Below are positions 1 to 64,000 of a DNA stretch of 64,000 nt, piece by piece. The translations under genes and the position numbers were made by a program. The stretch's first letter is position 1. Each line of letters begins with the position of its first letter. The notes under the pieces are model-generated. The model saw only the letters and a list, made by a program, of their open reading frames with translations. It did no database searches and had not been told where the DNA came from. Source of the DNA: Minisyncoccota bacterium (GTDB lineage Bacteria > Patescibacteriota > Minisyncoccia > Minisyncoccales > JAQTVQ01). Where the stretch lies: NCBI GenBank assembly GCA_041657385.1, contig JBBABZ010000003.1:8820-72819 (forward strand), read 5' to 3'.

Positions 1-2
1 TG

Positions 3-536
3 GATTGGGTTGAGGTGCTGGAAATAAAAAATAAAAAATATCAATTTAAAAAATACTCAAATAATGATTGCGGCTTTTTTTATCGCTCAAGTATTTTTAA
101 AAAGAAAGCGCCTAATATGATTATTATCTCAGCTCAATTATCTTTGAGCCAAGGCGGAAAAGAAGCGATAGAAGCAAAGATGAAAGAATATGCCGATTAT
201 CGCAAAGCAAGGCATCCATTGGCTTTTCCTTCTGCCGGCAGCGTATTCAAGAATCACGCCAAGCCGATAAAAAACAAAAGCTTGCTTGCGCAATTTCCGG
301 ATCTGGCCGTCTTTAATCAAAAAGGGGAAATACCCGCCGGCTGGCTGATAGCCAAGGCCGGGCTGACCGGAAAAAAAATCGGCGGCGCGCAAATTTCCGA
401 AAAGCATTCCAATTTTTTCGTGAACTTGGGCAATGCCAAAGCCAAAGACATCCGCGCTTTGATAAAATTTGCAAAAAGGAAAGTCAAAAAAGTTTTCGGG
501 ATAGATTTGAAAGAAGAAATAATTTATTTGTCGTGA
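3..536 (+). CDS. murB: UDP-N-acetylenolpyruvoylglucosamine reductase MurB, C-terminal portion (5' end lies outside window)
   Basis: ORF 15..536 is open in frame to the window edge. It carries the MurB C-terminal domain signature (PSAGSVFKNH ... GAQISEKHSNFFVNLGNAKAKDIRALI). Confidence 0.7.
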   Translation, partial: DWVEVLEIKNKKYQFKKYSNNDCGFFYRSSIFKKKAPNMIIISAQLSLSQGGKEAIEAKMKEYADYRKARHPLAFPSAGSVFKNHAKPIKNKSLLAQFPDLAVFNQKGEIPAGWLIAKAGLTGKKIGGAQISEKHSNFFVNLGNAKAKDIRALIKFAKRKVKKVFGIDLKEEIIYLS

Positions 537-798
537 ATTTCAAATGATTTTTTGATTATTGGACTTTTGCGTATGTTTGAAAATTGAATAAATGAAAATT
601 TATTGAAAATTAGAAATTGAAAATTGAAAATTTTTTCGAAAATAGTTTTCCACATATTGACAAATATTTCCAATGATTGAAAATAAAATAAAGAAGAAAT
701 TCTTTTAAAAAATATCGAAGATTTAGCAGGTAGTGGTCGGCTGCTTGCAGTGATATTCAAGATTTTAATAATTTTTTTAAATTTAAATTAAAAATAAA

Positions 799-861
799 AT
801 GGCTACAAAAAAACCAGCTAAGAAAGCAGCTAAAAAAGTTGCCAAAAAAGGCAAGAAATAG
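799..861 (+). CDS. hypothetical 20-aa lysine/alanine-rich peptide (MATKKPAKKAAKKVAKKGKK)
   Basis: ATG at 799 and TAG at 859-861, found by hand (below the ORF-track size cutoff). A strong intrinsic terminator follows immediately. No similarity is claimed. Confidence 0.25.
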   Translation: MATKKPAKKAAKKVAKKGKK

Positions 862-870
862 TTTTCCTAA

Positions 871-907
871 GCAACCTCCTCTCTCAACGAAAGGAGGTTG
901 CTTTTTT
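871..907 (+). terminator. rho-independent terminator
   Basis: Stem GCAACCTCC (871-879) pairs with GGAGGTTGC (893-901), followed by a T6 run. Confidence 0.6.
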
Positions 908-930
908 AAAAAGCCGTAATCGTAAAAAAT

Positions 931-1278
931 ATGCAAATCATTTTCAGAGCCAATAGAGAATTTTTATTAAGGCCGGAGCTTGAAGATTTTTTCCGGCAAA
1001 AAATGGAGAAACTGGAAAAATTTTTACAAGGAGTTGAACCGATAAAGATGGAGTTGGAAGTTTCTTTGGCTTCCGACCGTTTGCGCAAGGGGAGCTTGTT
1101 CTCCGCCAAAGCGCAATTGTGCTTGCCGAGAAAAAATCTAAGAGCCAGCGGCGAGGGAAGAACAATAAGAAACGCGATGATAGAAACGCGCGACGAGCTC
1201 GAAGAGCAGATCAAAAAATATATGACCCAGCCCATAGCGAAAAAACGATCAGAGAAAAAAGAAAGGAAAGCGTTCTAA
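931..1278 (+). CDS. hpf: ribosome hibernation promoting factor / RaiA (YfiA family)
   Basis: 115 aa with an N-terminal MQI...N pattern and the size and charge profile of sigma-54 modulation / HPF proteins. It is followed by a terminator. Confidence 0.7.
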   Translation: MQIIFRANREFLLRPELEDFFRQKMEKLEKFLQGVEPIKMELEVSLASDRLRKGSLFSAKAQLCLPRKNLRASGEGRTIRNAMIETRDELEEQIKKYMTQPIAKKRSEKKERKAF

Positions 1279-1300
1279 AAAACAAACCAACCCTATAAAA

Positions 1301-1332
1301 AAGATGCACAGGCGCCGCCTGGGCATCTTTTT
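1301..1332 (+). terminator. rho-independent terminator after hpf
   Basis: Stem GATGCACAGG pairs with CCTGGGCATC (one mismatch), followed by TTTTT. Confidence 0.65.
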
Positions 1333-1543
1333 AATTTTGTTTTCCAGCGCTTTGATTTTTTTGGCAAAAGCGATACAATAAGAAAGCTTTTATGGGTCAA
1401 TACCCCGCATATTATGCATCGGAGCTTGTCCCAAGAGGATTCCAAAGGGGTGCCCCCTTTGGCCGTAAAATCGGGGTAGAGACCCCGATTGCGGAGTCAA
1501 ATGGAAAATATAAAATTTGTTAGCAGTACAATAACATTCGATT

Positions 1544-4039
1544 ATGTCAATTTTCAGCAATTTATTCGGCAATTCCAACCAAAAATATCTTGAAAGGATC
1601 CAGCCCTTAATGGAAGAAATAAACGGGCTGGAGAAAGAGCTTGAAAAGCTTTCCGACGATCAGCTGAAGGATAAAACTGCGGAATTCCGAGAGTCTTTAA
1701 AGAATGGGAAAACCTTGGACGATCTTTTGCCGCAAGCTTTTGCCGCGGTGAGAGAGGCCGCCAGGCGCAATTTAAAACAGCGCCATTTTGACGTGCAATT
1801 GATAGGAGGTATTGTTTTGCATCAAGGGCGCATCGCTGAAATGAAAACAGGAGAGGGAAAAACTTTGACCGCCACTTTGCCGGTCTATTTGAACGCGCTT
1901 GAGCAAAAAGGATGCCATTTGATAACGGTCAACGATTATCTGTCCCGCCGCGATGCCGTTTGGATGGGCCAAATTTATAATGCCCTCGGGCTTTCGGTCT
2001 CCTGCTTGAACCACGAGCAATCTTTTCTATATGATCCGGGTTATAAAAAGGAAGACGACCAAAGCGATAAGAAGAGAGACGACTTGGGAGGTTTTTATAT
2101 TGTAGAAGATTATCTTAGGCCTTGCTCCAGGAAAGAAGCGTATCTTGCCGACATCACTTACGGCACCAATAATGAATTTGGTTTTGATTATTTGCGCGAC
2201 AATATGGTTTTTGATCTGGAGGATAAAGCCCAAAGGGATTTGAACTTTGCCATCATTGATGAAGTTGATTCTATTTTGATAGACGAAGCGCGCACGCCTT
2301 TGATCATTTCCGCGCCCGATGCGGAAAGCTCTAATTGGTATAAAGAATTTGCCCGCCTTATTCCGAAAGTTACCAAAGGAGATTACGAAATAGATGAAAA
2401 GCTGAAAGCAGTCACTTTGACCGAAGAAGGCATTAAGAAAATTGAAAATATTTTGGGGGTGGAAAATATCTATGAAGAAAAAGGAATAAAATATCTCCAC
2501 TTTTTGGAACAAGCTTTGCGCGCCCAAACTCTTTTTGAAAAAGATAAGGATTATGTTATTCGCAACGGCGAAGTTATTATCGTTGACCAGTTCACCGGAC
2601 GGTTGATGCCCGGACGCCGCTGGTCCGGCGGGCTGCATCAAGCTATTGAAGCCAAGGAGGGAGTGGCAGTCCAGCCGGAATCGCTTACCTTGGCCACAGT
2701 TACTTTTCAAAATTATTTCAGGATGTATAAAAAGATCGCGGGAATGACCGGAACAGCCGCGACCTCGGCTGAAGAATTCGATAAAGTTTATAAATTGGAG
2801 GTAGCTGTTATTCCGACCAATAAAAAATTAGACAGGAGCGATTCGCCTGACCGGGTCTATAAAACCGAATTGGGAAAATTTAAAGCCGTTGTCGAAGAAA
2901 TAGAGCAAAGGCATAAATTGGGCCAGCCTGTTTTGGTTGGCACCACTTCGATCCAAAAAAATGAGCTGCTGGCCAGGATCCTTGAAAAAAAGACCGGTAT
3001 CGCTTTTGAAGTTTTGAATGCCAAGAACCACGAGAGGGAAGGGCAGATCATCGCCCAAGCTGGAAGACTGGGGGCGGTTACTATTGCCACCAATATGGCT
3101 GGCAGAGGCGTGGATATTCTTCTGGGCGGCAATCCGCCCGATCCGCAGAAAGCGGAAAAGGTCCGCGCCCTTGGCGGACTGCATATCATTGGAACGGAAC
3201 GCCACGAAGCGAGGCGCATTGATAATCAGCTGCGAGGACGCGCCGGCCGCCAGGGAGATCCGGGTTCTACCCAGTTTTTTGTTTCCTTAGACGATGATCT
3301 GATGAGGATCTTCGGGGATAATTTGAAATCCGTGATGGAAAAATTCAATTTGCCCGATGATCTGCCCTTGGAGCATGGCATCATCAGCCGGAGCATTGAA
3401 TCAGCTCAATCGAAAGTTGAGGGAATGAACTTTGACTCCCGCAAGCATCTTTTGGAATACGATGATGTTTTGAACAAACACAGGGAAGTTTATTACCAAA
3501 AGAGAAAAGATCTTTTATCAAAAGATCCGGAGCAGCTTAAGTTTTACGCTCTTGAGATACTCGAAAAAGCGCAATTGTCTTTGGAAGAATACGCCAAAAA
3601 AGAAAATAGCGCCGGCTTTGGCCCAATGAGGCAAATGGAAAAAACTATTTGCTTGAGGATTTTTGATATGCTTTGGATGGAGCATTTGGAGAATATGGAA
3701 AGCTTGAGAGATTCGGTCCGATTAAGAGCGTATGGCCAGCGCGATCCTTTAGTGGAATACAAAAGCGAGGGGCATCGTATGTTCCAGCAGCTTTTAGATA
3801 CTATGGAAAAAGTTGCGGCCAATTCCATCGCGAAGGCTAACATCAGCCCCAGCGTCCAGATTTTACCATCCGGAACTCAAAGACCGGAGTTGCCAAAGGG
3901 GGCTGTTAGTGCTAAAATTTTCAATCAGAATTCAGGATTGAAGCTTGGCCGTAATGATCCGTGCCCCTGCGGGAAGATAGACCCTCAAACGAAGAGGCCG
4001 ATGAAGTACAAAAAGTGCTGCTATCCGAAATACGGATAA
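1544..4039 (+). CDS. secA: preprotein translocase ATPase SecA
   Basis: 831 aa with the SecA DEAD motor (MKTGEGKTLTATLPVYLNAL) throughout and a C-terminal Cys-rich zinc-binding tail (CPCGK...KKCC). Confidence 0.97.
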   Translation: MSIFSNLFGNSNQKYLERIQPLMEEINGLEKELEKLSDDQLKDKTAEFRESLKNGKTLDDLLPQAFAAVREAARRNLKQRHFDVQLIGGIVLHQGRIAEMKTGEGKTLTATLPVYLNALEQKGCHLITVNDYLSRRDAVWMGQIYNALGLSVSCLNHEQSFLYDPGYKKEDDQSDKKRDDLGGFYIVEDYLRPCSRKEAYLADITYGTNNEFGFDYLRDNMVFDLEDKAQRDLNFAIIDEVDSILIDEARTPLIISAPDAESSNWYKEFARLIPKVTKGDYEIDEKLKAVTLTEEGIKKIENILGVENIYEEKGIKYLHFLEQALRAQTLFEKDKDYVIRNGEVIIVDQFTGRLMPGRRWSGGLHQAIEAKEGVAVQPESLTLATVTFQNYFRMYKKIAGMTGTAATSAEEFDKVYKLEVAVIPTNKKLDRSDSPDRVYKTELGKFKAVVEEIEQRHKLGQPVLVGTTSIQKNELLARILEKKTGIAFEVLNAKNHEREGQIIAQAGRLGAVTIATNMAGRGVDILLGGNPPDPQKAEKVRALGGLHIIGTERHEARRIDNQLRGRAGRQGDPGSTQFFVSLDDDLMRIFGDNLKSVMEKFNLPDDLPLEHGIISRSIESAQSKVEGMNFDSRKHLLEYDDVLNKHREVYYQKRKDLLSKDPEQLKFYALEILEKAQLSLEEYAKKENSAGFGPMRQMEKTICLRIFDMLWMEHLENMESLRDSVRLRAYGQRDPLVEYKSEGHRMFQQLLDTMEKVAANSIAKANISPSVQILPSGTQRPELPKGAVSAKIFNQNSGLKLGRNDPCPCGKIDPQTKRPMKYKKCCYPKYG

Positions 4040-4082
4040 TCTTGTTTGACTTAATAACAAATTAATTTTATAGTAGAAAACG

Positions 4083-5501
4083 ATGTCTAAGAAAAATACC
4101 GTTTTGAGTTTGCTTTTCATTATTATTTTAGCGGTTGCGGCCGGCTTTTTTTGTTTTCCCAAATATCTCAACCAAGGGATAGATTGGGCCAATAAAATAA
4201 GCGGCTTAGGGATATATAAGGTTTCGGAAAATGAATTCAGGATGGGACTGGATCTCAAAGGCGGAGTGCGCTTGGAATACCAAGCTGAATTAAAAGATAT
4301 TAAGGCTGAAGACAGAAGCAACGCGATGGAAGGATTGAAAGATGTCATTGAGAGAAGAATCAATGGTTTTGGCGTTGCCGAGCCGCAGATCACCGTTTCC
4401 GGGGGCAACCGTTTAATGGTTGAACTGCCGGGGGTGGAGAATATTGAGGACGCCAAAGAATGGATCGGCCAAACTCCTTGGCTGGAATTCTTAGAGGAAA
4501 GAAATGCGAGCGATACAGAGATGATCATTGCGAAGAGAAAAGAAGTACAGGCTGTTGGAAATGATATGGAAAAAATTCAGCAGATCCCTGATTGGCAACT
4601 GGCCTTGGAAAATCCTTACTATATAAAAACGGAGCTGACCAGCCGTTATTTTAAAAAAGCCGCTTTAAGCTATGATCAAACCAGCAATGATCCGGTCATT
4701 GAAATAGAATTCAAGGACGATGGCGCCAAGCTTTTTGAACAAATTACCGAGAGGAATATCGGGAAAACCCTTGCTATAATGTTGGACGGCCAGTCTATCA
4801 TTGATGTGGGAGCAGGAGCGGTCTACGCTCCGAAAATTGACGAAAAGATCAGCGGCGGGAAAGCGGTTATCACCGGGCAGAAAGATATAAAGCAGGCTAA
4901 AATGATCGTTTCAAGGCTTAATCAGGGAGCTTTGCCGGTGCAGATCGGCCAGCCGATCAGCGAAAGCAAGATAGGCCCGACTTTAGGCAAAGTTTCGCTC
5001 AACGACACTTTGAAAGCCGGATTATTGGGATTTTTGCTGATCATTATCTTTATGGTCGTTTATTACCGCTTGCCTGGCTTGCTGGCTTCGCTGGCTTTGG
5101 TTTTTTATGCATTTTTGTTGCTGGCCATCTTCAAATTAATTTCAGTAACATTAACATTGGCAGGCATCGGAGGAGTTATTCTTTCGATTGGAATGGCTAT
5201 TGATGCCAACGTGCTGATCTTTACCAGAATGAACGAAGAGCTGAAACAGGGCAAGAGCTTCGGACAAAGCGTGGAAGAAGGATTCAACAGAGCTTGGCCG
5301 GCCATCCGCGACGGCAACGCCACAACATTATTAGTGGGATTTATTCTGTTGTTTTTGGGAACCAGTTTTGTTAAAGGATTTGCGACCACTTTGAACATCG
5401 GAATTTTGCTTTCAATGTTCACGGCGATCGTTGTCACCAGAACATTTTTAAGACTGTTCGTTGGAACTAAATTAGAAAAAATAACTTGGCTTTGGAAATA
5501 A
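4083..5501 (+). CDS. secD: protein translocase subunit SecD
   Basis: N-terminal TM helix, periplasmic domain (LDLKGGVRLEYQ), C-terminal 6-TM SecD/SecF block. Confidence 0.93.
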   Translation: MSKKNTVLSLLFIIILAVAAGFFCFPKYLNQGIDWANKISGLGIYKVSENEFRMGLDLKGGVRLEYQAELKDIKAEDRSNAMEGLKDVIERRINGFGVAEPQITVSGGNRLMVELPGVENIEDAKEWIGQTPWLEFLEERNASDTEMIIAKRKEVQAVGNDMEKIQQIPDWQLALENPYYIKTELTSRYFKKAALSYDQTSNDPVIEIEFKDDGAKLFEQITERNIGKTLAIMLDGQSIIDVGAGAVYAPKIDEKISGGKAVITGQKDIKQAKMIVSRLNQGALPVQIGQPISESKIGPTLGKVSLNDTLKAGLLGFLLIIIFMVVYYRLPGLLASLALVFYAFLLLAIFKLISVTLTLAGIGGVILSIGMAIDANVLIFTRMNEELKQGKSFGQSVEEGFNRAWPAIRDGNATTLLVGFILLFLGTSFVKGFATTLNIGILLSMFTAIVVTRTFLRLFVGTKLEKITWLWK

Positions 5502-5505
5502 TCTT

Positions 5506-6435
5506 ATGACAATCAATTTTCTTAAATATAAAAATTTCTTTTTCTTTTTTTCTTTGCTTGTCATTATTTCTTGTATTGCCTTGATGATCATCTGGCCTTT
5601 AAAGCCAAGCATTGAATTCACCGGCGGCAGCGTTTTGGAGATAAAATACCAAGACAATCGTCCGGCTACCCAAGAAGTGCAAGATAAAATAAAAGACCTG
5701 GGGTTAGGCGATGTCGTTATCCAGCAAGTAGAAGATAAAGGCCTTGTTCTAAGAATGCAGTCAACGTCTGAAGAAGTTGAAGGCATCCATCAAAAAGTCA
5801 TTGAAAAACTGAAAGAAACCGGCAATTTTGAAGAGCAAAGTTTTGAAGCTATCGGGCCGGTTGTCGGCAGAGAACTTTACCAAAAAACAGTCCTTTTGGT
5901 GATCGTTTCGCTGACCGCGATGCTTTTATATATTGCTTTCGCCTTTAGGAATGTTCCGGGGCCTGTCAGTCCTTGGATCTACGGATTAGCTTCTTTTTTA
6001 ATGCTTGTCCACGATGTCGTTGTCCCGCTGGGAGTTTTTTCCATCCTTGGAAAATTTTACGGAGTTCAAGTTACCATACCGATCATTACCGCCTTGTTAA
6101 CAGTGGTTGGATACGCGATCAACAATGTGATCGTGGTTTATGACCGAACAAGAGAAAACCTTCAAAGGACCAGGAACATTAATTTTGCCGAGATAGCCAA
6201 TCTCTCTATCAATCAAACTTTAAGCAGGCAGATAAATACTTCTTTAGCCGTATTATTTCCCTTATTCGCCATGTATTTTATAAGCGGAGTCGCTTTAAAA
6301 TATTTCTCTTTAGCTTTAATTTTGGGAATAATCACCGGAACTTATTCTTCGATCTTTTTAGCTACGCCTATATTGGTGGCTTGGTTAAATTTTCGTAATA
6401 GCAGGCAAAAAGCCAAAATCGGCAAAAAGAGATAG
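5506..6435 (+). CDS. secF: protein translocase subunit SecF
   Basis: Lies directly downstream of secD. Carries the FTGGSVLEI motif and C-terminal SecDF TM helices. Confidence 0.9.
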   Translation: MTINFLKYKNFFFFFSLLVIISCIALMIIWPLKPSIEFTGGSVLEIKYQDNRPATQEVQDKIKDLGLGDVVIQQVEDKGLVLRMQSTSEEVEGIHQKVIEKLKETGNFEEQSFEAIGPVVGRELYQKTVLLVIVSLTAMLLYIAFAFRNVPGPVSPWIYGLASFLMLVHDVVVPLGVFSILGKFYGVQVTIPIITALLTVVGYAINNVIVVYDRTRENLQRTRNINFAEIANLSINQTLSRQINTSLAVLFPLFAMYFISGVALKYFSLALILGIITGTYSSIFLATPILVAWLNFRNSRQKAKIGKKR

Positions 6436-6591
6436 GCTCCGCGATTGGGGAGTTAGCCCCGATCTTGCGGCAAAGGGTCGTCCCTTTTGCCGCCATCTTT
6501 CGCATAACTACGCGAAGCTATGACAAAGTGGGATGATCTTCTTAGTGCGCTTCCGATGGGGTATTCAGTAAAGATATCCACAGGTTCGTTA

Positions 6592-6620
6592 TTGACAAAA
6601 ATACTAAAAAGTAGTATAAA
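6592..6620 (+). promoter_or_regulatory. sigma70-type promoter (-35 TTGACA, 17-nt spacer, -10 TATAAA)
   Basis: TTGACA at 6592-6597 and TATAAA at 6615-6620, 10 nt upstream of the ATG at 6630. Confidence 0.5.
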
Positions 6621-6629
6621 AAAAAGGTC

Positions 6630-7691
6630 ATGGATAACGATTTTAAGAAATTTTCTTCAAAACTTTTAGAAGGTTTCCCCTTGCGCAACAAAGAGGTCGT
6701 TTTGCGCAGGTTTGGCTTAACTGAAAGCCAAAAAATGGAAACACTTGAAGCTATCGGCAAAGATTATAAGATCACCCGCGAACGCGTCAGGCAGATCGAA
6801 AATGACAGCTTGAAAAAGCTGAAAGAGAAGATCAAAACTCCAAAAATAGAATCAGAGTTTAAAAATCTGGAATCATATATTTCAGCCGTCTTAAAGCAGT
6901 ACGGCGGTATTAGAAGAGAGGATAAGCTTTTGGCTAATTTAACTGCGGAAAAAAACAAGAATTTCGCCTACTTTATTCTTTCTTTGAGCCCTTTATTCCA
7001 AAGGCTTGATGAAGGAAACGGCTGTTATTCCGTCTGGACTTCCAACAAGGAAACTTTTGAGCTGGCAAAATCATTGTGCCAATCGTTTGAAGTAAAGTTT
7101 CAAAAACTGGAAAAAACATTAACCGAACAGGAAGTTTTTGATATTTACGAAAAAGAGCTAAAGACGCAATTTAATATTTCTTTTGCAAAAGAAGCATTTT
7201 TTTCTTATCTGGAGATTTGCTGCCGTTTGGCGAAAACCGTTGATCAAAAATGGGGTTTGGTCTCTTGGGCGGAAGTCAGTCCCAAAACCATAAAAGACAA
7301 AATAGGAATGGTTCTAAAGTGCGAAAATAAACCTTTGCATTTTCAAGATATCTCTCGCTTGATCGAACAATTGAACGGCAGGCTGGAGAATGTCAAAAAG
7401 ATGTCGCCGCATATTCAAACGGTTCATAATGAGCTGATCAAAAACAATAATTTTGTTTTAGTCGGCAGGGGGATGTATGCCCTTAAAGAATGGGGATATG
7501 AATCCGGCCAGGTTAAAGACATAATTGCAAAGGCTTTAAAAGACGCTTCACAGCCCCTCACCAAAGAAGAGATCATCCAGATCGTGGCCAAGCAGAGAGC
7601 CGTGAAGGAATCAACTGTTTTATCAAGCTTAAGAAACAAGAATCTTTTTGGCAAAGACGAATCCGGCAGATATCAAATCCGTGAAGCCTAA
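6630..7691 (+). CDS. sigma-70 region 4 (HTH) domain-containing protein with ~290-aa C-terminal domain of unknown function
   Basis: N-terminus (LEGFPLRNKEVVLRRFGLTESQKMETLEAIGKDYKITRERVRQIENDSLKKLK) matches the sigma-70 region 4 HTH consensus. Regions 1-3 are absent. Confidence 0.6.
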   Translation: MDNDFKKFSSKLLEGFPLRNKEVVLRRFGLTESQKMETLEAIGKDYKITRERVRQIENDSLKKLKEKIKTPKIESEFKNLESYISAVLKQYGGIRREDKLLANLTAEKNKNFAYFILSLSPLFQRLDEGNGCYSVWTSNKETFELAKSLCQSFEVKFQKLEKTLTEQEVFDIYEKELKTQFNISFAKEAFFSYLEICCRLAKTVDQKWGLVSWAEVSPKTIKDKIGMVLKCENKPLHFQDISRLIEQLNGRLENVKKMSPHIQTVHNELIKNNNFVLVGRGMYALKEWGYESGQVKDIIAKALKDASQPLTKEEIIQIVAKQRAVKESTVLSSLRNKNLFGKDESGRYQIREA

Positions 7692-7831
7692 AAGAGGCGT
7701 TATCTTTTTTTGCAATTTTAGCGTTCTTGTGGGATTATTAAATTGTTATTTTCTAATCCGTTTCAAAGTTTCCGAAAGAAATTTTCTAATCTTATTTCAA
7801 AATTTTCTAGTTGGAAATTAGCTTGTCTTAA

Positions 7832-9133
7832 ATGACAGACCCAGAAACCCTAAAAATCCTTTATCAAATCTTCGGGGCGATCAGCTCCTTTTTTTCGTTT
7901 TGCTGGGAAATTTTTAAGATTTTTTGGTGGATCTTGCCGCCGATCATTTTATTTGAGCCGTTAAAAGAATGGTATCTCAAATTCAAACAGAACGGATGGG
8001 TCAGCAAGCAGAGTTTTATTTTATTGGAATTGAAGATGCCCCGGCAGGAATTAAAGCCGATCAAGGCAATGGAAAATGTTTTTGCTACGCTTTGGAGCAC
8101 TTACGATCCGCCCAACAAAAAAGAAAAATGGTTTGAAGGAAAAATTTTGCTTTATTTCACCTTGGAAATAAACAGTATTGAAGGCGTGCCTCATTTTTAT
8201 ATCCGTATTTCCAAGGCCTTAAGAAAGACAGTGGAATCGGCTGTCTATTCTCAATTTCCGGCCGTTGAGATCTCCGAGGTTCCTGATTATGTCAAAAATG
8301 TTCCTTCGGGCCTGCCGAATAAAGATTGGGATATTTGGGGATGCGATTATGTCCAGTCGAAAAGCGATGCTTATCCGATAAAAACTTACCGTCAATTTTT
8401 TCAAGAGAGCGAAGGGTTGAAAGAGGAAAAACAAATAGAGCCTTTGGCCGCTTTACTGGAAGGGCTGGCCCGTTTTGAAAAAGGAGAACAGCTTTGGATC
8501 CAGATAATGACCCGGCCGATCACTGTGGCAGAAGATAATTATGTCCAAAGAGGAAAAGACGAGATCAATAAATTGGTTGGCCGTCCGGAAAAGGTTGGAA
8601 GAAAATCGTTGTTCAAAGAGTTTTTTGATCTGATCTTTTTCAATATAGCCCCCGGGGGAGCCAAAGAGGGAGAGAAACCGATCATTCCTTCGGAAATGAA
8701 ATTAACGCCAGGGGAAAGGGATGTAGTGCAGATCATCGGCGAAAAAATTTCCAAGCCGGCTTTTTCCACTAATATCAGATTTGTTTATGTGGCCAAAAGA
8801 GAGAATTTTTTCGGCGCTATGAAATTAATCCCAATGGCTTTTTTCAACCAGTTCAACACCCAAAATTTGAACGGCCTGAAACCTTATGGCAAAACAGCTA
8901 CTAAAGTCCAAGCCCCCGCTTTTTTTGTCGGAGCCAGAACTTATTTAAAAAAAAGGATCATGTATCAGAGATTTTGCGATAGAGAAAAAATAGGCGAGGC
9001 ATCTTTTATCCTAAATACTGAAGAGCTGGCTACTATTTTTCATTTTCCGACTTTGGAATCCGTCTCTGAAGCTATCTTGCCCAGGATCGAAACTAAAAAA
9101 GGCAGTCCGCCCTTGGAATTGCCCATTGAATAA
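7832..9133 (+). CDS. hypothetical membrane protein genetically coupled to TraD/VirD4-like ATPase
   Basis: 433 aa with a hydrophobic N-terminal segment (IFGAISSFFSFCWEIFKIFWWILPPIILF). It lies immediately upstream of the coupling-protein-like ATPase, in the same orientation. Confidence 0.55.
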   Translation: MTDPETLKILYQIFGAISSFFSFCWEIFKIFWWILPPIILFEPLKEWYLKFKQNGWVSKQSFILLELKMPRQELKPIKAMENVFATLWSTYDPPNKKEKWFEGKILLYFTLEINSIEGVPHFYIRISKALRKTVESAVYSQFPAVEISEVPDYVKNVPSGLPNKDWDIWGCDYVQSKSDAYPIKTYRQFFQESEGLKEEKQIEPLAALLEGLARFEKGEQLWIQIMTRPITVAEDNYVQRGKDEINKLVGRPEKVGRKSLFKEFFDLIFFNIAPGGAKEGEKPIIPSEMKLTPGERDVVQIIGEKISKPAFSTNIRFVYVAKRENFFGAMKLIPMAFFNQFNTQNLNGLKPYGKTATKVQAPAFFVGARTYLKKRIMYQRFCDREKIGEASFILNTEELATIFHFPTLESVSEAILPRIETKKGSPPLELPIE

Positions 9134-9174
9134 TGTTATCATAGGGGAAGAGATATCAGTTTAAGCCAATCCAA

Positions 9175-11037
9175 ATGAAGGAAGAGATCAATTTTTTCGC
9201 TCAAACTAATTTTCGCAATCAGCTCAAAAAATTTGGCATCAAAACCGACGATCGCCGCCGGCATTTTTATGTAGTGGGAAAGACCGGCATGGGCAAGACA
9301 GAGATGATCAAGAATATGGCCATCCAGGATATCAGGAACGGCAAAGGCGTCGGCTTTGTGGACCCTCACGGAGAAGCTTCAATGGAGCTTTTGGAATTTG
9401 TCCCGAAAGAACGCATCAAAGATGTTATTTATTTCAACCCATCCGACTTGGACTGGCCGATATCTTTTAATATTATGGAAAATGTCTCTCTTGAATACCG
9501 CCATTTAGTGGCTGGCGGGCTGATGGGCGTTTTCAAAAAAATATGGCCTGATGTTTGGTCAGCCAGAATGGAATATATTTTAAACAATGCCATTTTAGCC
9601 TTGCTGGAAATTCCTGGATCAACTTTGCTTTCCATTAACCGGCTTTTTTCCGATGTTGATTGGAGGCAGGAAGTGGTGGCCCAGTTGAAAGATTCGGTCG
9701 TTAAGGCTTTTTGGGTTAAAGAATTTGCCCGCTATACCCAGAAATATGAGATCGAAGCGACAGCTGCCATCCAGAATAAGATCGGCCAATTCGTTTCCGC
9801 TCCGCTGATCAGGAATATTATCGGCCAGCCTAATTCCACGATCGATATGCGTAAAATAATGGACGAGAAAAAGATCTTGATATTAAACCTTTCCAAAGGA
9901 TTGGTGGGAGAGGACAATTCAAGGCTTTTAGGCGCCCTTTTGATCACTAAATTACAATTGGCCGCAATGTCGCGCGTGGACATACCCGAAGAGCAAAGAA
10001 ATGATTTTTATCTTTATGTCGACGAGTTTCAAAATTTTGCCACGGATTCTTTCGTCAATGTTTTGTCCGAAGCCCGCAAATACCGTTTGGCTTTAATTTT
10101 AGCCAACCAATACATCGCCCAGCTTACAGAATCCAATAGCGGCGGCCATAACACAAAGGTTAGGGACGCGGTTTTCGGCAATGTGGGAACAATGATCCTT
10201 TTCAGAGTAGGAGCCGAAGATGCAGAATTTTTAGAAAGGGAGTTTTCTCCAGAGTTCGAAGCGCCAGACCTGGTCAATCTTTCCAAATACAATATTTATG
10301 CGAAGCTTATGATAAACGGCGCTTCTTCCCGGCCTTTTTCCGCTCAAACTTTAATGCCCGAACCGCGGCCCGCCCAGTCTTTTAAAAATGAGATCATCGA
10401 TTTTTCCCGTAAAAATTACAGCAATGCGAAACGAACAGTTGAAGAAAGTATTGCCAATGTGGCTGAAACTTCAATTGACAGCAAGGGGCAAATCCAGCAA
10501 AAAGGACCGGTTGAAATTTTTGAAGATATTTGCCAGATTTGCGGCAAGAAGACCAGGATCACTTTCCGTCCAGACGGCAAAAGGCCGGTTTTTTGCCCCG
10601 CCTGTTTTAAAAGAATTGGAAAAGAGCGGCTAGAGGCGCAATTGACCAGCCAGAAAAGAACTTTTAACGGTTTGGCGGGAATGTCTTTGGCCGAAGCTAT
10701 GCAAGAAGAGCCAGTTTCTTTCAGTGGAAAGAAAAAAGAAGAAGACAGCGAAACAAGAGGAGAGGATAAACCCAAAAAAAAGAAAAAAGAAGTCCGGCTT
10801 GACGATTTGCGTTCGGTTTTAAAAGGGATCTCGGATAGAAACAAGGAAAAAGAGGAGGCCTCCCCTGATGAGGTTTTTCCAGGAGATAAGGCCGAAGAAG
10901 AGGGAGAGTTGGGTTTGGGAAGCTTGGAGCCCGAGAAAAAAGAAAATGGCGGAACAAGCATCCAAACAAACGATGGCCAGCCCGCGAAAAGCAAGATCGA
11001 GAAGATAGATCCGGGGCAAGTGGTCAAATTTAACTAA
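9175..11037 (+). CDS. TraD/TraG/VirD4-family (type IV coupling protein-like) P-loop ATPase with C-terminal zinc ribbon and acidic/lysine-rich tail
   Basis: Walker A GKTGMGKT, VDPHGE motif and Walker B FYLYVDEFQNFAT. C-terminus carries CQICGKK...FCPACFKR (CxxC...CxxC) followed by low-complexity EEDSETRGEDKPKKKKKE. A paralogue lies at 54839..56383. Confidence 0.7.
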   Translation: MKEEINFFAQTNFRNQLKKFGIKTDDRRRHFYVVGKTGMGKTEMIKNMAIQDIRNGKGVGFVDPHGEASMELLEFVPKERIKDVIYFNPSDLDWPISFNIMENVSLEYRHLVAGGLMGVFKKIWPDVWSARMEYILNNAILALLEIPGSTLLSINRLFSDVDWRQEVVAQLKDSVVKAFWVKEFARYTQKYEIEATAAIQNKIGQFVSAPLIRNIIGQPNSTIDMRKIMDEKKILILNLSKGLVGEDNSRLLGALLITKLQLAAMSRVDIPEEQRNDFYLYVDEFQNFATDSFVNVLSEARKYRLALILANQYIAQLTESNSGGHNTKVRDAVFGNVGTMILFRVGAEDAEFLEREFSPEFEAPDLVNLSKYNIYAKLMINGASSRPFSAQTLMPEPRPAQSFKNEIIDFSRKNYSNAKRTVEESIANVAETSIDSKGQIQQKGPVEIFEDICQICGKKTRITFRPDGKRPVFCPACFKRIGKERLEAQLTSQKRTFNGLAGMSLAEAMQEEPVSFSGKKKEEDSETRGEDKPKKKKKEVRLDDLRSVLKGISDRNKEKEEASPDEVFPGDKAEEEGELGLGSLEPEKKENGGTSIQTNDGQPAKSKIEKIDPGQVVKFN

Positions 11038-11054
11038 TTTAACAAATTAAAAAT

Positions 11055-12221
11055 ATGCGTACACTCAAACAAACAGATGTCCGAGATCAAAAAGTTTTAG
11101 TGCGTTGCGATTTCAATGTGCCTTTGGATGGAAGCGGCCAAATTTCTGATAATTTCAGGATATTAAAGACTCTGCCCACGATAAAATATTTAATTGAAAA
11201 AAATGCCAAGATAATTTTGATCAGCCACCTCGGATCGCCAAAAGGAAAGGATCCGAAATGCAGCTTGAGGCCGATAGCAGCGGAGCTTTCCAACCTCTTG
11301 GGGCAGGAAGTGAAATTTTTGAATGACTGCGCGGGCTCGGAAGTCGAAAAAGCCGTTAAAGAGATGGAAAAGAGGCAGGTTATTCTTTTGGAAAACTTGA
11401 GATTTTATAAAGAAGAAGAAAAAAACGATCCGCAATTTGCCAAAAAATTAGCCGGATTGGCGGATGTTTTCATCCAGGACGGTTTCGGCGTTTGCCACAG
11501 GGCGCACGCTTCAGTTACGGGAGTCGCCGCTCTTTTGCCTTCAGCCGCGGGGATGCTGCTTGAAAGAGAAGTGGAAGTTTTAAATAAGATCTTGGAAGAT
11601 CCTTACCGGCCTTTGGTGGCGATCATCGGCGGAGCAAAAATTTCTACAAAAATAAGAGTCATCAAAAAATTATTAGACAAGGCCGATCATCTGCTGGTGG
11701 GAGGGAAGATCGCCAACGCTATTCTGGCCATCAAAGGCATTTGCGTCAGAGAGCCGCTGCCCCAGGAGGCGGAGGAAGTTTTGAAAGACGTGGAGGCTAT
11801 GGATTTGACCGATCCTAAGTTGCATTTGCCGATTGACGGAGCGATGTCTTTAGCCAATTTGGATGAAAAGTATTTGAGGATCGGAGCGGTTGGAACGGTG
11901 CGCAAAGAAGAGGAGATTTTTGATGTGGGGCCGGAAACGATCGCTAATTTTAAGAATATTATCGCTTCCGCTAAAATGATCATTTGGAACGGGCCCCTGG
12001 GCTATTCCGAAATAAGGCCTTTTGAAAAATCCAGTTTGGAAATCGCCAAAGCCATCAAGCAAAGCTCTGCTTTTTCAGTGATCGGCGGAGGGGAAACCGT
12101 GGAATTCGTCACTAAGATCGGAATGCTTGATGATTTCGATCATGTTTCCACAGGCGGCGGCGCGATGCTTGATTTTCTTGCCGGAAAAATATTGCCGGGC
12201 CTTGAAGTTTTAAAAAATTAA
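11055..12221 (+). CDS. pgk: phosphoglycerate kinase
   Basis: 388 aa with PGK motifs (VRCDFNVPLDG, ILISHLGSPKG, GGGAMLDFL). Confidence 0.95.
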   Translation: MRTLKQTDVRDQKVLVRCDFNVPLDGSGQISDNFRILKTLPTIKYLIEKNAKIILISHLGSPKGKDPKCSLRPIAAELSNLLGQEVKFLNDCAGSEVEKAVKEMEKRQVILLENLRFYKEEEKNDPQFAKKLAGLADVFIQDGFGVCHRAHASVTGVAALLPSAAGMLLEREVEVLNKILEDPYRPLVAIIGGAKISTKIRVIKKLLDKADHLLVGGKIANAILAIKGICVREPLPQEAEEVLKDVEAMDLTDPKLHLPIDGAMSLANLDEKYLRIGAVGTVRKEEEIFDVGPETIANFKNIIASAKMIIWNGPLGYSEIRPFEKSSLEIAKAIKQSSAFSVIGGGETVEFVTKIGMLDDFDHVSTGGGAMLDFLAGKILPGLEVLKN

Positions 12222-12311
12222 AAAATTTTGAATGGCGATCCAAAAAATCATTAATTTTATATAATTTTGAAAAACGGCTGGTGCTATTCCGGCCGTTTCC
12301 AATTAGAAAGT

Positions 12312-13559
12312 ATGGCTCTGGAAAAAATCAAAAATCTTGAAAAAGCCGCCAAGCGGATAAAAGAAGCCGTCAAAGATCAGGAGCAGATCATTATTTACGC
12401 TGATTCCGATATGGACGGCGTGAGTTCGGCTATTATTTTGAAAGAATCGATAAACAACATCGCTTATTCCGTTTTAAAAGAAGGCCAGTCTCTCCCTCCT
12501 ATCCAGTTTTATCATCCTGATCGCAAAACTGAAGGGTATGGCCTTAATCGAACCGCATTGGAATTTTTAAGTGAAAAATTTTCCACTCCCTTTAAAGAGG
12601 GAGCAAAAAAGAAGGTTAAAAAAGCCAAGCTTGGACTTTTGATAACTTTGGACTGCGGCATTACCAATTTTGAAGAAGTTGAGATGGCCAGATCTTTAGG
12701 TTTTTTTGTCTTGCTGATAGACCATCATCAAGTCCTGGATAAAATGCCTAAGGCCGATATCGTCGTTGACCCGAACCAAGAAGGGGATAAAACTTTTAAA
12801 AGTTTTGCCAATGCCGGATTAACTTTCCAGCTGGCCAAGGAACTTTTGGGCGAGTCTATGTCGCAAGGTTTGCGTTCAAGCTTTTTAGAGCTGGCGGCCT
12901 TGGCAACCATTGCGGATATGATGCCGGAAGTGGAAGAAAATAGCGATATCATCATGGAAGGATTGTCCAGCATTCAAAATTCCCACCGGCCGGGCATCAA
13001 AGTTTTTTTTGAAATTTTTAATTTAAAAGATTTTGTTTCCAAAAGAGATCTGATCTCAAAAATGGTTTCCGTTTTAAATGTCGCTTCGGTCAGGCCGGAT
13101 CATCAGCACGATTGCTATTTGCTTTTAACGACCGGCAATTACGATCTGGCCAAATTGACGGTCCAATCTCTTTTGGAAAAAAGCGGCCGCCGCCATGAAG
13201 AATTAAAAGGCCTGGAAGAAGAAGTAAGATATATCGTCAACAGCAAGAACGGGTCGCCGGTCATTTTTGAAGGTTCCAAAAATTGGGATATTGAATTGCT
13301 CGGAGCCGTGGCTTCCCGCATTGTCCGCGAGTTTCAAAAACCAACTTTTATTTATACAATGAAAGAAGGATCAAGCCGGGGGTCGGTCAGAGCGCCGAAA
13401 GGCATGGATGTGGTTAAAGCTATGGCGGACAGCGCCGATTTATTGGAGATGTTCGGCGGGCATCCTCCGGCCGCGGGATTTACAGTTAAAAATGAGAATT
13501 TAGAAAAATTCAGAGATAAGCTGATCGAATATTTCAGCCGTCATAAAGCGCAAAATTGA
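12312..13559 (+). CDS. DHH/DHHA1 family phosphoesterase (RecJ-like exonuclease / nanoRNase-like)
   Basis: DHH motif (LLIDHHQV) and DHHA1 GGH motif (FGGHPPAAGF). Start chosen at ATG 12312 (MALEK). The upstream part of ORF 12267 overlaps a hairpin that is probably the pgk terminator. Confidence 0.8.
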   Translation: MALEKIKNLEKAAKRIKEAVKDQEQIIIYADSDMDGVSSAIILKESINNIAYSVLKEGQSLPPIQFYHPDRKTEGYGLNRTALEFLSEKFSTPFKEGAKKKVKKAKLGLLITLDCGITNFEEVEMARSLGFFVLLIDHHQVLDKMPKADIVVDPNQEGDKTFKSFANAGLTFQLAKELLGESMSQGLRSSFLELAALATIADMMPEVEENSDIIMEGLSSIQNSHRPGIKVFFEIFNLKDFVSKRDLISKMVSVLNVASVRPDHQHDCYLLLTTGNYDLAKLTVQSLLEKSGRRHEELKGLEEEVRYIVNSKNGSPVIFEGSKNWDIELLGAVASRIVREFQKPTFIYTMKEGSSRGSVRAPKGMDVVKAMADSADLLEMFGGHPPAAGFTVKNENLEKFRDKLIEYFSRHKAQN

Positions 13560-13648
13560 AATAGCGGTTCAAGCATCGTCCAGATCGTTATTTATTTATA
13601 AATTTTTTTTGTGATATATCTAATTCAATAATTATTAACAATTTATTT

Positions 13649-14674
13649 ATGAATTTATCCCAGCTTTTTAAGTCTCGTTTTTTTTCATCCATTGGGAAAA
13701 AACTGAAAAAAATCAAACAAAAAGGCCTCAGGGCCTTCACCCTCATTGAGCTTCTGATCGTCATCGCCATCGTTGCCATTCTCGCCGCGGTTATCATTGT
13801 CGGAACCAGCAGCGCCCAAGCCTCTGCCCGCGATGCCGGCCGTTTAAGCGATCTGTCTCAAACCAAGAAAAGCCTGCAAGCCTACTATCTGGCCTATAAC
13901 AGCTATCCAACCACCAGCGAAGACGGTATCTCGCTGGAAGAGAACGCTACCTTCACCCAAACAATGAAAAACAGCGGATATATGTCCACCGTCCCCAGGG
14001 ATCCGAAATACACCGCTTCCGCCGGAGAATATACCTACAAATATATCTCCACCGCTTCCGATGCCTTCACCCTTTGCGCCAAGTCCGAGGCCAAGAGCGG
14101 CAATTACTTCTGCGCCACCCAAGACAGCGGCGAGGTCAGCCAGACCTCCAGCGCCCCAGTGTTCGGTGTCTGGGGAGGCGGGGGGACTATAACAGTTTTT
14201 AAATCACCAACAGCAACAGGAGACGATTATAATGATTGGTTATTCCCCACTAACGCATATTTTAGCGATGATTTGTATGCCGAGATGACTAGCGCTTTAC
14301 CGGAGGATCAACCGGAGTATCAAGATTATTATAATTTTTCATTCAATATTCCTTCTGGTGCCTCTATCAATGGCGTTGAGATCTCTATTGAGGCGAGAAA
14401 GTATTTCATCCCAGAAACAGATTCTTTTATTTATATTGAATTATCATACGATGGCGGAATAAATTATACTAGTACTGGAAAATGGAAAAGGTTTGGTGAA
14501 TCAGAGGAAATAAAAATCTATGGAAGTCCAACTGATATATGGGGAAGGACCTGGTCGGATAGTGAATTCTCTAACAGCAATTTTAGGGTAAGAATTTCAC
14601 ATGACAGAACCCTTGATGCTTCTTCGCCTGCGTTAGACCATGTTCAAGCTAAAGTTTATTATACGTCGCCTTAA
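13649..14674 (+). CDS. type IV pilin / pseudopilin (prepilin-type N-terminal cleavage-methylation domain)
   Basis: N-terminal KGLRAFTLIELLIVIAIVAILAAVII is the class III signal/prepilin motif. It is followed by a Ser/Thr-rich globular domain. Confidence 0.8.
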   Translation: MNLSQLFKSRFFSSIGKKLKKIKQKGLRAFTLIELLIVIAIVAILAAVIIVGTSSAQASARDAGRLSDLSQTKKSLQAYYLAYNSYPTTSEDGISLEENATFTQTMKNSGYMSTVPRDPKYTASAGEYTYKYISTASDAFTLCAKSEAKSGNYFCATQDSGEVSQTSSAPVFGVWGGGGTITVFKSPTATGDDYNDWLFPTNAYFSDDLYAEMTSALPEDQPEYQDYYNFSFNIPSGASINGVEISIEARKYFIPETDSFIYIELSYDGGINYTSTGKWKRFGESEEIKIYGSPTDIWGRTWSDSEFSNSNFRVRISHDRTLDASSPALDHVQAKVYYTSP

Positions 14675-14727
14675 TTGCTAGAATACAGATAACGGTGTCA
14701 TATGCATAAGGTTTATGAAGCTATGGA

Positions 14728-15204
14728 ATGGCTTCCGTAAAAAATCTCTCTTCCCAGCAAGTTTGTATTCTTATAATAATCAATTATAATAAAGACATGG
14801 AAAGAGCCAAAAAATTAAAAACGAAAGAAAAAAAAGAAATTGATATCGGAGATCAGATCAGGGGTCTTGGCGTGGTAATTGAGCATATTGATAGCAAAGT
14901 TTCGCTTGTCGCGGAACAATACGGGGATATTAAGAAAACATTAGACAGCCATACCAAGATATTAGATCGCCACACTGAAATATTAGATAATCATACACAA
15001 ATATTGGATCGTCATACTAAGATATTGGATCGCCACGCTGATATCTTAGATAGCCACACCGAAATGGTCGGTTCTATGAAAGTGGATATTGAAGTGATCA
15101 AAGCAGATATCACATTCATTAAAGGAGGCCTTAAAAAGAAAGTTGATGCCGATGAATTTTCAGCTCTTGAAAAGCGGGTTGCTTTGCTTGAGAAGCGCCG
15201 GTAA
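14728..15204 (+). CDS. hypothetical coiled-coil protein with tandem heptad repeats (HTKILDR x5)
   Basis: 21-nt tandem DNA repeats (~14950-15065) encode DSHTKILDRHTEILDNHTQILDRHTKILDRHADILDSHTEM. The start may be ATG 14797 (MERAKK). Confidence 0.6.
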   Translation: MASVKNLSSQQVCILIIINYNKDMERAKKLKTKEKKEIDIGDQIRGLGVVIEHIDSKVSLVAEQYGDIKKTLDSHTKILDRHTEILDNHTQILDRHTKILDRHADILDSHTEMVGSMKVDIEVIKADITFIKGGLKKKVDADEFSALEKRVALLEKRR

Positions 15205-15250
15205 AAATAGTTTTGTAAAAATAATTAGGCCAGCCGCTATTTTCAGATCC

Positions 15251-15305
15251 GCAGAGATCAGATCTCTGCAAATTTTACCAGAGGTCTAACCTCTGGTAAA
15301 ATATT
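15251..15305 (+). terminator. tandem hairpins, probable intrinsic terminator
   Basis: GCAGAGATC pairs with GATCTCTGC (15251-15269). TACCAGAGGT-CTA-ACCTCTGGTA (15276-15298) is followed by a T-rich tract. Confidence 0.45.
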
Positions 15306-15311
15306 TTAAAT

Positions 15312-17204
15312 ATGAATTCAAAAGAGATCAGGGGAAAATTTTTAAGGCATTTGGAAAAACAGGGCTGTAAAATAGTGCCGTCCAGTTCTCTTGTGCCGGA
15401 AAATGACCCGACAACTTTATTCACCAGCGCCGGCATGCAGCAGATGGTCCCTTATTTATTGGGCGAAAAGCATCCGCTCGGCACGCGCATTGCCAATTGC
15501 CAAAAATGTTTTCGAGCCAAGGACATCGAAGAGGTCGGCGATCTGCGCCATAATACTTTTTTTGAAATGCTGGGAGACTGGTCTCTCAATGATTTTTTTA
15601 AACAAGAACAATTAACTTGGATCTTTGAATTTTTAACAAAGGAGACCGGACTTGATCCGAAACGTCTTTTTGTGACGGCTTTTCGCGGCAGTCCGGAAAA
15701 CAATATTCCTAAAGACACGGAAACAGCCGATATTTGGAAAAGTCTTTTTAAAAGCGCGGGAGTGGAAGCCAAAGACGCCGATCTTTCCGAAAAGAACGGA
15801 ATGAAAGAAGAGGAAAGGATCTTTTATTACGATGAAAACAAAAATTGGTGGTCCAGATCCGGCAACCCGGAAAATATGCCCATCGGCGAATTAGGCGGGC
15901 CGGACTCGGAAATGTTTTGGGATTTTGGTGCGGAATTAAAATTGCACGAAAATTCCTTATGGAAAGATCAGCCTTGCCATGTCAATTGCGATTGCGGCCG
16001 GTTTTTTGAAATAGGGAATAATGTTTTTATGCAATATGTCAAAGAAAAAGACGGCATCAAGCTTTTTTCAAAAAAGAATGTTGATTTTGGCGGAGGACTG
16101 GAACGCATTGTTGCCGCATCCATAGACAGTCCGGATGTTTTCAGAACTGATCTGTTTTTGCCCATCATTAATCAAGTGGAAAAAATGTCTGGGAAAAAAT
16201 ATAACAGTTCTGACAGCGAAGACGATAAAGCTTTTCGCGTTATCGCCGATCACGCCAGAGCAGCGGTCCTTTTGGTATCTGACGGAGTATTTCCTTCTAA
16301 TAAAGAACGCGGCTATTTTACCCGCAGAGTTATCCGCCGGGCGCTGGTAAAAGCCCAGAAACTTGGCATAAACGAAAATTTTATGGCGCCGATAGCGGAA
16401 ATTGTTTATGAGATTTTCGAAGGCGTCTACGCTTTCCCGAAAGAAAAAGTGGCGGAAGAGCTTGAAAAAGAAGAAACTAAATTTAGAAAAACATTAGTTG
16501 AAGGATTGAAAAAATTCAATGAGCTTGCCTTAAGCGAAAAGGCAAAAGATGGTAATATGGAAGCCAGCCAGCCTAAAAAAACTTTAAGAGGAGTTGAAGC
16601 TTTTTATCTCTACCAATCATTCGGATTTCCGAAGGAATTGATCCAAGAACTGGTTTTGGAAAATAATTTTGAATTTGATGAAAAAGGTTTTGACGAGGAA
16701 TCTTTAAAGCACCAAGAGCTTTCCCGCACCGCGAGCGCGGGAATGTTTAAAGGGGGATTGGCGGATGCCGGAGAGCAGACGACGCGTTTGCACACTGCCG
16801 CCCATTTAATGCTGGCGGCTTTGCGCCAAGTGCTTGGAGATCATGTGTCGCAGAAAGGATCAAACATTACAGCCGAAAGATTGCGTTTTGATGTCGCTCA
16901 TCCCCAAAAAATTACAGCTGAAGAATTGCAGAAAGTTGAAAACTTGGTCAATGAGCAGATAGCTAAAAATATTACAGTAGAAGAAAGCGAGATGGACTTG
17001 GAAGAAGCCAAAAAACAAAACGCCACGGGCGCGTTTGAAAATAAATACGGCAACAGAGTAAAGGTTTATACTATCGGCGATTTTTCCAAAGAGATTTGCG
17101 GCGGCCCCCATATCAAAAATACCGGCGAACTGGGAAATTTCAAGATAACCAAAGAAGAAAGTTCGAGCGCTGGAGTCAGAAGGATCAAAGCCGTTTTGAG
17201 TTAA
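15312..17204 (+). CDS. alaS: alanine--tRNA ligase, lacking the C-terminal C-Ala domain
   Basis: Class II AlaRS catalytic core (FTSAGMQQ, GDWSLNDFFK) plus editing domain (HTAAHLM...H, CGGPH). At 630 aa it ends before the C-Ala/DHHA1-like domain. Confidence 0.9.
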   Translation: MNSKEIRGKFLRHLEKQGCKIVPSSSLVPENDPTTLFTSAGMQQMVPYLLGEKHPLGTRIANCQKCFRAKDIEEVGDLRHNTFFEMLGDWSLNDFFKQEQLTWIFEFLTKETGLDPKRLFVTAFRGSPENNIPKDTETADIWKSLFKSAGVEAKDADLSEKNGMKEEERIFYYDENKNWWSRSGNPENMPIGELGGPDSEMFWDFGAELKLHENSLWKDQPCHVNCDCGRFFEIGNNVFMQYVKEKDGIKLFSKKNVDFGGGLERIVAASIDSPDVFRTDLFLPIINQVEKMSGKKYNSSDSEDDKAFRVIADHARAAVLLVSDGVFPSNKERGYFTRRVIRRALVKAQKLGINENFMAPIAEIVYEIFEGVYAFPKEKVAEELEKEETKFRKTLVEGLKKFNELALSEKAKDGNMEASQPKKTLRGVEAFYLYQSFGFPKELIQELVLENNFEFDEKGFDEESLKHQELSRTASAGMFKGGLADAGEQTTRLHTAAHLMLAALRQVLGDHVSQKGSNITAERLRFDVAHPQKITAEELQKVENLVNEQIAKNITVEESEMDLEEAKKQNATGAFENKYGNRVKVYTIGDFSKEICGGPHIKNTGELGNFKITKEESSSAGVRRIKAVLS

Positions 17205-17244
17205 ACTATATTTTTTAAAATTAGAAAAGTTAATTAAGATCCCT

Positions 17245-18543
17245 ATGGTTAAAAAAATCTTTGATATAATTCCGCCGGGCGCTTCTTTCAAAGATGAAGA
17301 ATCCCAGCAGCTAAAATTTTTTGCGAAAAAAAATGATCTCCGGCCCCAAATGAACAAGCCAAAAGAAAAGATCCCTTTTTCTTCGGCAAAATTATTAGTT
17401 CCGGCAGCTGTTTTGGCCTTGCTTTTCGGGGCGGCTTATTTTTTAATTGAAGCCGAGGCAAAAATTGAAATATGGCCGGAAGCTTCTTCGGCCAAAGCCC
17501 AAGATCAAGTTTTACTCAAAGCGGGAGTAGACGGCCAGCAAGTCGATCTTGAACAAAAGATCATTCCCGCTCTTTTGGTCCAGAATACCATGGAGAATAA
17601 GATGGCTTTTTCCGCTACCGGCCCGATAGAAAATAAGGCCAAGGCCGCAGGAACTTTGAGGGTCTATAACAAATACGAGCCGCCAGCGGCTTTTACGCTG
17701 GTTAAGGGTACCCGCTTTCTTTCTCCACAGGAAAAATATTTTAAATCATTGAGTGTGATCAACTTACCTGCTCCTACCTATAAAGACGGCAAATTGGTTC
17801 CCGGATTCGTAGATATATTAGTCGAAGCTGATCAATCAGGAGCTGACTATAATACAGAATCTTCCGCCACATTTTCTATTCCTAAATTGGTCGGAACGAA
17901 TTATTTCTATACAACTTGGGCTGAAAATTTAAAACCGCTTGCAGGAGGTTCGGATACAGGGGTCAAAACCGTTACAAAGGACGATTTAGATAAAGCCAAG
18001 AATCAATTTCTTGAGGAGTCTTTTAAAAAAGCCAAAACAGCTTTGGCTTCCAGCGTCCAAGCAGATTACGTTTTGCTTGAGAGCCTGCTGAATCAAGAAG
18101 TGAACGGAGACCTTGTTTTTTCAGCCAAAGAAAAGGATGCGCGCGATACCTTCGAAGTTTCCGGCAAGATTGCCTCTAAGGCTTTTGTTTTTAAACAAAG
18201 CGATGTGAACGCTTATACCGTGAATCTTCTTTCCAAGGTTGCCAATTCCTCCAAGGAAATTGTGCCTGGCAGTTTGAAGATCGATCCCGTCGGCAAATCG
18301 ATTGACTTTGGACAGCAAACAGCCCAGCTGGTCCTGTCGGTTAACGCAAAAACCTATATGCTGGATAAGGAGCAAAAGATCAAAGATCTTTTGAAAGGAC
18401 AAAAATTAGATTATGCCGCTTCTTTGATCAATAATTCTTCAGGCGTAGAAAAGGCGAATATAATTTTATCTCCTTTTTGGAAGAACAAGCTTCCGTCCGA
18501 TACAGGCAAGATACAAATCAAGCTTATTTTTGACGGGGAGTAG
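17245..18543 (+). CDS. hypothetical membrane-anchored protein
   Basis: 432 aa with a single N-terminal TM helix (LLVPAAVLALLFGAAYFLI). No recognisable motif. Confidence 0.55.
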   Translation: MVKKIFDIIPPGASFKDEESQQLKFFAKKNDLRPQMNKPKEKIPFSSAKLLVPAAVLALLFGAAYFLIEAEAKIEIWPEASSAKAQDQVLLKAGVDGQQVDLEQKIIPALLVQNTMENKMAFSATGPIENKAKAAGTLRVYNKYEPPAAFTLVKGTRFLSPQEKYFKSLSVINLPAPTYKDGKLVPGFVDILVEADQSGADYNTESSATFSIPKLVGTNYFYTTWAENLKPLAGGSDTGVKTVTKDDLDKAKNQFLEESFKKAKTALASSVQADYVLLESLLNQEVNGDLVFSAKEKDARDTFEVSGKIASKAFVFKQSDVNAYTVNLLSKVANSSKEIVPGSLKIDPVGKSIDFGQQTAQLVLSVNAKTYMLDKEQKIKDLLKGQKLDYAASLINNSSGVEKANIILSPFWKNKLPSDTGKIQIKLIFDGE

Positions 18544-18660
18544 GGATTGAAGGGGCTGTCCCCGTAAGATATTCTACTATCCAAGACAGGAGTAATTCCG
18601 TTATTTGTTCAGAGAACAGCGGTTCTACAAAATACCAGGAATCAAGAATCTCTAACGGGG

Positions 18661-18689
18661 TTGACCAAAATAATGATTTTTGTTACACT
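18661..18689 (+). promoter_or_regulatory. sigma70-type promoter upstream of infA cluster (-35 TTGACC, 17 nt, -10 TACACT)
   Basis: Hexamers at 18661-18666 and 18684-18689. Confidence 0.4.
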
Positions 18690-18708
18690 AGCCTTGCTTT
18701 AAAAACTA

Positions 18709-18933
18709 ATGGAAAATAAAGAAGCAAAAATTAGAAAAGAAGGAGTGGTAGTGGAAAGCTTGCCAAATGCTTATTTTCGGGTATCATTAAACGACGACAG
18801 TTCAATTGTCCTTGCCCATTTGGCCGGAAAGTTGAGAATTAATCGAATTAAAATTTTGCCCGGAGATAAAGTTACAGTGGAACTAACCCCCTACGATAAA
18901 ACGCGGGGTAGAATAACTTACCGAGGAAGGTAA
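18709..18933 (+). CDS. infA: translation initiation factor IF-1
   Basis: 74 aa S1-like OB fold ([38 protein letters not shown]). Confidence 0.95.
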
Positions 18934-19006
18934 TTTAGGTTTCAATGGCAATGATTCAAAATTATCAAACAGATAATTTTGGATTGTCCATTGGGATTTT
19001 GATTTT

Positions 19007-19123
19007 GTGAAAGTACGACCATCAGTTAAAAAAATATGCAATGATTGCAAAATTGTCCGCCGCAAAGGATATGTTTATGTGATCTGTAAAAAAAATCCTA
19101 AGCACAAACAAAGACAGGGTTAA
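19007..19123 (+). CDS. rpmJ: 50S ribosomal protein L36 (bL36)
   Basis: Missed by the ORF track (38 aa, GTG start). Translation is [38 protein letters not shown], with the bL36 zinc-ribbon motif, in the conserved infA-rpmJ-rpsM position. Confidence 0.85.
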
Positions 19124-19148
19124 TTTTAATTTAAGATAAAATAAAAAA

Positions 19149-19538
19149 ATGGCACGTATTGCAGGAGTTAACCTCCCAGAAAATAAACAAATAGAGATCG
19201 CCTTAACTTATATCTACGGAATAGGACGTGTTTTAAGTAAAAGAATTTTAGCGGAAGCCAAAATTCCGTGCAACAAACTTGCTAAAGATTTGGATCAGCA
19301 AGAAGTGGCTATTTTGAAAGATATTGTCGAGAAAAGACACAAAGTCGAGGGAGAACTGAGAAGATCGTTGATGATGAGCATCAAAAGGCTGAAAGATATC
19401 GGCAGCTACAGAGGCTACCGCCATATTAAAGGATTAACTTGCAGAGGGCAGACTACCAGGATCAACAGCCGCACCGTCAGGGGAAATGTCCGAAAGACAG
19501 TTGGTTCCGGCAGAAAAACCGCTTTAGCTCCGACCTAA
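19149..19538 (+). CDS. rpsM: 30S ribosomal protein S13 (uS13)
   Basis: MARIAGVNLP...YIYGIG signature. Confidence 0.97.
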   Translation: MARIAGVNLPENKQIEIALTYIYGIGRVLSKRILAEAKIPCNKLAKDLDQQEVAILKDIVEKRHKVEGELRRSLMMSIKRLKDIGSYRGYRHIKGLTCRGQTTRINSRTVRGNVRKTVGSGRKTALAPT

Positions 19539-19582
19539 TTTAAATTCCGTTTTTTGTTTAATTCCATTTATATTTAATTCCT

Positions 19583-20038
19583 ATGGGTAAAAAGAAAATA
19601 ATCACAACAAATCCCGAACAGCTTATCAAAGAAAAGGAGAATATCGACAAAGCTGTCGCAGCTGAAGCGCCCGTTGCGGTCAGACCCCAAGCAACCAGAG
19701 AGGGTAAGATTTGCATTTTTAGCTCTTACAATAATACGATCATTGTCTTAACTGACAGTTTCGGTAATGTTGTGGCTCAAAAAAGCGCGGGAGGCATCGG
19801 ATTCAAGGGAACCAAAAAATCAACTCCTTTTGCCGCTTCCAAGGTAGCCGAAGCTTTAGGGCAGATCGCCTCGAAAGTGGGAATTAAAAAAGTTTTTGTG
19901 GAGGTTAAAGGAATCGGTTCCGGCCGTGAATCCGCCTTAAGATCCATTGCTAACCAAGGTTTTGATATAGCCGGTATTAAAGACAACACGCCGATCCCTC
20001 ATAATGGATGCCGCGCTAAAAAACCAAGAAGATTATAG
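19583..20038 (+). CDS. rpsK: 30S ribosomal protein S11 (uS11)
   Basis: uS11 core with C-terminal PIPHNGCR. Confidence 0.97.
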   Translation: MGKKKIITTNPEQLIKEKENIDKAVAAEAPVAVRPQATREGKICIFSSYNNTIIVLTDSFGNVVAQKSAGGIGFKGTKKSTPFAASKVAEALGQIASKVGIKKVFVEVKGIGSGRESALRSIANQGFDIAGIKDNTPIPHNGCRAKKPRRL

Positions 20039-20068
20039 AATTTAATCGTCAAGCGACACAAAATTCCT

Positions 20069-20692
20069 ATGCAAGAATTAAAATGTAAAATTTGTAGAAG
20101 ATTGGGCTTAAAACTTTTTTTGAAAGGCGATCGTTGTTATTCCGTCAAATGCGCTATGATCAAAAGGCCATACGCTCCCGGTTTAAAAGGCAAAAGAAGA
20201 ACTTCAGCTCCATCTGAATACGGAAAACAGCTCCACGAATCCCAGAAAGTGAAGAAATGGTATAAGATCAGCGAGTCCCAGTTTGGAAATTACGTCCAAG
20301 ATGTTTTGGAGCACAGAGAAGGAAGCCAGAATGTTGCGAACGTTCTTGTTCAAAAATTGGAAAAAAGGCTTGATAATGTTGTCTATAGGCTCGGTTTTGC
20401 CAGTTCCAGATCGCAAGCCAGACAATTAGTGAATCATGGACATTTTTTAGTGAACGGCAAGGATGTTGATATCCCTTCTTATCAGGTAAAAGTAGGAGAT
20501 AAGATTTCAATCAAGAAAGCGAATGACGGAGCTTTGAAAAATTTGGCAGTTTCGATCAAAAAATACAATGCTCCGGCTTGGATAGAACTCGACAAAGAAA
20601 AGCTGGAAGGAAATATTAAAAAAGATCCTATCTTGGAAGACGCCCAATTACCGGCCGAGATCACTACTATCTTTGAGTTTTATTCCAGATAG
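20069..20692 (+). CDS. rpsD: 30S ribosomal protein S4 (uS4)
   Basis: N-terminal zinc-ribbon-like CKICRRLG...CYSVKC and S4 domain. Confidence 0.95.
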   Translation: MQELKCKICRRLGLKLFLKGDRCYSVKCAMIKRPYAPGLKGKRRTSAPSEYGKQLHESQKVKKWYKISESQFGNYVQDVLEHREGSQNVANVLVQKLEKRLDNVVYRLGFASSRSQARQLVNHGHFLVNGKDVDIPSYQVKVGDKISIKKANDGALKNLAVSIKKYNAPAWIELDKEKLEGNIKKDPILEDAQLPAEITTIFEFYSR

Positions 20693-20771
20693 TCAATAGT
20701 TAAAAACTAAAATAAAAATATAAACAAAAATGCCTCGGCTCTTCTTTGAGCAGAGGCGGACAAGCAAAATT

Positions 20772-21752
20772 ATGATCCCCTTGCCTCAATCGTTCAAAGT
20801 TAAAAAAATCAAGGACAATCATGCTTCTTTCGAAATGGAAGGATTTTGGCCTGGTTACGGCAGTACTTTGGGAAACGCTTTAAGGCGCGTGCTTTTGTCT
20901 TCTTTGGAGGGAGCCGCTGTTACCGAGGTTAAGATCCAGGGAGTTTCCCACGAATTTTCCACCATCCCGGGAGTTTCCGAAGATGTATTGCAGATTTTGA
21001 TGAACTTGAAGAGGCTAAGATTCAAAAGCTTTACCAACGAACCGCAAAAAGTCACTTTGAGCGTTCAGGGAGAAAAAGAAGCCAAGGGGTCGGATATCAG
21101 GCTTTCTCCGCAAGTTGAGCTGGCGAATCCGGAAATGGTCATTGCCACGATCAATGATAAAAAAGCCAGCTTGGAGATGGAATTGCAGATCGAAAGAGGA
21201 GTAGGCTATGTTTCCCAAGAATTGATCAAAAATAAAAAACCGGAGATCGGCGTCATTGCTTTGGATGCTATTTTCACTCCGATCAAGAGCGTTAACTATA
21301 AAGTGGAGAATATGCGCGTAGGAGGCAGAACTGATTTTGATAAACTTGAAGTAGAAGTCGAAACCGACGGCACTATTGATCCAGAAACCGCTTTTGCCCA
21401 AGCTCTTGATATTTTGCTTGGACAGATGCAATTTATTAAAGAAAATTTGAATCCGGTAGAACCCAAGATCATTCCAGCCGAGCCGGTTGAAGAAAAAACA
21501 GAGAAAGCCGCGGAAGAAAAGATCGAAGCCAAAAAAGAACCAGTTGTTTCCGCTGTTGCCGATAAAGATCTAAGCGAGTTGAAAATTTCCAGCCGCACTT
21601 TGAATGTTTTGACCGATCACAAGATCAAAACAGTCGCCGGATTAACTTCCAAAACCGCCGAAGATATTGCTAATTTGAAAGGCATGGGAGAAAAAGGTAT
21701 GAAAGAAATAAGAAAGGCCTTAAAGAAAATGGACCTGGACTTTAAACTGTAA
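20772..21752 (+). CDS. rpoA: DNA-directed RNA polymerase subunit alpha
   Basis: GYGSTLGNALRRVLLSSLEGAAVT motif plus C-terminal domain. Start chosen at MIPLPQ (20772), inside ORF 20730. Confidence 0.95.
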   Translation: MIPLPQSFKVKKIKDNHASFEMEGFWPGYGSTLGNALRRVLLSSLEGAAVTEVKIQGVSHEFSTIPGVSEDVLQILMNLKRLRFKSFTNEPQKVTLSVQGEKEAKGSDIRLSPQVELANPEMVIATINDKKASLEMELQIERGVGYVSQELIKNKKPEIGVIALDAIFTPIKSVNYKVENMRVGGRTDFDKLEVEVETDGTIDPETAFAQALDILLGQMQFIKENLNPVEPKIIPAEPVEEKTEKAAEEKIEAKKEPVVSAVADKDLSELKISSRTLNVLTDHKIKTVAGLTSKTAEDIANLKGMGEKGMKEIRKALKKMDLDFKL

Positions 21753-21785
21753 ATTGGAGCCATTATAAATTAAACCAAAAGAAAG

Positions 21786-22136
21786 ATGCGAAATCTAATC
21801 AAAGGCAGAAAATTTCATAGGGAAAAAGCGCAAAGAGAAGCTATGTTCAAAACAATGGCCACTTCTTTGATTTTGAAAGAAAAGATCAAAACAGGTGAAG
21901 CCAAAGCCAAAGAATTAGCCGGTTATGTGGAAAAGAAGATCACTCATGCCAAAAAAGGCGATTTGGCCGCCACTCGTTATCTGGCCAGATTTTTTTGCGC
22001 GAAAGCGGTCGCCAAATTGGTAAAAGAGATCGGTCCGAAATACAAAGATCGCACCGGCGGATACACCAGCATTACCAAGCTAGGTCCCAGAAAAACAGAT
22101 GGAGCCAAAATGGCGGTAATTGAATTAGTTAAATAA
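21786..22136 (+). CDS. rplQ: 50S ribosomal protein L17 (bL17)
   Basis: bL17 family, in conserved position after rpoA. Confidence 0.95.
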   Translation: MRNLIKGRKFHREKAQREAMFKTMATSLILKEKIKTGEAKAKELAGYVEKKITHAKKGDLAATRYLARFFCAKAVAKLVKEIGPKYKDRTGGYTSITKLGPRKTDGAKMAVIELVK

Positions 22137-22152
22137 ATAAAATTTTTAAAAT

Positions 22153-22503
22153 ATGGAAGCAAGACAAACCCACATTATTGACGCCGCCGACAAGCCCTTG
22201 GGAAGGTTAGCGACGGAATTAGTTATCCTTTTAAGAGGCAAGCAAAAACAAACCTTTGCTCCGAACAAAGATTGTGGCGATTTTGTAGTGGTTAAGAATA
22301 TCAAAAAAGTTTTTTTCAGCGGGGACAAACTTAACCAAAAGAAATATTTTATTCACACAGGATATATCGGCAACGATAGAGAACAAGCTATGTCCGAAGT
22401 TTTTACAAAGAATCCCGGGGAAGTTTTAAAGAGGGCCGTTTCCGGAATGATGCCTAAAAATAAATTAAGACCGATCCAGATTAAAAGACTTAAGGTCCAA
22501 TAA
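22153..22503 (+). CDS. rplM: 50S ribosomal protein L13 (uL13)
   Basis: uL13 N-terminal signature (THIIDAADKPLGRLAT). Confidence 0.95.
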   Translation: MEARQTHIIDAADKPLGRLATELVILLRGKQKQTFAPNKDCGDFVVVKNIKKVFFSGDKLNQKKYFIHTGYIGNDREQAMSEVFTKNPGEVLKRAVSGMMPKNKLRPIQIKRLKVQ

Positions 22504-22526
22504 GAATTTTTGCGAGCAATATCAAT

Positions 22527-23162
22527 ATGCCAACAACTAAATCAAAAGAAACAACAACTAAAAAGAAAGTTCCGGCCAAAAAAGAGGAAACTGTAAAAAG
22601 GGTTGCCAAAAAAGAAGCCGTCGTTGAAGAAAAAAAGATAGCCGCTCCAGTCGTTGAAGTGATTATTGAACCGGTTATCGAACCGGTTGTTGAGCCGGAA
22701 GTTGTTGAAATGTCAGGTACTTCAGTGATCATTGACGGTGAAGAGTTTGCCACTGAGCCGACCGATAAAAATGCCAAGTATTTCGCTGGAGTCGGACGCA
22801 GAAAAACCGCTTCCGCCCGCGCTTTGCTGTTCACTCGCGGAATCAAAGAATTCATTGTTAATGGAAAAGACTATAAACAATATTTCCAAACTTTTGATTT
22901 GCAGCAAAAAGCCCTCGGATCGTTGAATAAAATGAAATCGTTGGAAAGATTTCGAGTGATGGTCAAAGTCCAAGGGGGAGGCCTTACCGGCCAAGCCGAA
23001 GCCATCAGATTGGCAATTGCCAGAGCTTTGATAGACTTCAGCGTTGATTACAGAAAGAGGTTAAAGAAAGCCGGATTTTTGACCAGAGATTCCAGAAGAA
23101 AAGAAAGAAAAAAACCGGGATTGAAGGGAGCTCGCAGAGCACCGCAATTCAGCAAGCGTTAA
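22527..23162 (+). CDS. rpsI: 30S ribosomal protein S9 (uS9) with ~80-aa K/E/V-rich N-terminal extension
   Basis: C-terminal 130 aa is canonical uS9 (GGGLTGQAEAIRLAIARAL ... RKKPGLKGARRAPQFSKR). The N-terminus contains VIEPVIEPVVEPEVVE repeats. Confidence 0.9.
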   Translation: MPTTKSKETTTKKKVPAKKEETVKRVAKKEAVVEEKKIAAPVVEVIIEPVIEPVVEPEVVEMSGTSVIIDGEEFATEPTDKNAKYFAGVGRRKTASARALLFTRGIKEFIVNGKDYKQYFQTFDLQQKALGSLNKMKSLERFRVMVKVQGGGLTGQAEAIRLAIARALIDFSVDYRKRLKKAGFLTRDSRRKERKKPGLKGARRAPQFSKR

Positions 23163-23186
23163 AACCAAAATATATTACACAAAAAG

Positions 23187-23210
23187 CGCACCCCTCGGTG
23201 CGTTTTTTGT
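23187..23210 (+). terminator. rho-independent terminator after rpsI
   Basis: Stem GCGCACC pairs with GGTGCGT, followed by T6. Confidence 0.65.
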
Positions 23211-23239
23211 TGACAAAAACAGATAGATATTGTATATTT
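23211..23239 (+). promoter_or_regulatory. sigma70-type promoter (-35 TTGACA, 17 nt, -10 TATATT) followed by a structured 5' leader
   Basis: Hexamers at 23211-23216 and 23234-23239. Downstream nested inverted repeats TTATTAG/CTAATAA, GACAGC/GCTGTC and GTCGGCCT/AGGCCGAC lie at 23252-23300. Confidence 0.45.
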
Positions 23240-23316
23240 AATTTCATTGCCAGCACTTATTAGTCTGACAGCCTAACGCTGTCGGCCTAATAAGGGTAGG
23301 CCGACGCACATTTAAA

Positions 23317-23730
23317 ATGTCTTTTTGGGATTTTTGCCAATTTATTTTCTTCGTCGTTGTAGTATCTTTTGGTTGTATACTAATGGCTACAATATATGAA
23401 TATATTGATTTGAGAGAAGGCGTAATGTCTGGGACTCCTTTGATTACCGGTTTATATGCTTCAAAGGGGGGTTCTAGCATCAATTTTGCTGAAAACAACT
23501 TCGAGGAAAATAACGGCAGTCGAGGAACGTGGTCTCAATACAAAGAAGAGATCGAGTTAGTCAGAATCGACGGAAATAAAAAAAGCTTTTGCGTATTTTT
23601 TAATTCCGAAAGATTGATAGAAATTACGGATAAATGTAAATGCGAGATGATGACTTTAGCGATCGAAGGCTGTATGAAAAACAGTTATTACAGGCTTTCC
23701 GCGCTTCCCGCTGTTCCTATCCAGCAGTAG
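23317..23730 (+). CDS. hypothetical small membrane-anchored Cys-containing protein
   Basis: 137 aa with an N-terminal TM helix. It has its own promoter and terminator. Confidence 0.5.
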   Translation: MSFWDFCQFIFFVVVVSFGCILMATIYEYIDLREGVMSGTPLITGLYASKGGSSINFAENNFEENNGSRGTWSQYKEEIELVRIDGNKKSFCVFFNSERLIEITDKCKCEMMTLAIEGCMKNSYYRLSALPAVPIQQ

Positions 23731-23745
23731 TAGTATTTCGTATCA

Positions 23746-23803
23746 AAACGCACAACCCTTAGTGCGTTTTTTGTTTTGCCCCTGCCTACCGGCAGGCAGG
23801 GGC
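23746..23803. terminator. bidirectional terminator region (two hairpins) between convergent genes
   Basis: ACGCAC pairs with GTGCGT, followed by T6 (23746-23774). A GC-rich hairpin GCCCCTGCC...GGCAGGGGC lies at 23778-23803. Confidence 0.6.
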
Positions 23804-23843
23804 CGTAGCTTGTAAAGCGGAGGCGGGGGTCTCTACGACAAGG

Positions 23844-25253
23844 TTATAGTCCTAACCCTGTCGGTAAAAGTTTGTCCGAGGCGAAGAGCGAGCCGTTGCT
23901 CAAAGCGTAAAGTTTTTTGTTTTTTTGGCAGAACCAAACTTTAGGATCGGCGAGCTGGCCGATATTGTAAGTGTTAAGATTGGAACGGGTATCGATCTCG
24001 CTTAAAGTTATTTGGCCGGCGTTGGCAAAGGCGAAATAATCGTCCTCGATCCAATCCGAACTCTGGACCGGCTGGCTGAAGCGCGAGATAAAAATTTTAG
24101 ATCCGGCGGTTTCCTGGAAAGGAACATCAATTTTTTTAAGCAAATAGACCTCGATCTCATTTTGCATTTGGCAAAGAAGCTTATCTCCGAAAGGAGACAG
24201 CTTTATGCTTTTTACGCCGTCAAAGATCTTCTCAAGGCCTTTGCTTTTTTCATCCAAGGCATAAAGGCTTTCATCTTCCTTTAAAAATGGACTTCCCTCA
24301 AAAACCATTAGTTCGTAAGCCGGACTTTTTTTAAAATTGAATAATTTTTCCGTTAGTTCCTGGGTCGGAAAATTTTTATTTTGGTCTATTTTTAGAGTTT
24401 TTCCTTCCTGGGTCAAAAGATAAAAGTAGCCGTTGTCCAATGTAAAAGTCTTGATCTTGTCTTTCAAAAATTGGGCGGGCAGATCGTCGGAATTAAGAGA
24501 TTTTTTCAAAATAAAGCCTTCTTCCTGCCAAAAGAACAATTCTTCTCCAAAGGAGCTGGCCAAAAAGATATTTTCAGACTTCTTGCTTAAAAAATCGAGT
24601 TTTTGCGCGGACGGATCGTCGGTTTTCAGATCAGCAAAAAAGTAATTTTCTTTCAGGGTTTTTTTATTTTTTAAATATAGCAGCAAATATTGGGAGCCGA
24701 CAGTCCTTAATTCAAGCAATTCGTATCCGGCCAAGAAAAGATCGAGTTTTTTTAGCTCCGTTTCTTTTTCGCGCCCAAGATCATAGATCGATATTCTTTT
24801 TAATTGGTTCGATCCGGTCGAGTTTTGCAAAATAATTTTTTCGCCGTCTAGCGGATAAAAATTTTCAATGTTCGATTTGACTTCGGCAAAAGAAATTTTT
24901 TCTGGGAAAAGAATGATGTTTTTTGCTTCAGCCACTTTGGTTTCTTTGACTTCCAAATTTTTAGACCAAGAAGAATATCCTTCTTTTTCTATCGTGACAT
25001 TGTATTCTTTGGGCAATAAACCTTGGACGAAAAGATAGTCATTGATAGGCTGGGTTCGGCCGATCAATTTTTGATTCAAGATGACTTTGGCGTTAGACGG
25101 AGAAACTTTGACAAATATCCCTCCGGTTTTTAAGAATTTTAAATTTTTGAGATCAAAGCGGTATCCTTGGGCGTAAAAAACGGCGCTTATCGCTCCTAAA
25201 GCGAATAGGACAGACAAAATTAAAAAGAGAAAAGTTCGCGTTGTTTTGGTCAT
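23844..25253 (-). CDS. hypothetical PEGA-domain-like membrane-anchored protein
   Basis: The only large minus-strand gene in the core region. N-terminal TM helix, then a PEGA-like segment (VKVSPSNAKVILNQKLIGRT ... YNVTIEKEGY). Confidence 0.5.
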   Translation of the reverse strand: MTKTTRTFLFLILSVLFALGAISAVFYAQGYRFDLKNLKFLKTGGIFVKVSPSNAKVILNQKLIGRTQPINDYLFVQGLLPKEYNVTIEKEGYSSWSKNLEVKETKVAEAKNIILFPEKISFAEVKSNIENFYPLDGEKIILQNSTGSNQLKRISIYDLGREKETELKKLDLFLAGYELLELRTVGSQYLLLYLKNKKTLKENYFFADLKTDDPSAQKLDFLSKKSENIFLASSFGEELFFWQEEGFILKKSLNSDDLPAQFLKDKIKTFTLDNGYFYLLTQEGKTLKIDQNKNFPTQELTEKLFNFKKSPAYELMVFEGSPFLKEDESLYALDEKSKGLEKIFDGVKSIKLSPFGDKLLCQMQNEIEVYLLKKIDVPFQETAGSKIFISRFSQPVQSSDWIEDDYFAFANAGQITLSEIDTRSNLNTYNIGQLADPKVWFCQKNKKLYALSNGSLFASDKLLPTGLGL

Positions 25254-25319
25254 TTTGCGCTATTATAGCCTAATTTTTCGGGCTTGCCAACCCAAAAAAA
25301 TTAAGTTAAGATACCCGTA

Positions 25320-26585
25320 ATGGAAGAGAAATTCGTTATAAAAGGAGGCAAATATCTGTCAGGGGAAGTAGAAATAGGGGGTTATAAAAATGCGGCCGGA
25401 CCGGCGTTGGCCGCAGCCTTATTGACGGAAGAAGAATGCCGGCTGTCCAATATGCCGTTAGTGGAAGATGTTTTCCGGCTTGTTGAAGTTTTGAAGGGAA
25501 TGGGAGCGGAAATTTCATGGGTAGGCAAAAATGAATTAAAAATAAAAGCCGGATCTAATCTTGATCCGAATAAGATCGATCCGTTGTTGGTCAGTAAATC
25601 CCGCATATCCGTTCTGCTTATAGGAGCTTTGGCTGCCCGCTTTAAAGAGTTCAAGATCGCTCATCCGGGCGGCGATCGGATCGGCTTAAGGCCGATTTTT
25701 ACGCATCTCAAAGCGTTAGAAGCTTTGGGGGTAAGATCTTTCGCCGAAGATAATTTTTATCATTTCAAAAGAGAAGAGTTAAAAGGGGCAGAAGTTATTT
25801 TGAAGGAATTTTCCGTGACTGCCACCGAGAATTTGATTTTGGCCGCGGTTTTAGCCGAAGGAACTACCGTTATCAAAATTGCGGCTGCCGAACCTCAAGT
25901 CCAGGATCTTTGCTTCCAGCTTGTTCAGATGGGAGCTAAGATCGAAGGGATCGGCACTCATACTTTAAAAATAGAAGGGCAGAAAAAGCTTTCGGGAGTC
26001 AACTATCGCATCATTCCCGATGTTAATGAATCCGCAACTTTTATTGCCGCTAGCGTTTTTACTAAAGATAAAGTCAAGGTCATTAATGCTCTGCCGGATC
26101 ATCTAGATCTGTTCTTGGATAAATTGCAAGAAATGGGAGTTAATTTAAAAAAGGGAAAAGACTTTGTGGAGGTTTACGCTTCCCCCGATTTGCGTGCTGT
26201 GCGCATTCAAGCTTTGCCTTTCCCGGGTTTTGCCACTGATTTTTTACCCGTAACTTTGCCGCTTCTAACCCAAGCTGTCGGGAAAAGCTTGATCCATGAT
26301 CCTCTTTACGAAAACAGGCTTAACTATACTCAAGAGCTTAAAAAGATGGGAGCGGATATTGAAATAGTCGATCCCCACCGCGTTATTGTTTTTGGCAAGA
26401 CCCCTTTGAGCGGGGTTGATATCGAAAGCTGGGACATCAGAGCTGGCGCCTCGCTTGTCATTGCCGGGCTTTTCGCCAAAGGCACGACCGTAGTGAAGAA
26501 TATTTATCAGATCGACCGCGGCTATGAAAAAATGGAAGAAAAACTCCAAAAGATGGGAGCGGATATTAAAAGGATTAAAGTTTAG
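25320..26585 (+). CDS. murA: UDP-N-acetylglucosamine 1-carboxyvinyltransferase
   Basis: 421 aa EPSP-synthase-fold MurA (KNAAGPALAAALL, catalytic loop region). Confidence 0.95.
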   Translation: MEEKFVIKGGKYLSGEVEIGGYKNAAGPALAAALLTEEECRLSNMPLVEDVFRLVEVLKGMGAEISWVGKNELKIKAGSNLDPNKIDPLLVSKSRISVLLIGALAARFKEFKIAHPGGDRIGLRPIFTHLKALEALGVRSFAEDNFYHFKREELKGAEVILKEFSVTATENLILAAVLAEGTTVIKIAAAEPQVQDLCFQLVQMGAKIEGIGTHTLKIEGQKKLSGVNYRIIPDVNESATFIAASVFTKDKVKVINALPDHLDLFLDKLQEMGVNLKKGKDFVEVYASPDLRAVRIQALPFPGFATDFLPVTLPLLTQAVGKSLIHDPLYENRLNYTQELKKMGADIEIVDPHRVIVFGKTPLSGVDIESWDIRAGASLVIAGLFAKGTTVVKNIYQIDRGYEKMEEKLQKMGADIKRIKV

Positions 26586-26595
26586 AAAAAAATAT

Positions 26596-27600
26596 ATGAA
26601 AATAGGCATCGATCTAGGAACAAAAAATTCATTGGTTTTTTTACCAAAAAAGGGGGTGGTTTTGGACGAGCCTTCGGTGATCGCTGTTTCTCTTAGCGAG
26701 AATAAGATTTTAGCTGTAGGCAAGGACGCCAAAGAAATGATCGGCCGCACTCCGGACAGCATTCAAGTTTTCCGTCCATTGAAAGACGGCGTGATCGCCG
26801 ATCACCGTATTACCCAAGCGATGTTGAGGCATTTTATCAAGAAAGCTTGCACTGGGTTCCATCGTTTTATAAAGCCGGAACTTTTGATCGGCGTGCCGGT
26901 CGGCATTACTTCAACTGAAAGGAGGGCGGTTATTGAAGCCGGTATTCTGGCCGGAGCCAAAGAAGTTTTTATTGCTAAAGAGCCTATCTTGTCGGCTATC
27001 GGCGCGGGCATCCCGATCAACTCTTGCTCAGGCCATCTGATCTTGGATATGGGCGGAGGAACTTCCGAAGTGGCTGTGATCTCTTTGGGCGGGATCGTTT
27101 CCGGCCGTTCTATCCGCATTGCCGGCGACGAGCTCGATGAAGCGATCGCCCAATATATCAAAGACAAATATAATTTAGCCATTGGCGACCAAACAGCTGA
27201 AGAATCAAAAATAAAGATCGGTACCGCGGTCAACGAAAAAGATCCCAGGTTTTTGGAGATCCGCGGACGGGATCTTATTTTGGGATTGCCTAAGACGATA
27301 AAAGTTTCTTCAAATGAAATTTGCACCGCCATAGAGGATCCGCTAGAAGAGATCGTCCAGTGCGTGAAAGATGTTCTAAGGGAGACTCCGCCGGAATTGG
27401 CAGCCGATATCATGAATACTGGAATGGTTATGGCCGGAGGAGGGGCTTTAATACGCAATATCTCCATCCTGATCTCCCAATCGATCGGCGTGCCTTGTTT
27501 TGTTGCCGATGATCCTTTACGCTGCGTGGCGAAGGGAGCCGGACTAATGCTGGATAATCTTGATCTTTATAAGCGCAGCGTGATGACTAAAAAGATTTAA
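26596..27600 (+). CDS. mreB: rod shape-determining protein MreB (actin-like ATPase)
   Basis: MKIGIDLGTKNSLVF..., DMGGGTSEVAVISLGG, MAGGGALIRN. Start chosen at ATG 26596. Confidence 0.9.
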   Translation: MKIGIDLGTKNSLVFLPKKGVVLDEPSVIAVSLSENKILAVGKDAKEMIGRTPDSIQVFRPLKDGVIADHRITQAMLRHFIKKACTGFHRFIKPELLIGVPVGITSTERRAVIEAGILAGAKEVFIAKEPILSAIGAGIPINSCSGHLILDMGGGTSEVAVISLGGIVSGRSIRIAGDELDEAIAQYIKDKYNLAIGDQTAEESKIKIGTAVNEKDPRFLEIRGRDLILGLPKTIKVSSNEICTAIEDPLEEIVQCVKDVLRETPPELAADIMNTGMVMAGGGALIRNISILISQSIGVPCFVADDPLRCVAKGAGLMLDNLDLYKRSVMTKKI

Positions 27601-27627
27601 TTTTTTTCGAACTTAAGTTTTACAATT

Positions 27628-28536
27628 ATGCTGGTTGGCCTTCAAAAACAATGGCATATTTTAAGAATAATGGCTGATGCGGAAAAGCTGCCGCACGCGC
27701 TTTTGCTTTCCGGACCGGATAAGATCGGCAAAAAAACTTTAGCCTTGGAATTGGTTAAATTTATTTTTTGCCAAGAAGAAAATAAGCTAGACGGGTTCGC
27801 CTGCGGAAAATGCCGCGCTTGCCTTGATGTTGAAAAAAAGACCCACCCCGATCTCGCCATGATCCTGCCCGAAGAAGGGTCCATCAAAATAGCGCAGATA
27901 AGAGATCTGGAATGGCGCCTTTCGTTAAAGCCTTATAGTGCTAAAATAAAAGTAGGGATCATCGATGACGCCCATCTTATACTGCCCGATGCCCAAAACA
28001 GCTTATTGAAAACCTTGGAAGAGCCAAAAGGAAAAACACTTTTGATCTTGGTCTCTTCCAATCCGCAGATGCTTTTGAAAACGGTTTTTTCAAGAGTCCA
28101 AACAATGAAATTTTTTTTGGCTTCCGATAAGGAGATCAGAGAAAGTCTTATTGATCTGGGCGCGGGCAAAGAGAAAGCCGAAAAAATTGCGAAATTTTCT
28201 TTAGGGAGGCCAGGCCAGGCCATAGATTTTTTAAGAGTCCCGGAAAAATTTTCAGCTCGGGAAGAAATTTTGGCGGAGATAGAAAAAATTATCAAGGCCA
28301 AAATTCCGGAAAGATTCAGTTATGTTAAAAAAATAACAGATGCTCCCGAGAGCACAAATGAAATATTGGCTTTGTGGGAGAGGCAATTAAGGGATATGCT
28401 GATCGCTGATCCGAAAGCCCCATCCAGCTTTGTCCAGTCGATTAAAAACTTGGAAGAAACGGTCCATTTAATTAAAACGACCAATGTAAACCAAAGATTG
28501 GCTTTAGAAAATTTAATGTTGAATTTAAATATTTAG
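27628..28536 (+). CDS. holB: DNA polymerase III subunit delta'
   Basis: AAA+ clamp-loader fold with degenerate P-loop (GPDKIGKKTLA), zinc module CGKCRAC, and SRV motif. Confidence 0.8.
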   Translation: MLVGLQKQWHILRIMADAEKLPHALLLSGPDKIGKKTLALELVKFIFCQEENKLDGFACGKCRACLDVEKKTHPDLAMILPEEGSIKIAQIRDLEWRLSLKPYSAKIKVGIIDDAHLILPDAQNSLLKTLEEPKGKTLLILVSSNPQMLLKTVFSRVQTMKFFLASDKEIRESLIDLGAGKEKAEKIAKFSLGRPGQAIDFLRVPEKFSAREEILAEIEKIIKAKIPERFSYVKKITDAPESTNEILALWERQLRDMLIADPKAPSSFVQSIKNLEETVHLIKTTNVNQRLALENLMLNLNI

Positions 28537-28620
28537 TCTGTCTGGCTGCGCCAGACAGCCGCCTAATTAATTTCGCAGGTTAAAAGCCCAAGAAAAAAAT
28601 TGGCGGAAATAAAATAATAT

Positions 28621-29181
28621 ATGATGACATACAAACAAATCATAGACTCGATTAAGCCGGAATTGATAAAAGTGGTTGATTTCACCCAGAAAAAATTATC
28701 GTCTATCCGCACCGGACGCGCGAGTCCCGTTCTGGTTGAAAATATCCAGGTTGAAATTTTTGGGGAGAAGATGCCCGTTAAGCAATTAGGCGCTATTTCT
28801 ATTCTAAACGCCCAGCAGCTTCTGATCCAATGCTGGGATACCTCTTATATGGATCCGATACAAAGAGCTATTCTTGAACACGGATCGGGGATGGGATGCT
28901 CGGTTGACCAAGACGGAGTGAAAGTTAATTTGCCGCCTCTTTCCTCTGACCTTCGTAAGGAGTTAGTTAAAGTTCTCTCCCAAACCGAAGAAGAAGGAAA
29001 TAAGACGATCAGGCGTTTCCGCGATGAAGCTTGGTCTACTTTACAGAGAGAGCAAAGAGAGGGAAACATCCGCGAGGACGACAAATTCAAAGGCAAAGAC
29101 GATCTGCAAAAACTGGTGGACGAATACAGCAAAAAGATCGGAGACCTGATCAAGATCAAACAAAAAGAGCTGGAAGAATAA
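28621..29181 (+). CDS. frr: ribosome recycling factor
   Basis: 186 aa RRF (LSSIRTGRASPVLVENIQVE ...). Confidence 0.95.
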   Translation: MMTYKQIIDSIKPELIKVVDFTQKKLSSIRTGRASPVLVENIQVEIFGEKMPVKQLGAISILNAQQLLIQCWDTSYMDPIQRAILEHGSGMGCSVDQDGVKVNLPPLSSDLRKELVKVLSQTEEEGNKTIRRFRDEAWSTLQREQREGNIREDDKFKGKDDLQKLVDEYSKKIGDLIKIKQKELEE

Positions 29182-29187
29182 CCGTGT

Positions 29188-29304
29188 AATTTTCAATTTT
29201 CAATTTTTAATTTTCATTCAATTTTCAATTTTATAATTTTCAAACCAATCCATTCCGGTAGTGCGGTTTAGAAATTAATCCGCCAGCAGGCGGAATTAGA
29301 AATT
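29188..29304 (+). repeat. intergenic repeat element copy A (AATTTTCAAT-rich tract + TCCGCCAGCAGGCGGA palindrome)
   Basis: ~85% identical to 33118..33212. Shares the motif ttttcattcaattttcaatttt ... atccgccagc(a/t)ggcggaattagaaatt. Confidence 0.6.
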
Positions 29305-29310
29305 CAAGTC

Positions 29311-30444
29311 ATGGCTTTAATCATCACCATCATCGCGTTTATCATTGTCCTCGGCGGGGTTGTTTTTGTGCATGAGCTCGGCCATTTTTTGGCTGCCAAA
29401 AGATCGGGCGTTAAAGTGGAAGAGTTCGTTTTGGGTTTTCCTCCTTTGATCTATAAAAAACAAGTAGGGGAAACTTTATATGGCTTAGGGCTGATCCCTT
29501 TTGGAGGTTACAATAAAATTTTAGGAGAAGACGTCAATGATCCAAATGCGATTGCCAATCCGCGGTCTTACGAATCGCAAAAGCCGCTGATAAAATTTTT
29601 GATCATCGCCGGGGGCATTTTTATGAACTTGATTCTGGCCGCTGTTATCTTCTATTTTTTGGCAGTTTCTTCCGGTTTCCAGCTTTGGCAGACCTTGCTT
29701 TATCCTGATTACAAATTTCCTTTCGGCCAGCAAGAGAATTTTCCTATGATCGCGGGAGTTTTTAGCGGTTCGGCTGCGGATAAAGCGGGGCTGGAAGCGA
29801 AAGACGCCATTCTTTCAGCTAACGGAACTTCCATTTCCAACTCTACGGATTTTATGGATTTTATCAGCAAGAACCAGGAAAAAGAAATATCGTTGAATTT
29901 AAAAAATACGAAAAGCGGGCAAGAAAGATCGGTAAAATTGAAGCTTGGCAAAGACGACGGGACAAAGCAGGCTTTGGGAGTAGCATTGGCCGATACCGCT
30001 TTGATCTCTTATAAGGAACCCTTTGAAAAAATAAGCGTTGGCTTCTTGCACTCTTATAACATTACCGATTTTTCTTTTTCTACGATCGGCCGGATCATCA
30101 AATCTTCTTTCGTGGAAAAAGACGCCAGCCTTTTAGGAGTTTCTTTTGTCGGTCCGGTCGGGATCTTTGCCGCAACAAAAATTATAATAAACCAGGGCTG
30201 GTTTGAAATGCTTAATCTTTGCGGGATCATTTCTTTGGCCCTTGCCACCACTAATATTTTGCCGATCCCGGCTTTTGACGGAGGCAAGATTGTTTTTATC
30301 TTTTTGCAGGCGATCGATAAGAAGAGATTTACTTTAGCGATGCAGTACAAGATCGAACAGGCCGGAGCGTTAGTTCTGATCGGCTTGGCGATATTGATCA
30401 CGCTGAAAGATTTCTGGGTCTTTAAAGACATAATATTCAAATAG
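29311..30444 (+). CDS. rseP: RIP metalloprotease RseP (site-2 protease family)
   Basis: HELGHFLAAK zinc motif, PDZ-like central region, C-terminal LDGG motif. Confidence 0.9.
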   Translation: MALIITIIAFIIVLGGVVFVHELGHFLAAKRSGVKVEEFVLGFPPLIYKKQVGETLYGLGLIPFGGYNKILGEDVNDPNAIANPRSYESQKPLIKFLIIAGGIFMNLILAAVIFYFLAVSSGFQLWQTLLYPDYKFPFGQQENFPMIAGVFSGSAADKAGLEAKDAILSANGTSISNSTDFMDFISKNQEKEISLNLKNTKSGQERSVKLKLGKDDGTKQALGVALADTALISYKEPFEKISVGFLHSYNITDFSFSTIGRIIKSSFVEKDASLLGVSFVGPVGIFAATKIIINQGWFEMLNLCGIISLALATTNILPIPAFDGGKIVFIFLQAIDKKRFTLAMQYKIEQAGALVLIGLAILITLKDFWVFKDIIFK

Positions 30445-30446
30445 AT

Positions 30447-31943
30447 ATGGCAGAAAAAATATTCGAGAAAAAACAATTGGCCAAAAAATCAGAAGATTTT
30501 TCCGAATGGTATACTGATGTCATTTTGAAATCCGGTTTAGCCGATTATGCTCCAGTGAAAGGCTGTATGGTTTTTAAGCCTTACGGCTATGCCATTTGGG
30601 AATTGATCCAAAAAGTTTTGGATGAAAAAATAAAAGCCAACGGCGTCAAAAACGCTTATTTCCCGCTTTTTATTCCGGAAAGTTTTTTAAACAAGGAAAA
30701 GGAGCATATCAAAGGTTTTTCGCCGGAGCTGGCCGTGGTAACGGTCGGCGGAGGGAAAGAGCTGGAAGAAAAGCTTATCGTGCGTCCGACCTCGGAAACG
30801 ATAATGTATTCTATGTTCTCCAATTGGATAAGCTCCTGGCGAGATTTGCCTTACAAAGTCAACCAATGGTGCAATGTCGTCCGCTGGGAAAAAAGGCCAA
30901 GATTTTTTATCCGCAATATCGAGTTTCTTTGGCAAGAGGGGCATACGGTCCACGCTTCCAGCGAGGAGGCGCAAGAGCAAGTGGATTGGGCGATGGAGAC
31001 TTATAAAAATATGTACCGCGATTATTTTGCAGTTGACGGGATAGCTGGCCGGAAGTCTGAAAGCGAGAAATTTCCGGGAGCCGATGCAACCACTACCTTT
31101 GAGACTCTTATGCCTTCCGGTATGGTTTTACAGAGCGCCACTTCCCACAACTTAGGCCAAAGATTTGCTAAGTCTTTCAACATAGAGTTTTCTGACCAAG
31201 AAGGGAAAAAAGCTTTTCCTTGGCAGACTTCTTGGGGTTTTTCAACCCGCAGTATCGCTGCTTTGATAATGGCGCATGGCGACGATTCCGGATTGGTTTT
31301 GCCTCCGGCTTTGGCTCCGATCCAGGTCGTGATAATACCGGTGCTCCGCGGCAAAGACGGCGATGCGGCAGTGGTTAAAAAATGCCAAGAACTAAAAGAA
31401 GAAGATCTGAAAAATTGCCGGGTTGAGTTAGATGCGAGAGAAGGCTACTCTATGGGATGGAAATTCAACGAGTGGGAACTGAAAGGAGTGCCCTTAAGGA
31501 TCGAGATCGGCCCCAAAGAATTGGAGGCGGGGAAAGCGACATTGGTCCGAAGGATAGATGGACAAAAAAGATCAGTTGATCTAAAAGATTTAAAAGAGGA
31601 TGTCGGAAAAGAATTAGCGCAGATTCAGGCCGAACTTTTGCAAAGAAGTAACAGCTATCTTTTAGAGAATACGCGTGAAGTCGAAAATTACGATGAATTT
31701 AAAAAAATAATGGCCGGACCGAAAGGATTTATAAAAGCGTGGTGGTGCGAAGATCCGGTTTGCGAAGCAAAAATAAAAGAAGAAACCAAAGCGACGACAA
31801 GGTGCCTGCCTGCCGATAGGCACGGTTTGCCTTCGTCCGCTTCGCCCGCCGTAGCTTCAGCGAAGGAGGGCCAGTCCGAAGGCATCTGCGTTTATTGCGG
31901 CAAACCGGCTAAAAACCAATGGATTTTCGCCCAAGCTTACTAA
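30447..31943 (+). CDS. proS: proline--tRNA ligase, archaeal/eukaryote-like type
   Basis: Class II core without the bacterial INS domain. C-terminal zinc-binding extension (CVYCGKPA) typical of archaeal-type ProRS. Confidence 0.9.
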   Translation: MAEKIFEKKQLAKKSEDFSEWYTDVILKSGLADYAPVKGCMVFKPYGYAIWELIQKVLDEKIKANGVKNAYFPLFIPESFLNKEKEHIKGFSPELAVVTVGGGKELEEKLIVRPTSETIMYSMFSNWISSWRDLPYKVNQWCNVVRWEKRPRFFIRNIEFLWQEGHTVHASSEEAQEQVDWAMETYKNMYRDYFAVDGIAGRKSESEKFPGADATTTFETLMPSGMVLQSATSHNLGQRFAKSFNIEFSDQEGKKAFPWQTSWGFSTRSIAALIMAHGDDSGLVLPPALAPIQVVIIPVLRGKDGDAAVVKKCQELKEEDLKNCRVELDAREGYSMGWKFNEWELKGVPLRIEIGPKELEAGKATLVRRIDGQKRSVDLKDLKEDVGKELAQIQAELLQRSNSYLLENTREVENYDEFKKIMAGPKGFIKAWWCEDPVCEAKIKEETKATTRCLPADRHGLPSSASPAVASAKEGQSEGICVYCGKPAKNQWIFAQAY

Positions 31944-31966
31944 AATATTAACAACCAAGAGAAATT

Positions 31967-33073
31967 TTGTTACAATTACCCATTATGTTCAACTCGAAAA
32001 TGTTCAATCTGATAAAAGGAAAGTTTGTCCATGATATCGCTATTGATCTGGGCACAGCCAATTGTTTGGTTTATGTTAAAGGCCGCGGCATTATTTTAAG
32101 CGAGCCTTCAGTGGTTGCTATTAATAAAAAAACAGGGCAGGTGCTGGCCATTGGGCGCGAAGCCGAAAAAATGGTTGGCCGCACTCCCGGGCATATTGTT
32201 GCCAGCAAGCCGTTGGTCGGAGGAGTTATTTCCGATTTTGAGGTAACGGAACAAATGTTAAGGTATCTGATAGAACGCAGCCGCCAAAAAGGATTTTCTT
32301 TGTCTCCTTTTTGCCGCGCAGTGATCGGCGTTCCCTGCGGCGTAACCGAGGTCGAAAAAAAGGCGGTAAAGGACGCGGCTAAGTCGGCCGGCGCCCGCGA
32401 AGTTTTTTTGATCGAAGAACCGATGGCCGCGGCCATCGGAGCTCATTTGCCGGTGCAGGAAGCGTCTGGAAATTTTATCGTGGATATTGGAGGAGGCACA
32501 GCCGAGGTGGCTGTAGTTTCTTTGGGAGGAATAGTAGTTTCTAAAAGTTTGAGAGTGGCTGGCAATAGATTTGATGAAGACATAGTCAATTTTTCCCAAG
32601 AGGAATATAAGCTTTTGATCGGTCCAAGGACTGCTGAACATATCAAGGTTAGTATCGGTTCGGTTTGCGCTGATGCTGTTTCTTCGAGCGGAAAAGATTT
32701 GCCTAAGGAAATTTCCATGCGCGGCCGTAATTTAGTAACCGGCTTGCCCGAGGAAGTTGTAATAACTCAATCCGATGTCCGCCGGGCTTTAGAAAAATCA
32801 GTCAAACAGATAATTTCCGAAGTAAAAGAAACCATAGAGCTTACTCCTCCGGAGCTTATTTCTGATGTAATGAAAAAAGGGATTTTTATGTCCGGCGGCG
32901 GCGCTTTATTGAGGGGTCTGGATAAATTGATCGCTAAAGAAACAAAGATCCCTACAATGATCATTGAAGATCCTATGACATCGGTAGTGCGCGGAGCGGG
33001 AGTGGTTCTTGAGAATTTGGACGAATTTTATAATGTCTTAGCCGAGATAGAAGAATTGGAAGTCCCGAAATAG
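31967..33073 (+). CDS. mreB: MreB-like actin homologue (second paralogue)
   Basis: DIAIDLGTANCLVYVKGRGIILSEPSVVAI and DIGGGTAEVAVVSLGG. The true start is probably ATG 31985 or 32000. Confidence 0.85.
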   Translation: MLQLPIMFNSKMFNLIKGKFVHDIAIDLGTANCLVYVKGRGIILSEPSVVAINKKTGQVLAIGREAEKMVGRTPGHIVASKPLVGGVISDFEVTEQMLRYLIERSRQKGFSLSPFCRAVIGVPCGVTEVEKKAVKDAAKSAGAREVFLIEEPMAAAIGAHLPVQEASGNFIVDIGGGTAEVAVVSLGGIVVSKSLRVAGNRFDEDIVNFSQEEYKLLIGPRTAEHIKVSIGSVCADAVSSSGKDLPKEISMRGRNLVTGLPEEVVITQSDVRRALEKSVKQIISEVKETIELTPPELISDVMKKGIFMSGGGALLRGLDKLIAKETKIPTMIIEDPMTSVVRGAGVVLENLDEFYNVLAEIEELEVPK

Positions 33074-33075
33074 CG

Positions 33076-33213
33076 AATTTTCAATTTTCCCTGCCTGCCG
33101 GCAGGCAGGAATTCCTAATTTTCATTCAATTTTCAATTTTACAATTTTTAAACTAATCCGTCCTGTTAGTAATGTTTAGAAATTATTCCGCCAGCTGGCG
33201 GAATTAGAAATTT
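33076..33213 (+). repeat. intergenic repeat element copy B incl. CCTGCCTGCCGGCAGGCAGG and TTCCGCCAGCTGGCGGAA palindromes
   Basis: Homologous to 29188..29304. The extra GC-rich palindrome at 33094-33113 resembles the hairpin at 23781-23800. Confidence 0.6.
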
Positions 33214-33252
33214 AATAAAAATTTAAAATTAATAATTAGAAATTCACAAAAA

Positions 33253-33546
33253 ATGGTTTCCGAAGAAGAAATAAAACATATCGCAAAATTATCCCGATTG
33301 GATTTTTCAGAAAGCCAATTGGAAAAATTTCAAAAAGAATTTTCCGCTATTTTGGAATATGTGGAAACCTTGGAAAAAGCCGATGTTGAAGGCGTTGAGC
33401 CGATGTCCCATTCAGTAAAGATCTCTAACATTTTCAGCGATGATAATTTTAATCAGCAGGGGACAAGGATCAATGATAATAAAAAATTGTTGGAAGCCGC
33501 CCCGGAATCTAAGGGAGATTATTTGAAATCAAAATCAGTTTTTTAA
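33253..33546 (+). CDS. gatC: Asp/Glu-tRNA amidotransferase subunit C
   Basis: 97 aa (IKHIAKLSRLDFSESQLEKFQKEFSAILEYVE). Confidence 0.9.
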   Translation: MVSEEEIKHIAKLSRLDFSESQLEKFQKEFSAILEYVETLEKADVEGVEPMSHSVKISNIFSDDNFNQQGTRINDNKKLLEAAPESKGDYLKSKSVF

Positions 33547-33547
33547 T

Positions 33548-34990
33548 ATGGAACCGGACAAACTTTCTATCCAGCAGCTTCATCAGGAATTAGTTGATAA
33601 AAAAATTTCCGCCGTGGAATTGGCTAAGTTTTTTTTAGATAAGATCAAAAAAGAAGACGGCGATATAAGATCGTTTATCACGATCACCGAAGATCTTGCA
33701 TTAAAGCAAGCTAGGATGGCGGACGAGATCATTGCTAAAGAAAAAGAAGAATTGCCGCTGCTGGGGGGAATTCCCTGCGCGATCAAAGATAATATTTTGA
33801 TCGATGGGATAAAATGCACTTCAGCTTCTAAAATTTTGGAAAATTATACGGCTCCTTACGATGCCACGGTTGTAAAAAAACTAAAAGACCAAGGAGCGGT
33901 TATTCTAGGCAAAACAAATATGGATGAATTTGCCATGGGCTCTTCCACCGAAAATTCCGCCTTTTTCGTTACCAAGAATCCTCGCGATACCAGCCGCGTT
34001 CCGGGAGGATCGTCCGGCGGTTCGGCCGCGGCAACTGCCGCTGGTTTTTGCAAATTTGCCTTGGGATCGGATACTGGCGGATCAATAAGACAGCCCGCTT
34101 CTTTTTGCGGCGTAGTTGGATTGAAACCCACTTATGGGGCTGTTTCGCGCTATGGGGCCATGGCTTTTGCTTCTTCCTTGGATCAGATCGGCCCGTTCGC
34201 CAGAAATTCCGAAGACTGCCGGATCGTTTTTGATGCGATCAAGGGCCGCGACCCTCTTGATTCAACTTCCTTAGACGCATCGGAAAGCCAGGAAGAATTC
34301 GATCTAAAAAATTTAAAGATCGGCGTCCCTAAAGAATATTTTGTGGCAGGAATGGATAAAGATGTCGAAAAAACCATTAAAGACGCGATTGAAAAATACG
34401 AGGAAATGGGGGCAAAAATTGTCGAGGTCTCTTTGCCTCATACCGAATACGCTTTGCCTTGCTATTATATAATCGCAACGGCCGAAGCCAGCGCTAATTT
34501 AGCCAGATATGACGGCATCAAATACGGATCTTCCGAGGTTAATAATCCTGAAGTAAAAGATCTTTTAGAGGTTTATATAAAAAGCCGTGAGAAATATTTC
34601 GGCAGCGAAGTGAAGCGCCGTATTATGTTGGGAACCTATGTTTTGTCTTCAGGCTATTATGATGCTTACTATAAAAGGGCTCAAAAGGTAAGGACCTTGA
34701 TCAAGAATGATTTTGAAAAAGCTTTGAGCCAGGCGGATATCTTATTAACTCCGGTTTCTCCTACTTTGCCTTTTAAGATCGGCGAAAAAATGGATGATCC
34801 TCTTTCAATGTATCTGTCCGATATTTATACGATTTCTATCAATCTAGCCGGCGTAGGAGCTTTATCCTTGCCTGCGGGATGGGTGGATCTGCCGTCTGGC
34901 AGATTGCCGGTGGGGATGCAGCTTATCGCTAAACCCTTTGAAGAAAAAAAGATGTTCCAGGCCGCCGCCGCTTTCGAAAAAATAAATTAA
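33548..34990 (+). CDS. gatA: Asp/Glu-tRNA amidotransferase subunit A (amidase)
   Basis: Amidase signature GGSSGGSAAA, S-cisS-K triad context. Confidence 0.95.
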   Translation: MEPDKLSIQQLHQELVDKKISAVELAKFFLDKIKKEDGDIRSFITITEDLALKQARMADEIIAKEKEELPLLGGIPCAIKDNILIDGIKCTSASKILENYTAPYDATVVKKLKDQGAVILGKTNMDEFAMGSSTENSAFFVTKNPRDTSRVPGGSSGGSAAATAAGFCKFALGSDTGGSIRQPASFCGVVGLKPTYGAVSRYGAMAFASSLDQIGPFARNSEDCRIVFDAIKGRDPLDSTSLDASESQEEFDLKNLKIGVPKEYFVAGMDKDVEKTIKDAIEKYEEMGAKIVEVSLPHTEYALPCYYIIATAEASANLARYDGIKYGSSEVNNPEVKDLLEVYIKSREKYFGSEVKRRIMLGTYVLSSGYYDAYYKRAQKVRTLIKNDFEKALSQADILLTPVSPTLPFKIGEKMDDPLSMYLSDIYTISINLAGVGALSLPAGWVDLPSGRLPVGMQLIAKPFEEKKMFQAAAAFEKIN

Positions 34991-35007
34991 AAAATAAATT
35001 TTATAAT

Positions 35008-35562
35008 TTGGATGATTGCCCCAATAAAAGTAAAATGGTTTTTCAAGAAATAATCTCGTATTTGAATTCTTCGCCGGTTCAAGGCTTTCTTTTGCCATTC
35101 AAAATAATTTTTATTTTGCTTTCTATTTTTTTTGCCGGGGCGATCTCTTATTTTATTCATAAAGCGCCCGGTGATATTTTGAGCGAAAAACAGAAGTACT
35201 CCGATCTTTTATTTTTCAACAATTTCAAAAAAGCTTCCGATACAAAATTCAAGAAAACATGGAAGAAGGCTTGCCAACTTTTGAAAAATGACCTTGAGCC
35301 GGAATATAAGCTGGCTGTTCTTGAGGCTTATGCTTTGTTTTCCGATTTTTTAGCTCAAAGGGACTGGAATGGGGGAAGTTTAGCCGCTCAGCTTGACTCA
35401 GCCCGATCGGATAAAGATTTTATGTTCGACAGAGGGAACATTCTTCGTCTTTCCAATTTGCGCGATAATATAGTTGCGGATAAAAATTATAGGCTCGATA
35501 TGAAAGAGGTTAAAAATCTTTTCACCGATATTGAAGGGGATATCAAAAGAGCGGAAGAATAA
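35008..35562 (+). CDS. hypothetical membrane protein
   Basis: One TM helix (FLLPFKIIFILLSIFFAGAISYFI), then a soluble alpha-helical domain. Confidence 0.5.
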   Translation: MDDCPNKSKMVFQEIISYLNSSPVQGFLLPFKIIFILLSIFFAGAISYFIHKAPGDILSEKQKYSDLLFFNNFKKASDTKFKKTWKKACQLLKNDLEPEYKLAVLEAYALFSDFLAQRDWNGGSLAAQLDSARSDKDFMFDRGNILRLSNLRDNIVADKNYRLDMKEVKNLFTDIEGDIKRAEE

Positions 35563-35647
35563 ATTTTATTGCTTTTTTAACATTGGAGATTTTTATCATT
35601 TTTAGGGCGGTTTGACTTTTGTTAGCAATAAAAGATAATAAAAAATA

Positions 35648-36220
35648 ATGATTGCAGTATTTTCTTTCCTCTTTTTTATTTTTTCCTGCCTTTATTTTTT
35701 CCTGCCGATCTACTTGGCCAATATGACCCCGCCGCTGGTAAAAAATCTTCCTTTTCTCCGCAATTTCAATACGCCGGTGGATTTTGGTTTTAAATTGCGA
35801 AACCATTATTTGTTCGGCGATCACAAGACTTGGCGCGGCGTGATTTGCGCTATCATGGTTGGAACAGTTGCGGTTTTGGTCCAAGGCTGGCTGGAATCCA
35901 ATTTTAAACTTTTTCAAAAAATTTCTTTAGTGGATTACGGCGGTTTTAATTTGTTTTCTCTGGGTATCTTAATGTCGGCTGGCGCTATGGCCGGAGATTT
36001 GGGAGCGGCTTTCATTAAGCGGCGCATAGACTTGAAACCGGGAGAAGCTTTCATGCCTTGGGATCAAACCAACTATGTGATCGGCAGTTTTATTTTTTTA
36101 CAGCCTTATGTCCATTTTAGCTGGATCATTTGGACCATATTATTCGTCTCAACCTTTTTTCTTCATCTGTTGATCAACCGGTGGGGCTATATGCTGGGAT
36201 TGCATAAAGCAAAATGGTAA
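35648..36220 (+). CDS. CDP-archaeol synthase-like (CarS/DUF46, CTP-transferase superfamily) integral membrane protein
   Basis: P(A/I)Y-LANMTPPL and PVDFG...FGDHKTWRG match the CarS/DUF46 signature. 4-5 TM helices. Confidence 0.55.
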   Translation: MIAVFSFLFFIFSCLYFFLPIYLANMTPPLVKNLPFLRNFNTPVDFGFKLRNHYLFGDHKTWRGVICAIMVGTVAVLVQGWLESNFKLFQKISLVDYGGFNLFSLGILMSAGAMAGDLGAAFIKRRIDLKPGEAFMPWDQTNYVIGSFIFLQPYVHFSWIIWTILFVSTFFLHLLINRWGYMLGLHKAKW

Positions 36221-36834
36221 AGAATCCAAAAGCCCTGCGCCTGAAAAAATTTTTCCAGAACCGTTATTTTGTTCTTCGCCACGGCTATTCCAATGTCCAA
36301 ATTGAAAAAGCTGCCGGCCGGCCGGCAAAAGATGAAAATTGCGGTTTGACCATAGAGGGGCGGGAAGAAGTTTCTGCCAGCGCCCAAAAACTCAAAAAAG
36401 AAGGGATCGATCTAATAGTGGCGTCGGACGTAGAAAGAGCCAGGGAAACGGCAGAAATTGCCAGCCGCATTATTGGAGCTAAGATTATTTTTGACAAACG
36501 GCTGCGCGAATTTGACGTAGGGGATTTGAAGGGCCGCAACTCTGATAAGATATGGAGCTATCTATGCGACCAAGACGATTTGGCAAACGCCGTTTTGCCC
36601 AATGGCGAAAGCCTTTCTGATGTCCAAAAAAGAGCTTATGAATGTTTGGCTGATTTGGATAAGAAATACAAAAATAAGACTCTTATTATAATTTCTCATG
36701 AATTTCCTTTGATGCTTTTGGAATGGACCTTAAAAGGAATGGAGCTTGAGGAGATCGTTGAAAAAAGATGTTCGGGTAAGATCAAGAAGATCGGCACCGG
36801 CTGTTTTCGCGAACTGTCTTTTAAAAATCGTTAA
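36214..36834 (+). CDS. histidine phosphatase family protein (phosphoglycerate mutase-like)
   Basis: RHG catalytic motif (FVLRHGYSN) and downstream His in ISHEFP. ATG overlaps the upstream stop (ATGGTAA). Confidence 0.7.
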   Translation: MVKNPKALRLKKFFQNRYFVLRHGYSNVQIEKAAGRPAKDENCGLTIEGREEVSASAQKLKKEGIDLIVASDVERARETAEIASRIIGAKIIFDKRLREFDVGDLKGRNSDKIWSYLCDQDDLANAVLPNGESLSDVQKRAYECLADLDKKYKNKTLIIISHEFPLMLLEWTLKGMELEEIVEKRCSGKIKKIGTGCFRELSFKNR

Positions 36835-36917
36835 AAGCAGAGTTTTTGATAATTTTTTGCCAAATTTTTTCTGGCAATTTTTCTTGCCAAATTTTTTAAA
36901 TTATTTTATAATTTTAA

Positions 36918-37413
36918 GGCCAAGCAGGCAGGCGATCGCGCCGTTTTCCGCGAGGAAAATGGTGAGGAAAGTCCGAACACCCAGTCCCGCAAAATGCGGA
37001 ATTAAAAGTAGAGGGCAACACCCTTCATCCGTAAGGATCGAGGTGCGAACAGTGACGTGTCTGGCCGAAAGGCTGGACAGCCCCGCCCTCTAAGCCCGTG
37101 GAATAAGACTTGCTGTAGAATACGGCATTAACTGTATCTCAGCATTTTATTGATTCAACGAGCATAGAGGGCGGGGATATTCCTATAGCGATATAGGGGT
37201 GCAACGGCTAAATCCTTACTCGGGTGCAAGAGCAAACTTGGGTGCGCAAGCATCCAAAGAAAAGTGGCTCGCTAGAGCCGAAGAGCAATTTTCGGCCCAG
37301 ATAGATGATCGCTTCGCCTCGCCGTAGCCTTTGGTTATGGCGGGCGATACCCGCCTTCGCTCCTTTTGGAGCTATGGCGGGTGATACAGAATTCGGCTTA
37401 TTGCCTGCTTGGC
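36918..37413 (+). ncRNA. rnpB: RNase P RNA (bacterial type A) with internal expansion
   Basis: CR-I GAGGAAAGTCCGAAC...TAGAGGGCA, CR-II/III GTAAGG..GGTGCGAACAG, CR-V ACAGAATTCGGCTTA. P1 stem GCCAAGCAGGCA/TGCCTGCTTGGC closes the ends. No real CDS here (ORF 36746..37093 is spurious). Confidence 0.85.
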
Positions 37414-37424
37414 ATCTTTTTCAA

Positions 37425-37449
37425 ATCCATAGTCGTCTATGGATTTTTA
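37425..37449 (+). terminator. rho-independent terminator after rnpB
   Basis: ATCCATAG-TCGT-CTATGGAT followed by T5. Confidence 0.7.
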
Positions 37450-37499
37450 AATAGATCGGTTCCCTTTTTAATTATTGCAGAAAAGGTTAAAATATTATT

Positions 37500-39161
37500 A
37501 TGGTTTTGAAAAATGCGTTTAATTCTTCGTCTAAAAGCGTCAGCCAGGCTACGGTTATTTTGGCCATAGCTGTTTTTTTGAGCCAGCTTTTGGGTCTTTT
37601 TCGGGACCGTTTGCTGGCCGGAACTTTCGGAGCCGGCCTTGATCTGAGCATCTATTACGCCGCTTTCCGCATACCTGATTTTATTTACAATATTCTTTTT
37701 GCCGGCAGTATTGTGGTTGCTTTCTTGCCTGTTTTTGCCGAGCATTACACCAAGGATAAAGACGAAGCCTGGCGAATGTCTAATTATGTTTTAAATTCGT
37801 TTTTATTTTTTACATTCATTTTGATAGCAATTCTTTTTGTTTTCGCTTCTCAATTCATCAAATTGATCGTTCCAGGTTTTGATTTAGAGGCTCAAACTAA
37901 AACCGTTGCTTTGACCAGGTTGATGCTTTTAAGTCCTTTGTTTTTTGGGTTGTCTTCCTTCTTCTCTTCGGTCCTGCAATATTTCAATAAATTTTTGGCT
38001 TACTCTTTGGCTCCGCTTCTTTATAATTTAGGCATAATTTTTGGCGTTATTTTCCTATCTCCAAAATTCGGCATATTCGGGGTTGGCTTGGGAGTGGTTT
38101 TAGGCGCGGCGGCGCATTTGCTGGTTCAAGTTCCGGCCACCATAAGCTGCGGTTTCAAGTATCGCCCGTTATTTGATCTAAAACATCCAGCGGTTTTAAA
38201 AATAGTCAATTTGACTCTTTTTCGATCTTTGGCCGCTTCTCTCAATCAGATCAATTTTATGGTCATCGCGGCTATTTCTTCGGGCATCAGTCTTGGCGCT
38301 GTAGCGATCTTTAATCTTTCTTTCAACCTTTCTTTTCTGCCGATCGGCATTCTCGGCGTTTCCTTAGCCACAGCCGTTTTTCCAAAACTTGCCCAAAATT
38401 GGGTTGAAGGGGAAAAAGAAGAATTTTATGAAAATTTTTCCTTGGCTTTCCGCCAAATTCTTTACTTGGCTTTGCCTATCGGGATCATGTTTTTCGTTTT
38501 AAGGGAGACTATCGTAGGGTTGATCCTGCAAACCGGCCAATTCGGGATGAGAGACGCGGCTTTGACATCAGCCTGCTTGGGTATATATTCTTTTGCTATC
38601 CTTCCCCAGTGTTTAGTGCCCTTGATCCTAAGAGGATTTTTCAGTGCAAAAGACACAAAAACTCCGGCGATCTTGGCTGCGCTGTTTGTCGGCCTTAATG
38701 TGGCACTGGCCTTATGGTTTGTCTTTTTAGCTGGCCAAGCCAATTCGTTTTCCTCTTTTTTAAGAAACAGCTTCGGTTCCAGCCAGCCAGTTGCCAACTT
38801 AAAAATACTAGCTCTTTGTTTAGCTTTTTTAGTTGCCCTTATCTTCCAGTTCGCGATCTTTATGGTTTTTTTGTACAGAAAAATAGGGAACTTTAAACTA
38901 GGAGAGATCTGGCGATCTTCTTGGAAGATATTTATCGGCGGTTTGGTCATTTTTATTTTTGGCCGATATTTTTTGGCAAAAATGATCCCAATTTTGGGTT
39001 TGGGTTTCTGGGGAAATTTTTGGCAGGGTGCAGTTGTTGGGGGGGCAAGTTTTCTGCTATACTTTTCAATAACGCTTATGCTGGGTTCGACCGAAGCAAA
39101 AGGTTTTATTCCCGGCCTTTTAAGCCGTTTCAAGAGATATGGAAAGCCCAAAACAAATTAG
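37500..39161 (+). CDS. murJ: lipid II flippase MurJ (MviN family)
   Basis: 553 aa polytopic MOP-family protein (GLFRDRLLAGTFGAG, AFRIPDFIYNI). Confidence 0.9.
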   Translation: MVLKNAFNSSSKSVSQATVILAIAVFLSQLLGLFRDRLLAGTFGAGLDLSIYYAAFRIPDFIYNILFAGSIVVAFLPVFAEHYTKDKDEAWRMSNYVLNSFLFFTFILIAILFVFASQFIKLIVPGFDLEAQTKTVALTRLMLLSPLFFGLSSFFSSVLQYFNKFLAYSLAPLLYNLGIIFGVIFLSPKFGIFGVGLGVVLGAAAHLLVQVPATISCGFKYRPLFDLKHPAVLKIVNLTLFRSLAASLNQINFMVIAAISSGISLGAVAIFNLSFNLSFLPIGILGVSLATAVFPKLAQNWVEGEKEEFYENFSLAFRQILYLALPIGIMFFVLRETIVGLILQTGQFGMRDAALTSACLGIYSFAILPQCLVPLILRGFFSAKDTKTPAILAALFVGLNVALALWFVFLAGQANSFSSFLRNSFGSSQPVANLKILALCLAFLVALIFQFAIFMVFLYRKIGNFKLGEIWRSSWKIFIGGLVIFIFGRYFLAKMIPILGLGFWGNFWQGAVVGGASFLLYFSITLMLGSTEAKGFIPGLLSRFKRYGKPKTN

Positions 39162-40953
39162 AAATTTCAGTATCATCTCCCATATAGACCACGGCAAATC
39201 CACTTTAGGAGACCGGCTTTTGGATATGACCGGAACGATCGCCAAAAACAAGCTGACCCCGCAATTTTTAGACTCGATGGATCTGGAAAAAGAAAAAGGC
39301 ATCACTATAAAAATGAAGCCTGTTTCAATGAAATACAGGCCGAAAAATTCGGATATAGAATACAATCTTAATTTGATCGATACCCCCGGCCACGTGGATT
39401 TTTCTTACGAAGTTTCCAGGTGCATGGCTGCCGTAGAGGGAGCCATACTTTTAGTTGACGCTACCAAAGGCATCCAGGCTCAGACTCTTTCCAATTTGGA
39501 AATGGCCAGAAAGGAGGGAATTACCATTATCCCAGTGGTCAACAAAATCGATCTGCCTCAAGCCAGAGTAGAAGAAACAAAAAAAGAATTAGCTAGCCTT
39601 CTAGGAATTTTTGAAGAGGATGTGATCCCGATCTCGGCAAAGACCGGAGAAAATGTTGAATTTCTTTTGGAAAAAGTTATCGCCAATGTTCCAGCGCCGG
39701 AACTGGCTCCGGAAAAACCTTTTCGCGCCGTTATTTTTGATTCCAAATTCGATGCTTTTTTGGGAGTTTTGGCTTATGTCAGGGTGGTTGACGGAAGTAT
39801 CAAGAAATACGATAAATTTTTCCTTTACGCTACCAAGGCTAGGGGAGAAGTCAAAGAACTAGGCTTTTTTAAACCTAATTTGGTCCCGGCAGAAGAACTG
39901 AATTCCGGTGAGATCGGTTATATCGCTACCGGAATTAAGGAGCTGGAAAAGATCAGCATTGGAGACACAATAGCAAGAGATTACGGTCCTGATGAAGTTG
40001 CTATCACTGTTGAGCCGCTGCCCGGCTATCAGCAGGCCAACCCTAAAGTATTTGTTTTCATCTGCCCAGAGAACCAGGCTGATTTTGAGTTATTGCGTAT
40101 TGCTTTATCAAAACTCAAACTTAGCGATTCTGCCTTGTTTTTCCAGCCCCAGACTTATCAGGTTTTGGGCCGGGGATTTTTATGCGGATTTTTAGGAACA
40201 CTGCACGGCGAAATTACTATTGAACGATTGAAAAGGGAATTCAATTTGAGCCTGGTCATCGGCGCACCGCAAGTTTGCTATAAGGTGATTGAATTTAATG
40301 GCAAAGAATCCCTGATCTTCAGCCCGAGCGAATTTCCCGAAACTCCGAAAACGGTCTTGGAGCCTTGGGCGGAAATAAAGATCATCACGCCCACCCAGTA
40401 TTTAGGCAATATTTACGATCTTTTAAAAAGTTTTGAGGGAGAGCATCTTGATTCTGTTTCTTTTTTGGGAGAGAAGTTTCTTTTGACCTATAACATTCCG
40501 ATGCGAAATTTGATAGGCAGTTTTTATGAAAGGCTTTTAAACACCAGCCAAGGATTCGCTTCTTTGTCTTATAAGGAAATAGGGTTTCGTCCGGGAGAAC
40601 TTGCAAAAATGGAAATTTTGATCTCCGGTAAAAAAGAGGAAGCTCTTTCGCGCATTGTGCCTAAAGATAAAGCTCATTTTGAAGGCAAAAGGATGGTAGA
40701 GATGCTTGAGGATGTTTTGCCTCCCCAGATGTTCGCCGTTTCCATCCAAGCGTGTTCTATGGGCCGTATCGTAGCTAGGGCAGACAAGAGTGCTAAGCGC
40801 AGGGATGTGATCGCTCCTTTATATGGCGGCGACTATACCCGTAAGAAAAAGCTTTTAGAACAGCAAAAGAAAGGAAAAGAAAAGTTGAAAGCCAGAGGGC
40901 AAATGAGGATCCCGCCGGAAGTATTTGTTAAGATATTTACTTCTTCCAACTAA
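39139..40953 (+). CDS. lepA: elongation factor 4 (LepA)
   Basis: RNFSIISHIDHGKSTL, DTPGHVDF, NKID, LepA-specific C-terminal domain. Confidence 0.97.
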   Translation: MESPKQIRNFSIISHIDHGKSTLGDRLLDMTGTIAKNKLTPQFLDSMDLEKEKGITIKMKPVSMKYRPKNSDIEYNLNLIDTPGHVDFSYEVSRCMAAVEGAILLVDATKGIQAQTLSNLEMARKEGITIIPVVNKIDLPQARVEETKKELASLLGIFEEDVIPISAKTGENVEFLLEKVIANVPAPELAPEKPFRAVIFDSKFDAFLGVLAYVRVVDGSIKKYDKFFLYATKARGEVKELGFFKPNLVPAEELNSGEIGYIATGIKELEKISIGDTIARDYGPDEVAITVEPLPGYQQANPKVFVFICPENQADFELLRIALSKLKLSDSALFFQPQTYQVLGRGFLCGFLGTLHGEITIERLKREFNLSLVIGAPQVCYKVIEFNGKESLIFSPSEFPETPKTVLEPWAEIKIITPTQYLGNIYDLLKSFEGEHLDSVSFLGEKFLLTYNIPMRNLIGSFYERLLNTSQGFASLSYKEIGFRPGELAKMEILISGKKEEALSRIVPKDKAHFEGKRMVEMLEDVLPPQMFAVSIQACSMGRIVARADKSAKRRDVIAPLYGGDYTRKKKLLEQQKKGKEKLKARGQMRIPPEVFVKIFTSSN

Positions 40954-41017
40954 ATAAAATTAAAGCACAAAAACCTCTTTTTAAAGAGGTCCGTCAAATA
41001 TCCCCAAAGACCCTTTT

Positions 41018-41125
41018 TTAGAAGGCGGGAGCAATCAAGCTTAGGATAGTAGAGATCGCGATCAGTACGACCAGAACGATCCAGATGATCCTAAAATTTC
41101 TTTTTGACTTTTTATCGCTTAACAT
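41018..41125 (-). CDS. hypothetical 35-aa hydrophobic peptide (MLSDKKSKRNFRIIWIVLVVLIAISTILSLIAPAF)
   Basis: Found by hand. Convergent with lepA. Followed on its own strand by hairpin CCTCTTT/AAGAGG (40974-40989) plus a T-run. One predicted TM helix. Confidence 0.3.
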   Translation of the reverse strand: MLSDKKSKRNFRIIWIVLVVLIAISTILSLIAPAF

Positions 41126-41134
41126 ATCGGCTGT

Positions 41135-41551
41135 ATGATAGCAAAAAAATCAAAAATTAAAAAGAGGTTTTTTTCACCTGACAGGAGAAGCCTTTTTTTA
41201 TCAATTTTGCTTTTGTTTCCGATAATCTATCTTGCTATCACTAATTTAAATCTAAATCAGGAGAGGCAGAAGATCATGGCCGAGATGGAGCAGGCAAAAG
41301 CAGCAGTCTCTGAATCAGCCGAGAAGGAAAATCATTTAAACAATTTATTAAGCCAAGTTTCCAGCCCCCAAGCCCTGGAGAAAGTGGCCCGCGAAGACCT
41401 GAACTTGCAAAAGCCGGGAGAAAAGATATTGGTAATTAAAAGAGAAGGCGAAGATCAAAACCAAAATACCACTTCATCCCAAAAAGAAAAGCCTGGCTTT
41501 TCTTTCCAAAATATAATAAATTGGGTAAAAGAAAAGCTGGGAATAAAGTAG
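41135..41551 (+). CDS. septum formation initiator family protein (FtsB/DivIC-like)
   Basis: N-terminal TM helix, coiled coil, and C-terminal ALEKVAREDLNLQKPGEKILVI motif typical of DivIC/FtsB. Confidence 0.65.
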   Translation: MIAKKSKIKKRFFSPDRRSLFLSILLLFPIIYLAITNLNLNQERQKIMAEMEQAKAAVSESAEKENHLNNLLSQVSSPQALEKVAREDLNLQKPGEKILVIKREGEDQNQNTTSSQKEKPGFSFQNIINWVKEKLGIK

Positions 41552-41666
41552 AGAGGCAGGCGGGCTTTGCCCCGCCGAAGCCGAGCCATCAAAAAAGATA
41601 TAGTTTGGGATAAAAAGAAAGACTATGCCCGCCTTCGCTCCTTTCAGGAGCTACGGCGAGGCGAAG

Positions 41667-41738
41667 GCGGGTGTCGTATAACGGCTATTATGGTTCCTTC
41701 CCAAGGAACAGACGGCGGTCCGACTCCGCTCACCCGCT
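41667..41738 (+). tRNA. tRNA-like element, possible tRNA-Gly(CCC) or pseudo-tRNA abutting recombinase 3' end
   Basis: Acceptor GCGGGTG/CACCCGC, perfect anticodon arm GTTCC-TTCCCAA-GGAAC (U33, CCC, A37), T-arm GGCGG-TCCGACT-CCGCT (T-loop has C55), weak D-arm. It competes with an alternative 11-bp hairpin (GCCCGCCTTCGC/GCGAAGGCGGG). No CCA encoded. Confidence 0.3.
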
Positions 41739-43190
41739 CATAGAGATAAACTCGTGTTTTTTAGACGACAGCGACCACGGTTTTTGCAATGAAATAATGG
41801 GTTTTTGGCCGGCAATAAGGTAGTCCGAGCCGATCTTTTTCAGGAAGTCCCGTTTTCCCTCCAAATTTTCGCTTTCCGCGATGGAATTGGCTTGAAATGC
41901 CTGCAAAATCCACTCTTTGAAGAGTCCGAGCCGAACATTTCCCTTTCGTCCAAAATTTTCTAGCTCCTCGTTAATTTCAACCTTGCGGTTGAGCAGTTTT
42001 TGTTTTTTGGCGACGTACTCTTCGCGGCTGATTGCTTGGTCTAAATAAGAGTCCAAGAGCCTGTTCAGTTTTGCCTCGACGGTTCTTAGTTCGGCTTTTA
42101 AATTTTGGGCGGAAGCGTTGGCGGTAGTGGAAAGCTCTTTGTGATCTTTTTCCCATCGTTTGAGAAAATTATCTTTCCACTCCGCGTTTAAAGCAACTTT
42201 TTGAAAAAGCTTATTCAGCTGTTGTTTTAATTTTTGCTCGCCGATATATTTTTGGCTGCAAACTCTGTTTTTCTTGGTACAGCGATAATAGGTGTAGGCT
42301 TTGCCAGAAGGTTTAACTCTGGTTTCAGCGGTGATCTGGCGGCCGCACTCGCCGCATTTAAACACTCCTCGGAAAGTGTAGGGTTTTAAACTTTTTGCCT
42401 GCGGCTTGCCGTGCTCCCGCATTATGCGCTGCACTTTTTCAAAAAGTTGCTTGGAAATGATCGGCTCGTGATTGCCTTGATATATTTCTCCTTTGAATCG
42501 GAACAGGCCATAGTAAAATGGATTTTTGAGCACATCCTGCAGCTTAGAGAGAGCGATGGCTTTCTTTTTCCTCTGTCCAACTAACCCGAGAGAAAAAGAC
42601 AATTTTTGTAAATTTTCTAAAGTATATTTTCCCGTAGCGTATGCCTCGAAAATTTTTTTAATGATTTCCGCCCTTTGAGGATCTTTAATGATCGTATGAT
42701 GGCGCAATTCATTTAAATATCCGACAGGAGCATAAGCCGGATATTCGCCATTTTTCAATTTTTGCCTTAACCCGCGTTTTACATTCTCGCTCAAATTATC
42801 AATGTAGTATTTTGACTGGCCGAAAGCGATATTAAGCATAAACTTTCCCTGCGGTGTCGGCTCAAACCAGAAAGTAGGGAATTTTAAGCCTTCGATTTTT
42901 CCGGTATCTACGAGATAGATGATCTTCCCTCCGTCAACACTGTTGCGCGCCAGCCTATCGGGATGCCAGCTTAAAATTCCAAAAGGCCCGCCAGATTCTA
43001 TCCTTGCGATCATTTGGTTGAATATGGGCCTGCCCGGAACCTTGGCGGTCTTTGCTTCGATGAATTGATCGGCGATTTCCAGTCCTTCCTTGGCGGCAAA
43101 TTCTTTTAATTCCATCAGCTGGGCTTCAATGCTCAAGACTTGGCGTTCTTCTTCGTCCGTGGATTTTCGAGCGTATAAAAAATATTTCAT
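41730..43190 (-). CDS. large serine recombinase (resolvase N-domain + recombinase domain + zinc ribbon + coiled coil)
   Basis: N-terminus MKYFLYARKSTDEEERQVLSIEAQ (catalytic Ser region), Cys cluster CGECGR...YYRC, C-terminal coiled coil. 486 aa. Confidence 0.9.
   Translation of the reverse strand: MKYFLYARKSTDEEERQVLSIEAQLMELKEFAAKEGLEIADQFIEAKTAKVPGRPIFNQMIARIESGGPFGILSWHPDRLARNSVDGGKIIYLVDTGKIEGLKFPTFWFEPTPQGKFMLNIAFGQSKYYIDNLSENVKRGLRQKLKNGEYPAYAPVGYLNELRHHTIIKDPQRAEIIKKIFEAYATGKYTLENLQKLSFSLGLVGQRKKKAIALSKLQDVLKNPFYYGLFRFKGEIYQGNHEPIISKQLFEKVQRIMREHGKPQAKSLKPYTFRGVFKCGECGRQITAETRVKPSGKAYTYYRCTKKNRVCSQKYIGEQKLKQQLNKLFQKVALNAEWKDNFLKRWEKDHKELSTTANASAQNLKAELRTVEAKLNRLLDSYLDQAISREEYVAKKQKLLNRKVEINEELENFGRKGNVRLGLFKEWILQAFQANSIAESENLEGKRDFLKKIGSDYLIAGQKPIISLQKPWSLSSKKHEFISMSG
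41735..41791. repeat. inverted repeat arm (57 bp, perfect) inside recombinase-1 3' coding end; partner at 43312..43368
   Basis: cgctcatagagataaactcgtgttttttagacgacagcgaccacggtttttgcaatg is the exact reverse complement of 43312..43368. Confidence 0.85.
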
Positions 43191-43311
43191 ATTCCTTTTA
43201 AGAATAAAAAATTAATTTGGCTTGGTGAAAATTTGGAGGGAAAAAATCGTCTTTCGTTTTCAATAAAAACATAATCGGACTTCCATATCGTCGGCCAAAA
43301 ACCTATTATTC

Positions 43312-43368
43312 CATTGCAAAAACCGTGGTCGCTGTCGTCTAAAAAACACGAGTTTATCTCTATGAGCG
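43312..43368. repeat. inverted repeat arm upstream of recombinase-1 start; partner of 41735..41791
   Basis: Exact reverse complement of 41735..41791. Explains spurious ORF 43187..43468. Confidence 0.85.
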
Positions 43369-43466
43369 ATTTATATGAAAAAGTTCGGACTTTCTTCCTT
43401 AACGGGGAGGACTGAAAAGCTGTCTTTTTTCTGTTGTATCTTTTTTGGTTAAAAGGCGCAAATCCC

Positions 43467-43602
43467 ACCCCGACTATTGCTCGTCAGCCCGGGTTTAGCC
43501 TTAAACCCAGTCTTCCTCGCAGACCGCGGCCCTGCTCGGGCAGGTCCGCTCGGATTGGGCCGCCAGCCAACGCATTTTAGCCGCAGGTGGGGGTAAAAAG
43601 GG
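43467..43602. repeat. ~133-bp inverted repeat (left copy) flanking the 17-kb cargo; partner at 60889..61021
   Basis: Reverse complement ~90% identical to 60889..61021. A diverged direct copy lies at ~62786..62930. Confidence 0.8.
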
Positions 43603-43763
43603 GGCTAAAATATAATATAAATCGAAGCCGATAGGCTTCGCCAAAAAATTGAAATAAAGTCGAAAAAGAGCTATCTTGAATAAAAATATAGCTTATTTAT
43701 CTTTGATTAAATTAGCCTAAAAATCAGAAAGGAGCGGCGTTGATGATTTAACAAAACAAAAAC

Positions 43764-45215
43764 ATGTTTGAACAATCATTTAAAAATATAGACAATATTC
43801 TTCATACTGATTCCGGTTGCGCAACAGAGCTTGATTATGTTGAACAAACTTCGTGGATCCTTTTTTTGAAATATCTTGATGATTTGGAAGATACTAAAAA
43901 AACTGAAGCGGCGCTGGCCGGAAAAAAATATGAATATATCTTGTCGCCGGAATATCGTTGGAATGTTTGGGCTTGTCCAAAGAATGGCGGCGGTAAACTG
44001 GACCACGGCAAAGCGTTGGACGGAGATGATCTTAGAGATTTTGTAAATCAAAATCTTTTTTCATATCTTAAAAAATTTAAAGCCGATGAACCGAATACCA
44101 TTGAGTATAAAATCGGAGAAATTTTTTCCGAATTAAAAAATAAAATTTCCAGCGGTTATAAGATGCGGGAAATTTTGAATATTGTTGATGGAATGCATTT
44201 TCGTCTTTACGAAGAGAAACACGAGCTTTCGCATCTCTACGAAGCCAAAATTAAGAATATGGGCAACGCCGGACGAAACGGCGGCGAATATTACACGCCA
44301 CGGCCGCTTATTAAAACCATTGTCAAAGTGGTCGCGCCAAAAATTGGCGACAAGATCTATGACGGAGCTTGCGGCAGCGCGGGATTTTTAGTGGAAGCTT
44401 ATAAATATCTTACAGAGAACCAATCCAAGCTTTCTTCAAGCCAGATGTCGACGCTTCAAAATAAATCGTTTTACGGCAAAGAAATAAAATCCCTCGCTTA
44501 CATCATCGGCATCATGAATATGATCCTGCACGGCATTGAAGCGCCAAATATCAGGCATATGAATACGCTGGCCGAAAACATCAATGACATCCAGGAAAAA
44601 GATCGTTTTGATGTTATTCTGGCAAATCCTCCTTTCGGCGCGGGTATTGGCCGAGAAATTCAGCAAAATTTTCCAATCAAGACCGGCGAAACAGCGTTTC
44701 TTTTTCTGCAACATTTCATCAAAATTCTCAAAGCTGGAGGTAAGGCAGGAATCGTTATTAAAAATACCTTTCTTTCCAACACCGATAATGCCTCGGTGTC
44801 TTTGCGAAAATTGCTTTTAGAAAATTGCAATTTACATACCGTTCTTGACTTACCAGGGGGTGTCTTTGCTGGCGCAGGCGTGAAAACCGTTGTTTTGTTT
44901 TTTGAAAAGGGTGCGCCAACAAAAAAAGTTTGGTTTTACCAGCTCAATCTTAGCCGCAATCTTGGTAAGGGCAGCCCTCTAAAAGAAGCGGATCTGGCGG
45001 AATTTGTGGAGCTACAAAAGACCAAGGCGGATAGTGAGAGCTCGTGGAGCGTTGACACTAAAGATATTGATCAAAATACTTTTGATTTGTCGGTAAAGAA
45101 TCCGACCAAGAGCAATGAAGTGATTTTGCGTGAGCCGAAAGAGATTTTGGATGAGATGAACAAATTAGATAAAGATAGTAGTGAAATTTTGAATAACATT
45201 AAAAGATTTTTATAA
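43764..45215 (+). CDS. hsdM: type I restriction-modification system methyltransferase subunit (HsdM, N6-adenine)
   Basis: 483 aa with HsdM N-domain, SAM motif (DGACGSAGFL) and catalytic NPPFG. Confidence 0.9.
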   Translation: MFEQSFKNIDNILHTDSGCATELDYVEQTSWILFLKYLDDLEDTKKTEAALAGKKYEYILSPEYRWNVWACPKNGGGKLDHGKALDGDDLRDFVNQNLFSYLKKFKADEPNTIEYKIGEIFSELKNKISSGYKMREILNIVDGMHFRLYEEKHELSHLYEAKIKNMGNAGRNGGEYYTPRPLIKTIVKVVAPKIGDKIYDGACGSAGFLVEAYKYLTENQSKLSSSQMSTLQNKSFYGKEIKSLAYIIGIMNMILHGIEAPNIRHMNTLAENINDIQEKDRFDVILANPPFGAGIGREIQQNFPIKTGETAFLFLQHFIKILKAGGKAGIVIKNTFLSNTDNASVSLRKLLLENCNLHTVLDLPGGVFAGAGVKTVVLFFEKGAPTKKVWFYQLNLSRNLGKGSPLKEADLAEFVELQKTKADSESSWSVDTKDIDQNTFDLSVKNPTKSNEVILREPKEILDEMNKLDKDSSEILNNIKRFL

Positions 45216-45218
45216 AAT

Positions 45219-46499
45219 ATGGTTGACAGTGAACAAAAGATTAAGTGTCCTAAATGTGGAGAATCAATTTCAATTGATGATGTTCTAACGCACCAAATTG
45301 AAGAAAAAATTAAAAAGGATTTTGAGGTAACTCAAAAAATAAAAGAGGGAGAATTAGCTCAAAAATCAGAAGATTTAAAAAAACAGGCTGCGGAAATTGC
45401 CGAGAACAAAAAAGATATTGGTTCAATGGTGGCAAAACAAGTAGCCGAACAGATGGGGAAAGAAAGACTGGGGCTTTTTAAAGAAGCGAGAACGGAGGCG
45501 GAAAAAGAACAGAGCGCAAAAACCGTGCTTTTAGAAGAACAATTGAAGAGCAAGGATGAGAAATTGGCACAGGCAACAAAGAATGAAGTGGAGTTACGCA
45601 AAGACAAGATAAAGCTAGAGGAAGATAAGCAGGTATTTGAATTGGAAAAAATACGTCAATTGGAAGAATCAAAGAAGGCAATTATTGAAGAAGCAAACAA
45701 GAAAGCAACAGAAGAGCAACAATATGTTATTGCTCAACTGAAAAAACAGCTTACGGATGCAACAAAAGCCAAAGATGATTTGGCACGTAAACTCGAACAG
45801 GGTTCGCAACAAACACAAGGCGAGGTTTTGGAATTAGAGCTTGAAGAGATTTTGAAAACGGAATTTTCACAAGATGAAATAATCCCCGTACCCAAAGGAG
45901 TAAAGGGCGCTGATGTAATTCATAAAATCATAGATCGTTCCGGCCGTTTATGCGGGCAGATTGTTTGGGAATCGAAAAAGACAAAAGCGTGGAGTGAAGG
46001 CTGGATTCAAAAGCTTAAAGACGACCAAAGACTTATAAAGGCGGATGTGGCGGTAATTGTCTCAATAATATTGCCCGAAGGTGTAAAGGGTTTTGCCCTT
46101 AGAGATGGTGTTTTTGTTTGTGATGTAAAACTGGCAATCAATCTTGCCTCATTATTAAGATATGATTTGCTAAAAGTAGCCGAAGCAAACAGAGCATTGG
46201 CTGGGAAAGAAGAGAAAAAAGACGTGGTTTATGCATATGTAAATAGTACTGAATTTAAACAAAGAATCCAAGCCATTGCGGAAGCGTTTATTGAAATGAA
46301 GAACGATATAGATAAGGAGAAAAGATCATATCAAGCCATTTGGGCAAAGAGAGAAAAACAGGTGCAGCGAGTTATAGACAATACATTTGGAATTTATGGA
46401 GACCTAAAAGGGTTAACTGGTGGAACAATACAAGAAATTAAAATGTTGGAATTAGATGCTGGTGAAATTAGAGTAAATGAAGATGAAAAAAATATTTAA
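45219..46499 (+). CDS. DUF2130-like protein (N-terminal CPKCG zinc ribbon, long coiled coil, C-terminal globular domain) embedded in type I R-M locus
   Basis: KCPKCGESISIDD at the N-terminus, ~200 aa of K/E-rich heptads, and a conserved C-terminal domain. Sits between hsdM and hsdS. Confidence 0.55.
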   Translation: MVDSEQKIKCPKCGESISIDDVLTHQIEEKIKKDFEVTQKIKEGELAQKSEDLKKQAAEIAENKKDIGSMVAKQVAEQMGKERLGLFKEARTEAEKEQSAKTVLLEEQLKSKDEKLAQATKNEVELRKDKIKLEEDKQVFELEKIRQLEESKKAIIEEANKKATEEQQYVIAQLKKQLTDATKAKDDLARKLEQGSQQTQGEVLELELEEILKTEFSQDEIIPVPKGVKGADVIHKIIDRSGRLCGQIVWESKKTKAWSEGWIQKLKDDQRLIKADVAVIVSIILPEGVKGFALRDGVFVCDVKLAINLASLLRYDLLKVAEANRALAGKEEKKDVVYAYVNSTEFKQRIQAIAEAFIEMKNDIDKEKRSYQAIWAKREKQVQRVIDNTFGIYGDLKGLTGGTIQEIKMLELDAGEIRVNEDEKNI

Positions 46500-46517
46500 T
46501 TTTAAAAAAGAGTAATT

Positions 46518-48410
46518 GTGTTTTTATCTAAATTTACTATCTTAAATAATAAAAGTTGTAAAACCATTAATCTTGCTCCGTCAAAAACTGAACCGGAAGT
46601 TTTGATTGGTATTAATGATTGTGGTAAATCAACGATACTCAGATCATTAGATATTTTTTTTGATGAGAAAAAAAGCCTCTATTTTCTTCGAGAAGATCAA
46701 CAAAAAAGTGATTTGTCTAATTCCCCGCTCACTGCGCAAGAATTCAACCATGCAATAAGTGATTTTGGATATGCACCATTTTACAATTATTCAGGAAATG
46801 TTATCGGAATCTTATGTGAATTCGAATTAGAAGAAGCTGATAAAACAGATACCGAATTTCAGGACAGTGCAAAAAATCTGCATTTGAAATGGGCTATCGG
46901 TGATTCCAACAAAATCGTCATTTTGCGTATATTTCATGATAACGCTGTCGCGGGTCCAAACCTAAATGGATATTACTTATTAAATAATGATTACAAAAAA
47001 GATGATAATTTTCTTGAGGCTTGGAATAAAACAAAAGAAGTATTAAAAAAAATTCGTAAAGATTTAGCTATAGCTGATGCGGATGTAACTAATGAAAATG
47101 GCAAAGGACCTTTTAAAAATATTGAAGAAATAAGGGCTATTTATAAAAAAGTAGAAGTTGATTTGGAGCTATCATGGTTTTTATATAAGGACTTCTCAAA
47201 AGATAAAACATTTTTTCCAAGTTTTAAATATCTTGATTGGAATTTTTCCTTGAAAGATTTAGAGGATTTGGCCACCGAAGCCATGAATGAGGTAACAAGT
47301 CCGTTATTAGGAGAAATAAAAAGTTTAGCCTCAACAAAGCAAGTTGAAGCAATTGTGGGAGTAAACAAGAAATTTGAAGAATTGATGGGCAATCTAAAAG
47401 ATGAATTGCCTACAAGCATAAAAAAAATTAGTTCCTCTGTATTTTTTAATGTAAACCAAAAAATTACTGATATAAAATTAACGAAGGAGAATGTTGATGG
47501 GGAGGTGCATATTGATAATCAAGGTGACGGAATAAAAAGACAAATTTGGTTCGCGTTATTAAAATGGCGCAGTAAGCTGCCCGTAAGCGAGATAAAAAGA
47601 AACAAATATATTTGGTGTTTTGACGAGCCGGAAACACATTTGTATCCATCAGCGCAAAGACAGCTTTTTAGCACCTTCCGTGATATGTGCGAAAAAGAGT
47701 TCCAAGTATTATTAAGCACTCACTCCACAGTGTTTATTGATAGAACAAGGATAAACAATATTAACAAAGTCGTTTTAAATAATGGCTATTCCGTAATTAA
47801 TAAAACGGACGATATAGATGATATTTTTGATTGTTTGGGTTTGAAAAATAGCGATTTTCTATTTTTTGATAAATTTCTTGCCGTTGAAGGTCCGACCGAA
47901 TATGAACTAATCCCAAAGCTGTATAAACTAAAATTTGGTAAAACTTTAATTGAAGATGGAATTCAGTTGATAAATTTAAAAGGTAAATCGCAGTGTGAAA
48001 ACCATAAACAAATTTTGGAAGATATTTTGTCAAAATTTAAAAAAGCTGATGACAAGATTTATTATTTATTTGATGCTGATACCAAAGTTACTAGAGGAAC
48101 GAATGTTTGTGTAGTTGGAACAAATGACATAGAGGATTCTATCCCTAACAATATTTGGATTAAATTTGTTAAAGATAATTGTGATATTGATTTGACAGAG
48201 CAAATCTTAGATGACGAGATAAGAGCAAAATTAGACCCTCAAAAGAAATTTTATAAATTACTTCATGATTATATTGCAAATAATGTAGTCAATGATAAAT
48301 ATTTACCATCAAAAGGCAGTGATTCTGGATCAATATTAGCAGGATGCTTTACCAATAAAGAAGAAATACCAACGAGTATTAATGATTTTTTTGATTGTAT
48401 CAATTTGTAA
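46518..48410 (+). CDS. OLD-family (overcoming lysogenization defect) ABC-type ATPase + TOPRIM nuclease
   Basis: Walker A GINDCGKSTILRSL, Walker B/D-loop IWCFDEPETHLYPSAQRQL, H-motif LLSTHS, then TOPRIM (LAVEGPTEYELIP glutamate, YYLFDADTK DxD). Confidence 0.75.
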   Translation: MFLSKFTILNNKSCKTINLAPSKTEPEVLIGINDCGKSTILRSLDIFFDEKKSLYFLREDQQKSDLSNSPLTAQEFNHAISDFGYAPFYNYSGNVIGILCEFELEEADKTDTEFQDSAKNLHLKWAIGDSNKIVILRIFHDNAVAGPNLNGYYLLNNDYKKDDNFLEAWNKTKEVLKKIRKDLAIADADVTNENGKGPFKNIEEIRAIYKKVEVDLELSWFLYKDFSKDKTFFPSFKYLDWNFSLKDLEDLATEAMNEVTSPLLGEIKSLASTKQVEAIVGVNKKFEELMGNLKDELPTSIKKISSSVFFNVNQKITDIKLTKENVDGEVHIDNQGDGIKRQIWFALLKWRSKLPVSEIKRNKYIWCFDEPETHLYPSAQRQLFSTFRDMCEKEFQVLLSTHSTVFIDRTRINNINKVVLNNGYSVINKTDDIDDIFDCLGLKNSDFLFFDKFLAVEGPTEYELIPKLYKLKFGKTLIEDGIQLINLKGKSQCENHKQILEDILSKFKKADDKIYYLFDADTKVTRGTNVCVVGTNDIEDSIPNNIWIKFVKDNCDIDLTEQILDDEIRAKLDPQKKFYKLLHDYIANNVVNDKYLPSKGSDSGSILAGCFTNKEEIPTSINDFFDCINL

Positions 48411-48411
48411 T

Positions 48412-49608
48412 ATGGATAAGAAGAACAAAACTAACTGGCAAATAAAAAAACTTGGCGAGGTTTGTGATTTTGAGGGCGGTTCGCAACCGCCTAAAGTTAA
48501 TTTTATTCACGAACCAAGAAAAGGTTATGTGCGCTTTTTACAAATAAGAGATTTTGGAAGCGATAAACACATTACATATATCCCAGACTCGAAGAAAAAT
48601 AGACACTGCACAGAGGATGATATTTTACTTGGTAGATACGGAGCTTCCGTTGGAAAAATATTGATCAATAAAAAGGGAGCATATAATGTAGCTGTAATGA
48701 AAACATTGCCCAAATACGATCTTTTAGATAAAAAGTATTTCTATTTTTATTTAATTTCAGATGAGTTTCAAAAGCGTTTAAGCAAGGTGGCGGCTAGGTC
48801 AGCACAAGCAGGATTTAGTAAAGATGATATTTATGACTTTCCAGTTGTAACGCCGCCCCTCCCTGAACAACGCCGTATTGTGAAAATTTTGGATGAGGTT
48901 TTCGAGAAGACGGCGAAGGCGAAAGAAAATGCGCAAAAAAATCTGCAAAATGCCAAAGAGCTTTTTGAATCGTATTTGCAGAGTGTTTTTGCTCCTCCTT
49001 CGCTAAAGTTAAGAGCGGACAAGGAACCATCGGGAACGAATTGGAAGGAAAAAAAATTGGGAGAAATCGCATCTTTTTCGCAGGGAATACAAGTTGGGTT
49101 AGAAAAACATTTGACGGAGCCAAAAAAAGATTATGTTAGATTTATCAGGATTGTCGATTACACTCAGGACACAGAAGATATCAGATATATTCCAAATCCT
49201 GGAGATAAATATTTTGTTAATGAGAATGATATCGTAATGGTCCGGTATGGCACACCTGGTTTAATCGGGAGAGGAAAAGCGGGTGTAATTGCCAATAATC
49301 TATTCAAGATAACAATAGATAAAAATTATTTGTTGAACGATTATTTATGTTTTTACCTATCTCAAAAAAATATACAAATTTATTTAAGTACCCGAGGTTC
49401 TGCTACTATGCCTGCATTAAATTTTGGGCAGCTTAAAACAGTAGTTATCAATTTTCCATCATTATCCGAGCAAAAAGCGATTGTTGCCAAACTTGATGCA
49501 CTTTCTACCGAAACTAAAAAATTGGAGGCGATTTATAAACAAAAATTAGCGGATTTAGATGAGCTGAAAAAGTCAGTTCTTAAACGTGCCTTTATTGGTG
49601 ATTTATAA
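48412..49608 (+). CDS. hsdS: type I restriction-modification system specificity subunit (HsdS)
   Basis: Two target-recognition domains separated by conserved coiled-coil regions, repeated at the C-terminus (LDEVFEKTAKAKENAQKNLQNAKELFESYLQ). ATG 48412 abuts the OLD gene stop. Confidence 0.85.
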   Translation: MDKKNKTNWQIKKLGEVCDFEGGSQPPKVNFIHEPRKGYVRFLQIRDFGSDKHITYIPDSKKNRHCTEDDILLGRYGASVGKILINKKGAYNVAVMKTLPKYDLLDKKYFYFYLISDEFQKRLSKVAARSAQAGFSKDDIYDFPVVTPPLPEQRRIVKILDEVFEKTAKAKENAQKNLQNAKELFESYLQSVFAPPSLKLRADKEPSGTNWKEKKLGEIASFSQGIQVGLEKHLTEPKKDYVRFIRIVDYTQDTEDIRYIPNPGDKYFVNENDIVMVRYGTPGLIGRGKAGVIANNLFKITIDKNYLLNDYLCFYLSQKNIQIYLSTRGSATMPALNFGQLKTVVINFPSLSEQKAIVAKLDALSTETKKLEAIYKQKLADLDELKKSVLKRAFIGDL

Positions 49609-49620
49609 TAAACTACATTT

Positions 49621-52011
49621 ATGAACGAATCAGAAACACGAGCCGAATATATTGACCCGAAACTTAAAGCGAGCGGATGGGGCGAAGTTGAGGGATCAAA
49701 AGTCCATCGCGAATTTCGTATTACCGAAGGTAAAATTCAAGCTGGCGGAATGCGGGGCAAGCCGGAAATTGCCGACTATATTTTGGTTTATAAAAACCGT
49801 AAAATTGGCGTGATCGAAGCCAAAGCCGAAAACTTGGAAGCCACTGAAGGTGTAGCGCAAGCCAAAGCGTATGCGCAAAAATTGCAGATTGATTATACTT
49901 ACGCCACCAACGGCAAAGAGATTTACGAAATATCTATGAAAACCGGGCGAGAAGGGATTATCGCCGATTTTCCAACTCCTGATGAATTGTGGAATAAGAC
50001 ATATTCTGACCAAAACGAATGGAAAGAAAAGTTTGCGAGCGTGCCAAACGAGGGCGAATACGGCAAGCGCTATTATCAAGAAATCGCCATCAATAATATT
50101 CTAAACGCTGTAGCGGAAGAAAAAAGCAGAATTCTTTTAACTATGGCAACCGGTACCGGAAAAACTGCTGTAGCTTTTCAGGTCGCCTGGAAACTTTTTC
50201 AAACTCGCTGGAATTTGAAACGCGATGGCGCCCGCCGACCGAGAATTTTATTTTTAGCTGACAGGAATATTTTAGCCGATCAAGCGTTCAACGCTTTTTC
50301 CGCTTTTGATAAAGATGCACTTGTCCGCATTAATCCGTTGGATATTCGCAAAAAGGGCGGAGTCCCGATGAGCGGCAGCGTTTATTTCACAATTTTTCAA
50401 ACTTTTATGAGCGGCCAGGGCGGCAGCCCGTATTTCGGCGATTATCCGGCCGACTTTTTTGATTTTATTATAATTGACGAGTGCCATCGCGGCGGAGCCA
50501 ACGATGAAAGCAATTGGCGGGGGATTTTGGAATATTTTTCACCGGCGGTCCAGCTTGGTCTGACTGCCACGCCAAAACGGGCAGATAATATTGATACTTA
50601 TAAGTATTTTGGCGAACCGGTTTATATTTATTCGCTTAAAGAGGGCGTAAATGATGGTTTTTTAACGCCTTTCAAGGTTAAACGGATCAAAACTACGCTT
50701 GATGATTATGTTTATACTTCCGACGATCAAATCATTGAAGGAGAAGTAGAAGAAGGGAAAATTTATGAAGAACCAGATTTCAATCGGATTATTGTTATTA
50801 AAGAACGCGAAGCCAAAAGAGTTCGCGTATTATTGGACGAAATAAATCAAAACGAAAAGACGATTATATTTTGCGCGACCCAAGATCATGCGTTGGCCGT
50901 TCGTGATTTGGTGAATCAAATGAAGAAAAGCAAAGACCCGAATTATTGCGTGCGCGTAACGGCAAATGATGGCGCCCGAGGCGATCAGTTTTTACGTGAA
51001 TTTCAAGATAACGAAAAAACGATCCCGACAATTCTTACAACATCGCAAAAACTTTCTACTGGCGTTGATGCTCGTAATATTAGAAATATTGTTTTAATGC
51101 GACCGGTAAATTCAATGATTGAGTTCAAACAGATCATTGGCCGCGGAACCAGGCTTTTTGATGGAAAGGAATACTTCACGATTTATGATTTTGTGGATGC
51201 CTATAAACATTTCTCCGATCCGGAATGGGATGGCGAACCGGTCGACGAAATATGCTCAAAGTGCGGGAAAGAACCTTGTATTTGTGAAAAGGAACCTCCT
51301 CAAATATGTTCAATATGCGGGAAAGAACCATGTGAATGCGAAAAACCGCCTAAGCTTTGCCCAATATGCGGCAAACTGCCATGCGAATGTAAAAATCAAC
51401 CAAAGAAAAAATTGAAAATAAAACTGCGTGATGGTAAGGAGCGCGAGATAAAGCATATGATCTCCACTTCTTTTTGGGGTGCCGATGGCAAGCCGATCTC
51501 TATTCAAGAGTTTATGGACAATATGTTTGGTACTATGCCGGAATTTTTCAAAAGCGAAGAAGAGCTGAGAAAGATTTGGTCGAATCCGACAACGCGGAAA
51601 GCGTTTTTAGAAAAAATTGCCGAAGCTGGTTATGGCAAAGACGAATTGGAAACGCTGCAAAAAATGATTGATGCCGAGCAAAGCGATTTGTTTGATGTTT
51701 TGTCATACATATCATTCTTAACTCAGCCAATTTCAAGAGTGCAGCGAGTAGAACAAGCAAAAGACAACATTTTTGAAGGCTTAGAAGAAAAACAAAAAGA
51801 ATTTTTAGATTTTGTTTTATCAAAATACGAACAAAAAGGCGTTGAGGAGCTTGATGAAGAAAAATTACCGATCTTACTAAATTTAAAATATCATTCGCCA
51901 GCTGATGCAATAAACATTCTCGGTGATGTAGAAAACATTCGATCAATTTTCTTCGCCTTTCAGAAAAATTTGTATGCCAAAACGAGCAAGGAGTACGCGC
52001 AGAAGAATTGA
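49621..52011 (+). CDS. hsdR: type I restriction enzyme R subunit (HsdR) with Cys-rich tandem-repeat insertion
   Basis: N-terminal PD-(D/E)xK domain (ADYILVY...VIEAKA) and SF2 helicase motifs (ATGTGKT, DECHR). Near the C-terminus, three ~36-39-nt tandem repeats encode C-x2-CGK-x-PC-x-CE (51243-51400). Confidence 0.9.
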   Translation: MNESETRAEYIDPKLKASGWGEVEGSKVHREFRITEGKIQAGGMRGKPEIADYILVYKNRKIGVIEAKAENLEATEGVAQAKAYAQKLQIDYTYATNGKEIYEISMKTGREGIIADFPTPDELWNKTYSDQNEWKEKFASVPNEGEYGKRYYQEIAINNILNAVAEEKSRILLTMATGTGKTAVAFQVAWKLFQTRWNLKRDGARRPRILFLADRNILADQAFNAFSAFDKDALVRINPLDIRKKGGVPMSGSVYFTIFQTFMSGQGGSPYFGDYPADFFDFIIIDECHRGGANDESNWRGILEYFSPAVQLGLTATPKRADNIDTYKYFGEPVYIYSLKEGVNDGFLTPFKVKRIKTTLDDYVYTSDDQIIEGEVEEGKIYEEPDFNRIIVIKEREAKRVRVLLDEINQNEKTIIFCATQDHALAVRDLVNQMKKSKDPNYCVRVTANDGARGDQFLREFQDNEKTIPTILTTSQKLSTGVDARNIRNIVLMRPVNSMIEFKQIIGRGTRLFDGKEYFTIYDFVDAYKHFSDPEWDGEPVDEICSKCGKEPCICEKEPPQICSICGKEPCECEKPPKLCPICGKLPCECKNQPKKKLKIKLRDGKEREIKHMISTSFWGADGKPISIQEFMDNMFGTMPEFFKSEEELRKIWSNPTTRKAFLEKIAEAGYGKDELETLQKMIDAEQSDLFDVLSYISFLTQPISRVQRVEQAKDNIFEGLEEKQKEFLDFVLSKYEQKGVEELDEEKLPILLNLKYHSPADAINILGDVENIRSIFFAFQKNLYAKTSKEYAQKN

Positions 52012-52128
52012 AGAAATATTATTGGGATAGTTCCTTTAAGGCAATATCCGAAGTAGGGATTTAAAAAGTAGTCTTCGACAAATCTTCTAAAGGTTTCAAA
52101 AAATAATGATTTATTTAATAAGCAAAAC

Positions 52129-52965
52129 ATGGAATTAAGAGACAGGATGCAAGAATTTAATCAACGCTGGAATGTTGAAAATAATGAATCGTATGGTGAG
52201 AGTTTTGCGAAATTTAAGATTCGCATTCTTAATATCTTAAAAAATATAGATAACCAAGTTACGGAAGGCAGCGTAACTTTATTTTGCCAATTGTATGGCA
52301 TACCAGAAAGTTGGGGATCTTATTCAGGGAGACGCAGATTGAGTGCGAACATTATCAATAGGATTAATGGTGAGAACAATGAAGTGGAGTTTTACAGGTT
52401 GCTAGAGGTTATTTTTTCTTTAGATATCCGTAGCCTCGATGGATATGGCGGATGGGAAGAATATAATAAGCGAAGCATCTATAAGGAAGTATGCCAAGCC
52501 ATTGGATTTTCAGATGTGAACCTTGCCACAACCATGACAGAAAAAGGGGAAATAATTTTTTATCCTAAGGGAGAAGAATTGTTAGATAACGAGCTTGTCA
52601 ATTTTGTTTTAAGCTTTTTATCGGTGGAGAGTAACAAACATTTTGAAGAAGCCCTTGGTTTTTATGGCGCCAAAAAATGGGTTAAATGTGCCGAGAGCTT
52701 ACGCCGTTCCCTTGAACAATATTTGCGAAAAAAGTTCAATAATAATATCGGCCTCAAGACGAATATCGTTGAAATCGGGAAAAAGTTAAAGAACCAAAAT
52801 TCGCCAGCGCAGATTAGAAGTATTGTTTCTATAATCTTTGGCCATCTTGATCAGTTTTTTAACGATAATAGCAAACACAATGATGGCGAGTTGGAAGAAT
52901 CTGATGCTGAATTTTTGATTTACCAAACAGCATTACTTATGCGTTATATCGAGAAATATCTCTAA
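52129..52965 (+). CDS. hypothetical protein
   Basis: 278 aa, alpha-helical, no motif recognised. Confidence 0.5.
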   Translation: MELRDRMQEFNQRWNVENNESYGESFAKFKIRILNILKNIDNQVTEGSVTLFCQLYGIPESWGSYSGRRRLSANIINRINGENNEVEFYRLLEVIFSLDIRSLDGYGGWEEYNKRSIYKEVCQAIGFSDVNLATTMTEKGEIIFYPKGEELLDNELVNFVLSFLSVESNKHFEEALGFYGAKKWVKCAESLRRSLEQYLRKKFNNNIGLKTNIVEIGKKLKNQNSPAQIRSIVSIIFGHLDQFFNDNSKHNDGELEESDAEFLIYQTALLMRYIEKYL

Positions 52966-52987
52966 AATCTTAACAGGAACAAATTAC

Positions 52988-53485
52988 GTGAATTTTTTAG
53001 CCGAAGATCTATTAAAAATTAAAACATTGGATCACTCTAAAATTCAAGCGTGGATCAAGCGGTATTTTTATGATTGTGGCTACTATTCCCGAACGGAAAA
53101 GGAAGTTTGGCGGGATAGAAAAGGCCGGATCGATGTGTTCGCCCAAAAGGGGAGCTATACGGTCGGGATCGAAGTCGATCACAGCTCGATCCGGCTGAAC
53201 TCAATTGAAAAGTTGAACGCACTTAATCCGTCTTTGGCGGTTTTTGTTTTAAAGGGGAAAGTTTTCAATTGGGAAAAAACTTATTCTCGTTTCAAATTTT
53301 TAAAGGTGAAATCTTTGATAATCCATTTGCAGACGAAAAGGTACAAGTGGGTCTGTCCCCAAGAGAAAAATTCTTGTAAAATAGACGAAAGTGTGGATAT
53401 TTACAATAAAAAAATACTTTCTAAAATGTGCCAAAATACAGATTCAGAAAATTTGAAAAAAGCCAAACGCCCCTCAAATTCATAA
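52988..53485 (+). CDS. hypothetical protein, possible restriction-endonuclease-like fold
   Basis: 165 aa. GRIDVF...YTVGIEVD could be a D...E-x-D/K nuclease core. Weak. Confidence 0.3.
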   Translation: MNFLAEDLLKIKTLDHSKIQAWIKRYFYDCGYYSRTEKEVWRDRKGRIDVFAQKGSYTVGIEVDHSSIRLNSIEKLNALNPSLAVFVLKGKVFNWEKTYSRFKFLKVKSLIIHLQTKRYKWVCPQEKNSCKIDESVDIYNKKILSKMCQNTDSENLKKAKRPSNS

Positions 53486-54282
53486 TCGGGCCTAAAGATA
53501 TTTTAATACTCCAAGACCTTGCCGCCTATAAGTTTTTAGATTCAAAACATATATTAGCCTTGCATCCGGAAATAAAGGAAAGAAGCCTTCAATCAAGGCT
53601 TCATTTGCTTTTCCACGGAGGATTGGTGGAGCGGCCGCCAAGCCAATTCACATACTTCCAAAAGGCGGCCCATATCGTTTACAGCCTGACCAAGAAAGGA
53701 GCGGAGCTGGTTTCTCAAGATATGGGAGTTTCCGATCAAGTAAAACAGCCCAAAAATATGGGCGTGTCTTTTTTACAGCACTCGCTGATGATCTCCAATT
53801 TCAAAACAATTCTGGAATTGGCCTTAAAAGAAAACGGCCAGTCAAAACTTTCTTTTTGGAGCGAGCCGAAAACCATTGATGTGATCTATTCCGGCGGCGA
53901 AAGGCTGCCAATCGCACCGGACGCGTTTTTCACGATAGAGGATAAGGATTATTTGATGCATTTTTTCCTTGAAGTGGACCGCTCAACGATGGCGCTTGAG
54001 CGGATGGTAAAGAAATTCAAAGGATACTGGGATTGGCGCGCCGAAGGCGGACACAAGCGAAAGCTGAAGATTTCCAATTTCCGCGTGCTGACGGTGGCCT
54101 TAACCGAAGACCGCAAAGAGAATATAAGAAAGATCGCTAGAAAAGCGGATGACAATCAAACCGGCAGCGAAATGTTCTGGTTTGCCTGTGAAAAAGCGTA
54201 TAATTTAGAAAACACCGGAAAGATATTGGATCCCATTTGGAAAACTTCGAAAAATGAAAATTTACACCATATATTGGAATAA
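53428..54282 (+). CDS. replication-relaxation family protein (plasmid/ICE-associated)
   Basis: PIAPDAFFTIEDKDYLMHFFLEVDRSTM matches the Replic_Relax core. The true start is probably internal (N-terminal region overlaps the previous ORF). Confidence 0.55.
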   Translation: MPKYRFRKFEKSQTPLKFIIGPKDILILQDLAAYKFLDSKHILALHPEIKERSLQSRLHLLFHGGLVERPPSQFTYFQKAAHIVYSLTKKGAELVSQDMGVSDQVKQPKNMGVSFLQHSLMISNFKTILELALKENGQSKLSFWSEPKTIDVIYSGGERLPIAPDAFFTIEDKDYLMHFFLEVDRSTMALERMVKKFKGYWDWRAEGGHKRKLKISNFRVLTVALTEDRKENIRKIARKADDNQTGSEMFWFACEKAYNLENTGKILDPIWKTSKNENLHHILE

Positions 54283-54330
54283 AGGTCGGCCAGGTTTTAA
54301 ATGTAATATTTTAACGCAACAATAAAACTT

Positions 54331-54837
54331 ATGTTTGCAAGAATAAAACAGGAAGCGATCTTGGAGAGTTGGGGAACTTTGGTCGGATCTGTCAGCGGCC
54401 GGAGCGAGGAATTTTTTAGAAAGACGGGAGAAGCCATAAATAGCTATAAAGTGCCATTTCTTGTAATGGACTATAAGGAAGTTGCTCCCAGTTTTGAAAA
54501 GGGGCTTTTCGGCAAAAAGCGTCCGGCCATCATCGTAACAAACAGAAAAATGCCTGAATATAAGATGTTTATCATGTGCAGGGATTATGGAACGCAACTT
54601 TCGATTTCTTGGTATCTTCTTTCCGCCAGCCCGTTGATGTACGCGATAACGACATTTGCGCAGACCTTAGCGCAAACAAAGAAGCCCATGGATGTATTTC
54701 AACTTGAAGAGCTTTCGTGCTGGACGGCAACCGTCCATCACGCGACAACCGCCGCCTCAAAAGAGATCGCCGAATCGGTTGGCTTCGATTTCTCCAAGGT
54801 TGATCAAAAATCAAGAGGTTTTTTAAATATTTCTTAA
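54331..54837 (+). CDS. hypothetical protein upstream of TraD/VirD4-like ATPase
   Basis: 168 aa. Its stop abuts the ATPase start. Confidence 0.5.
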   Translation: MFARIKQEAILESWGTLVGSVSGRSEEFFRKTGEAINSYKVPFLVMDYKEVAPSFEKGLFGKKRPAIIVTNRKMPEYKMFIMCRDYGTQLSISWYLLSASPLMYAITTFAQTLAQTKKPMDVFQLEELSCWTATVHHATTAASKEIAESVGFDFSKVDQKSRGFLNIS

Positions 54838-54838
54838 A

Positions 54839-56383
54839 ATGATTCCAGGCTGGTTGCGCCAATTCTTGGAAAAAGCCAAAGCGGTTTTGAAAAAGATTTG
54901 GGCCATCTTGAATAAGGATATTTTCGTCAAACCGCGTCCGTCAAAACCGGATGCGGCGAATGAAGTGCCTCCAGAAAGGAGGCTGGATTTGGGCTACGCT
55001 TGGGGCGTTGACGAGAAAACGAATATGGAAGGCTTTACCCAGAGAAAAGCGATCTATACGGATTATCGAAAGACGCATTTTTATATAATTGGCGCAACCG
55101 GCACCGGCAAGACCAAGTTTTTGGAGTCGCTCATTATCCAGGACCTCGTGAATGGCGAAGGCTTTGCGGTTATAGATCCGCACGGCGATCTGACCGAGAA
55201 TATCAAGGGTTGGCTGTATCACAAAACGCAAAAAGATTTTCAAAAGGATATTATTTTGATCGAGCCGACTAATCTTGAAAAGACCGTTAGTTTCAACCCC
55301 TTGGAGCCGATACCGGGCATCTCAAGCTCGGAGATCGCCAGCGAGCTGGTGGAAGTGTTTAGAAAGATTTGGATCGATTCCTGGGGCGAGCGGATGGCCG
55401 ATATAATGCGCAACTCTTTGATCGCGCTGGTGGAAAACGGCCTGACCTTGGCCGAATTGCCGCCGTTTTTGACAAATACCGCTTTCCGTAGAAAAGTGAT
55501 GCGTAATGTGAAGAATCCAACCTGCTTGGAACGGCTCGAATATTTCAATTCTTTGCCGCCTTCCACTTGGCGGGAATGGATCGAATCGACCTTGAATAAA
55601 GTAGATGCTTTTCTTTCGGATGCGAGGATCCGTGATATATTCTCTTCGCCTAAAAGTTCTTTCAACCTTCGGGAAATTATGGACAGCGGGAAAATCCTGC
55701 TGGTCAATCTAAGCCGGGGAAGACTGAAAGGCGGAGCCAATCTTTTGGGAGCGCTTCTGGTCAGCAAAATCCAGATGGCCGCTTTTTCCCGTGCCGATAT
55801 GCCGCAAACCAGCCGAAAGCAGTTTTATCTTTACATCGACGAGTTTCAAAATTTTGCCACGGAAAGTTTTGTCGAGATGTTAAGCGAGGCGCGGAAATAC
55901 AAACTTTCCCTGATAATGGCGCACCAGAATTTAAGCCAGCTCCCAAGAACTTTGAAGGATTCTATCCTTGCCAATTGCGGCATTCAAGCCTGTTTTCGCG
56001 TTAATCGTGAAGATGCCCAATTGCTGGCCAAGGAGCTGTTAAGCCCGCTTTACCAGCACCAGCCCGGCTGGGAGCTGAACATCCAGCGCTTGCAGGAACT
56101 GCCGCCGCGGACCTGCTTTGTGGCCAACCGGATGGAAGGCGGGATAATTTATATCTCCACGCCGGACGTGCCTAATCCTTGGGAGCTTATCTGGGGCGAA
56201 GAAGACGGCGAATGGAAGACTTATGACGAGGAAACTTTTCGCAGATTTATGGATGTAATGGGTTACGGTGCCTCTTATTTGCGGGATAGGGCCGAAGTAG
56301 AGGAGGAATATCTGCAAAGGTATACCGAGCTCGTTAAAAGCAAGGAAGGAGAGAATTTCAGGGAAAGAAAAGGCCAAATTTGA
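54839..56383 (+). CDS. TraD/TraG/VirD4-family coupling-protein-like P-loop ATPase (island copy)
   Basis: Walker A GATGTGKT, IDPHGD and Walker B FYLYIDEFQNFAT, the same signature as 9175..11037. Confidence 0.7.
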   Translation: MIPGWLRQFLEKAKAVLKKIWAILNKDIFVKPRPSKPDAANEVPPERRLDLGYAWGVDEKTNMEGFTQRKAIYTDYRKTHFYIIGATGTGKTKFLESLIIQDLVNGEGFAVIDPHGDLTENIKGWLYHKTQKDFQKDIILIEPTNLEKTVSFNPLEPIPGISSSEIASELVEVFRKIWIDSWGERMADIMRNSLIALVENGLTLAELPPFLTNTAFRRKVMRNVKNPTCLERLEYFNSLPPSTWREWIESTLNKVDAFLSDARIRDIFSSPKSSFNLREIMDSGKILLVNLSRGRLKGGANLLGALLVSKIQMAAFSRADMPQTSRKQFYLYIDEFQNFATESFVEMLSEARKYKLSLIMAHQNLSQLPRTLKDSILANCGIQACFRVNREDAQLLAKELLSPLYQHQPGWELNIQRLQELPPRTCFVANRMEGGIIYISTPDVPNPWELIWGEEDGEWKTYDEETFRRFMDVMGYGASYLRDRAEVEEEYLQRYTELVKSKEGENFRERKGQI

Positions 56384-56430
56384 AGAAATCCTTTACTTCT
56401 TTACTGTTTGTATAGTAAGAATAAGGCAAT

Positions 56431-57180
56431 ATGGATTTTATAGCTTCAAACTTAATAACTCCGGCCATAATTATTTCTGCGGCCGCCTATCTTACAAGAT
56501 TTTACGGTAAGGTTATCTCAGATCGAAAACCATTTTCTGACGATCGAGATTGGGAGATCGAATTTTCCGGAATTCTTTTTTTTATAACCATGCTCCTCTC
56601 TGTTGTGCCTGGGATTTTTAGCGCTTTAAAAATCGGTTGGCTTTTCCCTTTTGAGTGCCCTATAATTATGATTGTCTTTTTTTCGACGCTTTGGTTATCG
56701 ATTAGTATAGATATTCTTATTGATAAAAACACATATAAAAAGATATACGATATCAAAATTCCATTTATCCAAAATTTATTTAAATCAGCTAAAGATGACA
56801 GGACAAGATTAAAAGAACCCAACGCAAAATTTTGGACCATTAACGAATATGTGATACTTTGGTTTTTCCCATTCTTATATACATATATTTTGACCATCGA
56901 ATACCAGTCTCAAAATATAGAACGGTTATTCTCCGCAGGGCTCCTCGTTTTTTTAAATTCTATTTTAATAGCACTATTCTACTCACTAAGGAGAAATCGG
57001 CCACGGAAAGCTGATATAATTTTTATAAATAGAGAAAGGTCTCTTTTTGATGTGCTGTTATTAAAGGTAAATAATGATAATGTTCGCATTAAGCAGAAAG
57101 AGAAGGTTTCTATTATTAATAAAGACCAAATTGAGAGGATAGAATTACTTCCGATAAAAGATAATGCTAAAAAATATTAG
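56431..57180 (+). CDS. hypothetical polytopic membrane protein
   Basis: 249 aa, at least 5 hydrophobic helices. Confidence 0.5.
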   Translation: MDFIASNLITPAIIISAAAYLTRFYGKVISDRKPFSDDRDWEIEFSGILFFITMLLSVVPGIFSALKIGWLFPFECPIIMIVFFSTLWLSISIDILIDKNTYKKIYDIKIPFIQNLFKSAKDDRTRLKEPNAKFWTINEYVILWFFPFLYTYILTIEYQSQNIERLFSAGLLVFLNSILIALFYSLRRNRPRKADIIFINRERSLFDVLLLKVNNDNVRIKQKEKVSIINKDQIERIELLPIKDNAKKY

Positions 57181-57201
57181 AATTAATTAAAAAAACGATA
57201 A

Positions 57202-57984
57202 ATGCCAGATAAGATTATCATTTACCCGGAATTTACTATAGAAGAAATGGAGAGCGCTTTGTCTCCTTTTATGTCGAGTAGAACCCATAGCAGAAATATA
57301 GCTTACAGTTTGCAATTTTTGAAATATTGCGAAGAATTGATAAAACAAAAAATTGAGGTTAAATTTGCGATAGATTCTATCTTCTCAAAAGCGATGACCG
57401 TTATAGCATCTTCTGTCATAGAATGTTTGATATTTGATTCTTTAAAGAAAAATGATTGTTGCTTAGAGAAATGGAAAGACTTCCAACCTCCAACAGAGTT
57501 ACCGATTTATAAAGATGATCCAAACAGAAGGGTGAGGATAGTTTATCAAGAAAAAATAGAAGAGCCTCTAGACAAGTTTGTTCCTTTCGGAATGGCTATA
57601 AACTTAGCTATTGAAAATCAAATTATTGATAGTGGGATTAGATCATCGCTCGACAAAGTAAAAAGCGCAAGAGATTTGATACATATCAGAGGCGGCGAGG
57701 ATTTGGATATGAAAAAAATTAATTTAGATTTTTATTTTAAAATTACGCGGCCTACCTTAATAAAGATAATGGAGAAATTAAAACTAAAAAAAGCTATAGA
57801 ACTATTTGAATTGAGCAAAGCATCAGAATCAAAACCAAAAGAGATTGTTAAAAAACCATATTATAAGGGAGCTTCTATGGTTTGGTCTGTATCTAATAAG
57901 AAATGGTATTTAGTTAAAAAAGAAGGGGGGTTGGTTGATTTTCTTGGGGAGGAGAAAGATATTGAATGGCGAATTGTAAAATAA
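57202..57984 (+). CDS. hypothetical protein
   Basis: 260 aa, no motif recognised. Confidence 0.5.
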   Translation: MPDKIIIYPEFTIEEMESALSPFMSSRTHSRNIAYSLQFLKYCEELIKQKIEVKFAIDSIFSKAMTVIASSVIECLIFDSLKKNDCCLEKWKDFQPPTELPIYKDDPNRRVRIVYQEKIEEPLDKFVPFGMAINLAIENQIIDSGIRSSLDKVKSARDLIHIRGGEDLDMKKINLDFYFKITRPTLIKIMEKLKLKKAIELFELSKASESKPKEIVKKPYYKGASMVWSVSNKKWYLVKKEGGLVDFLGEEKDIEWRIVK

Positions 57985-58003
57985 ATATAAGATCAAAAAT
58001 AAA

Positions 58004-58816
58004 ATGCAAATTGATTCACCCGATATCAACGCGTTAATAAAGGATATTTTGCCGATCGAGGCTTCTTTCACCGGAGATCCCGGCCGTCCGGAGTCGGAAC
58101 AGGCTGTGGCGCAAAGCATAGAACGGTGGAGATTAAGCTATTTAAAAGAGCTGGAGGCGAACAATTCCCTTGATGATATCAAAAAATTCAAAGTTTTTAT
58201 CACCAGCCTATTATTAAGGGCCAACAGAGGCGAGGTCGGCGGGAGATTGTATAGGGCTCTTAACGATAGAATAAACGATTTCAAAGATCTGGATAGGAAA
58301 ACCGTCGCAGCCGTTTTAAAAGATGCTGGTTACCGTTTCCAACTTCAAGGCATAGAGACGGTGCTGGATGCCAAAAAATTATTGCTTGATAGGTATCAAG
58401 GCAGCTGGGATGGATATTTTAAAGAAGCAAAAGAAAATTACAGAAATAATTTTCCAGATGACGATTTTTTAAAGATAAAGGGGGTGGGCTTCAAGGTAAG
58501 AGATCTGGCCTCGAGCTGTTTTTTAAAAGAATATTCCGCTAATGATTTTCATGTAGTGGATGTTCTAGTAAGGACAGGTTTGATTTTATACGGATACGGC
58601 AATTTTAATTTTGGAACTAATCCTAATAATAACGAAAACTATTTATTTTTAAGGAATTTGATAATCAATATCTCCGAGCAAACACCTTATTCCCCAGGAG
58701 AAATTGATAGAATTTTTTGGCATTTCGGTCGGGCAGTTTGCAAAAGTAAGCCGTTGTGTGAAAAATGCTTCATTAAAAATATATGTTTGACCTATAGAAA
58801 TATAAAAGAGATTTGA
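58004..58816 (+). CDS. HhH-GPD superfamily DNA glycosylase with C-terminal 4-Cys (FeS-type) cluster, endonuclease III/MutY-like
   Basis: HhH-GPD signature LKIKGVGFKVRDLASSCFL...FHVVDVLVRTG (Lys + Asp). C-terminal C-x5-C-x2-C-x5-C (CKSKPLCEKCFIKNIC). Confidence 0.65.
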   Translation: MQIDSPDINALIKDILPIEASFTGDPGRPESEQAVAQSIERWRLSYLKELEANNSLDDIKKFKVFITSLLLRANRGEVGGRLYRALNDRINDFKDLDRKTVAAVLKDAGYRFQLQGIETVLDAKKLLLDRYQGSWDGYFKEAKENYRNNFPDDDFLKIKGVGFKVRDLASSCFLKEYSANDFHVVDVLVRTGLILYGYGNFNFGTNPNNNENYLFLRNLIINISEQTPYSPGEIDRIFWHFGRAVCKSKPLCEKCFIKNICLTYRNIKEI

Positions 58817-58842
58817 TAGGAAACTAAAAATTACAATATTTT

Positions 58843-59364
58843 ATGGCAAAACTTTTTACGGATGGAAATAAACACAACGAACTTGCTGATGAAGTTATCA
58901 ATGCATCTACGAAAGCTCTTTCATATTTTTTTGAAGAGTGCCAGGAAGCGATTAGAACGAAAGATATAAGCGCAGTTGAGCTGTATCTTTTTTATCTTTG
59001 CCAGACGTGGTTTTTGTTAAAAAGTCATATTTTAGAGATGGGCGCAGACCAAAACGACCAAATGGTATTATTCGGAACAATAATTCATAAATTTTGCAAC
59101 AGAGCTGCCTCCTTAACATTTTCTAAGAACTTAGCGGCGGAAAATAATAATTTAGATTTTTGGGGTCAGGAATTAAAGAAAAATTTGATTTTTTATCAAC
59201 AAATAGCAAATGAGGGGGGAGTGGCTGAATTAATGCAGGTTGCTTATAATAAGATTATTAAGTCTGATGATCAAGATTTTCAATCGGCAACAGGCAAAGC
59301 GTTTTTAGCATCCGCATACATTGCCTCTGTTCATATCGAAGAAAAATTAGAAGAACTAATGTAG
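58843..59364 (+). CDS. hypothetical protein
   Basis: 173 aa, helical. Confidence 0.45.
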   Translation: MAKLFTDGNKHNELADEVINASTKALSYFFEECQEAIRTKDISAVELYLFYLCQTWFLLKSHILEMGADQNDQMVLFGTIIHKFCNRAASLTFSKNLAAENNNLDFWGQELKKNLIFYQQIANEGGVAELMQVAYNKIIKSDDQDFQSATGKAFLASAYIASVHIEEKLEELM

Positions 59365-59390
59365 AGAAGCATTTTTTATCTATAAAAATT

Positions 59391-59654
59391 ATGGCTAAAA
59401 AGACTCAAAAACTTTCTAATCTTAGTCCATTCGCATTCCAGAGGGAGCTTTATGCATCTGATGGTATAAACATTATAAGGACAATTCCGACTAAGGGCGG
59501 AAAGGCTCCCTTCATCGCTTATCTTAAAATTGGTTATGGGAAAGAGATTGAAGTCGATTATTCGATTGACGATGTCGCCCAAGTTTTATCTTCCGGATAT
59601 GAAATTACGAAAGAAGATTATGACAAATCTGACGGCGAAGTTAGGAATAGATAG
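59391..59654 (+). CDS. hypothetical protein
   Basis: 87 aa. Confidence 0.4.
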   Translation: MAKKTQKLSNLSPFAFQRELYASDGINIIRTIPTKGGKAPFIAYLKIGYGKEIEVDYSIDDVAQVLSSGYEITKEDYDKSDGEVRNR

Positions 59655-59700
59655 TTTCCCGCGGTATGATAACCTTTATTTTTTAAAAGAAAGTTAAGCT

Positions 59701-60237
59701 ATGGATTTTCCTAAGGAGCTACGACCAGCAAATAAAATGGAACTTCGGCTTTCGGATGGCATAGTAGTAGCCTTGCCAGTGGCTTATCCAAAGTTTTTAG
59801 CTTGGAAGGGACCATCTGTTGTTTTTGATTATGGAAACAAGCCCATAATTAATTACAAAGAGGAAGCGTGTTTTGCTGAGCTTGCAGTTCTTCGCCTTTT
59901 ACTTGATCAGGGATGGGACGGAGTGTGGGTTGAAAGTTACGGGGGCACTCATTATTTGCGAAGTATGCCTCAAGCATGGAATTTGCAATCGGAACATATA
60001 TTGATCCCGCAAGACAAAGAATGTTTACTGCAAAAGATATGGAAAGTAGCCAAGACGACGGCTTGTTTCGATGTTTTTGCATGGCACGATGACCAGTTAG
60101 TATTTTTTGAGGCTAAAAGGACAGGAAAAGATAAGCTTACTTCTCCTCAGATAAGATTTATAGAAGGAGCCTTGGCGTGTGGGATATCGCCGGAATCGCT
60201 CATTATTGTTGAGTGGGAAGATATTTCTTCGAGTTAA
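59701..60237 (+). CDS. VRR-NUC / PD-(D/E)xK-type nuclease domain protein
   Basis: FDVFAWHDDQLVFFEAKRTGKDKLTSPQIRFIEGALACG matches the VRR-NUC core (D ... E-A-K ... Q). Confidence 0.55.
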   Translation: MDFPKELRPANKMELRLSDGIVVALPVAYPKFLAWKGPSVVFDYGNKPIINYKEEACFAELAVLRLLLDQGWDGVWVESYGGTHYLRSMPQAWNLQSEHILIPQDKECLLQKIWKVAKTTACFDVFAWHDDQLVFFEAKRTGKDKLTSPQIRFIEGALACGISPESLIIVEWEDISSS

Positions 60238-60239
60238 AT

Positions 60240-60780
60240 TTCTCCTTATAGGCTATTCGGGCGGTCGTCGTTGGTTTTAAGTAATCAGCCGCCGCCGGTA
60301 GGCCTTGCTCTCTTTGACGATAGGAAAAGTGTGTTTTAAAGGTCCCGCCAAAGCGGGATTTTTAAAAGCCGGACGGCGGCGGCTGATTAGTATCCTGAGC
60401 TGGAAATTTTCGGAAAGGCTTTTGCGATAGAGTAAAAGACTTTCGGGAAAAGCGGACCCGCAAAAAACTATAGGAACCGGCCGCCGGAAAATCAAATGTC
60501 TCCGCGTCAGGTGTCATTTGATAGCGAAGCGGTTTATGGCGGCGGTTCCGTTAAATGGTTTTTGGCGGGGGAGCGGTTTCCGGCGGCCCCTGCCTGCTTT
60601 CTTGGAGTCTTGTCACTGGCCTTGGTCAGTTCATCGCGTGATTATGGCTCTATCCATCACATACCTCTGTCCAGGCGCTGTTTTGGCTTGGAGTTACCTC
60701 TTACTTAGGCATTGCTTCCAAAACAGCGCCGTTGACTACGGCAGAACCGTCCGGCGTTCGGATTGGGCCGCTTTCGATAG
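60240..60780. other. GC-rich noncoding region with multiple long perfect stem-loops (candidate structured RNA or oriT/ori/att region)
   Basis: 17-bp stem TAATCAGCCGCCGCCGG ... CCGGCGGCGGCTGATTA; GGAACCGGCCGCC ... GGCGGCGGTTCC enclosing ATCAAATG...CATTTGAT; 13-bp stem GGCGCTGTTTTGG ... CCAAAACAGCGCC. No long ORF. Confidence 0.5.
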
Positions 60781-60782
60781 CT

Positions 60783-60872
60783 AAAAAGTCTGCGTTCTTC
60801 ATTTCTCTGCGTGTTACCTTTACTCTGCGTTCTTAGAACGCAGAGTCAACGCAGAGAGAACGCAGACTTTTT
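60783..60872. repeat. nested palindrome (AAAAAGTCTGCGTTC ... GAACGCAGACTTTTT with inner CTCTGCGTTC-TTA-GAACGCAGAG)
   Basis: Perfect 15-bp outer and 10-bp inner inverted repeats centred at 60833-60835. CTCTGCG/CGCAGAG occurs four times. Confidence 0.8.
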
Positions 60873-60888
60873 AGCGAGCCAACGCATA

Positions 60889-61021
60889 CCTTTTTACCCC
60901 CACCTGCGGCTAAAATGCGTTGGCTACGGCCCAATCCGAGCGGACCTGCCCGAGCAGGGCCGCGGTCTGCGAGGAGGACTGGGTTTTAGCAAAAATACAG
61001 GCTGACGAGCAATAGTCGGGG
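60889..61021. repeat. ~133-bp inverted repeat (right copy), partner of 43467..43602; overlaps 3' extension of recombinase 2
   Basis: ~90% identical to the reverse complement of 43467..43602. Confidence 0.8.
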
Positions 61022-62529
61022 ATGGCAAGACTAAGAATTATTGATAAAATAGGTCCTAGCTTCGTTGTAGATATACTCATTTCAGAAAACGCCAATTTTT
61101 TGGCCGACAATGCCCACGGTTTTTGAAGCGAAATAGACGGTTTTTGGCCGACAATGCGGAAGTCCGAGCCGATTTTTTTGAGGAAGTTTTGTTTTTCCTC
61201 CAAATTTTCACTTTCCGCGATGGAATTGGCTTGAAATGCCTCTAAAATCCATTCTTTGAAGAGTCCGAGCCGAACATTTCCCTTCCGTCCAAAATTTTCC
61301 AGCTCCTCGTTAATTTCAACCTTGCGGTTGAGAAGTTTTTGTTTTTTGGCGGCGTATTCTTCGCGGCTGATCGTTTGGTCTATGTAAGCGTCCAAAAGTC
61401 GGTTTAATTTCGCGTTCACTGTTTTTAGTTCCGTTTTTAAATTTTGGGCGGAATCGTTGGCGGTAGTGGAAAATTTCTTGCGATCATTTTCCCATCGTTT
61501 GAGAAAGTTATTTTTCCATTCCGCGTTTAAAGAAACTTTTTGAAAAAGTTTATTCAGCTGTTCCGATAGATTTTTTTCGCCGATATATTTTTGGTGGCAA
61601 ACGCGGTCTTTCTTGGTACAGCGGTAATAGGTGTATGATTTGCCGGAAGGTTTGACCCTTGTTTCGGCGGTGATCTGGCGGCCGCACTCGCCGCATTTGA
61701 ACACGCCGCGGAAAGCGTAATGTTTCAAACTCTTTGCCTGCGGTTTGCCTCGTTCTCGCATAACGCGTTGAACTTTTTCAAAAAGTTGTTTGGAAATGAT
61801 CGGCTCGTGATTGCCTTGATATATTTCGCCTTTGAATTTAAACAAGCCGTAATAAAACGGATTTTTTAGCATTGTTTGGATTTTGGAAACGGCGATGGCT
61901 TTTCCTTTTCTTTGTCCGGCTAAGCCAATGGAAAAAGAAAGTTTTTGCAAATCTTCCAAAGTATATTTTCCCGTGGCGTAAGCTTCAAAAACTTTCTTGA
62001 CCGCTTCGGCGCGCTGTGTGTCTTTGACAATGGTGTGATGGCGCAGTTCGTTTAGATAGCCGATAGGGGCGTAGGCCGGATAATCGCCGTTTCGCAGTTT
62101 TTGGCGCAATCCGCGCTTGATGTTCTCGCTCAAATTGTCGATGTAATACTTTGACTGGCCGAAAGCGATATTTAACATAAACTTTCCCTGCGGGGTTGCG
62201 TCAAACCAAAAGGTGGGGAATTTTAAGCCGCCAATCTTGCCAGTGTCCACGAGATAAATAATCTTTCCGCCGTCAACGCTATTACGCGCCAGCCTGTCCG
62301 GGTGCCAGCTTAAAATTCCAAAAGACCCGCCCGCTTCTATTTTGGCGATCATTTGGTTGAATATGGGACGGCCTGGAACCTTGGCGGTTTTCGATTCAAT
62401 AAACTCATCGGCGATTTCCAATCCTTCTTTTAAAGCAAATTCTTTTAGCTCCGTTATCTGGGCTTCAATGCTTAGGACTTGGCGTTCTTCTTCGTCCGTG
62501 GATTTTCGAGCGTATAAAAAATATTTCAT
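60910..62529 (-). CDS. large serine recombinase (second copy) with C-terminal read-through extension into the inverted-repeat element
   Basis: MKYFLYARKSTDEEERQVLSIEAQ start chosen at 62529 (the ORF-track N-terminal extension is probably spurious). ~80% identical to recombinase 1. Its C-terminus runs ~55 aa past the point where recombinase 1 stops. Confidence 0.85.
   Translation of the reverse strand: MKYFLYARKSTDEEERQVLSIEAQITELKEFALKEGLEIADEFIESKTAKVPGRPIFNQMIAKIEAGGSFGILSWHPDRLARNSVDGGKIIYLVDTGKIGGLKFPTFWFDATPQGKFMLNIAFGQSKYYIDNLSENIKRGLRQKLRNGDYPAYAPIGYLNELRHHTIVKDTQRAEAVKKVFEAYATGKYTLEDLQKLSFSIGLAGQRKGKAIAVSKIQTMLKNPFYYGLFKFKGEIYQGNHEPIISKQLFEKVQRVMRERGKPQAKSLKHYAFRGVFKCGECGRQITAETRVKPSGKSYTYYRCTKKDRVCHQKYIGEKNLSEQLNKLFQKVSLNAEWKNNFLKRWENDRKKFSTTANDSAQNLKTELKTVNAKLNRLLDAYIDQTISREEYAAKKQKLLNRKVEINEELENFGRKGNVRLGLFKEWILEAFQANSIAESENLEEKQNFLKKIGSDFRIVGQKPSISLQKPWALSAKKLAFSEMSISTTKLGPILSIILSLAIPDYCSSACIFAKTQSSSQTAALLGQVRSDWAVANAF
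61075..61165. repeat. inverted repeat arm (~91 bp, 1 mismatch) inside recombinase-2 3' coding region; partner at 62612..62703
   Basis: ctcatttcagaaaacgccaattttttggccgacaatgcccacggtttttgaagcg... is the reverse complement of 62612..62703. Contains an internal direct repeat tttttggccgacaatgc. Confidence 0.85.
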
Positions 62530-62611
62530 ATTCCTTTTAAGGATAAAAATAATTTGAATTTGTGAAAATTTGGAGGAAAAAAATCGGCTTTCGTTTTCGA
62601 TTAACATTTTC

Positions 62612-62703
62612 GGACTTCCACATTGTCGGCCAAAAACCGTCTATTTCGCTTCAAAAACCGTGGGCATTGTCGGCCAAAAAATTGGCGTTTTCTGAAATGA
62701 GCT
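62612..62703. repeat. inverted repeat arm upstream of recombinase-2 start; partner of 61075..61165
   Basis: Reverse complement of 61075..61165. Explains spurious ORF 62562..62750, which encodes the recombinase C-terminal peptide. Confidence 0.85.
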
Positions 62704-63021
62704 GTTTGTATGAAAAAGTTCGGACTTTCTTCCTTGAAGAGAACAGCTAAAAACGGTCAAACTGCTCCGGTTTCTGTCTGGTATTTTTGTTGTATCTTTT
62801 TTGAGTAAAAGGCGCAACTTCTTGCCCCCGACTAAGCTCACTTCGCCCTGTTTTGGAGTACCAATCCAGAGCTTCGCTCGCAGACCGGCAACCGGCTTGG
62901 GAATCGGGCTTGGCACAACGCATTTTAGCCGAAAAGATGGGGGGGAGGGGAGAATTTAAAAATATATCGAAGCCGTAGGCTTCGCGTTAAATTTGAAAAA
63001 ACACTATAAAAAAGGTAAATT

Positions 63022-63810
63022 ATGGTTATGAACTACTGGACAAAACTAAGCATTGATTACGCAAGCCAAAAGAGCTACTTGGACGATTTGTTCCAAGTTT
63101 ATCCCACTATCCCAGAGGGAATACGCGATATAGACAAAAACCTTTGGGGGAACATCGAAAAGGCGTTTGAAAAAAAGGATAATGTAGAGTTATTGAACAA
63201 CCTTTTAAAGTTGGATTTATTTCCTATCAAGGATTCTTATGTCGCATATTTAAAAAGGGATAAATCTTCATTAGAAAGAAACCCTGCAACAGTAGATCGT
63301 CTTTGCGGGCGAATATACGAGATCGGGCTAGATAATCTTTTTTCGCAATGCTCGGAGCCTAAAGAAACGAATAGGCAAATCGGGCCATTGTTTAGAAGAT
63401 GGCTAAACAAGAAAAGTTTAGGGATTCAGGCAGTTAAACTAGCCGAATTTAGCAAAACAACTGGCAATGCTATTTTAGACGGCGGCGATGCCGAGATGAT
63501 GCATTTTGCAAAAGAACATTTAAATTACAAGCGAAATAAGGGGCTTGATTTTATTGGTCGATTCAATGGCAAATATGTGATAGGCGAGGCGAAATTTTTA
63601 ACCGATTTTGGGGGTCATCAAAACGCTCAATTTAATGACGCAATTTCGACCCTCAAAACTAAAGGTGTAAAAGCGATACCAGTTGCGATTCTTGACGGAG
63701 TGCTCTACATAGAGGGTAAGAATAAAATGTATAAGGAGATAACAGCTAAGCTAAAGAATGAAAATATTATGAGTAGCTTGGTGCTAAGAGAATTTTTGTA
63801 TCAAATATAA
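63022..63810 (+). CDS. putative type II restriction endonuclease (PD-(D/E)xK candidate)
   Basis: LDFIGRFNGKYVIGEAKFLTDFGG gives a D ... E-A-K core. Lies immediately upstream of a DNA methyltransferase gene. Confidence 0.4.
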   Translation: MVMNYWTKLSIDYASQKSYLDDLFQVYPTIPEGIRDIDKNLWGNIEKAFEKKDNVELLNNLLKLDLFPIKDSYVAYLKRDKSSLERNPATVDRLCGRIYEIGLDNLFSQCSEPKETNRQIGPLFRRWLNKKSLGIQAVKLAEFSKTTGNAILDGGDAEMMHFAKEHLNYKRNKGLDFIGRFNGKYVIGEAKFLTDFGGHQNAQFNDAISTLKTKGVKAIPVAILDGVLYIEGKNKMYKEITAKLKNENIMSSLVLREFLYQI

Positions 63811-63819
63811 CTTTTTATT

Positions 63820-64000
63820 ATGTTTTTGGAATACGAAAATAAAAAATCAGAAACAGACATATTGGCCAACACCGAAAAAGTTGAGCTTGAGTTTGTTTCT
63901 GGTCAAAATTCCTCCAACAAACTAATAAAAGGAGATAATCTTGCCGTTTTAAAAACCTTATTAGATGATTACAAATTGGGTGGCAAAATAGACTTAATTT
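63820..64000 (+). CDS. DNA methyltransferase (N6-adenine/N4-cytosine, ParB-less Mod/MboII-like), 5' part only
   Basis: NKLIKGDNLAVLKTLLDDYKLGGKIDLI is the canonical N-terminus preceding DPPY in N-4/N-6 MTases. The ORF continues past the window end. Confidence 0.7.
   Translation, partial: MFLEYENKKSETDILANTEKVELEFVSGQNSSNKLIKGDNLAVLKTLLDDYKLGGKIDLI

Follow-up and report, generated by a model that had tools for sequence, protein, structure and literature searches.

Why should a gene for a site-specific recombinase lack a stop codon at the point where a related copy of the same gene has one, and why should it lie between two long inverted copies of one sequence? These questions are raised by the second of two recombinase genes in the window, that is, the whole stretch of 64,000 nucleotides analyzed here, which belongs to a Candidatus Paceibacterota (CPR) chromosome. 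The comparison of sequences described below indicates that recombinase 2 is very probably the integrase module of a mobile defense/mobilization island that inserts into tRNA 3′ ends in CPR bacteria. In all likelihood, the region is one module in a tandem array of integrative mobilizable islands that large serine recombinases (LSRs) have inserted at the 3′ end of a tRNA-Gly gene.

Two Large Serine Recombinases and a Read-Through Tail

The two genes are as follows:

41730 to 43190, minus strand: recombinase 1, predicted LSR of 486 amino acids with the Pfam domains Resolvase, Recombinase and Zn_ribbon_recom
60910 to 62529, minus strand: recombinase 2, predicted LSR of 539 amino acids

Both products are, to judge from their domains, LSRs of a family that is widespread in CPR bacteria. 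They have an N-terminal resolvase-type catalytic domain (PF00239, E = 1e-19) as well as a recombinase domain and a zinc ribbon scoring above the cut-offs (PF07508 and PF13408). Y6, R8, and S10 of the YARKST motif are invariant in 30 homologues, and residues 212-396 align to the structure of the A118/LI integrase (4KIS, E = 1e-6). In a protein search, 7,980 of the 8,000 candidates scored were homologues with E ≤ 1e-20. The best scores against the NCBIfam equivalogs XisF, CcrA, CcrB, and CcrC were 99-108 bits, against cut-offs of 375-900. Residues ~375-440 look rich in heptads by eye and are thereby a candidate for the directionality-governing coiled-coil insertion of the zinc-ribbon domain. Two other assignments were rejected. 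IS607-type serine transposons have a small serine recombinase with an N-terminal DNA-binding domain and no terminal repeats, whereas here the catalytic domain comes first and the DNA-binding domains follow toward the C-terminus. A phage integrase family is also unsuitable, since just two true family members occur among viral contigs.

The two genes are 83% identical over 1650 nt and their products 86% identical, in keeping with an earlier estimate of ~80%. The open reading frame (ORF) of recombinase 2 starts with ATG at 62529 and ends with a stop codon at 60910-60912. Residues 1-485 are homologous to recombinase 1, and residues 486-539 are a read-through into two neighboring modules, P-beta and X′: the extra 54 codons (previously counted as ~55) correspond to 60913-61075, beyond the end point of recombinase 1, and the first 17 residues of this tail (ISTTKLGPILSIILSLA) are the antisense translation of the linker and P-beta at 61026-61075. 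P0127, an independently assembled relative of 580 amino acids that is 94% identical across 60239-62988, shows the same read-through, and the P-beta flank is read through also by a further relative, P0130. Because the read-through is repeated in an independent assembly, a sequencing or assembly error whose correction would restore a stop near 61070 is an unlikely cause. Recombinase 2 is indeed a second copy with its own arms, and it is probably functional.

The Recombinase 1 Locus at tRNA-Gly

How does recombinase 1 acquire its stop codon? Its downstream and upstream surroundings consist of the following elements:

41667 to 41739, plus strand: tRNA-Gly(CCC), found by ARAGORN and Rfam
41735 to 41828, unstranded: arm L1, putative P′ half beside the tRNA, encoding the last ~31 codons of recombinase 1
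43275 to 43601, unstranded: predicted intact attP-type copy upstream of recombinase 1 (R1, 43275-43368; P, 43369 to about 43395; linker; X1, 43465-43601)

The TGA of recombinase 1 (41730-41732) falls within the acceptor stem of tRNA-Gly; the gene looks "normal" because the abutting tRNA supplies this stop after two codons. Arm L1 opens with CGCTCA, the final bases of tRNA-Gly, and forms with 43275-43368 a 94-nt repeat with a 94% match, the six mismatches being confined to its inner 37 nt. In the tRNA, 10 nt separate the motif GTCCGAC from the identity block, a spacing of B type; upstream of recombinase 1, the motif GTCCGAA is located 15 nt from the block, 5 nt more than in the tRNA. The T-arm and the acceptor 3′ strand of tRNA-Gly(CCC) are thus recognizable as the B half-site of an occupied site, the putative attL of the array. 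A second assembly of the same organism agrees with this architecture. The regions upstream of the two recombinases had been regarded as homologous, and their homology reaches farther than was claimed, to about 43658 and 63001.

The Arms of Recombinase 2 and the Adjoining Modules

Around recombinase 2, the corresponding elements are more complex:

60889 to 61025, unstranded: X′ module, inverted copy of X1 (92% over 138 nt)
61026 to 61075, unstranded: linker and putative P-type half-site P-beta, with a GTCCTAG motif 16 nt from the identity block; end of cargo 1
61076 to 61167, unstranded: arm L2, putative P′ half and 3′ end of recombinase 2, with two copies of TTTTTGGCCGACAATGC
61192 to 61211, unstranded: inner 20-nt perfect repeat pairing with 62562 to 62581, a degenerate inward continuation of the long repeat
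62562 to 62581, unstranded: partner of the inner 20-nt repeat, between arm R2 and the start codon
62610 to 62958, unstranded: predicted intact attP-type copy upstream of recombinase 2 (R2, 62610-62701; P-alpha, 62702 to about 62728; linker; X2, about 62818-62958)
62968 to 62984, unstranded: two-way terminator-like hairpin (CGAAGCCGTAGGCTTCG) at the close of the conserved unit, with a homologue in unit 1 at 43623-43640

A repeat search gave arms of 92 nt (61076-61167 and 62610-62701) that are 99% complementary, the sole mismatch being C versus T at position 61157; the near-perfect inverted repeat with one mismatch had been described correctly, with coordinates 1-2 nt off. The CTCA at 61076-61079 is the junction core of arm L2. 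Past small indels the long repeat extends inward to the pair at 61192-61211 and 62562-62581, and inner perfect pairs of 15-24 nt are present in many relatives. The segment 62562-62581 may overlap a possible -35 element of the recombinase promoter. Promoter and terminator scans were not decisive. The sequence TTTTTGGCCGACAATGC occurs twice in arm L2 (61097-61113 and 61141-61157, spaced 44 nt) and likewise twice in the other arm. The direct repeat in each arm is therefore real, while its proposed role as a recombinase subsite does not extend to the family, as it is found only in the recombinase 2 sub-lineage.

What is the inverted-repeat element into which the gene runs? The preliminary description placed a 133-bp element at 60889-61021 that had inserted into, or recombined with, the gene end. 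The element exists and spans 60889-61025, and its partner is distant, at 43465-43601 upstream of recombinase 1. It is the P-side end of the neighboring cargo segment, a terminal module joined to the cassette at a recombination core rather than an insertion into the gene; recombination of the gene end with a neighboring repeat element is the source of the extended C-terminus. The P and linker of this split copy (61026-61075) differ from those of the intact copy (43369-43464), while arms and X match at 92-94%, so that the two long repeats of unit 1 are mosaic. Neither a scan of the whole window with Rfam at the gathering threshold nor E-value scans of 60200-63100 and 43150-43800 gave a match for arms or X. 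X was also considered as a structured RNA and rejected: one strand of X1 folded with z = -2.7, but X2 did not, and the covariation term of a six-variant alignment was positive, which is unfavorable.

Geometry of the Probable Attachment Sites

At 31 of 34 loci, the distance between the core and a T-loop-like motif is exactly 5 nt greater in the flank carried by the element than in the tRNA, and the same offset is found in all junctions of the window, as read on one half-site of each site. In serine integrases, the ZD motif occupies positions 16-24 in attP and 11-19 in attB (Rutherford et al. 2013, PMC3783163). Since the +5-nt offset of the flank equals this published difference, the upstream arm together with its flank would be an intact attP, and the tRNA together with the downstream arm would be an attL. 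Each arm continues across a 4-6-nt core into what can be recognized as a tRNA or P-type half-site. Motif symmetry was used to type the arm-side half-site as P′ or B′, but no clear mirror counterpart of the P motif was seen. As had been supposed, the arms consist of recombinase-related DNA; instead of a private pair of inversion sites, they appear to be the integrase-proximal (P′) halves of two attachment-type junctions.

According to the canonical rule, a serine integrase recombines only attP with attB, or attL with attR with the aid of a directionality factor (PMC3783163). No directionality factor was identified here. This rule predicts no insertion beside a resident element, and growth of an array would thus need relaxed selectivity, composite transfer or homologous recombination.

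Conservation in the Family

Is this anatomy peculiar to the window? Repeats of 90-175 nt, mostly 95-100% identical, bracket the gene in nearly all of 80 related loci with enough flank. At 48 of the 67 loci with downstream flank the recombinase ORF overlaps a tRNA 3′ end in the antisense direction, the target tRNAs across related loci being those for Gly, Gln, Asn, Ser, Ala, and Glu, and the start of the arms differs with the tRNA type, being made up of the terminal bases of the target. The absent stop had been taken for a peculiarity of copy 2, yet no stop is found inside the repeat at any of 55 family loci: in all of them it lies beyond the arm end, after a tail of 1-75 codons, and the read-through ORFs stop in whatever adjoins the repeat, usually an antisense tRNA 3′ end.

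Short blocks of 4-8 identical nucleotides (GAGC, GAGCG, CCGCCA, and others), within which the crossover would take place, recur in attL, attR, and the intact copy. In the locus L082, perfect repeats of the arm (93 nt) and of X (246 nt) abut with a 4-nt overlap, GAGC, and this core is present in the attL, the attR and the intact copy of that locus; 62699-62944 of the window matches each of the two 246-nt copies at 99%. The same layout is seen in L092, with a 236-nt perfect repeat and the core GAGCG. The far end of L092 was considered as a clean attB and rejected, as its flank looks like an older P-like remnant rather than native sequence. The arms evolve in concert within elements: their identity has a median of 99.3% within an element, compared with 80.6% to the arm of the nearest relative, and it is higher within than between elements in 41 of 42 cases. 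A metagenome scan with the 26-nt 3′ end of tRNA-Gly gave unoccupied sites in other organisms (12 tRNA-Gly genes with the identical 26-mer and unrelated downstream DNA), but neither an empty site of this strain nor a circle junction.

Cargo and Mobility

The DNA joined to the cassettes has the following main features:

43369 to 61075, unstranded: cargo segment 1 (Pfam), 17.7 kb, bounded by inverted P-X modules
53428 to 54282: predicted Replic_Relax relaxase in cargo 1 (Pfam)
54839 to 56383: predicted TraG/VirD4-like coupling protein in cargo 1 (Pfam TraG/TrwB/T4SS-DNA_transf)
63022 to 63810, plus strand: predicted Tsp45I-family type II restriction endonuclease (PF06300, E = 1e-123), the first gene of cargo 2

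Besides these genes, cargo 1 contains, according to Pfam, a type I restriction-modification system (hsdM, hsdS, hsdR) with DUF2130, an OLD-like ATPase and hypothetical genes. A site-specific integrase, a relaxase and a coupling protein are thus combined in one integrated segment, as in an integrative mobilizable element. No VirB4 or other secretion-apparatus domain was found among the scanned cargo proteins, several cargo ORFs having no match, which suggests that the island is mobilizable rather than self-transmissible.

Recombinase 2 and the adjacent relaxase/TraG cargo have evidently been transferred together horizontally: recombinase 2, X′ and this cargo are 90-94% identical to those of a relative, compared with only ~76% for core genes. 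The right part of cargo 1 (52988-58838) is 90-93% identical to L081, which carries the same relaxase and coupling-protein genes. The contig of a relative has three tandem recombinase/cargo units at the same tRNA-Gly, beside DivIC-LepA. An earlier model, in which each cargo was owned by the tRNA-proximal recombinase, was weakened by the finding that cargo 1 travels with recombinase 2, and we adopted a symmetric description of the cassettes instead.

A Model of the Array

The anatomy is conserved through the family, with its 5-bp geometry, its common cores and its open-ended ORF, and can be outlined as follows. The recombinase cassette of ~1.6 kb has inverted copies of one sequence, the arms, at both ends. 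An arm opens with the last 4-8 bases of the tRNA, an identity block that would hold the crossover, and goes on with the last ~30-45 codons of the recombinase. Outside each core there is either the tRNA T-arm (B-type, making a probable attL) or a mimic of the T-loop 5 bp farther out (P-type, making an attP-type junction). The order of the array is tRNA-Gly, core, (arm-Rec1-arm), core, (P-X1-cargo 1-X′-P), core, (arm-Rec2-arm), core, (P-X2-cargo 2...). Because the recombinase ORF reaches the core without meeting a stop, the C-terminus depends on the DNA joined there, which is two codons of tRNA antisense for recombinase 1 and 54 codons of P/X′ for recombinase 2. The recombinase itself presumably cuts at these cores. 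An occupied site could be reused, and arrays could grow, because only the tRNA-side half-site would be read stringently.

What is the second attP for? We tentatively suggest that this intact copy may allow a cassette or an island to be joined in either polarity. A wider reading, which we regard as doubtful, is that of a modular system in which recombinase segments end in P′ arms and cargo segments in P-X, so that every joint would be a complete attP-like site. If it were true, recombinase and cargo cassettes could be combined freely and in either orientation, and the recombinase, largely indifferent to the half-site that is not of tRNA origin, would invert, swap and stack cassettes at tRNA genes. 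Defense islands would be built and reshuffled in this way, the perfect identity of the arms would be maintained by frequent recombination between the two copies, and the chromosome would occasionally be inverted between isoacceptor tRNA genes, for which L045, described below, might be an example. This would be a new mode of LSR action, outside the attP × attB and attL × attR rule.

Other Explanations of the Inverted Arms

Could the recombinase instead flip the 1.6-kb cassette in which it is encoded, using the two arms as sites, in the way that Hin inverts the H segment? Such a self-inverting switch would toggle the C-terminal tail or the outward transcription into neighboring restriction/cargo genes, and could coexist with insertion at tRNA genes as the purpose of the second attP, but we consider it unlikely. 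The gene and its likely promoter are enclosed by near-perfect inverted arms that are homogenized within elements; a site-specific crossover with a fixed core cannot, however, homogenize arms by itself. Both polarities relative to the tRNA are found among relatives. The tRNA is at the upstream arm in L015, L025, L032 (which has a P-type flank at its 3′ end), and L079, and a complete tRNA-Ser lies on both sides of L045, facing inward, which looks like an inversion made by the recombinase. The polarity is nevertheless heavily skewed (48 versus 5 loci), and the 82 loci include no pair of opposite polarity at the same locus, the five of opposite polarity being distant loci. In the flipped state, the ORF of each unit would continue in frame into a similar tail of 15 amino acids, (D/C)LYEKVRTFFL.... 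This tail coincides with P half-site DNA, so that its conservation needs no protein function, and tails are not conserved in relatives: P0127 shifts frame and P0130 stops early. An exact look-up among 15 billion sequences did not find the predicted flipped proteins of recombinases 1 and 2. Contigs break at the cassette in 46 of 80 cases, as would be expected of a switch, but any repeat longer than the assembler k-mer would break them. A flipped cassette, like a circle junction or the empty site of this strain, was not observed directly.

A decidedly improbable alternative is an autonomous insertion sequence, a minimal transposon of 1.6-1.9 kb with an LSR transposase, the arms of which would be terminal inverted repeats and the islands unrelated neighbors. 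It would explain why homology across genomes is limited to ~1.8 kb, beginning ~320 nt before the ATG and reaching 80 nt beyond the end of the gene, and why there are many stand-alone contigs of 1.5-2 kb; furthermore, an ORF running into a terminal repeat is a typical trait of insertion sequences. On the other hand, tRNA 3′ ends and P-type junctions account for almost all locations of the unit and random sites for none, target-site duplications were not found, and the repeat runs on into P and X with no break where the element should end (in L082, 339 nt at 100%). The apparent co-transfer of recombinase 2 with its adjacent cargo also speaks against independent neighbors, and serine recombinases acting on inverted sites bring about inversion, not excision.

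It is very improbable that the arms work as RNA, with the upstream arm in the 5′ leader pairing with the mRNA 3′ end or with tRNA read-through transcripts to control recombinase expression, in which case the repeat would not be a DNA site. As this explanation would have it, the upstream arm precedes the start codon by 80-170 nt, and GC-rich hairpins and terminator-like elements are present in the arms. Yet the arms are 99-100% identical without G-U-type or compensatory drift, their ends match tRNA termini and the 5-bp att geometry, the X module has no covariation, and a likely promoter between arm and ATG would put the arm outside the transcript. Finally, that an assembler made the absent stop or the perfect repeat is scarcely credible: metagenome assemblies can mis-join repeats longer than the k-mer, but the same architecture is found in dozens of independent assemblies, including the complete genome L027 (CP174360.1), besides the relative with the same read-through and the second assembly that supports unit 1.

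Comparison with Known Systems

The architecture that we ascribe to insertion at tRNA genes can be compared with several known systems. The phage-type large serine integrases (A118/LI, Bxb1, phiC31) have the same resolvase catalytic, recombinase, and zinc ribbon domains, a distal motif whose distance from the crossover is likewise 5 bp greater in the half-site of the element than in that of the host, and partners with a short identity core, here the putative crossover site, in common. In contrast to them, the host target here is a tRNA 3′ end rather than a protein-coding gene, the integrase ORF crosses the crossover point, the far side of the integrase gene carries a second attP-type copy, intact and inverted, repeat lengths are 90-340 nt instead of about 50 bp, and the tandem arrays imply reactions outside attP × attB.

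In ICESt3/CIME accretion and in the composite SCCmec islands formed by the CcrAB LSRs, successive elements occupy a single attachment site head to tail, and a direct repeat of the att core stands between neighbors. The array resembles them in having several elements at one site and a cargo including a relaxase and a coupling protein; it differs in that recombinase and cargo segments alternate, and every internal junction is fully attP-like and of alternating orientation. The archaeal integrases of SSV1 type are tyrosine recombinases with attP inside int, and integration splits and inactivates int. The likeness is that a recombination site overlaps the integrase ORF, that integration alters the gene and that tRNA genes are the targets, but here the enzyme is left intact, as nothing but its presumably dispensable extreme C-terminus is altered. 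Integrase-driven inversions between tRNA genes are described for Thermococcales (PMC5495485), and the two inward-facing tRNA-Ser genes of L045 are reminiscent of them.

A serine recombinase gene between inverted repeats is also known from Hin/Gin, small invertases with a C-terminal helix-turn-helix, 26-bp sites and an enhancer. The present proteins are, however, LSRs of 486-539 amino acids with repeats of 92-340 nt ending in tRNA-derived cores, and inversion polymorphism was not detected in the look-up of flipped proteins or among the 82 loci. Another parallel is the yeast 2-micron plasmid with FLP/FRT, a eukaryotic plasmid whose tyrosine recombinase serves copy-number amplification: a pair of long inverted repeats of identical sequence, each with a recombinase target inside, separates its circle into two unique segments, one of which carries the recombinase gene. 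A literature search, with many subscription-journal papers outside its coverage, found no description of the architecture with dual attP and open-ended ORF.

Implications

The read-through gene and the two sets of repeats become a testable map of attachment sites for a very large uncharacterized family of serine integrases. The attP and the tRNA target of each member can be read from its genome, which is a prerequisite for testing these enzymes as genome-engineering tools. In annotation, variable C-termini (485-580 amino acids) and contig breaks at such genes are to be expected and are not errors. The duplicated, inverted, and homogenized attP and the tandem arrays point to a site selectivity unlike that of the textbook rule. 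For CPR bacteria, about whose mobile elements little is known, the array also shows how restriction and other defense genes reach tRNA genes and accumulate there.

Two recombinase genes and their inverted repeats

The window comes from a CPR chromosome and carries RNase P RNA, LepA, DivIC and a tRNA-Gly; its closest protein matches are annotated as Candidatus Paceibacterota. Its two large serine recombinases, Rec1 and Rec2, share Resolvase, Recombinase and Zn_ribbon_recom domains. The recombinase matched the DNA-binding region of A118 integrase (4KIS; E = 1e-6), and it scored far under the equivalog cut-offs of XisF and CcrA/B/C, so it belongs to a distinct subfamily. Only two family members come from viral contigs. 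Both genes are bracketed by inverted repeats, here called arms (L1/R1 for Rec1, L2/R2 for Rec2), and accompanied by copies of a further module, X.

Features of the two recombinase loci
41667-41739, tRNA-Gly(CCC); its acceptor stem contains the Rec1 TGA (41730-41732)
41730-43190, minus strand, Rec1, 486 aa
62529 (ATG) to 60910-60912 (stop), minus strand, Rec2, 539 aa
41735-41828 and 43275-43368, Rec1 arm pair, 94 nt, 94% identical
61076-61167 and 62610-62701, Rec2 arm pair, 92 nt, single mismatch (61157)
61192-61211 and 62562-62581, inner continuation of the Rec2 repeat, 20 nt, perfect
43465-43601, X1, upstream of Rec1
60889-61025, X', inverted copy of X1, 92% identical over 138 nt
~62818-62958, X2, upstream of Rec2 at the place equivalent to X1, a diverged homologue

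The inverted repeat around Rec2 described from inspection is real, as is the 17-nt direct repeat present in two copies per arm; the latter is limited to the Rec2 lineage, other sub-lineages having different internal repeats. The arms of Rec1 and Rec2 are only ~77-79% identical to each other, and the Rec1 arms differ from one another at six positions, confined to the inner 37 nt, the outer 57 nt being perfect. Neither arms nor X matched Rfam, and covariation was absent from X.

We compared 80 related loci from GTDB genomes of many CPR lineages (48-84% protein identity). Nearly all with enough flank have a bracketing repeat of 90-175 nt, mostly 95-100% identical, with the upstream arm ~80-300 nt ahead of the ATG and the downstream arm spanning the final codons; many also have a short, perfect inner pair. 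Median arm identity is 99.3% inside an element vs 80.6% to the nearest relative's arm, which is lower than that of the ORF body (86.9%), and identity within the element exceeds that between elements in 41 of 42 cases. The arm repeat is thus family-wide and evolves in concert.

In L029, L030, L035, L044, L065 and L073, a hairpin with a 12-bp stem (GAAAATCCCGAA...TTCGGGATTTTC) lies within the 3' coding region, about 110-140 nt ahead of the end of the recombinase match, with compensatory changes among loci (CCCGAA/TTCGGG vs CCCGTC/GACGGG); upstream of the gene, a different hairpin is found at the mirror-image position.

Arms as probable halves of attachment sites

In 48 of the 67 loci with enough downstream flank, the recombinase ORF overlaps the 3' end of a tRNA gene (Gly, Gln, Asn, Ser, Ala or Glu) on the opposite strand. 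Read in the tRNA sense, both arms of an element open with the bases at which the target tRNA ends: CCACCA for tRNA-Ala, GGAGCCA for tRNA-Asn, CAGCCA for tRNA-Gln, CGCTCA for tRNA-Gly and CCGCCA for tRNA-Ser. The downstream arm is flanked on its outside by the T-arm of the tRNA. Beyond the upstream arm comes a run of A, then a motif resembling the T-loop (GTTCGAA, GTCCGAA or GTTCTGA); in 31 of 34 loci this motif is exactly 5 nt more distant from the arm end than the T-loop of the tRNA itself. In the LI/A118 integrase system the zinc-ribbon motif occupies positions 16-24 of attP and 11-19 of attB, being thus shifted 5 bp toward the centre in attB (Rutherford et al., 2013; PMC3783163). By this rule, the upstream flank, the core (the identity block that would hold the crossover) and the arm would together constitute attP (P-core-P'), and the tRNA, core and arm would constitute attL (B-core-P'), where P, B and P' are the element-borne, tRNA and arm-side half-sites. 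The four junctions in the window can be assigned in the same way.

Spacing of the motif from the identity block at the four junctions
tRNA-Gly / arm L1, GTCCGAC at 10 nt, B-type
43368/43369, motif at 15 nt, P-type
61075/61076, motif at 16 nt, P-type
62701/62702, motif at 17 nt with the block 2 nt shorter, P-type

The junction at 61075/61076, across which Rec2 reads, would accordingly in spacing be an attP-like joint of a P-type half-site and the Rec2 arm. The arms are thus probably halves of attachment sites, and the integrase gene would stand between two inverted attP-type copies that are kept identical.

Polarity of the cassette

In five loci (L015, L025, L032, L079 and L045) the tRNA lies at the upstream arm. 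In L032, the P-type flank, 5 nt longer, is at the 3' end of the recombinase gene. In L045 (1-2786), the cassette sits between two complete tRNA-Ser genes that face inward (gct on one side, gga on the other) and its 175-nt repeat begins within both, which looks like a recombinase-made chromosomal inversion between isoacceptor genes. Both polarities therefore arise, through integration via either attP copy or through inversion. These arrangements are also what would be seen if the cassette flips between its arms, as it might; however, the predicted flipped forms of Rec1 and Rec2 (500 aa, tail (D/C)LYEKVRTFFL...) are missing from a collection of 15 billion proteins, no syntenic pair of opposite polarity occurs among the loci, and a second assembly of the organism has unit 1 in the same state. 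Contigs break at the cassette in 46 of 80 loci, as is to be expected of repeats that exceed the assembler k-mer; this is no evidence of heterogeneity.

Reading frames open across the core

Rec2 was originally described as lacking the stop codon at the position homologous to that of Rec1. The read-through is real, but it is not peculiar to Rec2: wherever arms and an intact ORF are both present (55 of 55 loci), the ORF ends only after passing the outer limit of the arm, with tails of 1 to 75 codons that are mostly antisense tRNA ('...DSNP...'). Rec1 likewise reads out of its own arm, as its TGA inside the tRNA-Gly acceptor stem indicates, the tRNA giving the stop two codons on. A sequencing error is an unlikely source of the missing stop, since an independent assembly, 94% identical over 60239-62988, reads through too. 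The tail is not kept as protein: among relatives of Rec2, P0127 has a frame shift after 17 residues and P0130 a stop 19 residues in. Close relatives in the 90% cluster are 486, 528, 539, 565 and 580 aa long; N-terminal extensions account for the extra length of the 528- and 565-aa calls, and the 580-aa call combines such an extension with 3' read-through. The long Rec2 C-terminus is a by-product, since the ORF in every case runs across the recombination core.

Arm and X as one long repeat

On the 87-kb L081/L082 contig of a relative, three units of recombinase plus cargo follow one another at the same tRNA-Gly, beside DivIC-LepA-MurJ. Here a 93-nt arm repeat (100%) abuts, with a 4-nt overlap, a 246-nt repeat (100%) bracketing an 8.2-kb cargo. 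Compared base by base, a single unbroken copy of ~339 nt lies upstream of the recombinase, and the other is divided at the GAGC core (GCTC in tRNA sense) between attL and the far junction. L092 has the same pattern, with a perfect 236-nt repeat and a GAGCG core. It follows that cargo segment 1 terminates on its outer side (P-X) in X', whose partner X1 lies within the intact copy beside Rec1. The preliminary description was right that the '133-bp IR element' is an inverted repeat, whose partner is X1; of the two possibilities that it raised, insertion into the gene end does not hold, and recombination with the gene end does.

The array and its cargo

The array runs tRNA-Gly / core / [arm-Rec1-arm] / core / [P-X1 - cargo segment 1 - X'-P] / core / [arm-Rec2-arm] / core / [P-X2 - Tsp45I ...]. 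The arrangement is symmetric, with P' at both ends of a recombinase cassette and P-X at both ends of a cargo, and cargo can be linked to a recombinase on either side. Segment 1 encodes a type I R-M system, DUF2130, an OLD-like ATPase, a relaxase, a TraG/VirD4-like protein and hypotheticals.

Several other features were observed. In the R-M operon (43764-52011), hsdM and hsdS are separated by two additional genes, encoding the DUF2130 protein and an ATPase of the OLD family (AAA_15/TOPRIM), and the 3' part of hsdR (51248-51395) contains three tandem units of 43-54 nt encoding repeated Cys-x2-Cys...Cys-x-Cys motifs. At the end of the segment is a 650-nt GC-rich non-coding stretch (60240-60888) with a nested palindrome (60770-60885; CTGCGTT/AACGCAG heptamers, centre ~60834). 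This candidate oriT or operator adjoins the same relaxase/TraG genes in L081, with 94% conservation. The TraG/VirD4-like paralogues at 9175-11037 and 54839-56383 share an 86-nt stretch (78% identity); the former is not part of the islands, and L092 has a similar gene on its chromosome. GAAAATT-like AT-rich intergenic repeats, direct and inverted, occur at 575-632, 29188-29307 and 33110-33215.

Core genes of the window and of the L082 genome share ~76% identity. By contrast, identity reaches 94% in 60239-62988 (the Rec2 cassette, X' and the non-coding stretch) and 90-93% in the relaxase/TraG cargo, which is also collinear; this block has therefore been transferred horizontally in one piece. The homologous cargo is bordered at its other end by different recombinases in the two genomes, Rec1 here and a 46%-identical enzyme in L082.

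Concluding remarks

We found no description of this architecture in the literature searched, within the coverage limits of that search. The observation on which this analysis was based holds, and its interpretation holds in part: the arms are probably att halves and the tail is a by-product. Repeat-flanked Rec2 is probably the integrase cassette of an island that a serine integrase directs to tRNA genes. Related islands also carry defence-rich cargo; in related genomes the same tRNA-Gly is held by family members carrying AIPR, DpnI, methyltransferases and AAA_15/21. Thirteen metagenome contigs (L094-L106), which come from different organisms, match the 26-nt 3' end of this tRNA-Gly exactly; 12 are unoccupied, with unrelated DNA downstream, and in the exception (L105) a recombinase of the family, 52% identical, has the usual polarity. 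Thus the tRNA half alone of the target is conserved, and an occupied site, consisting of tRNA and arm, may for this reason be reusable.
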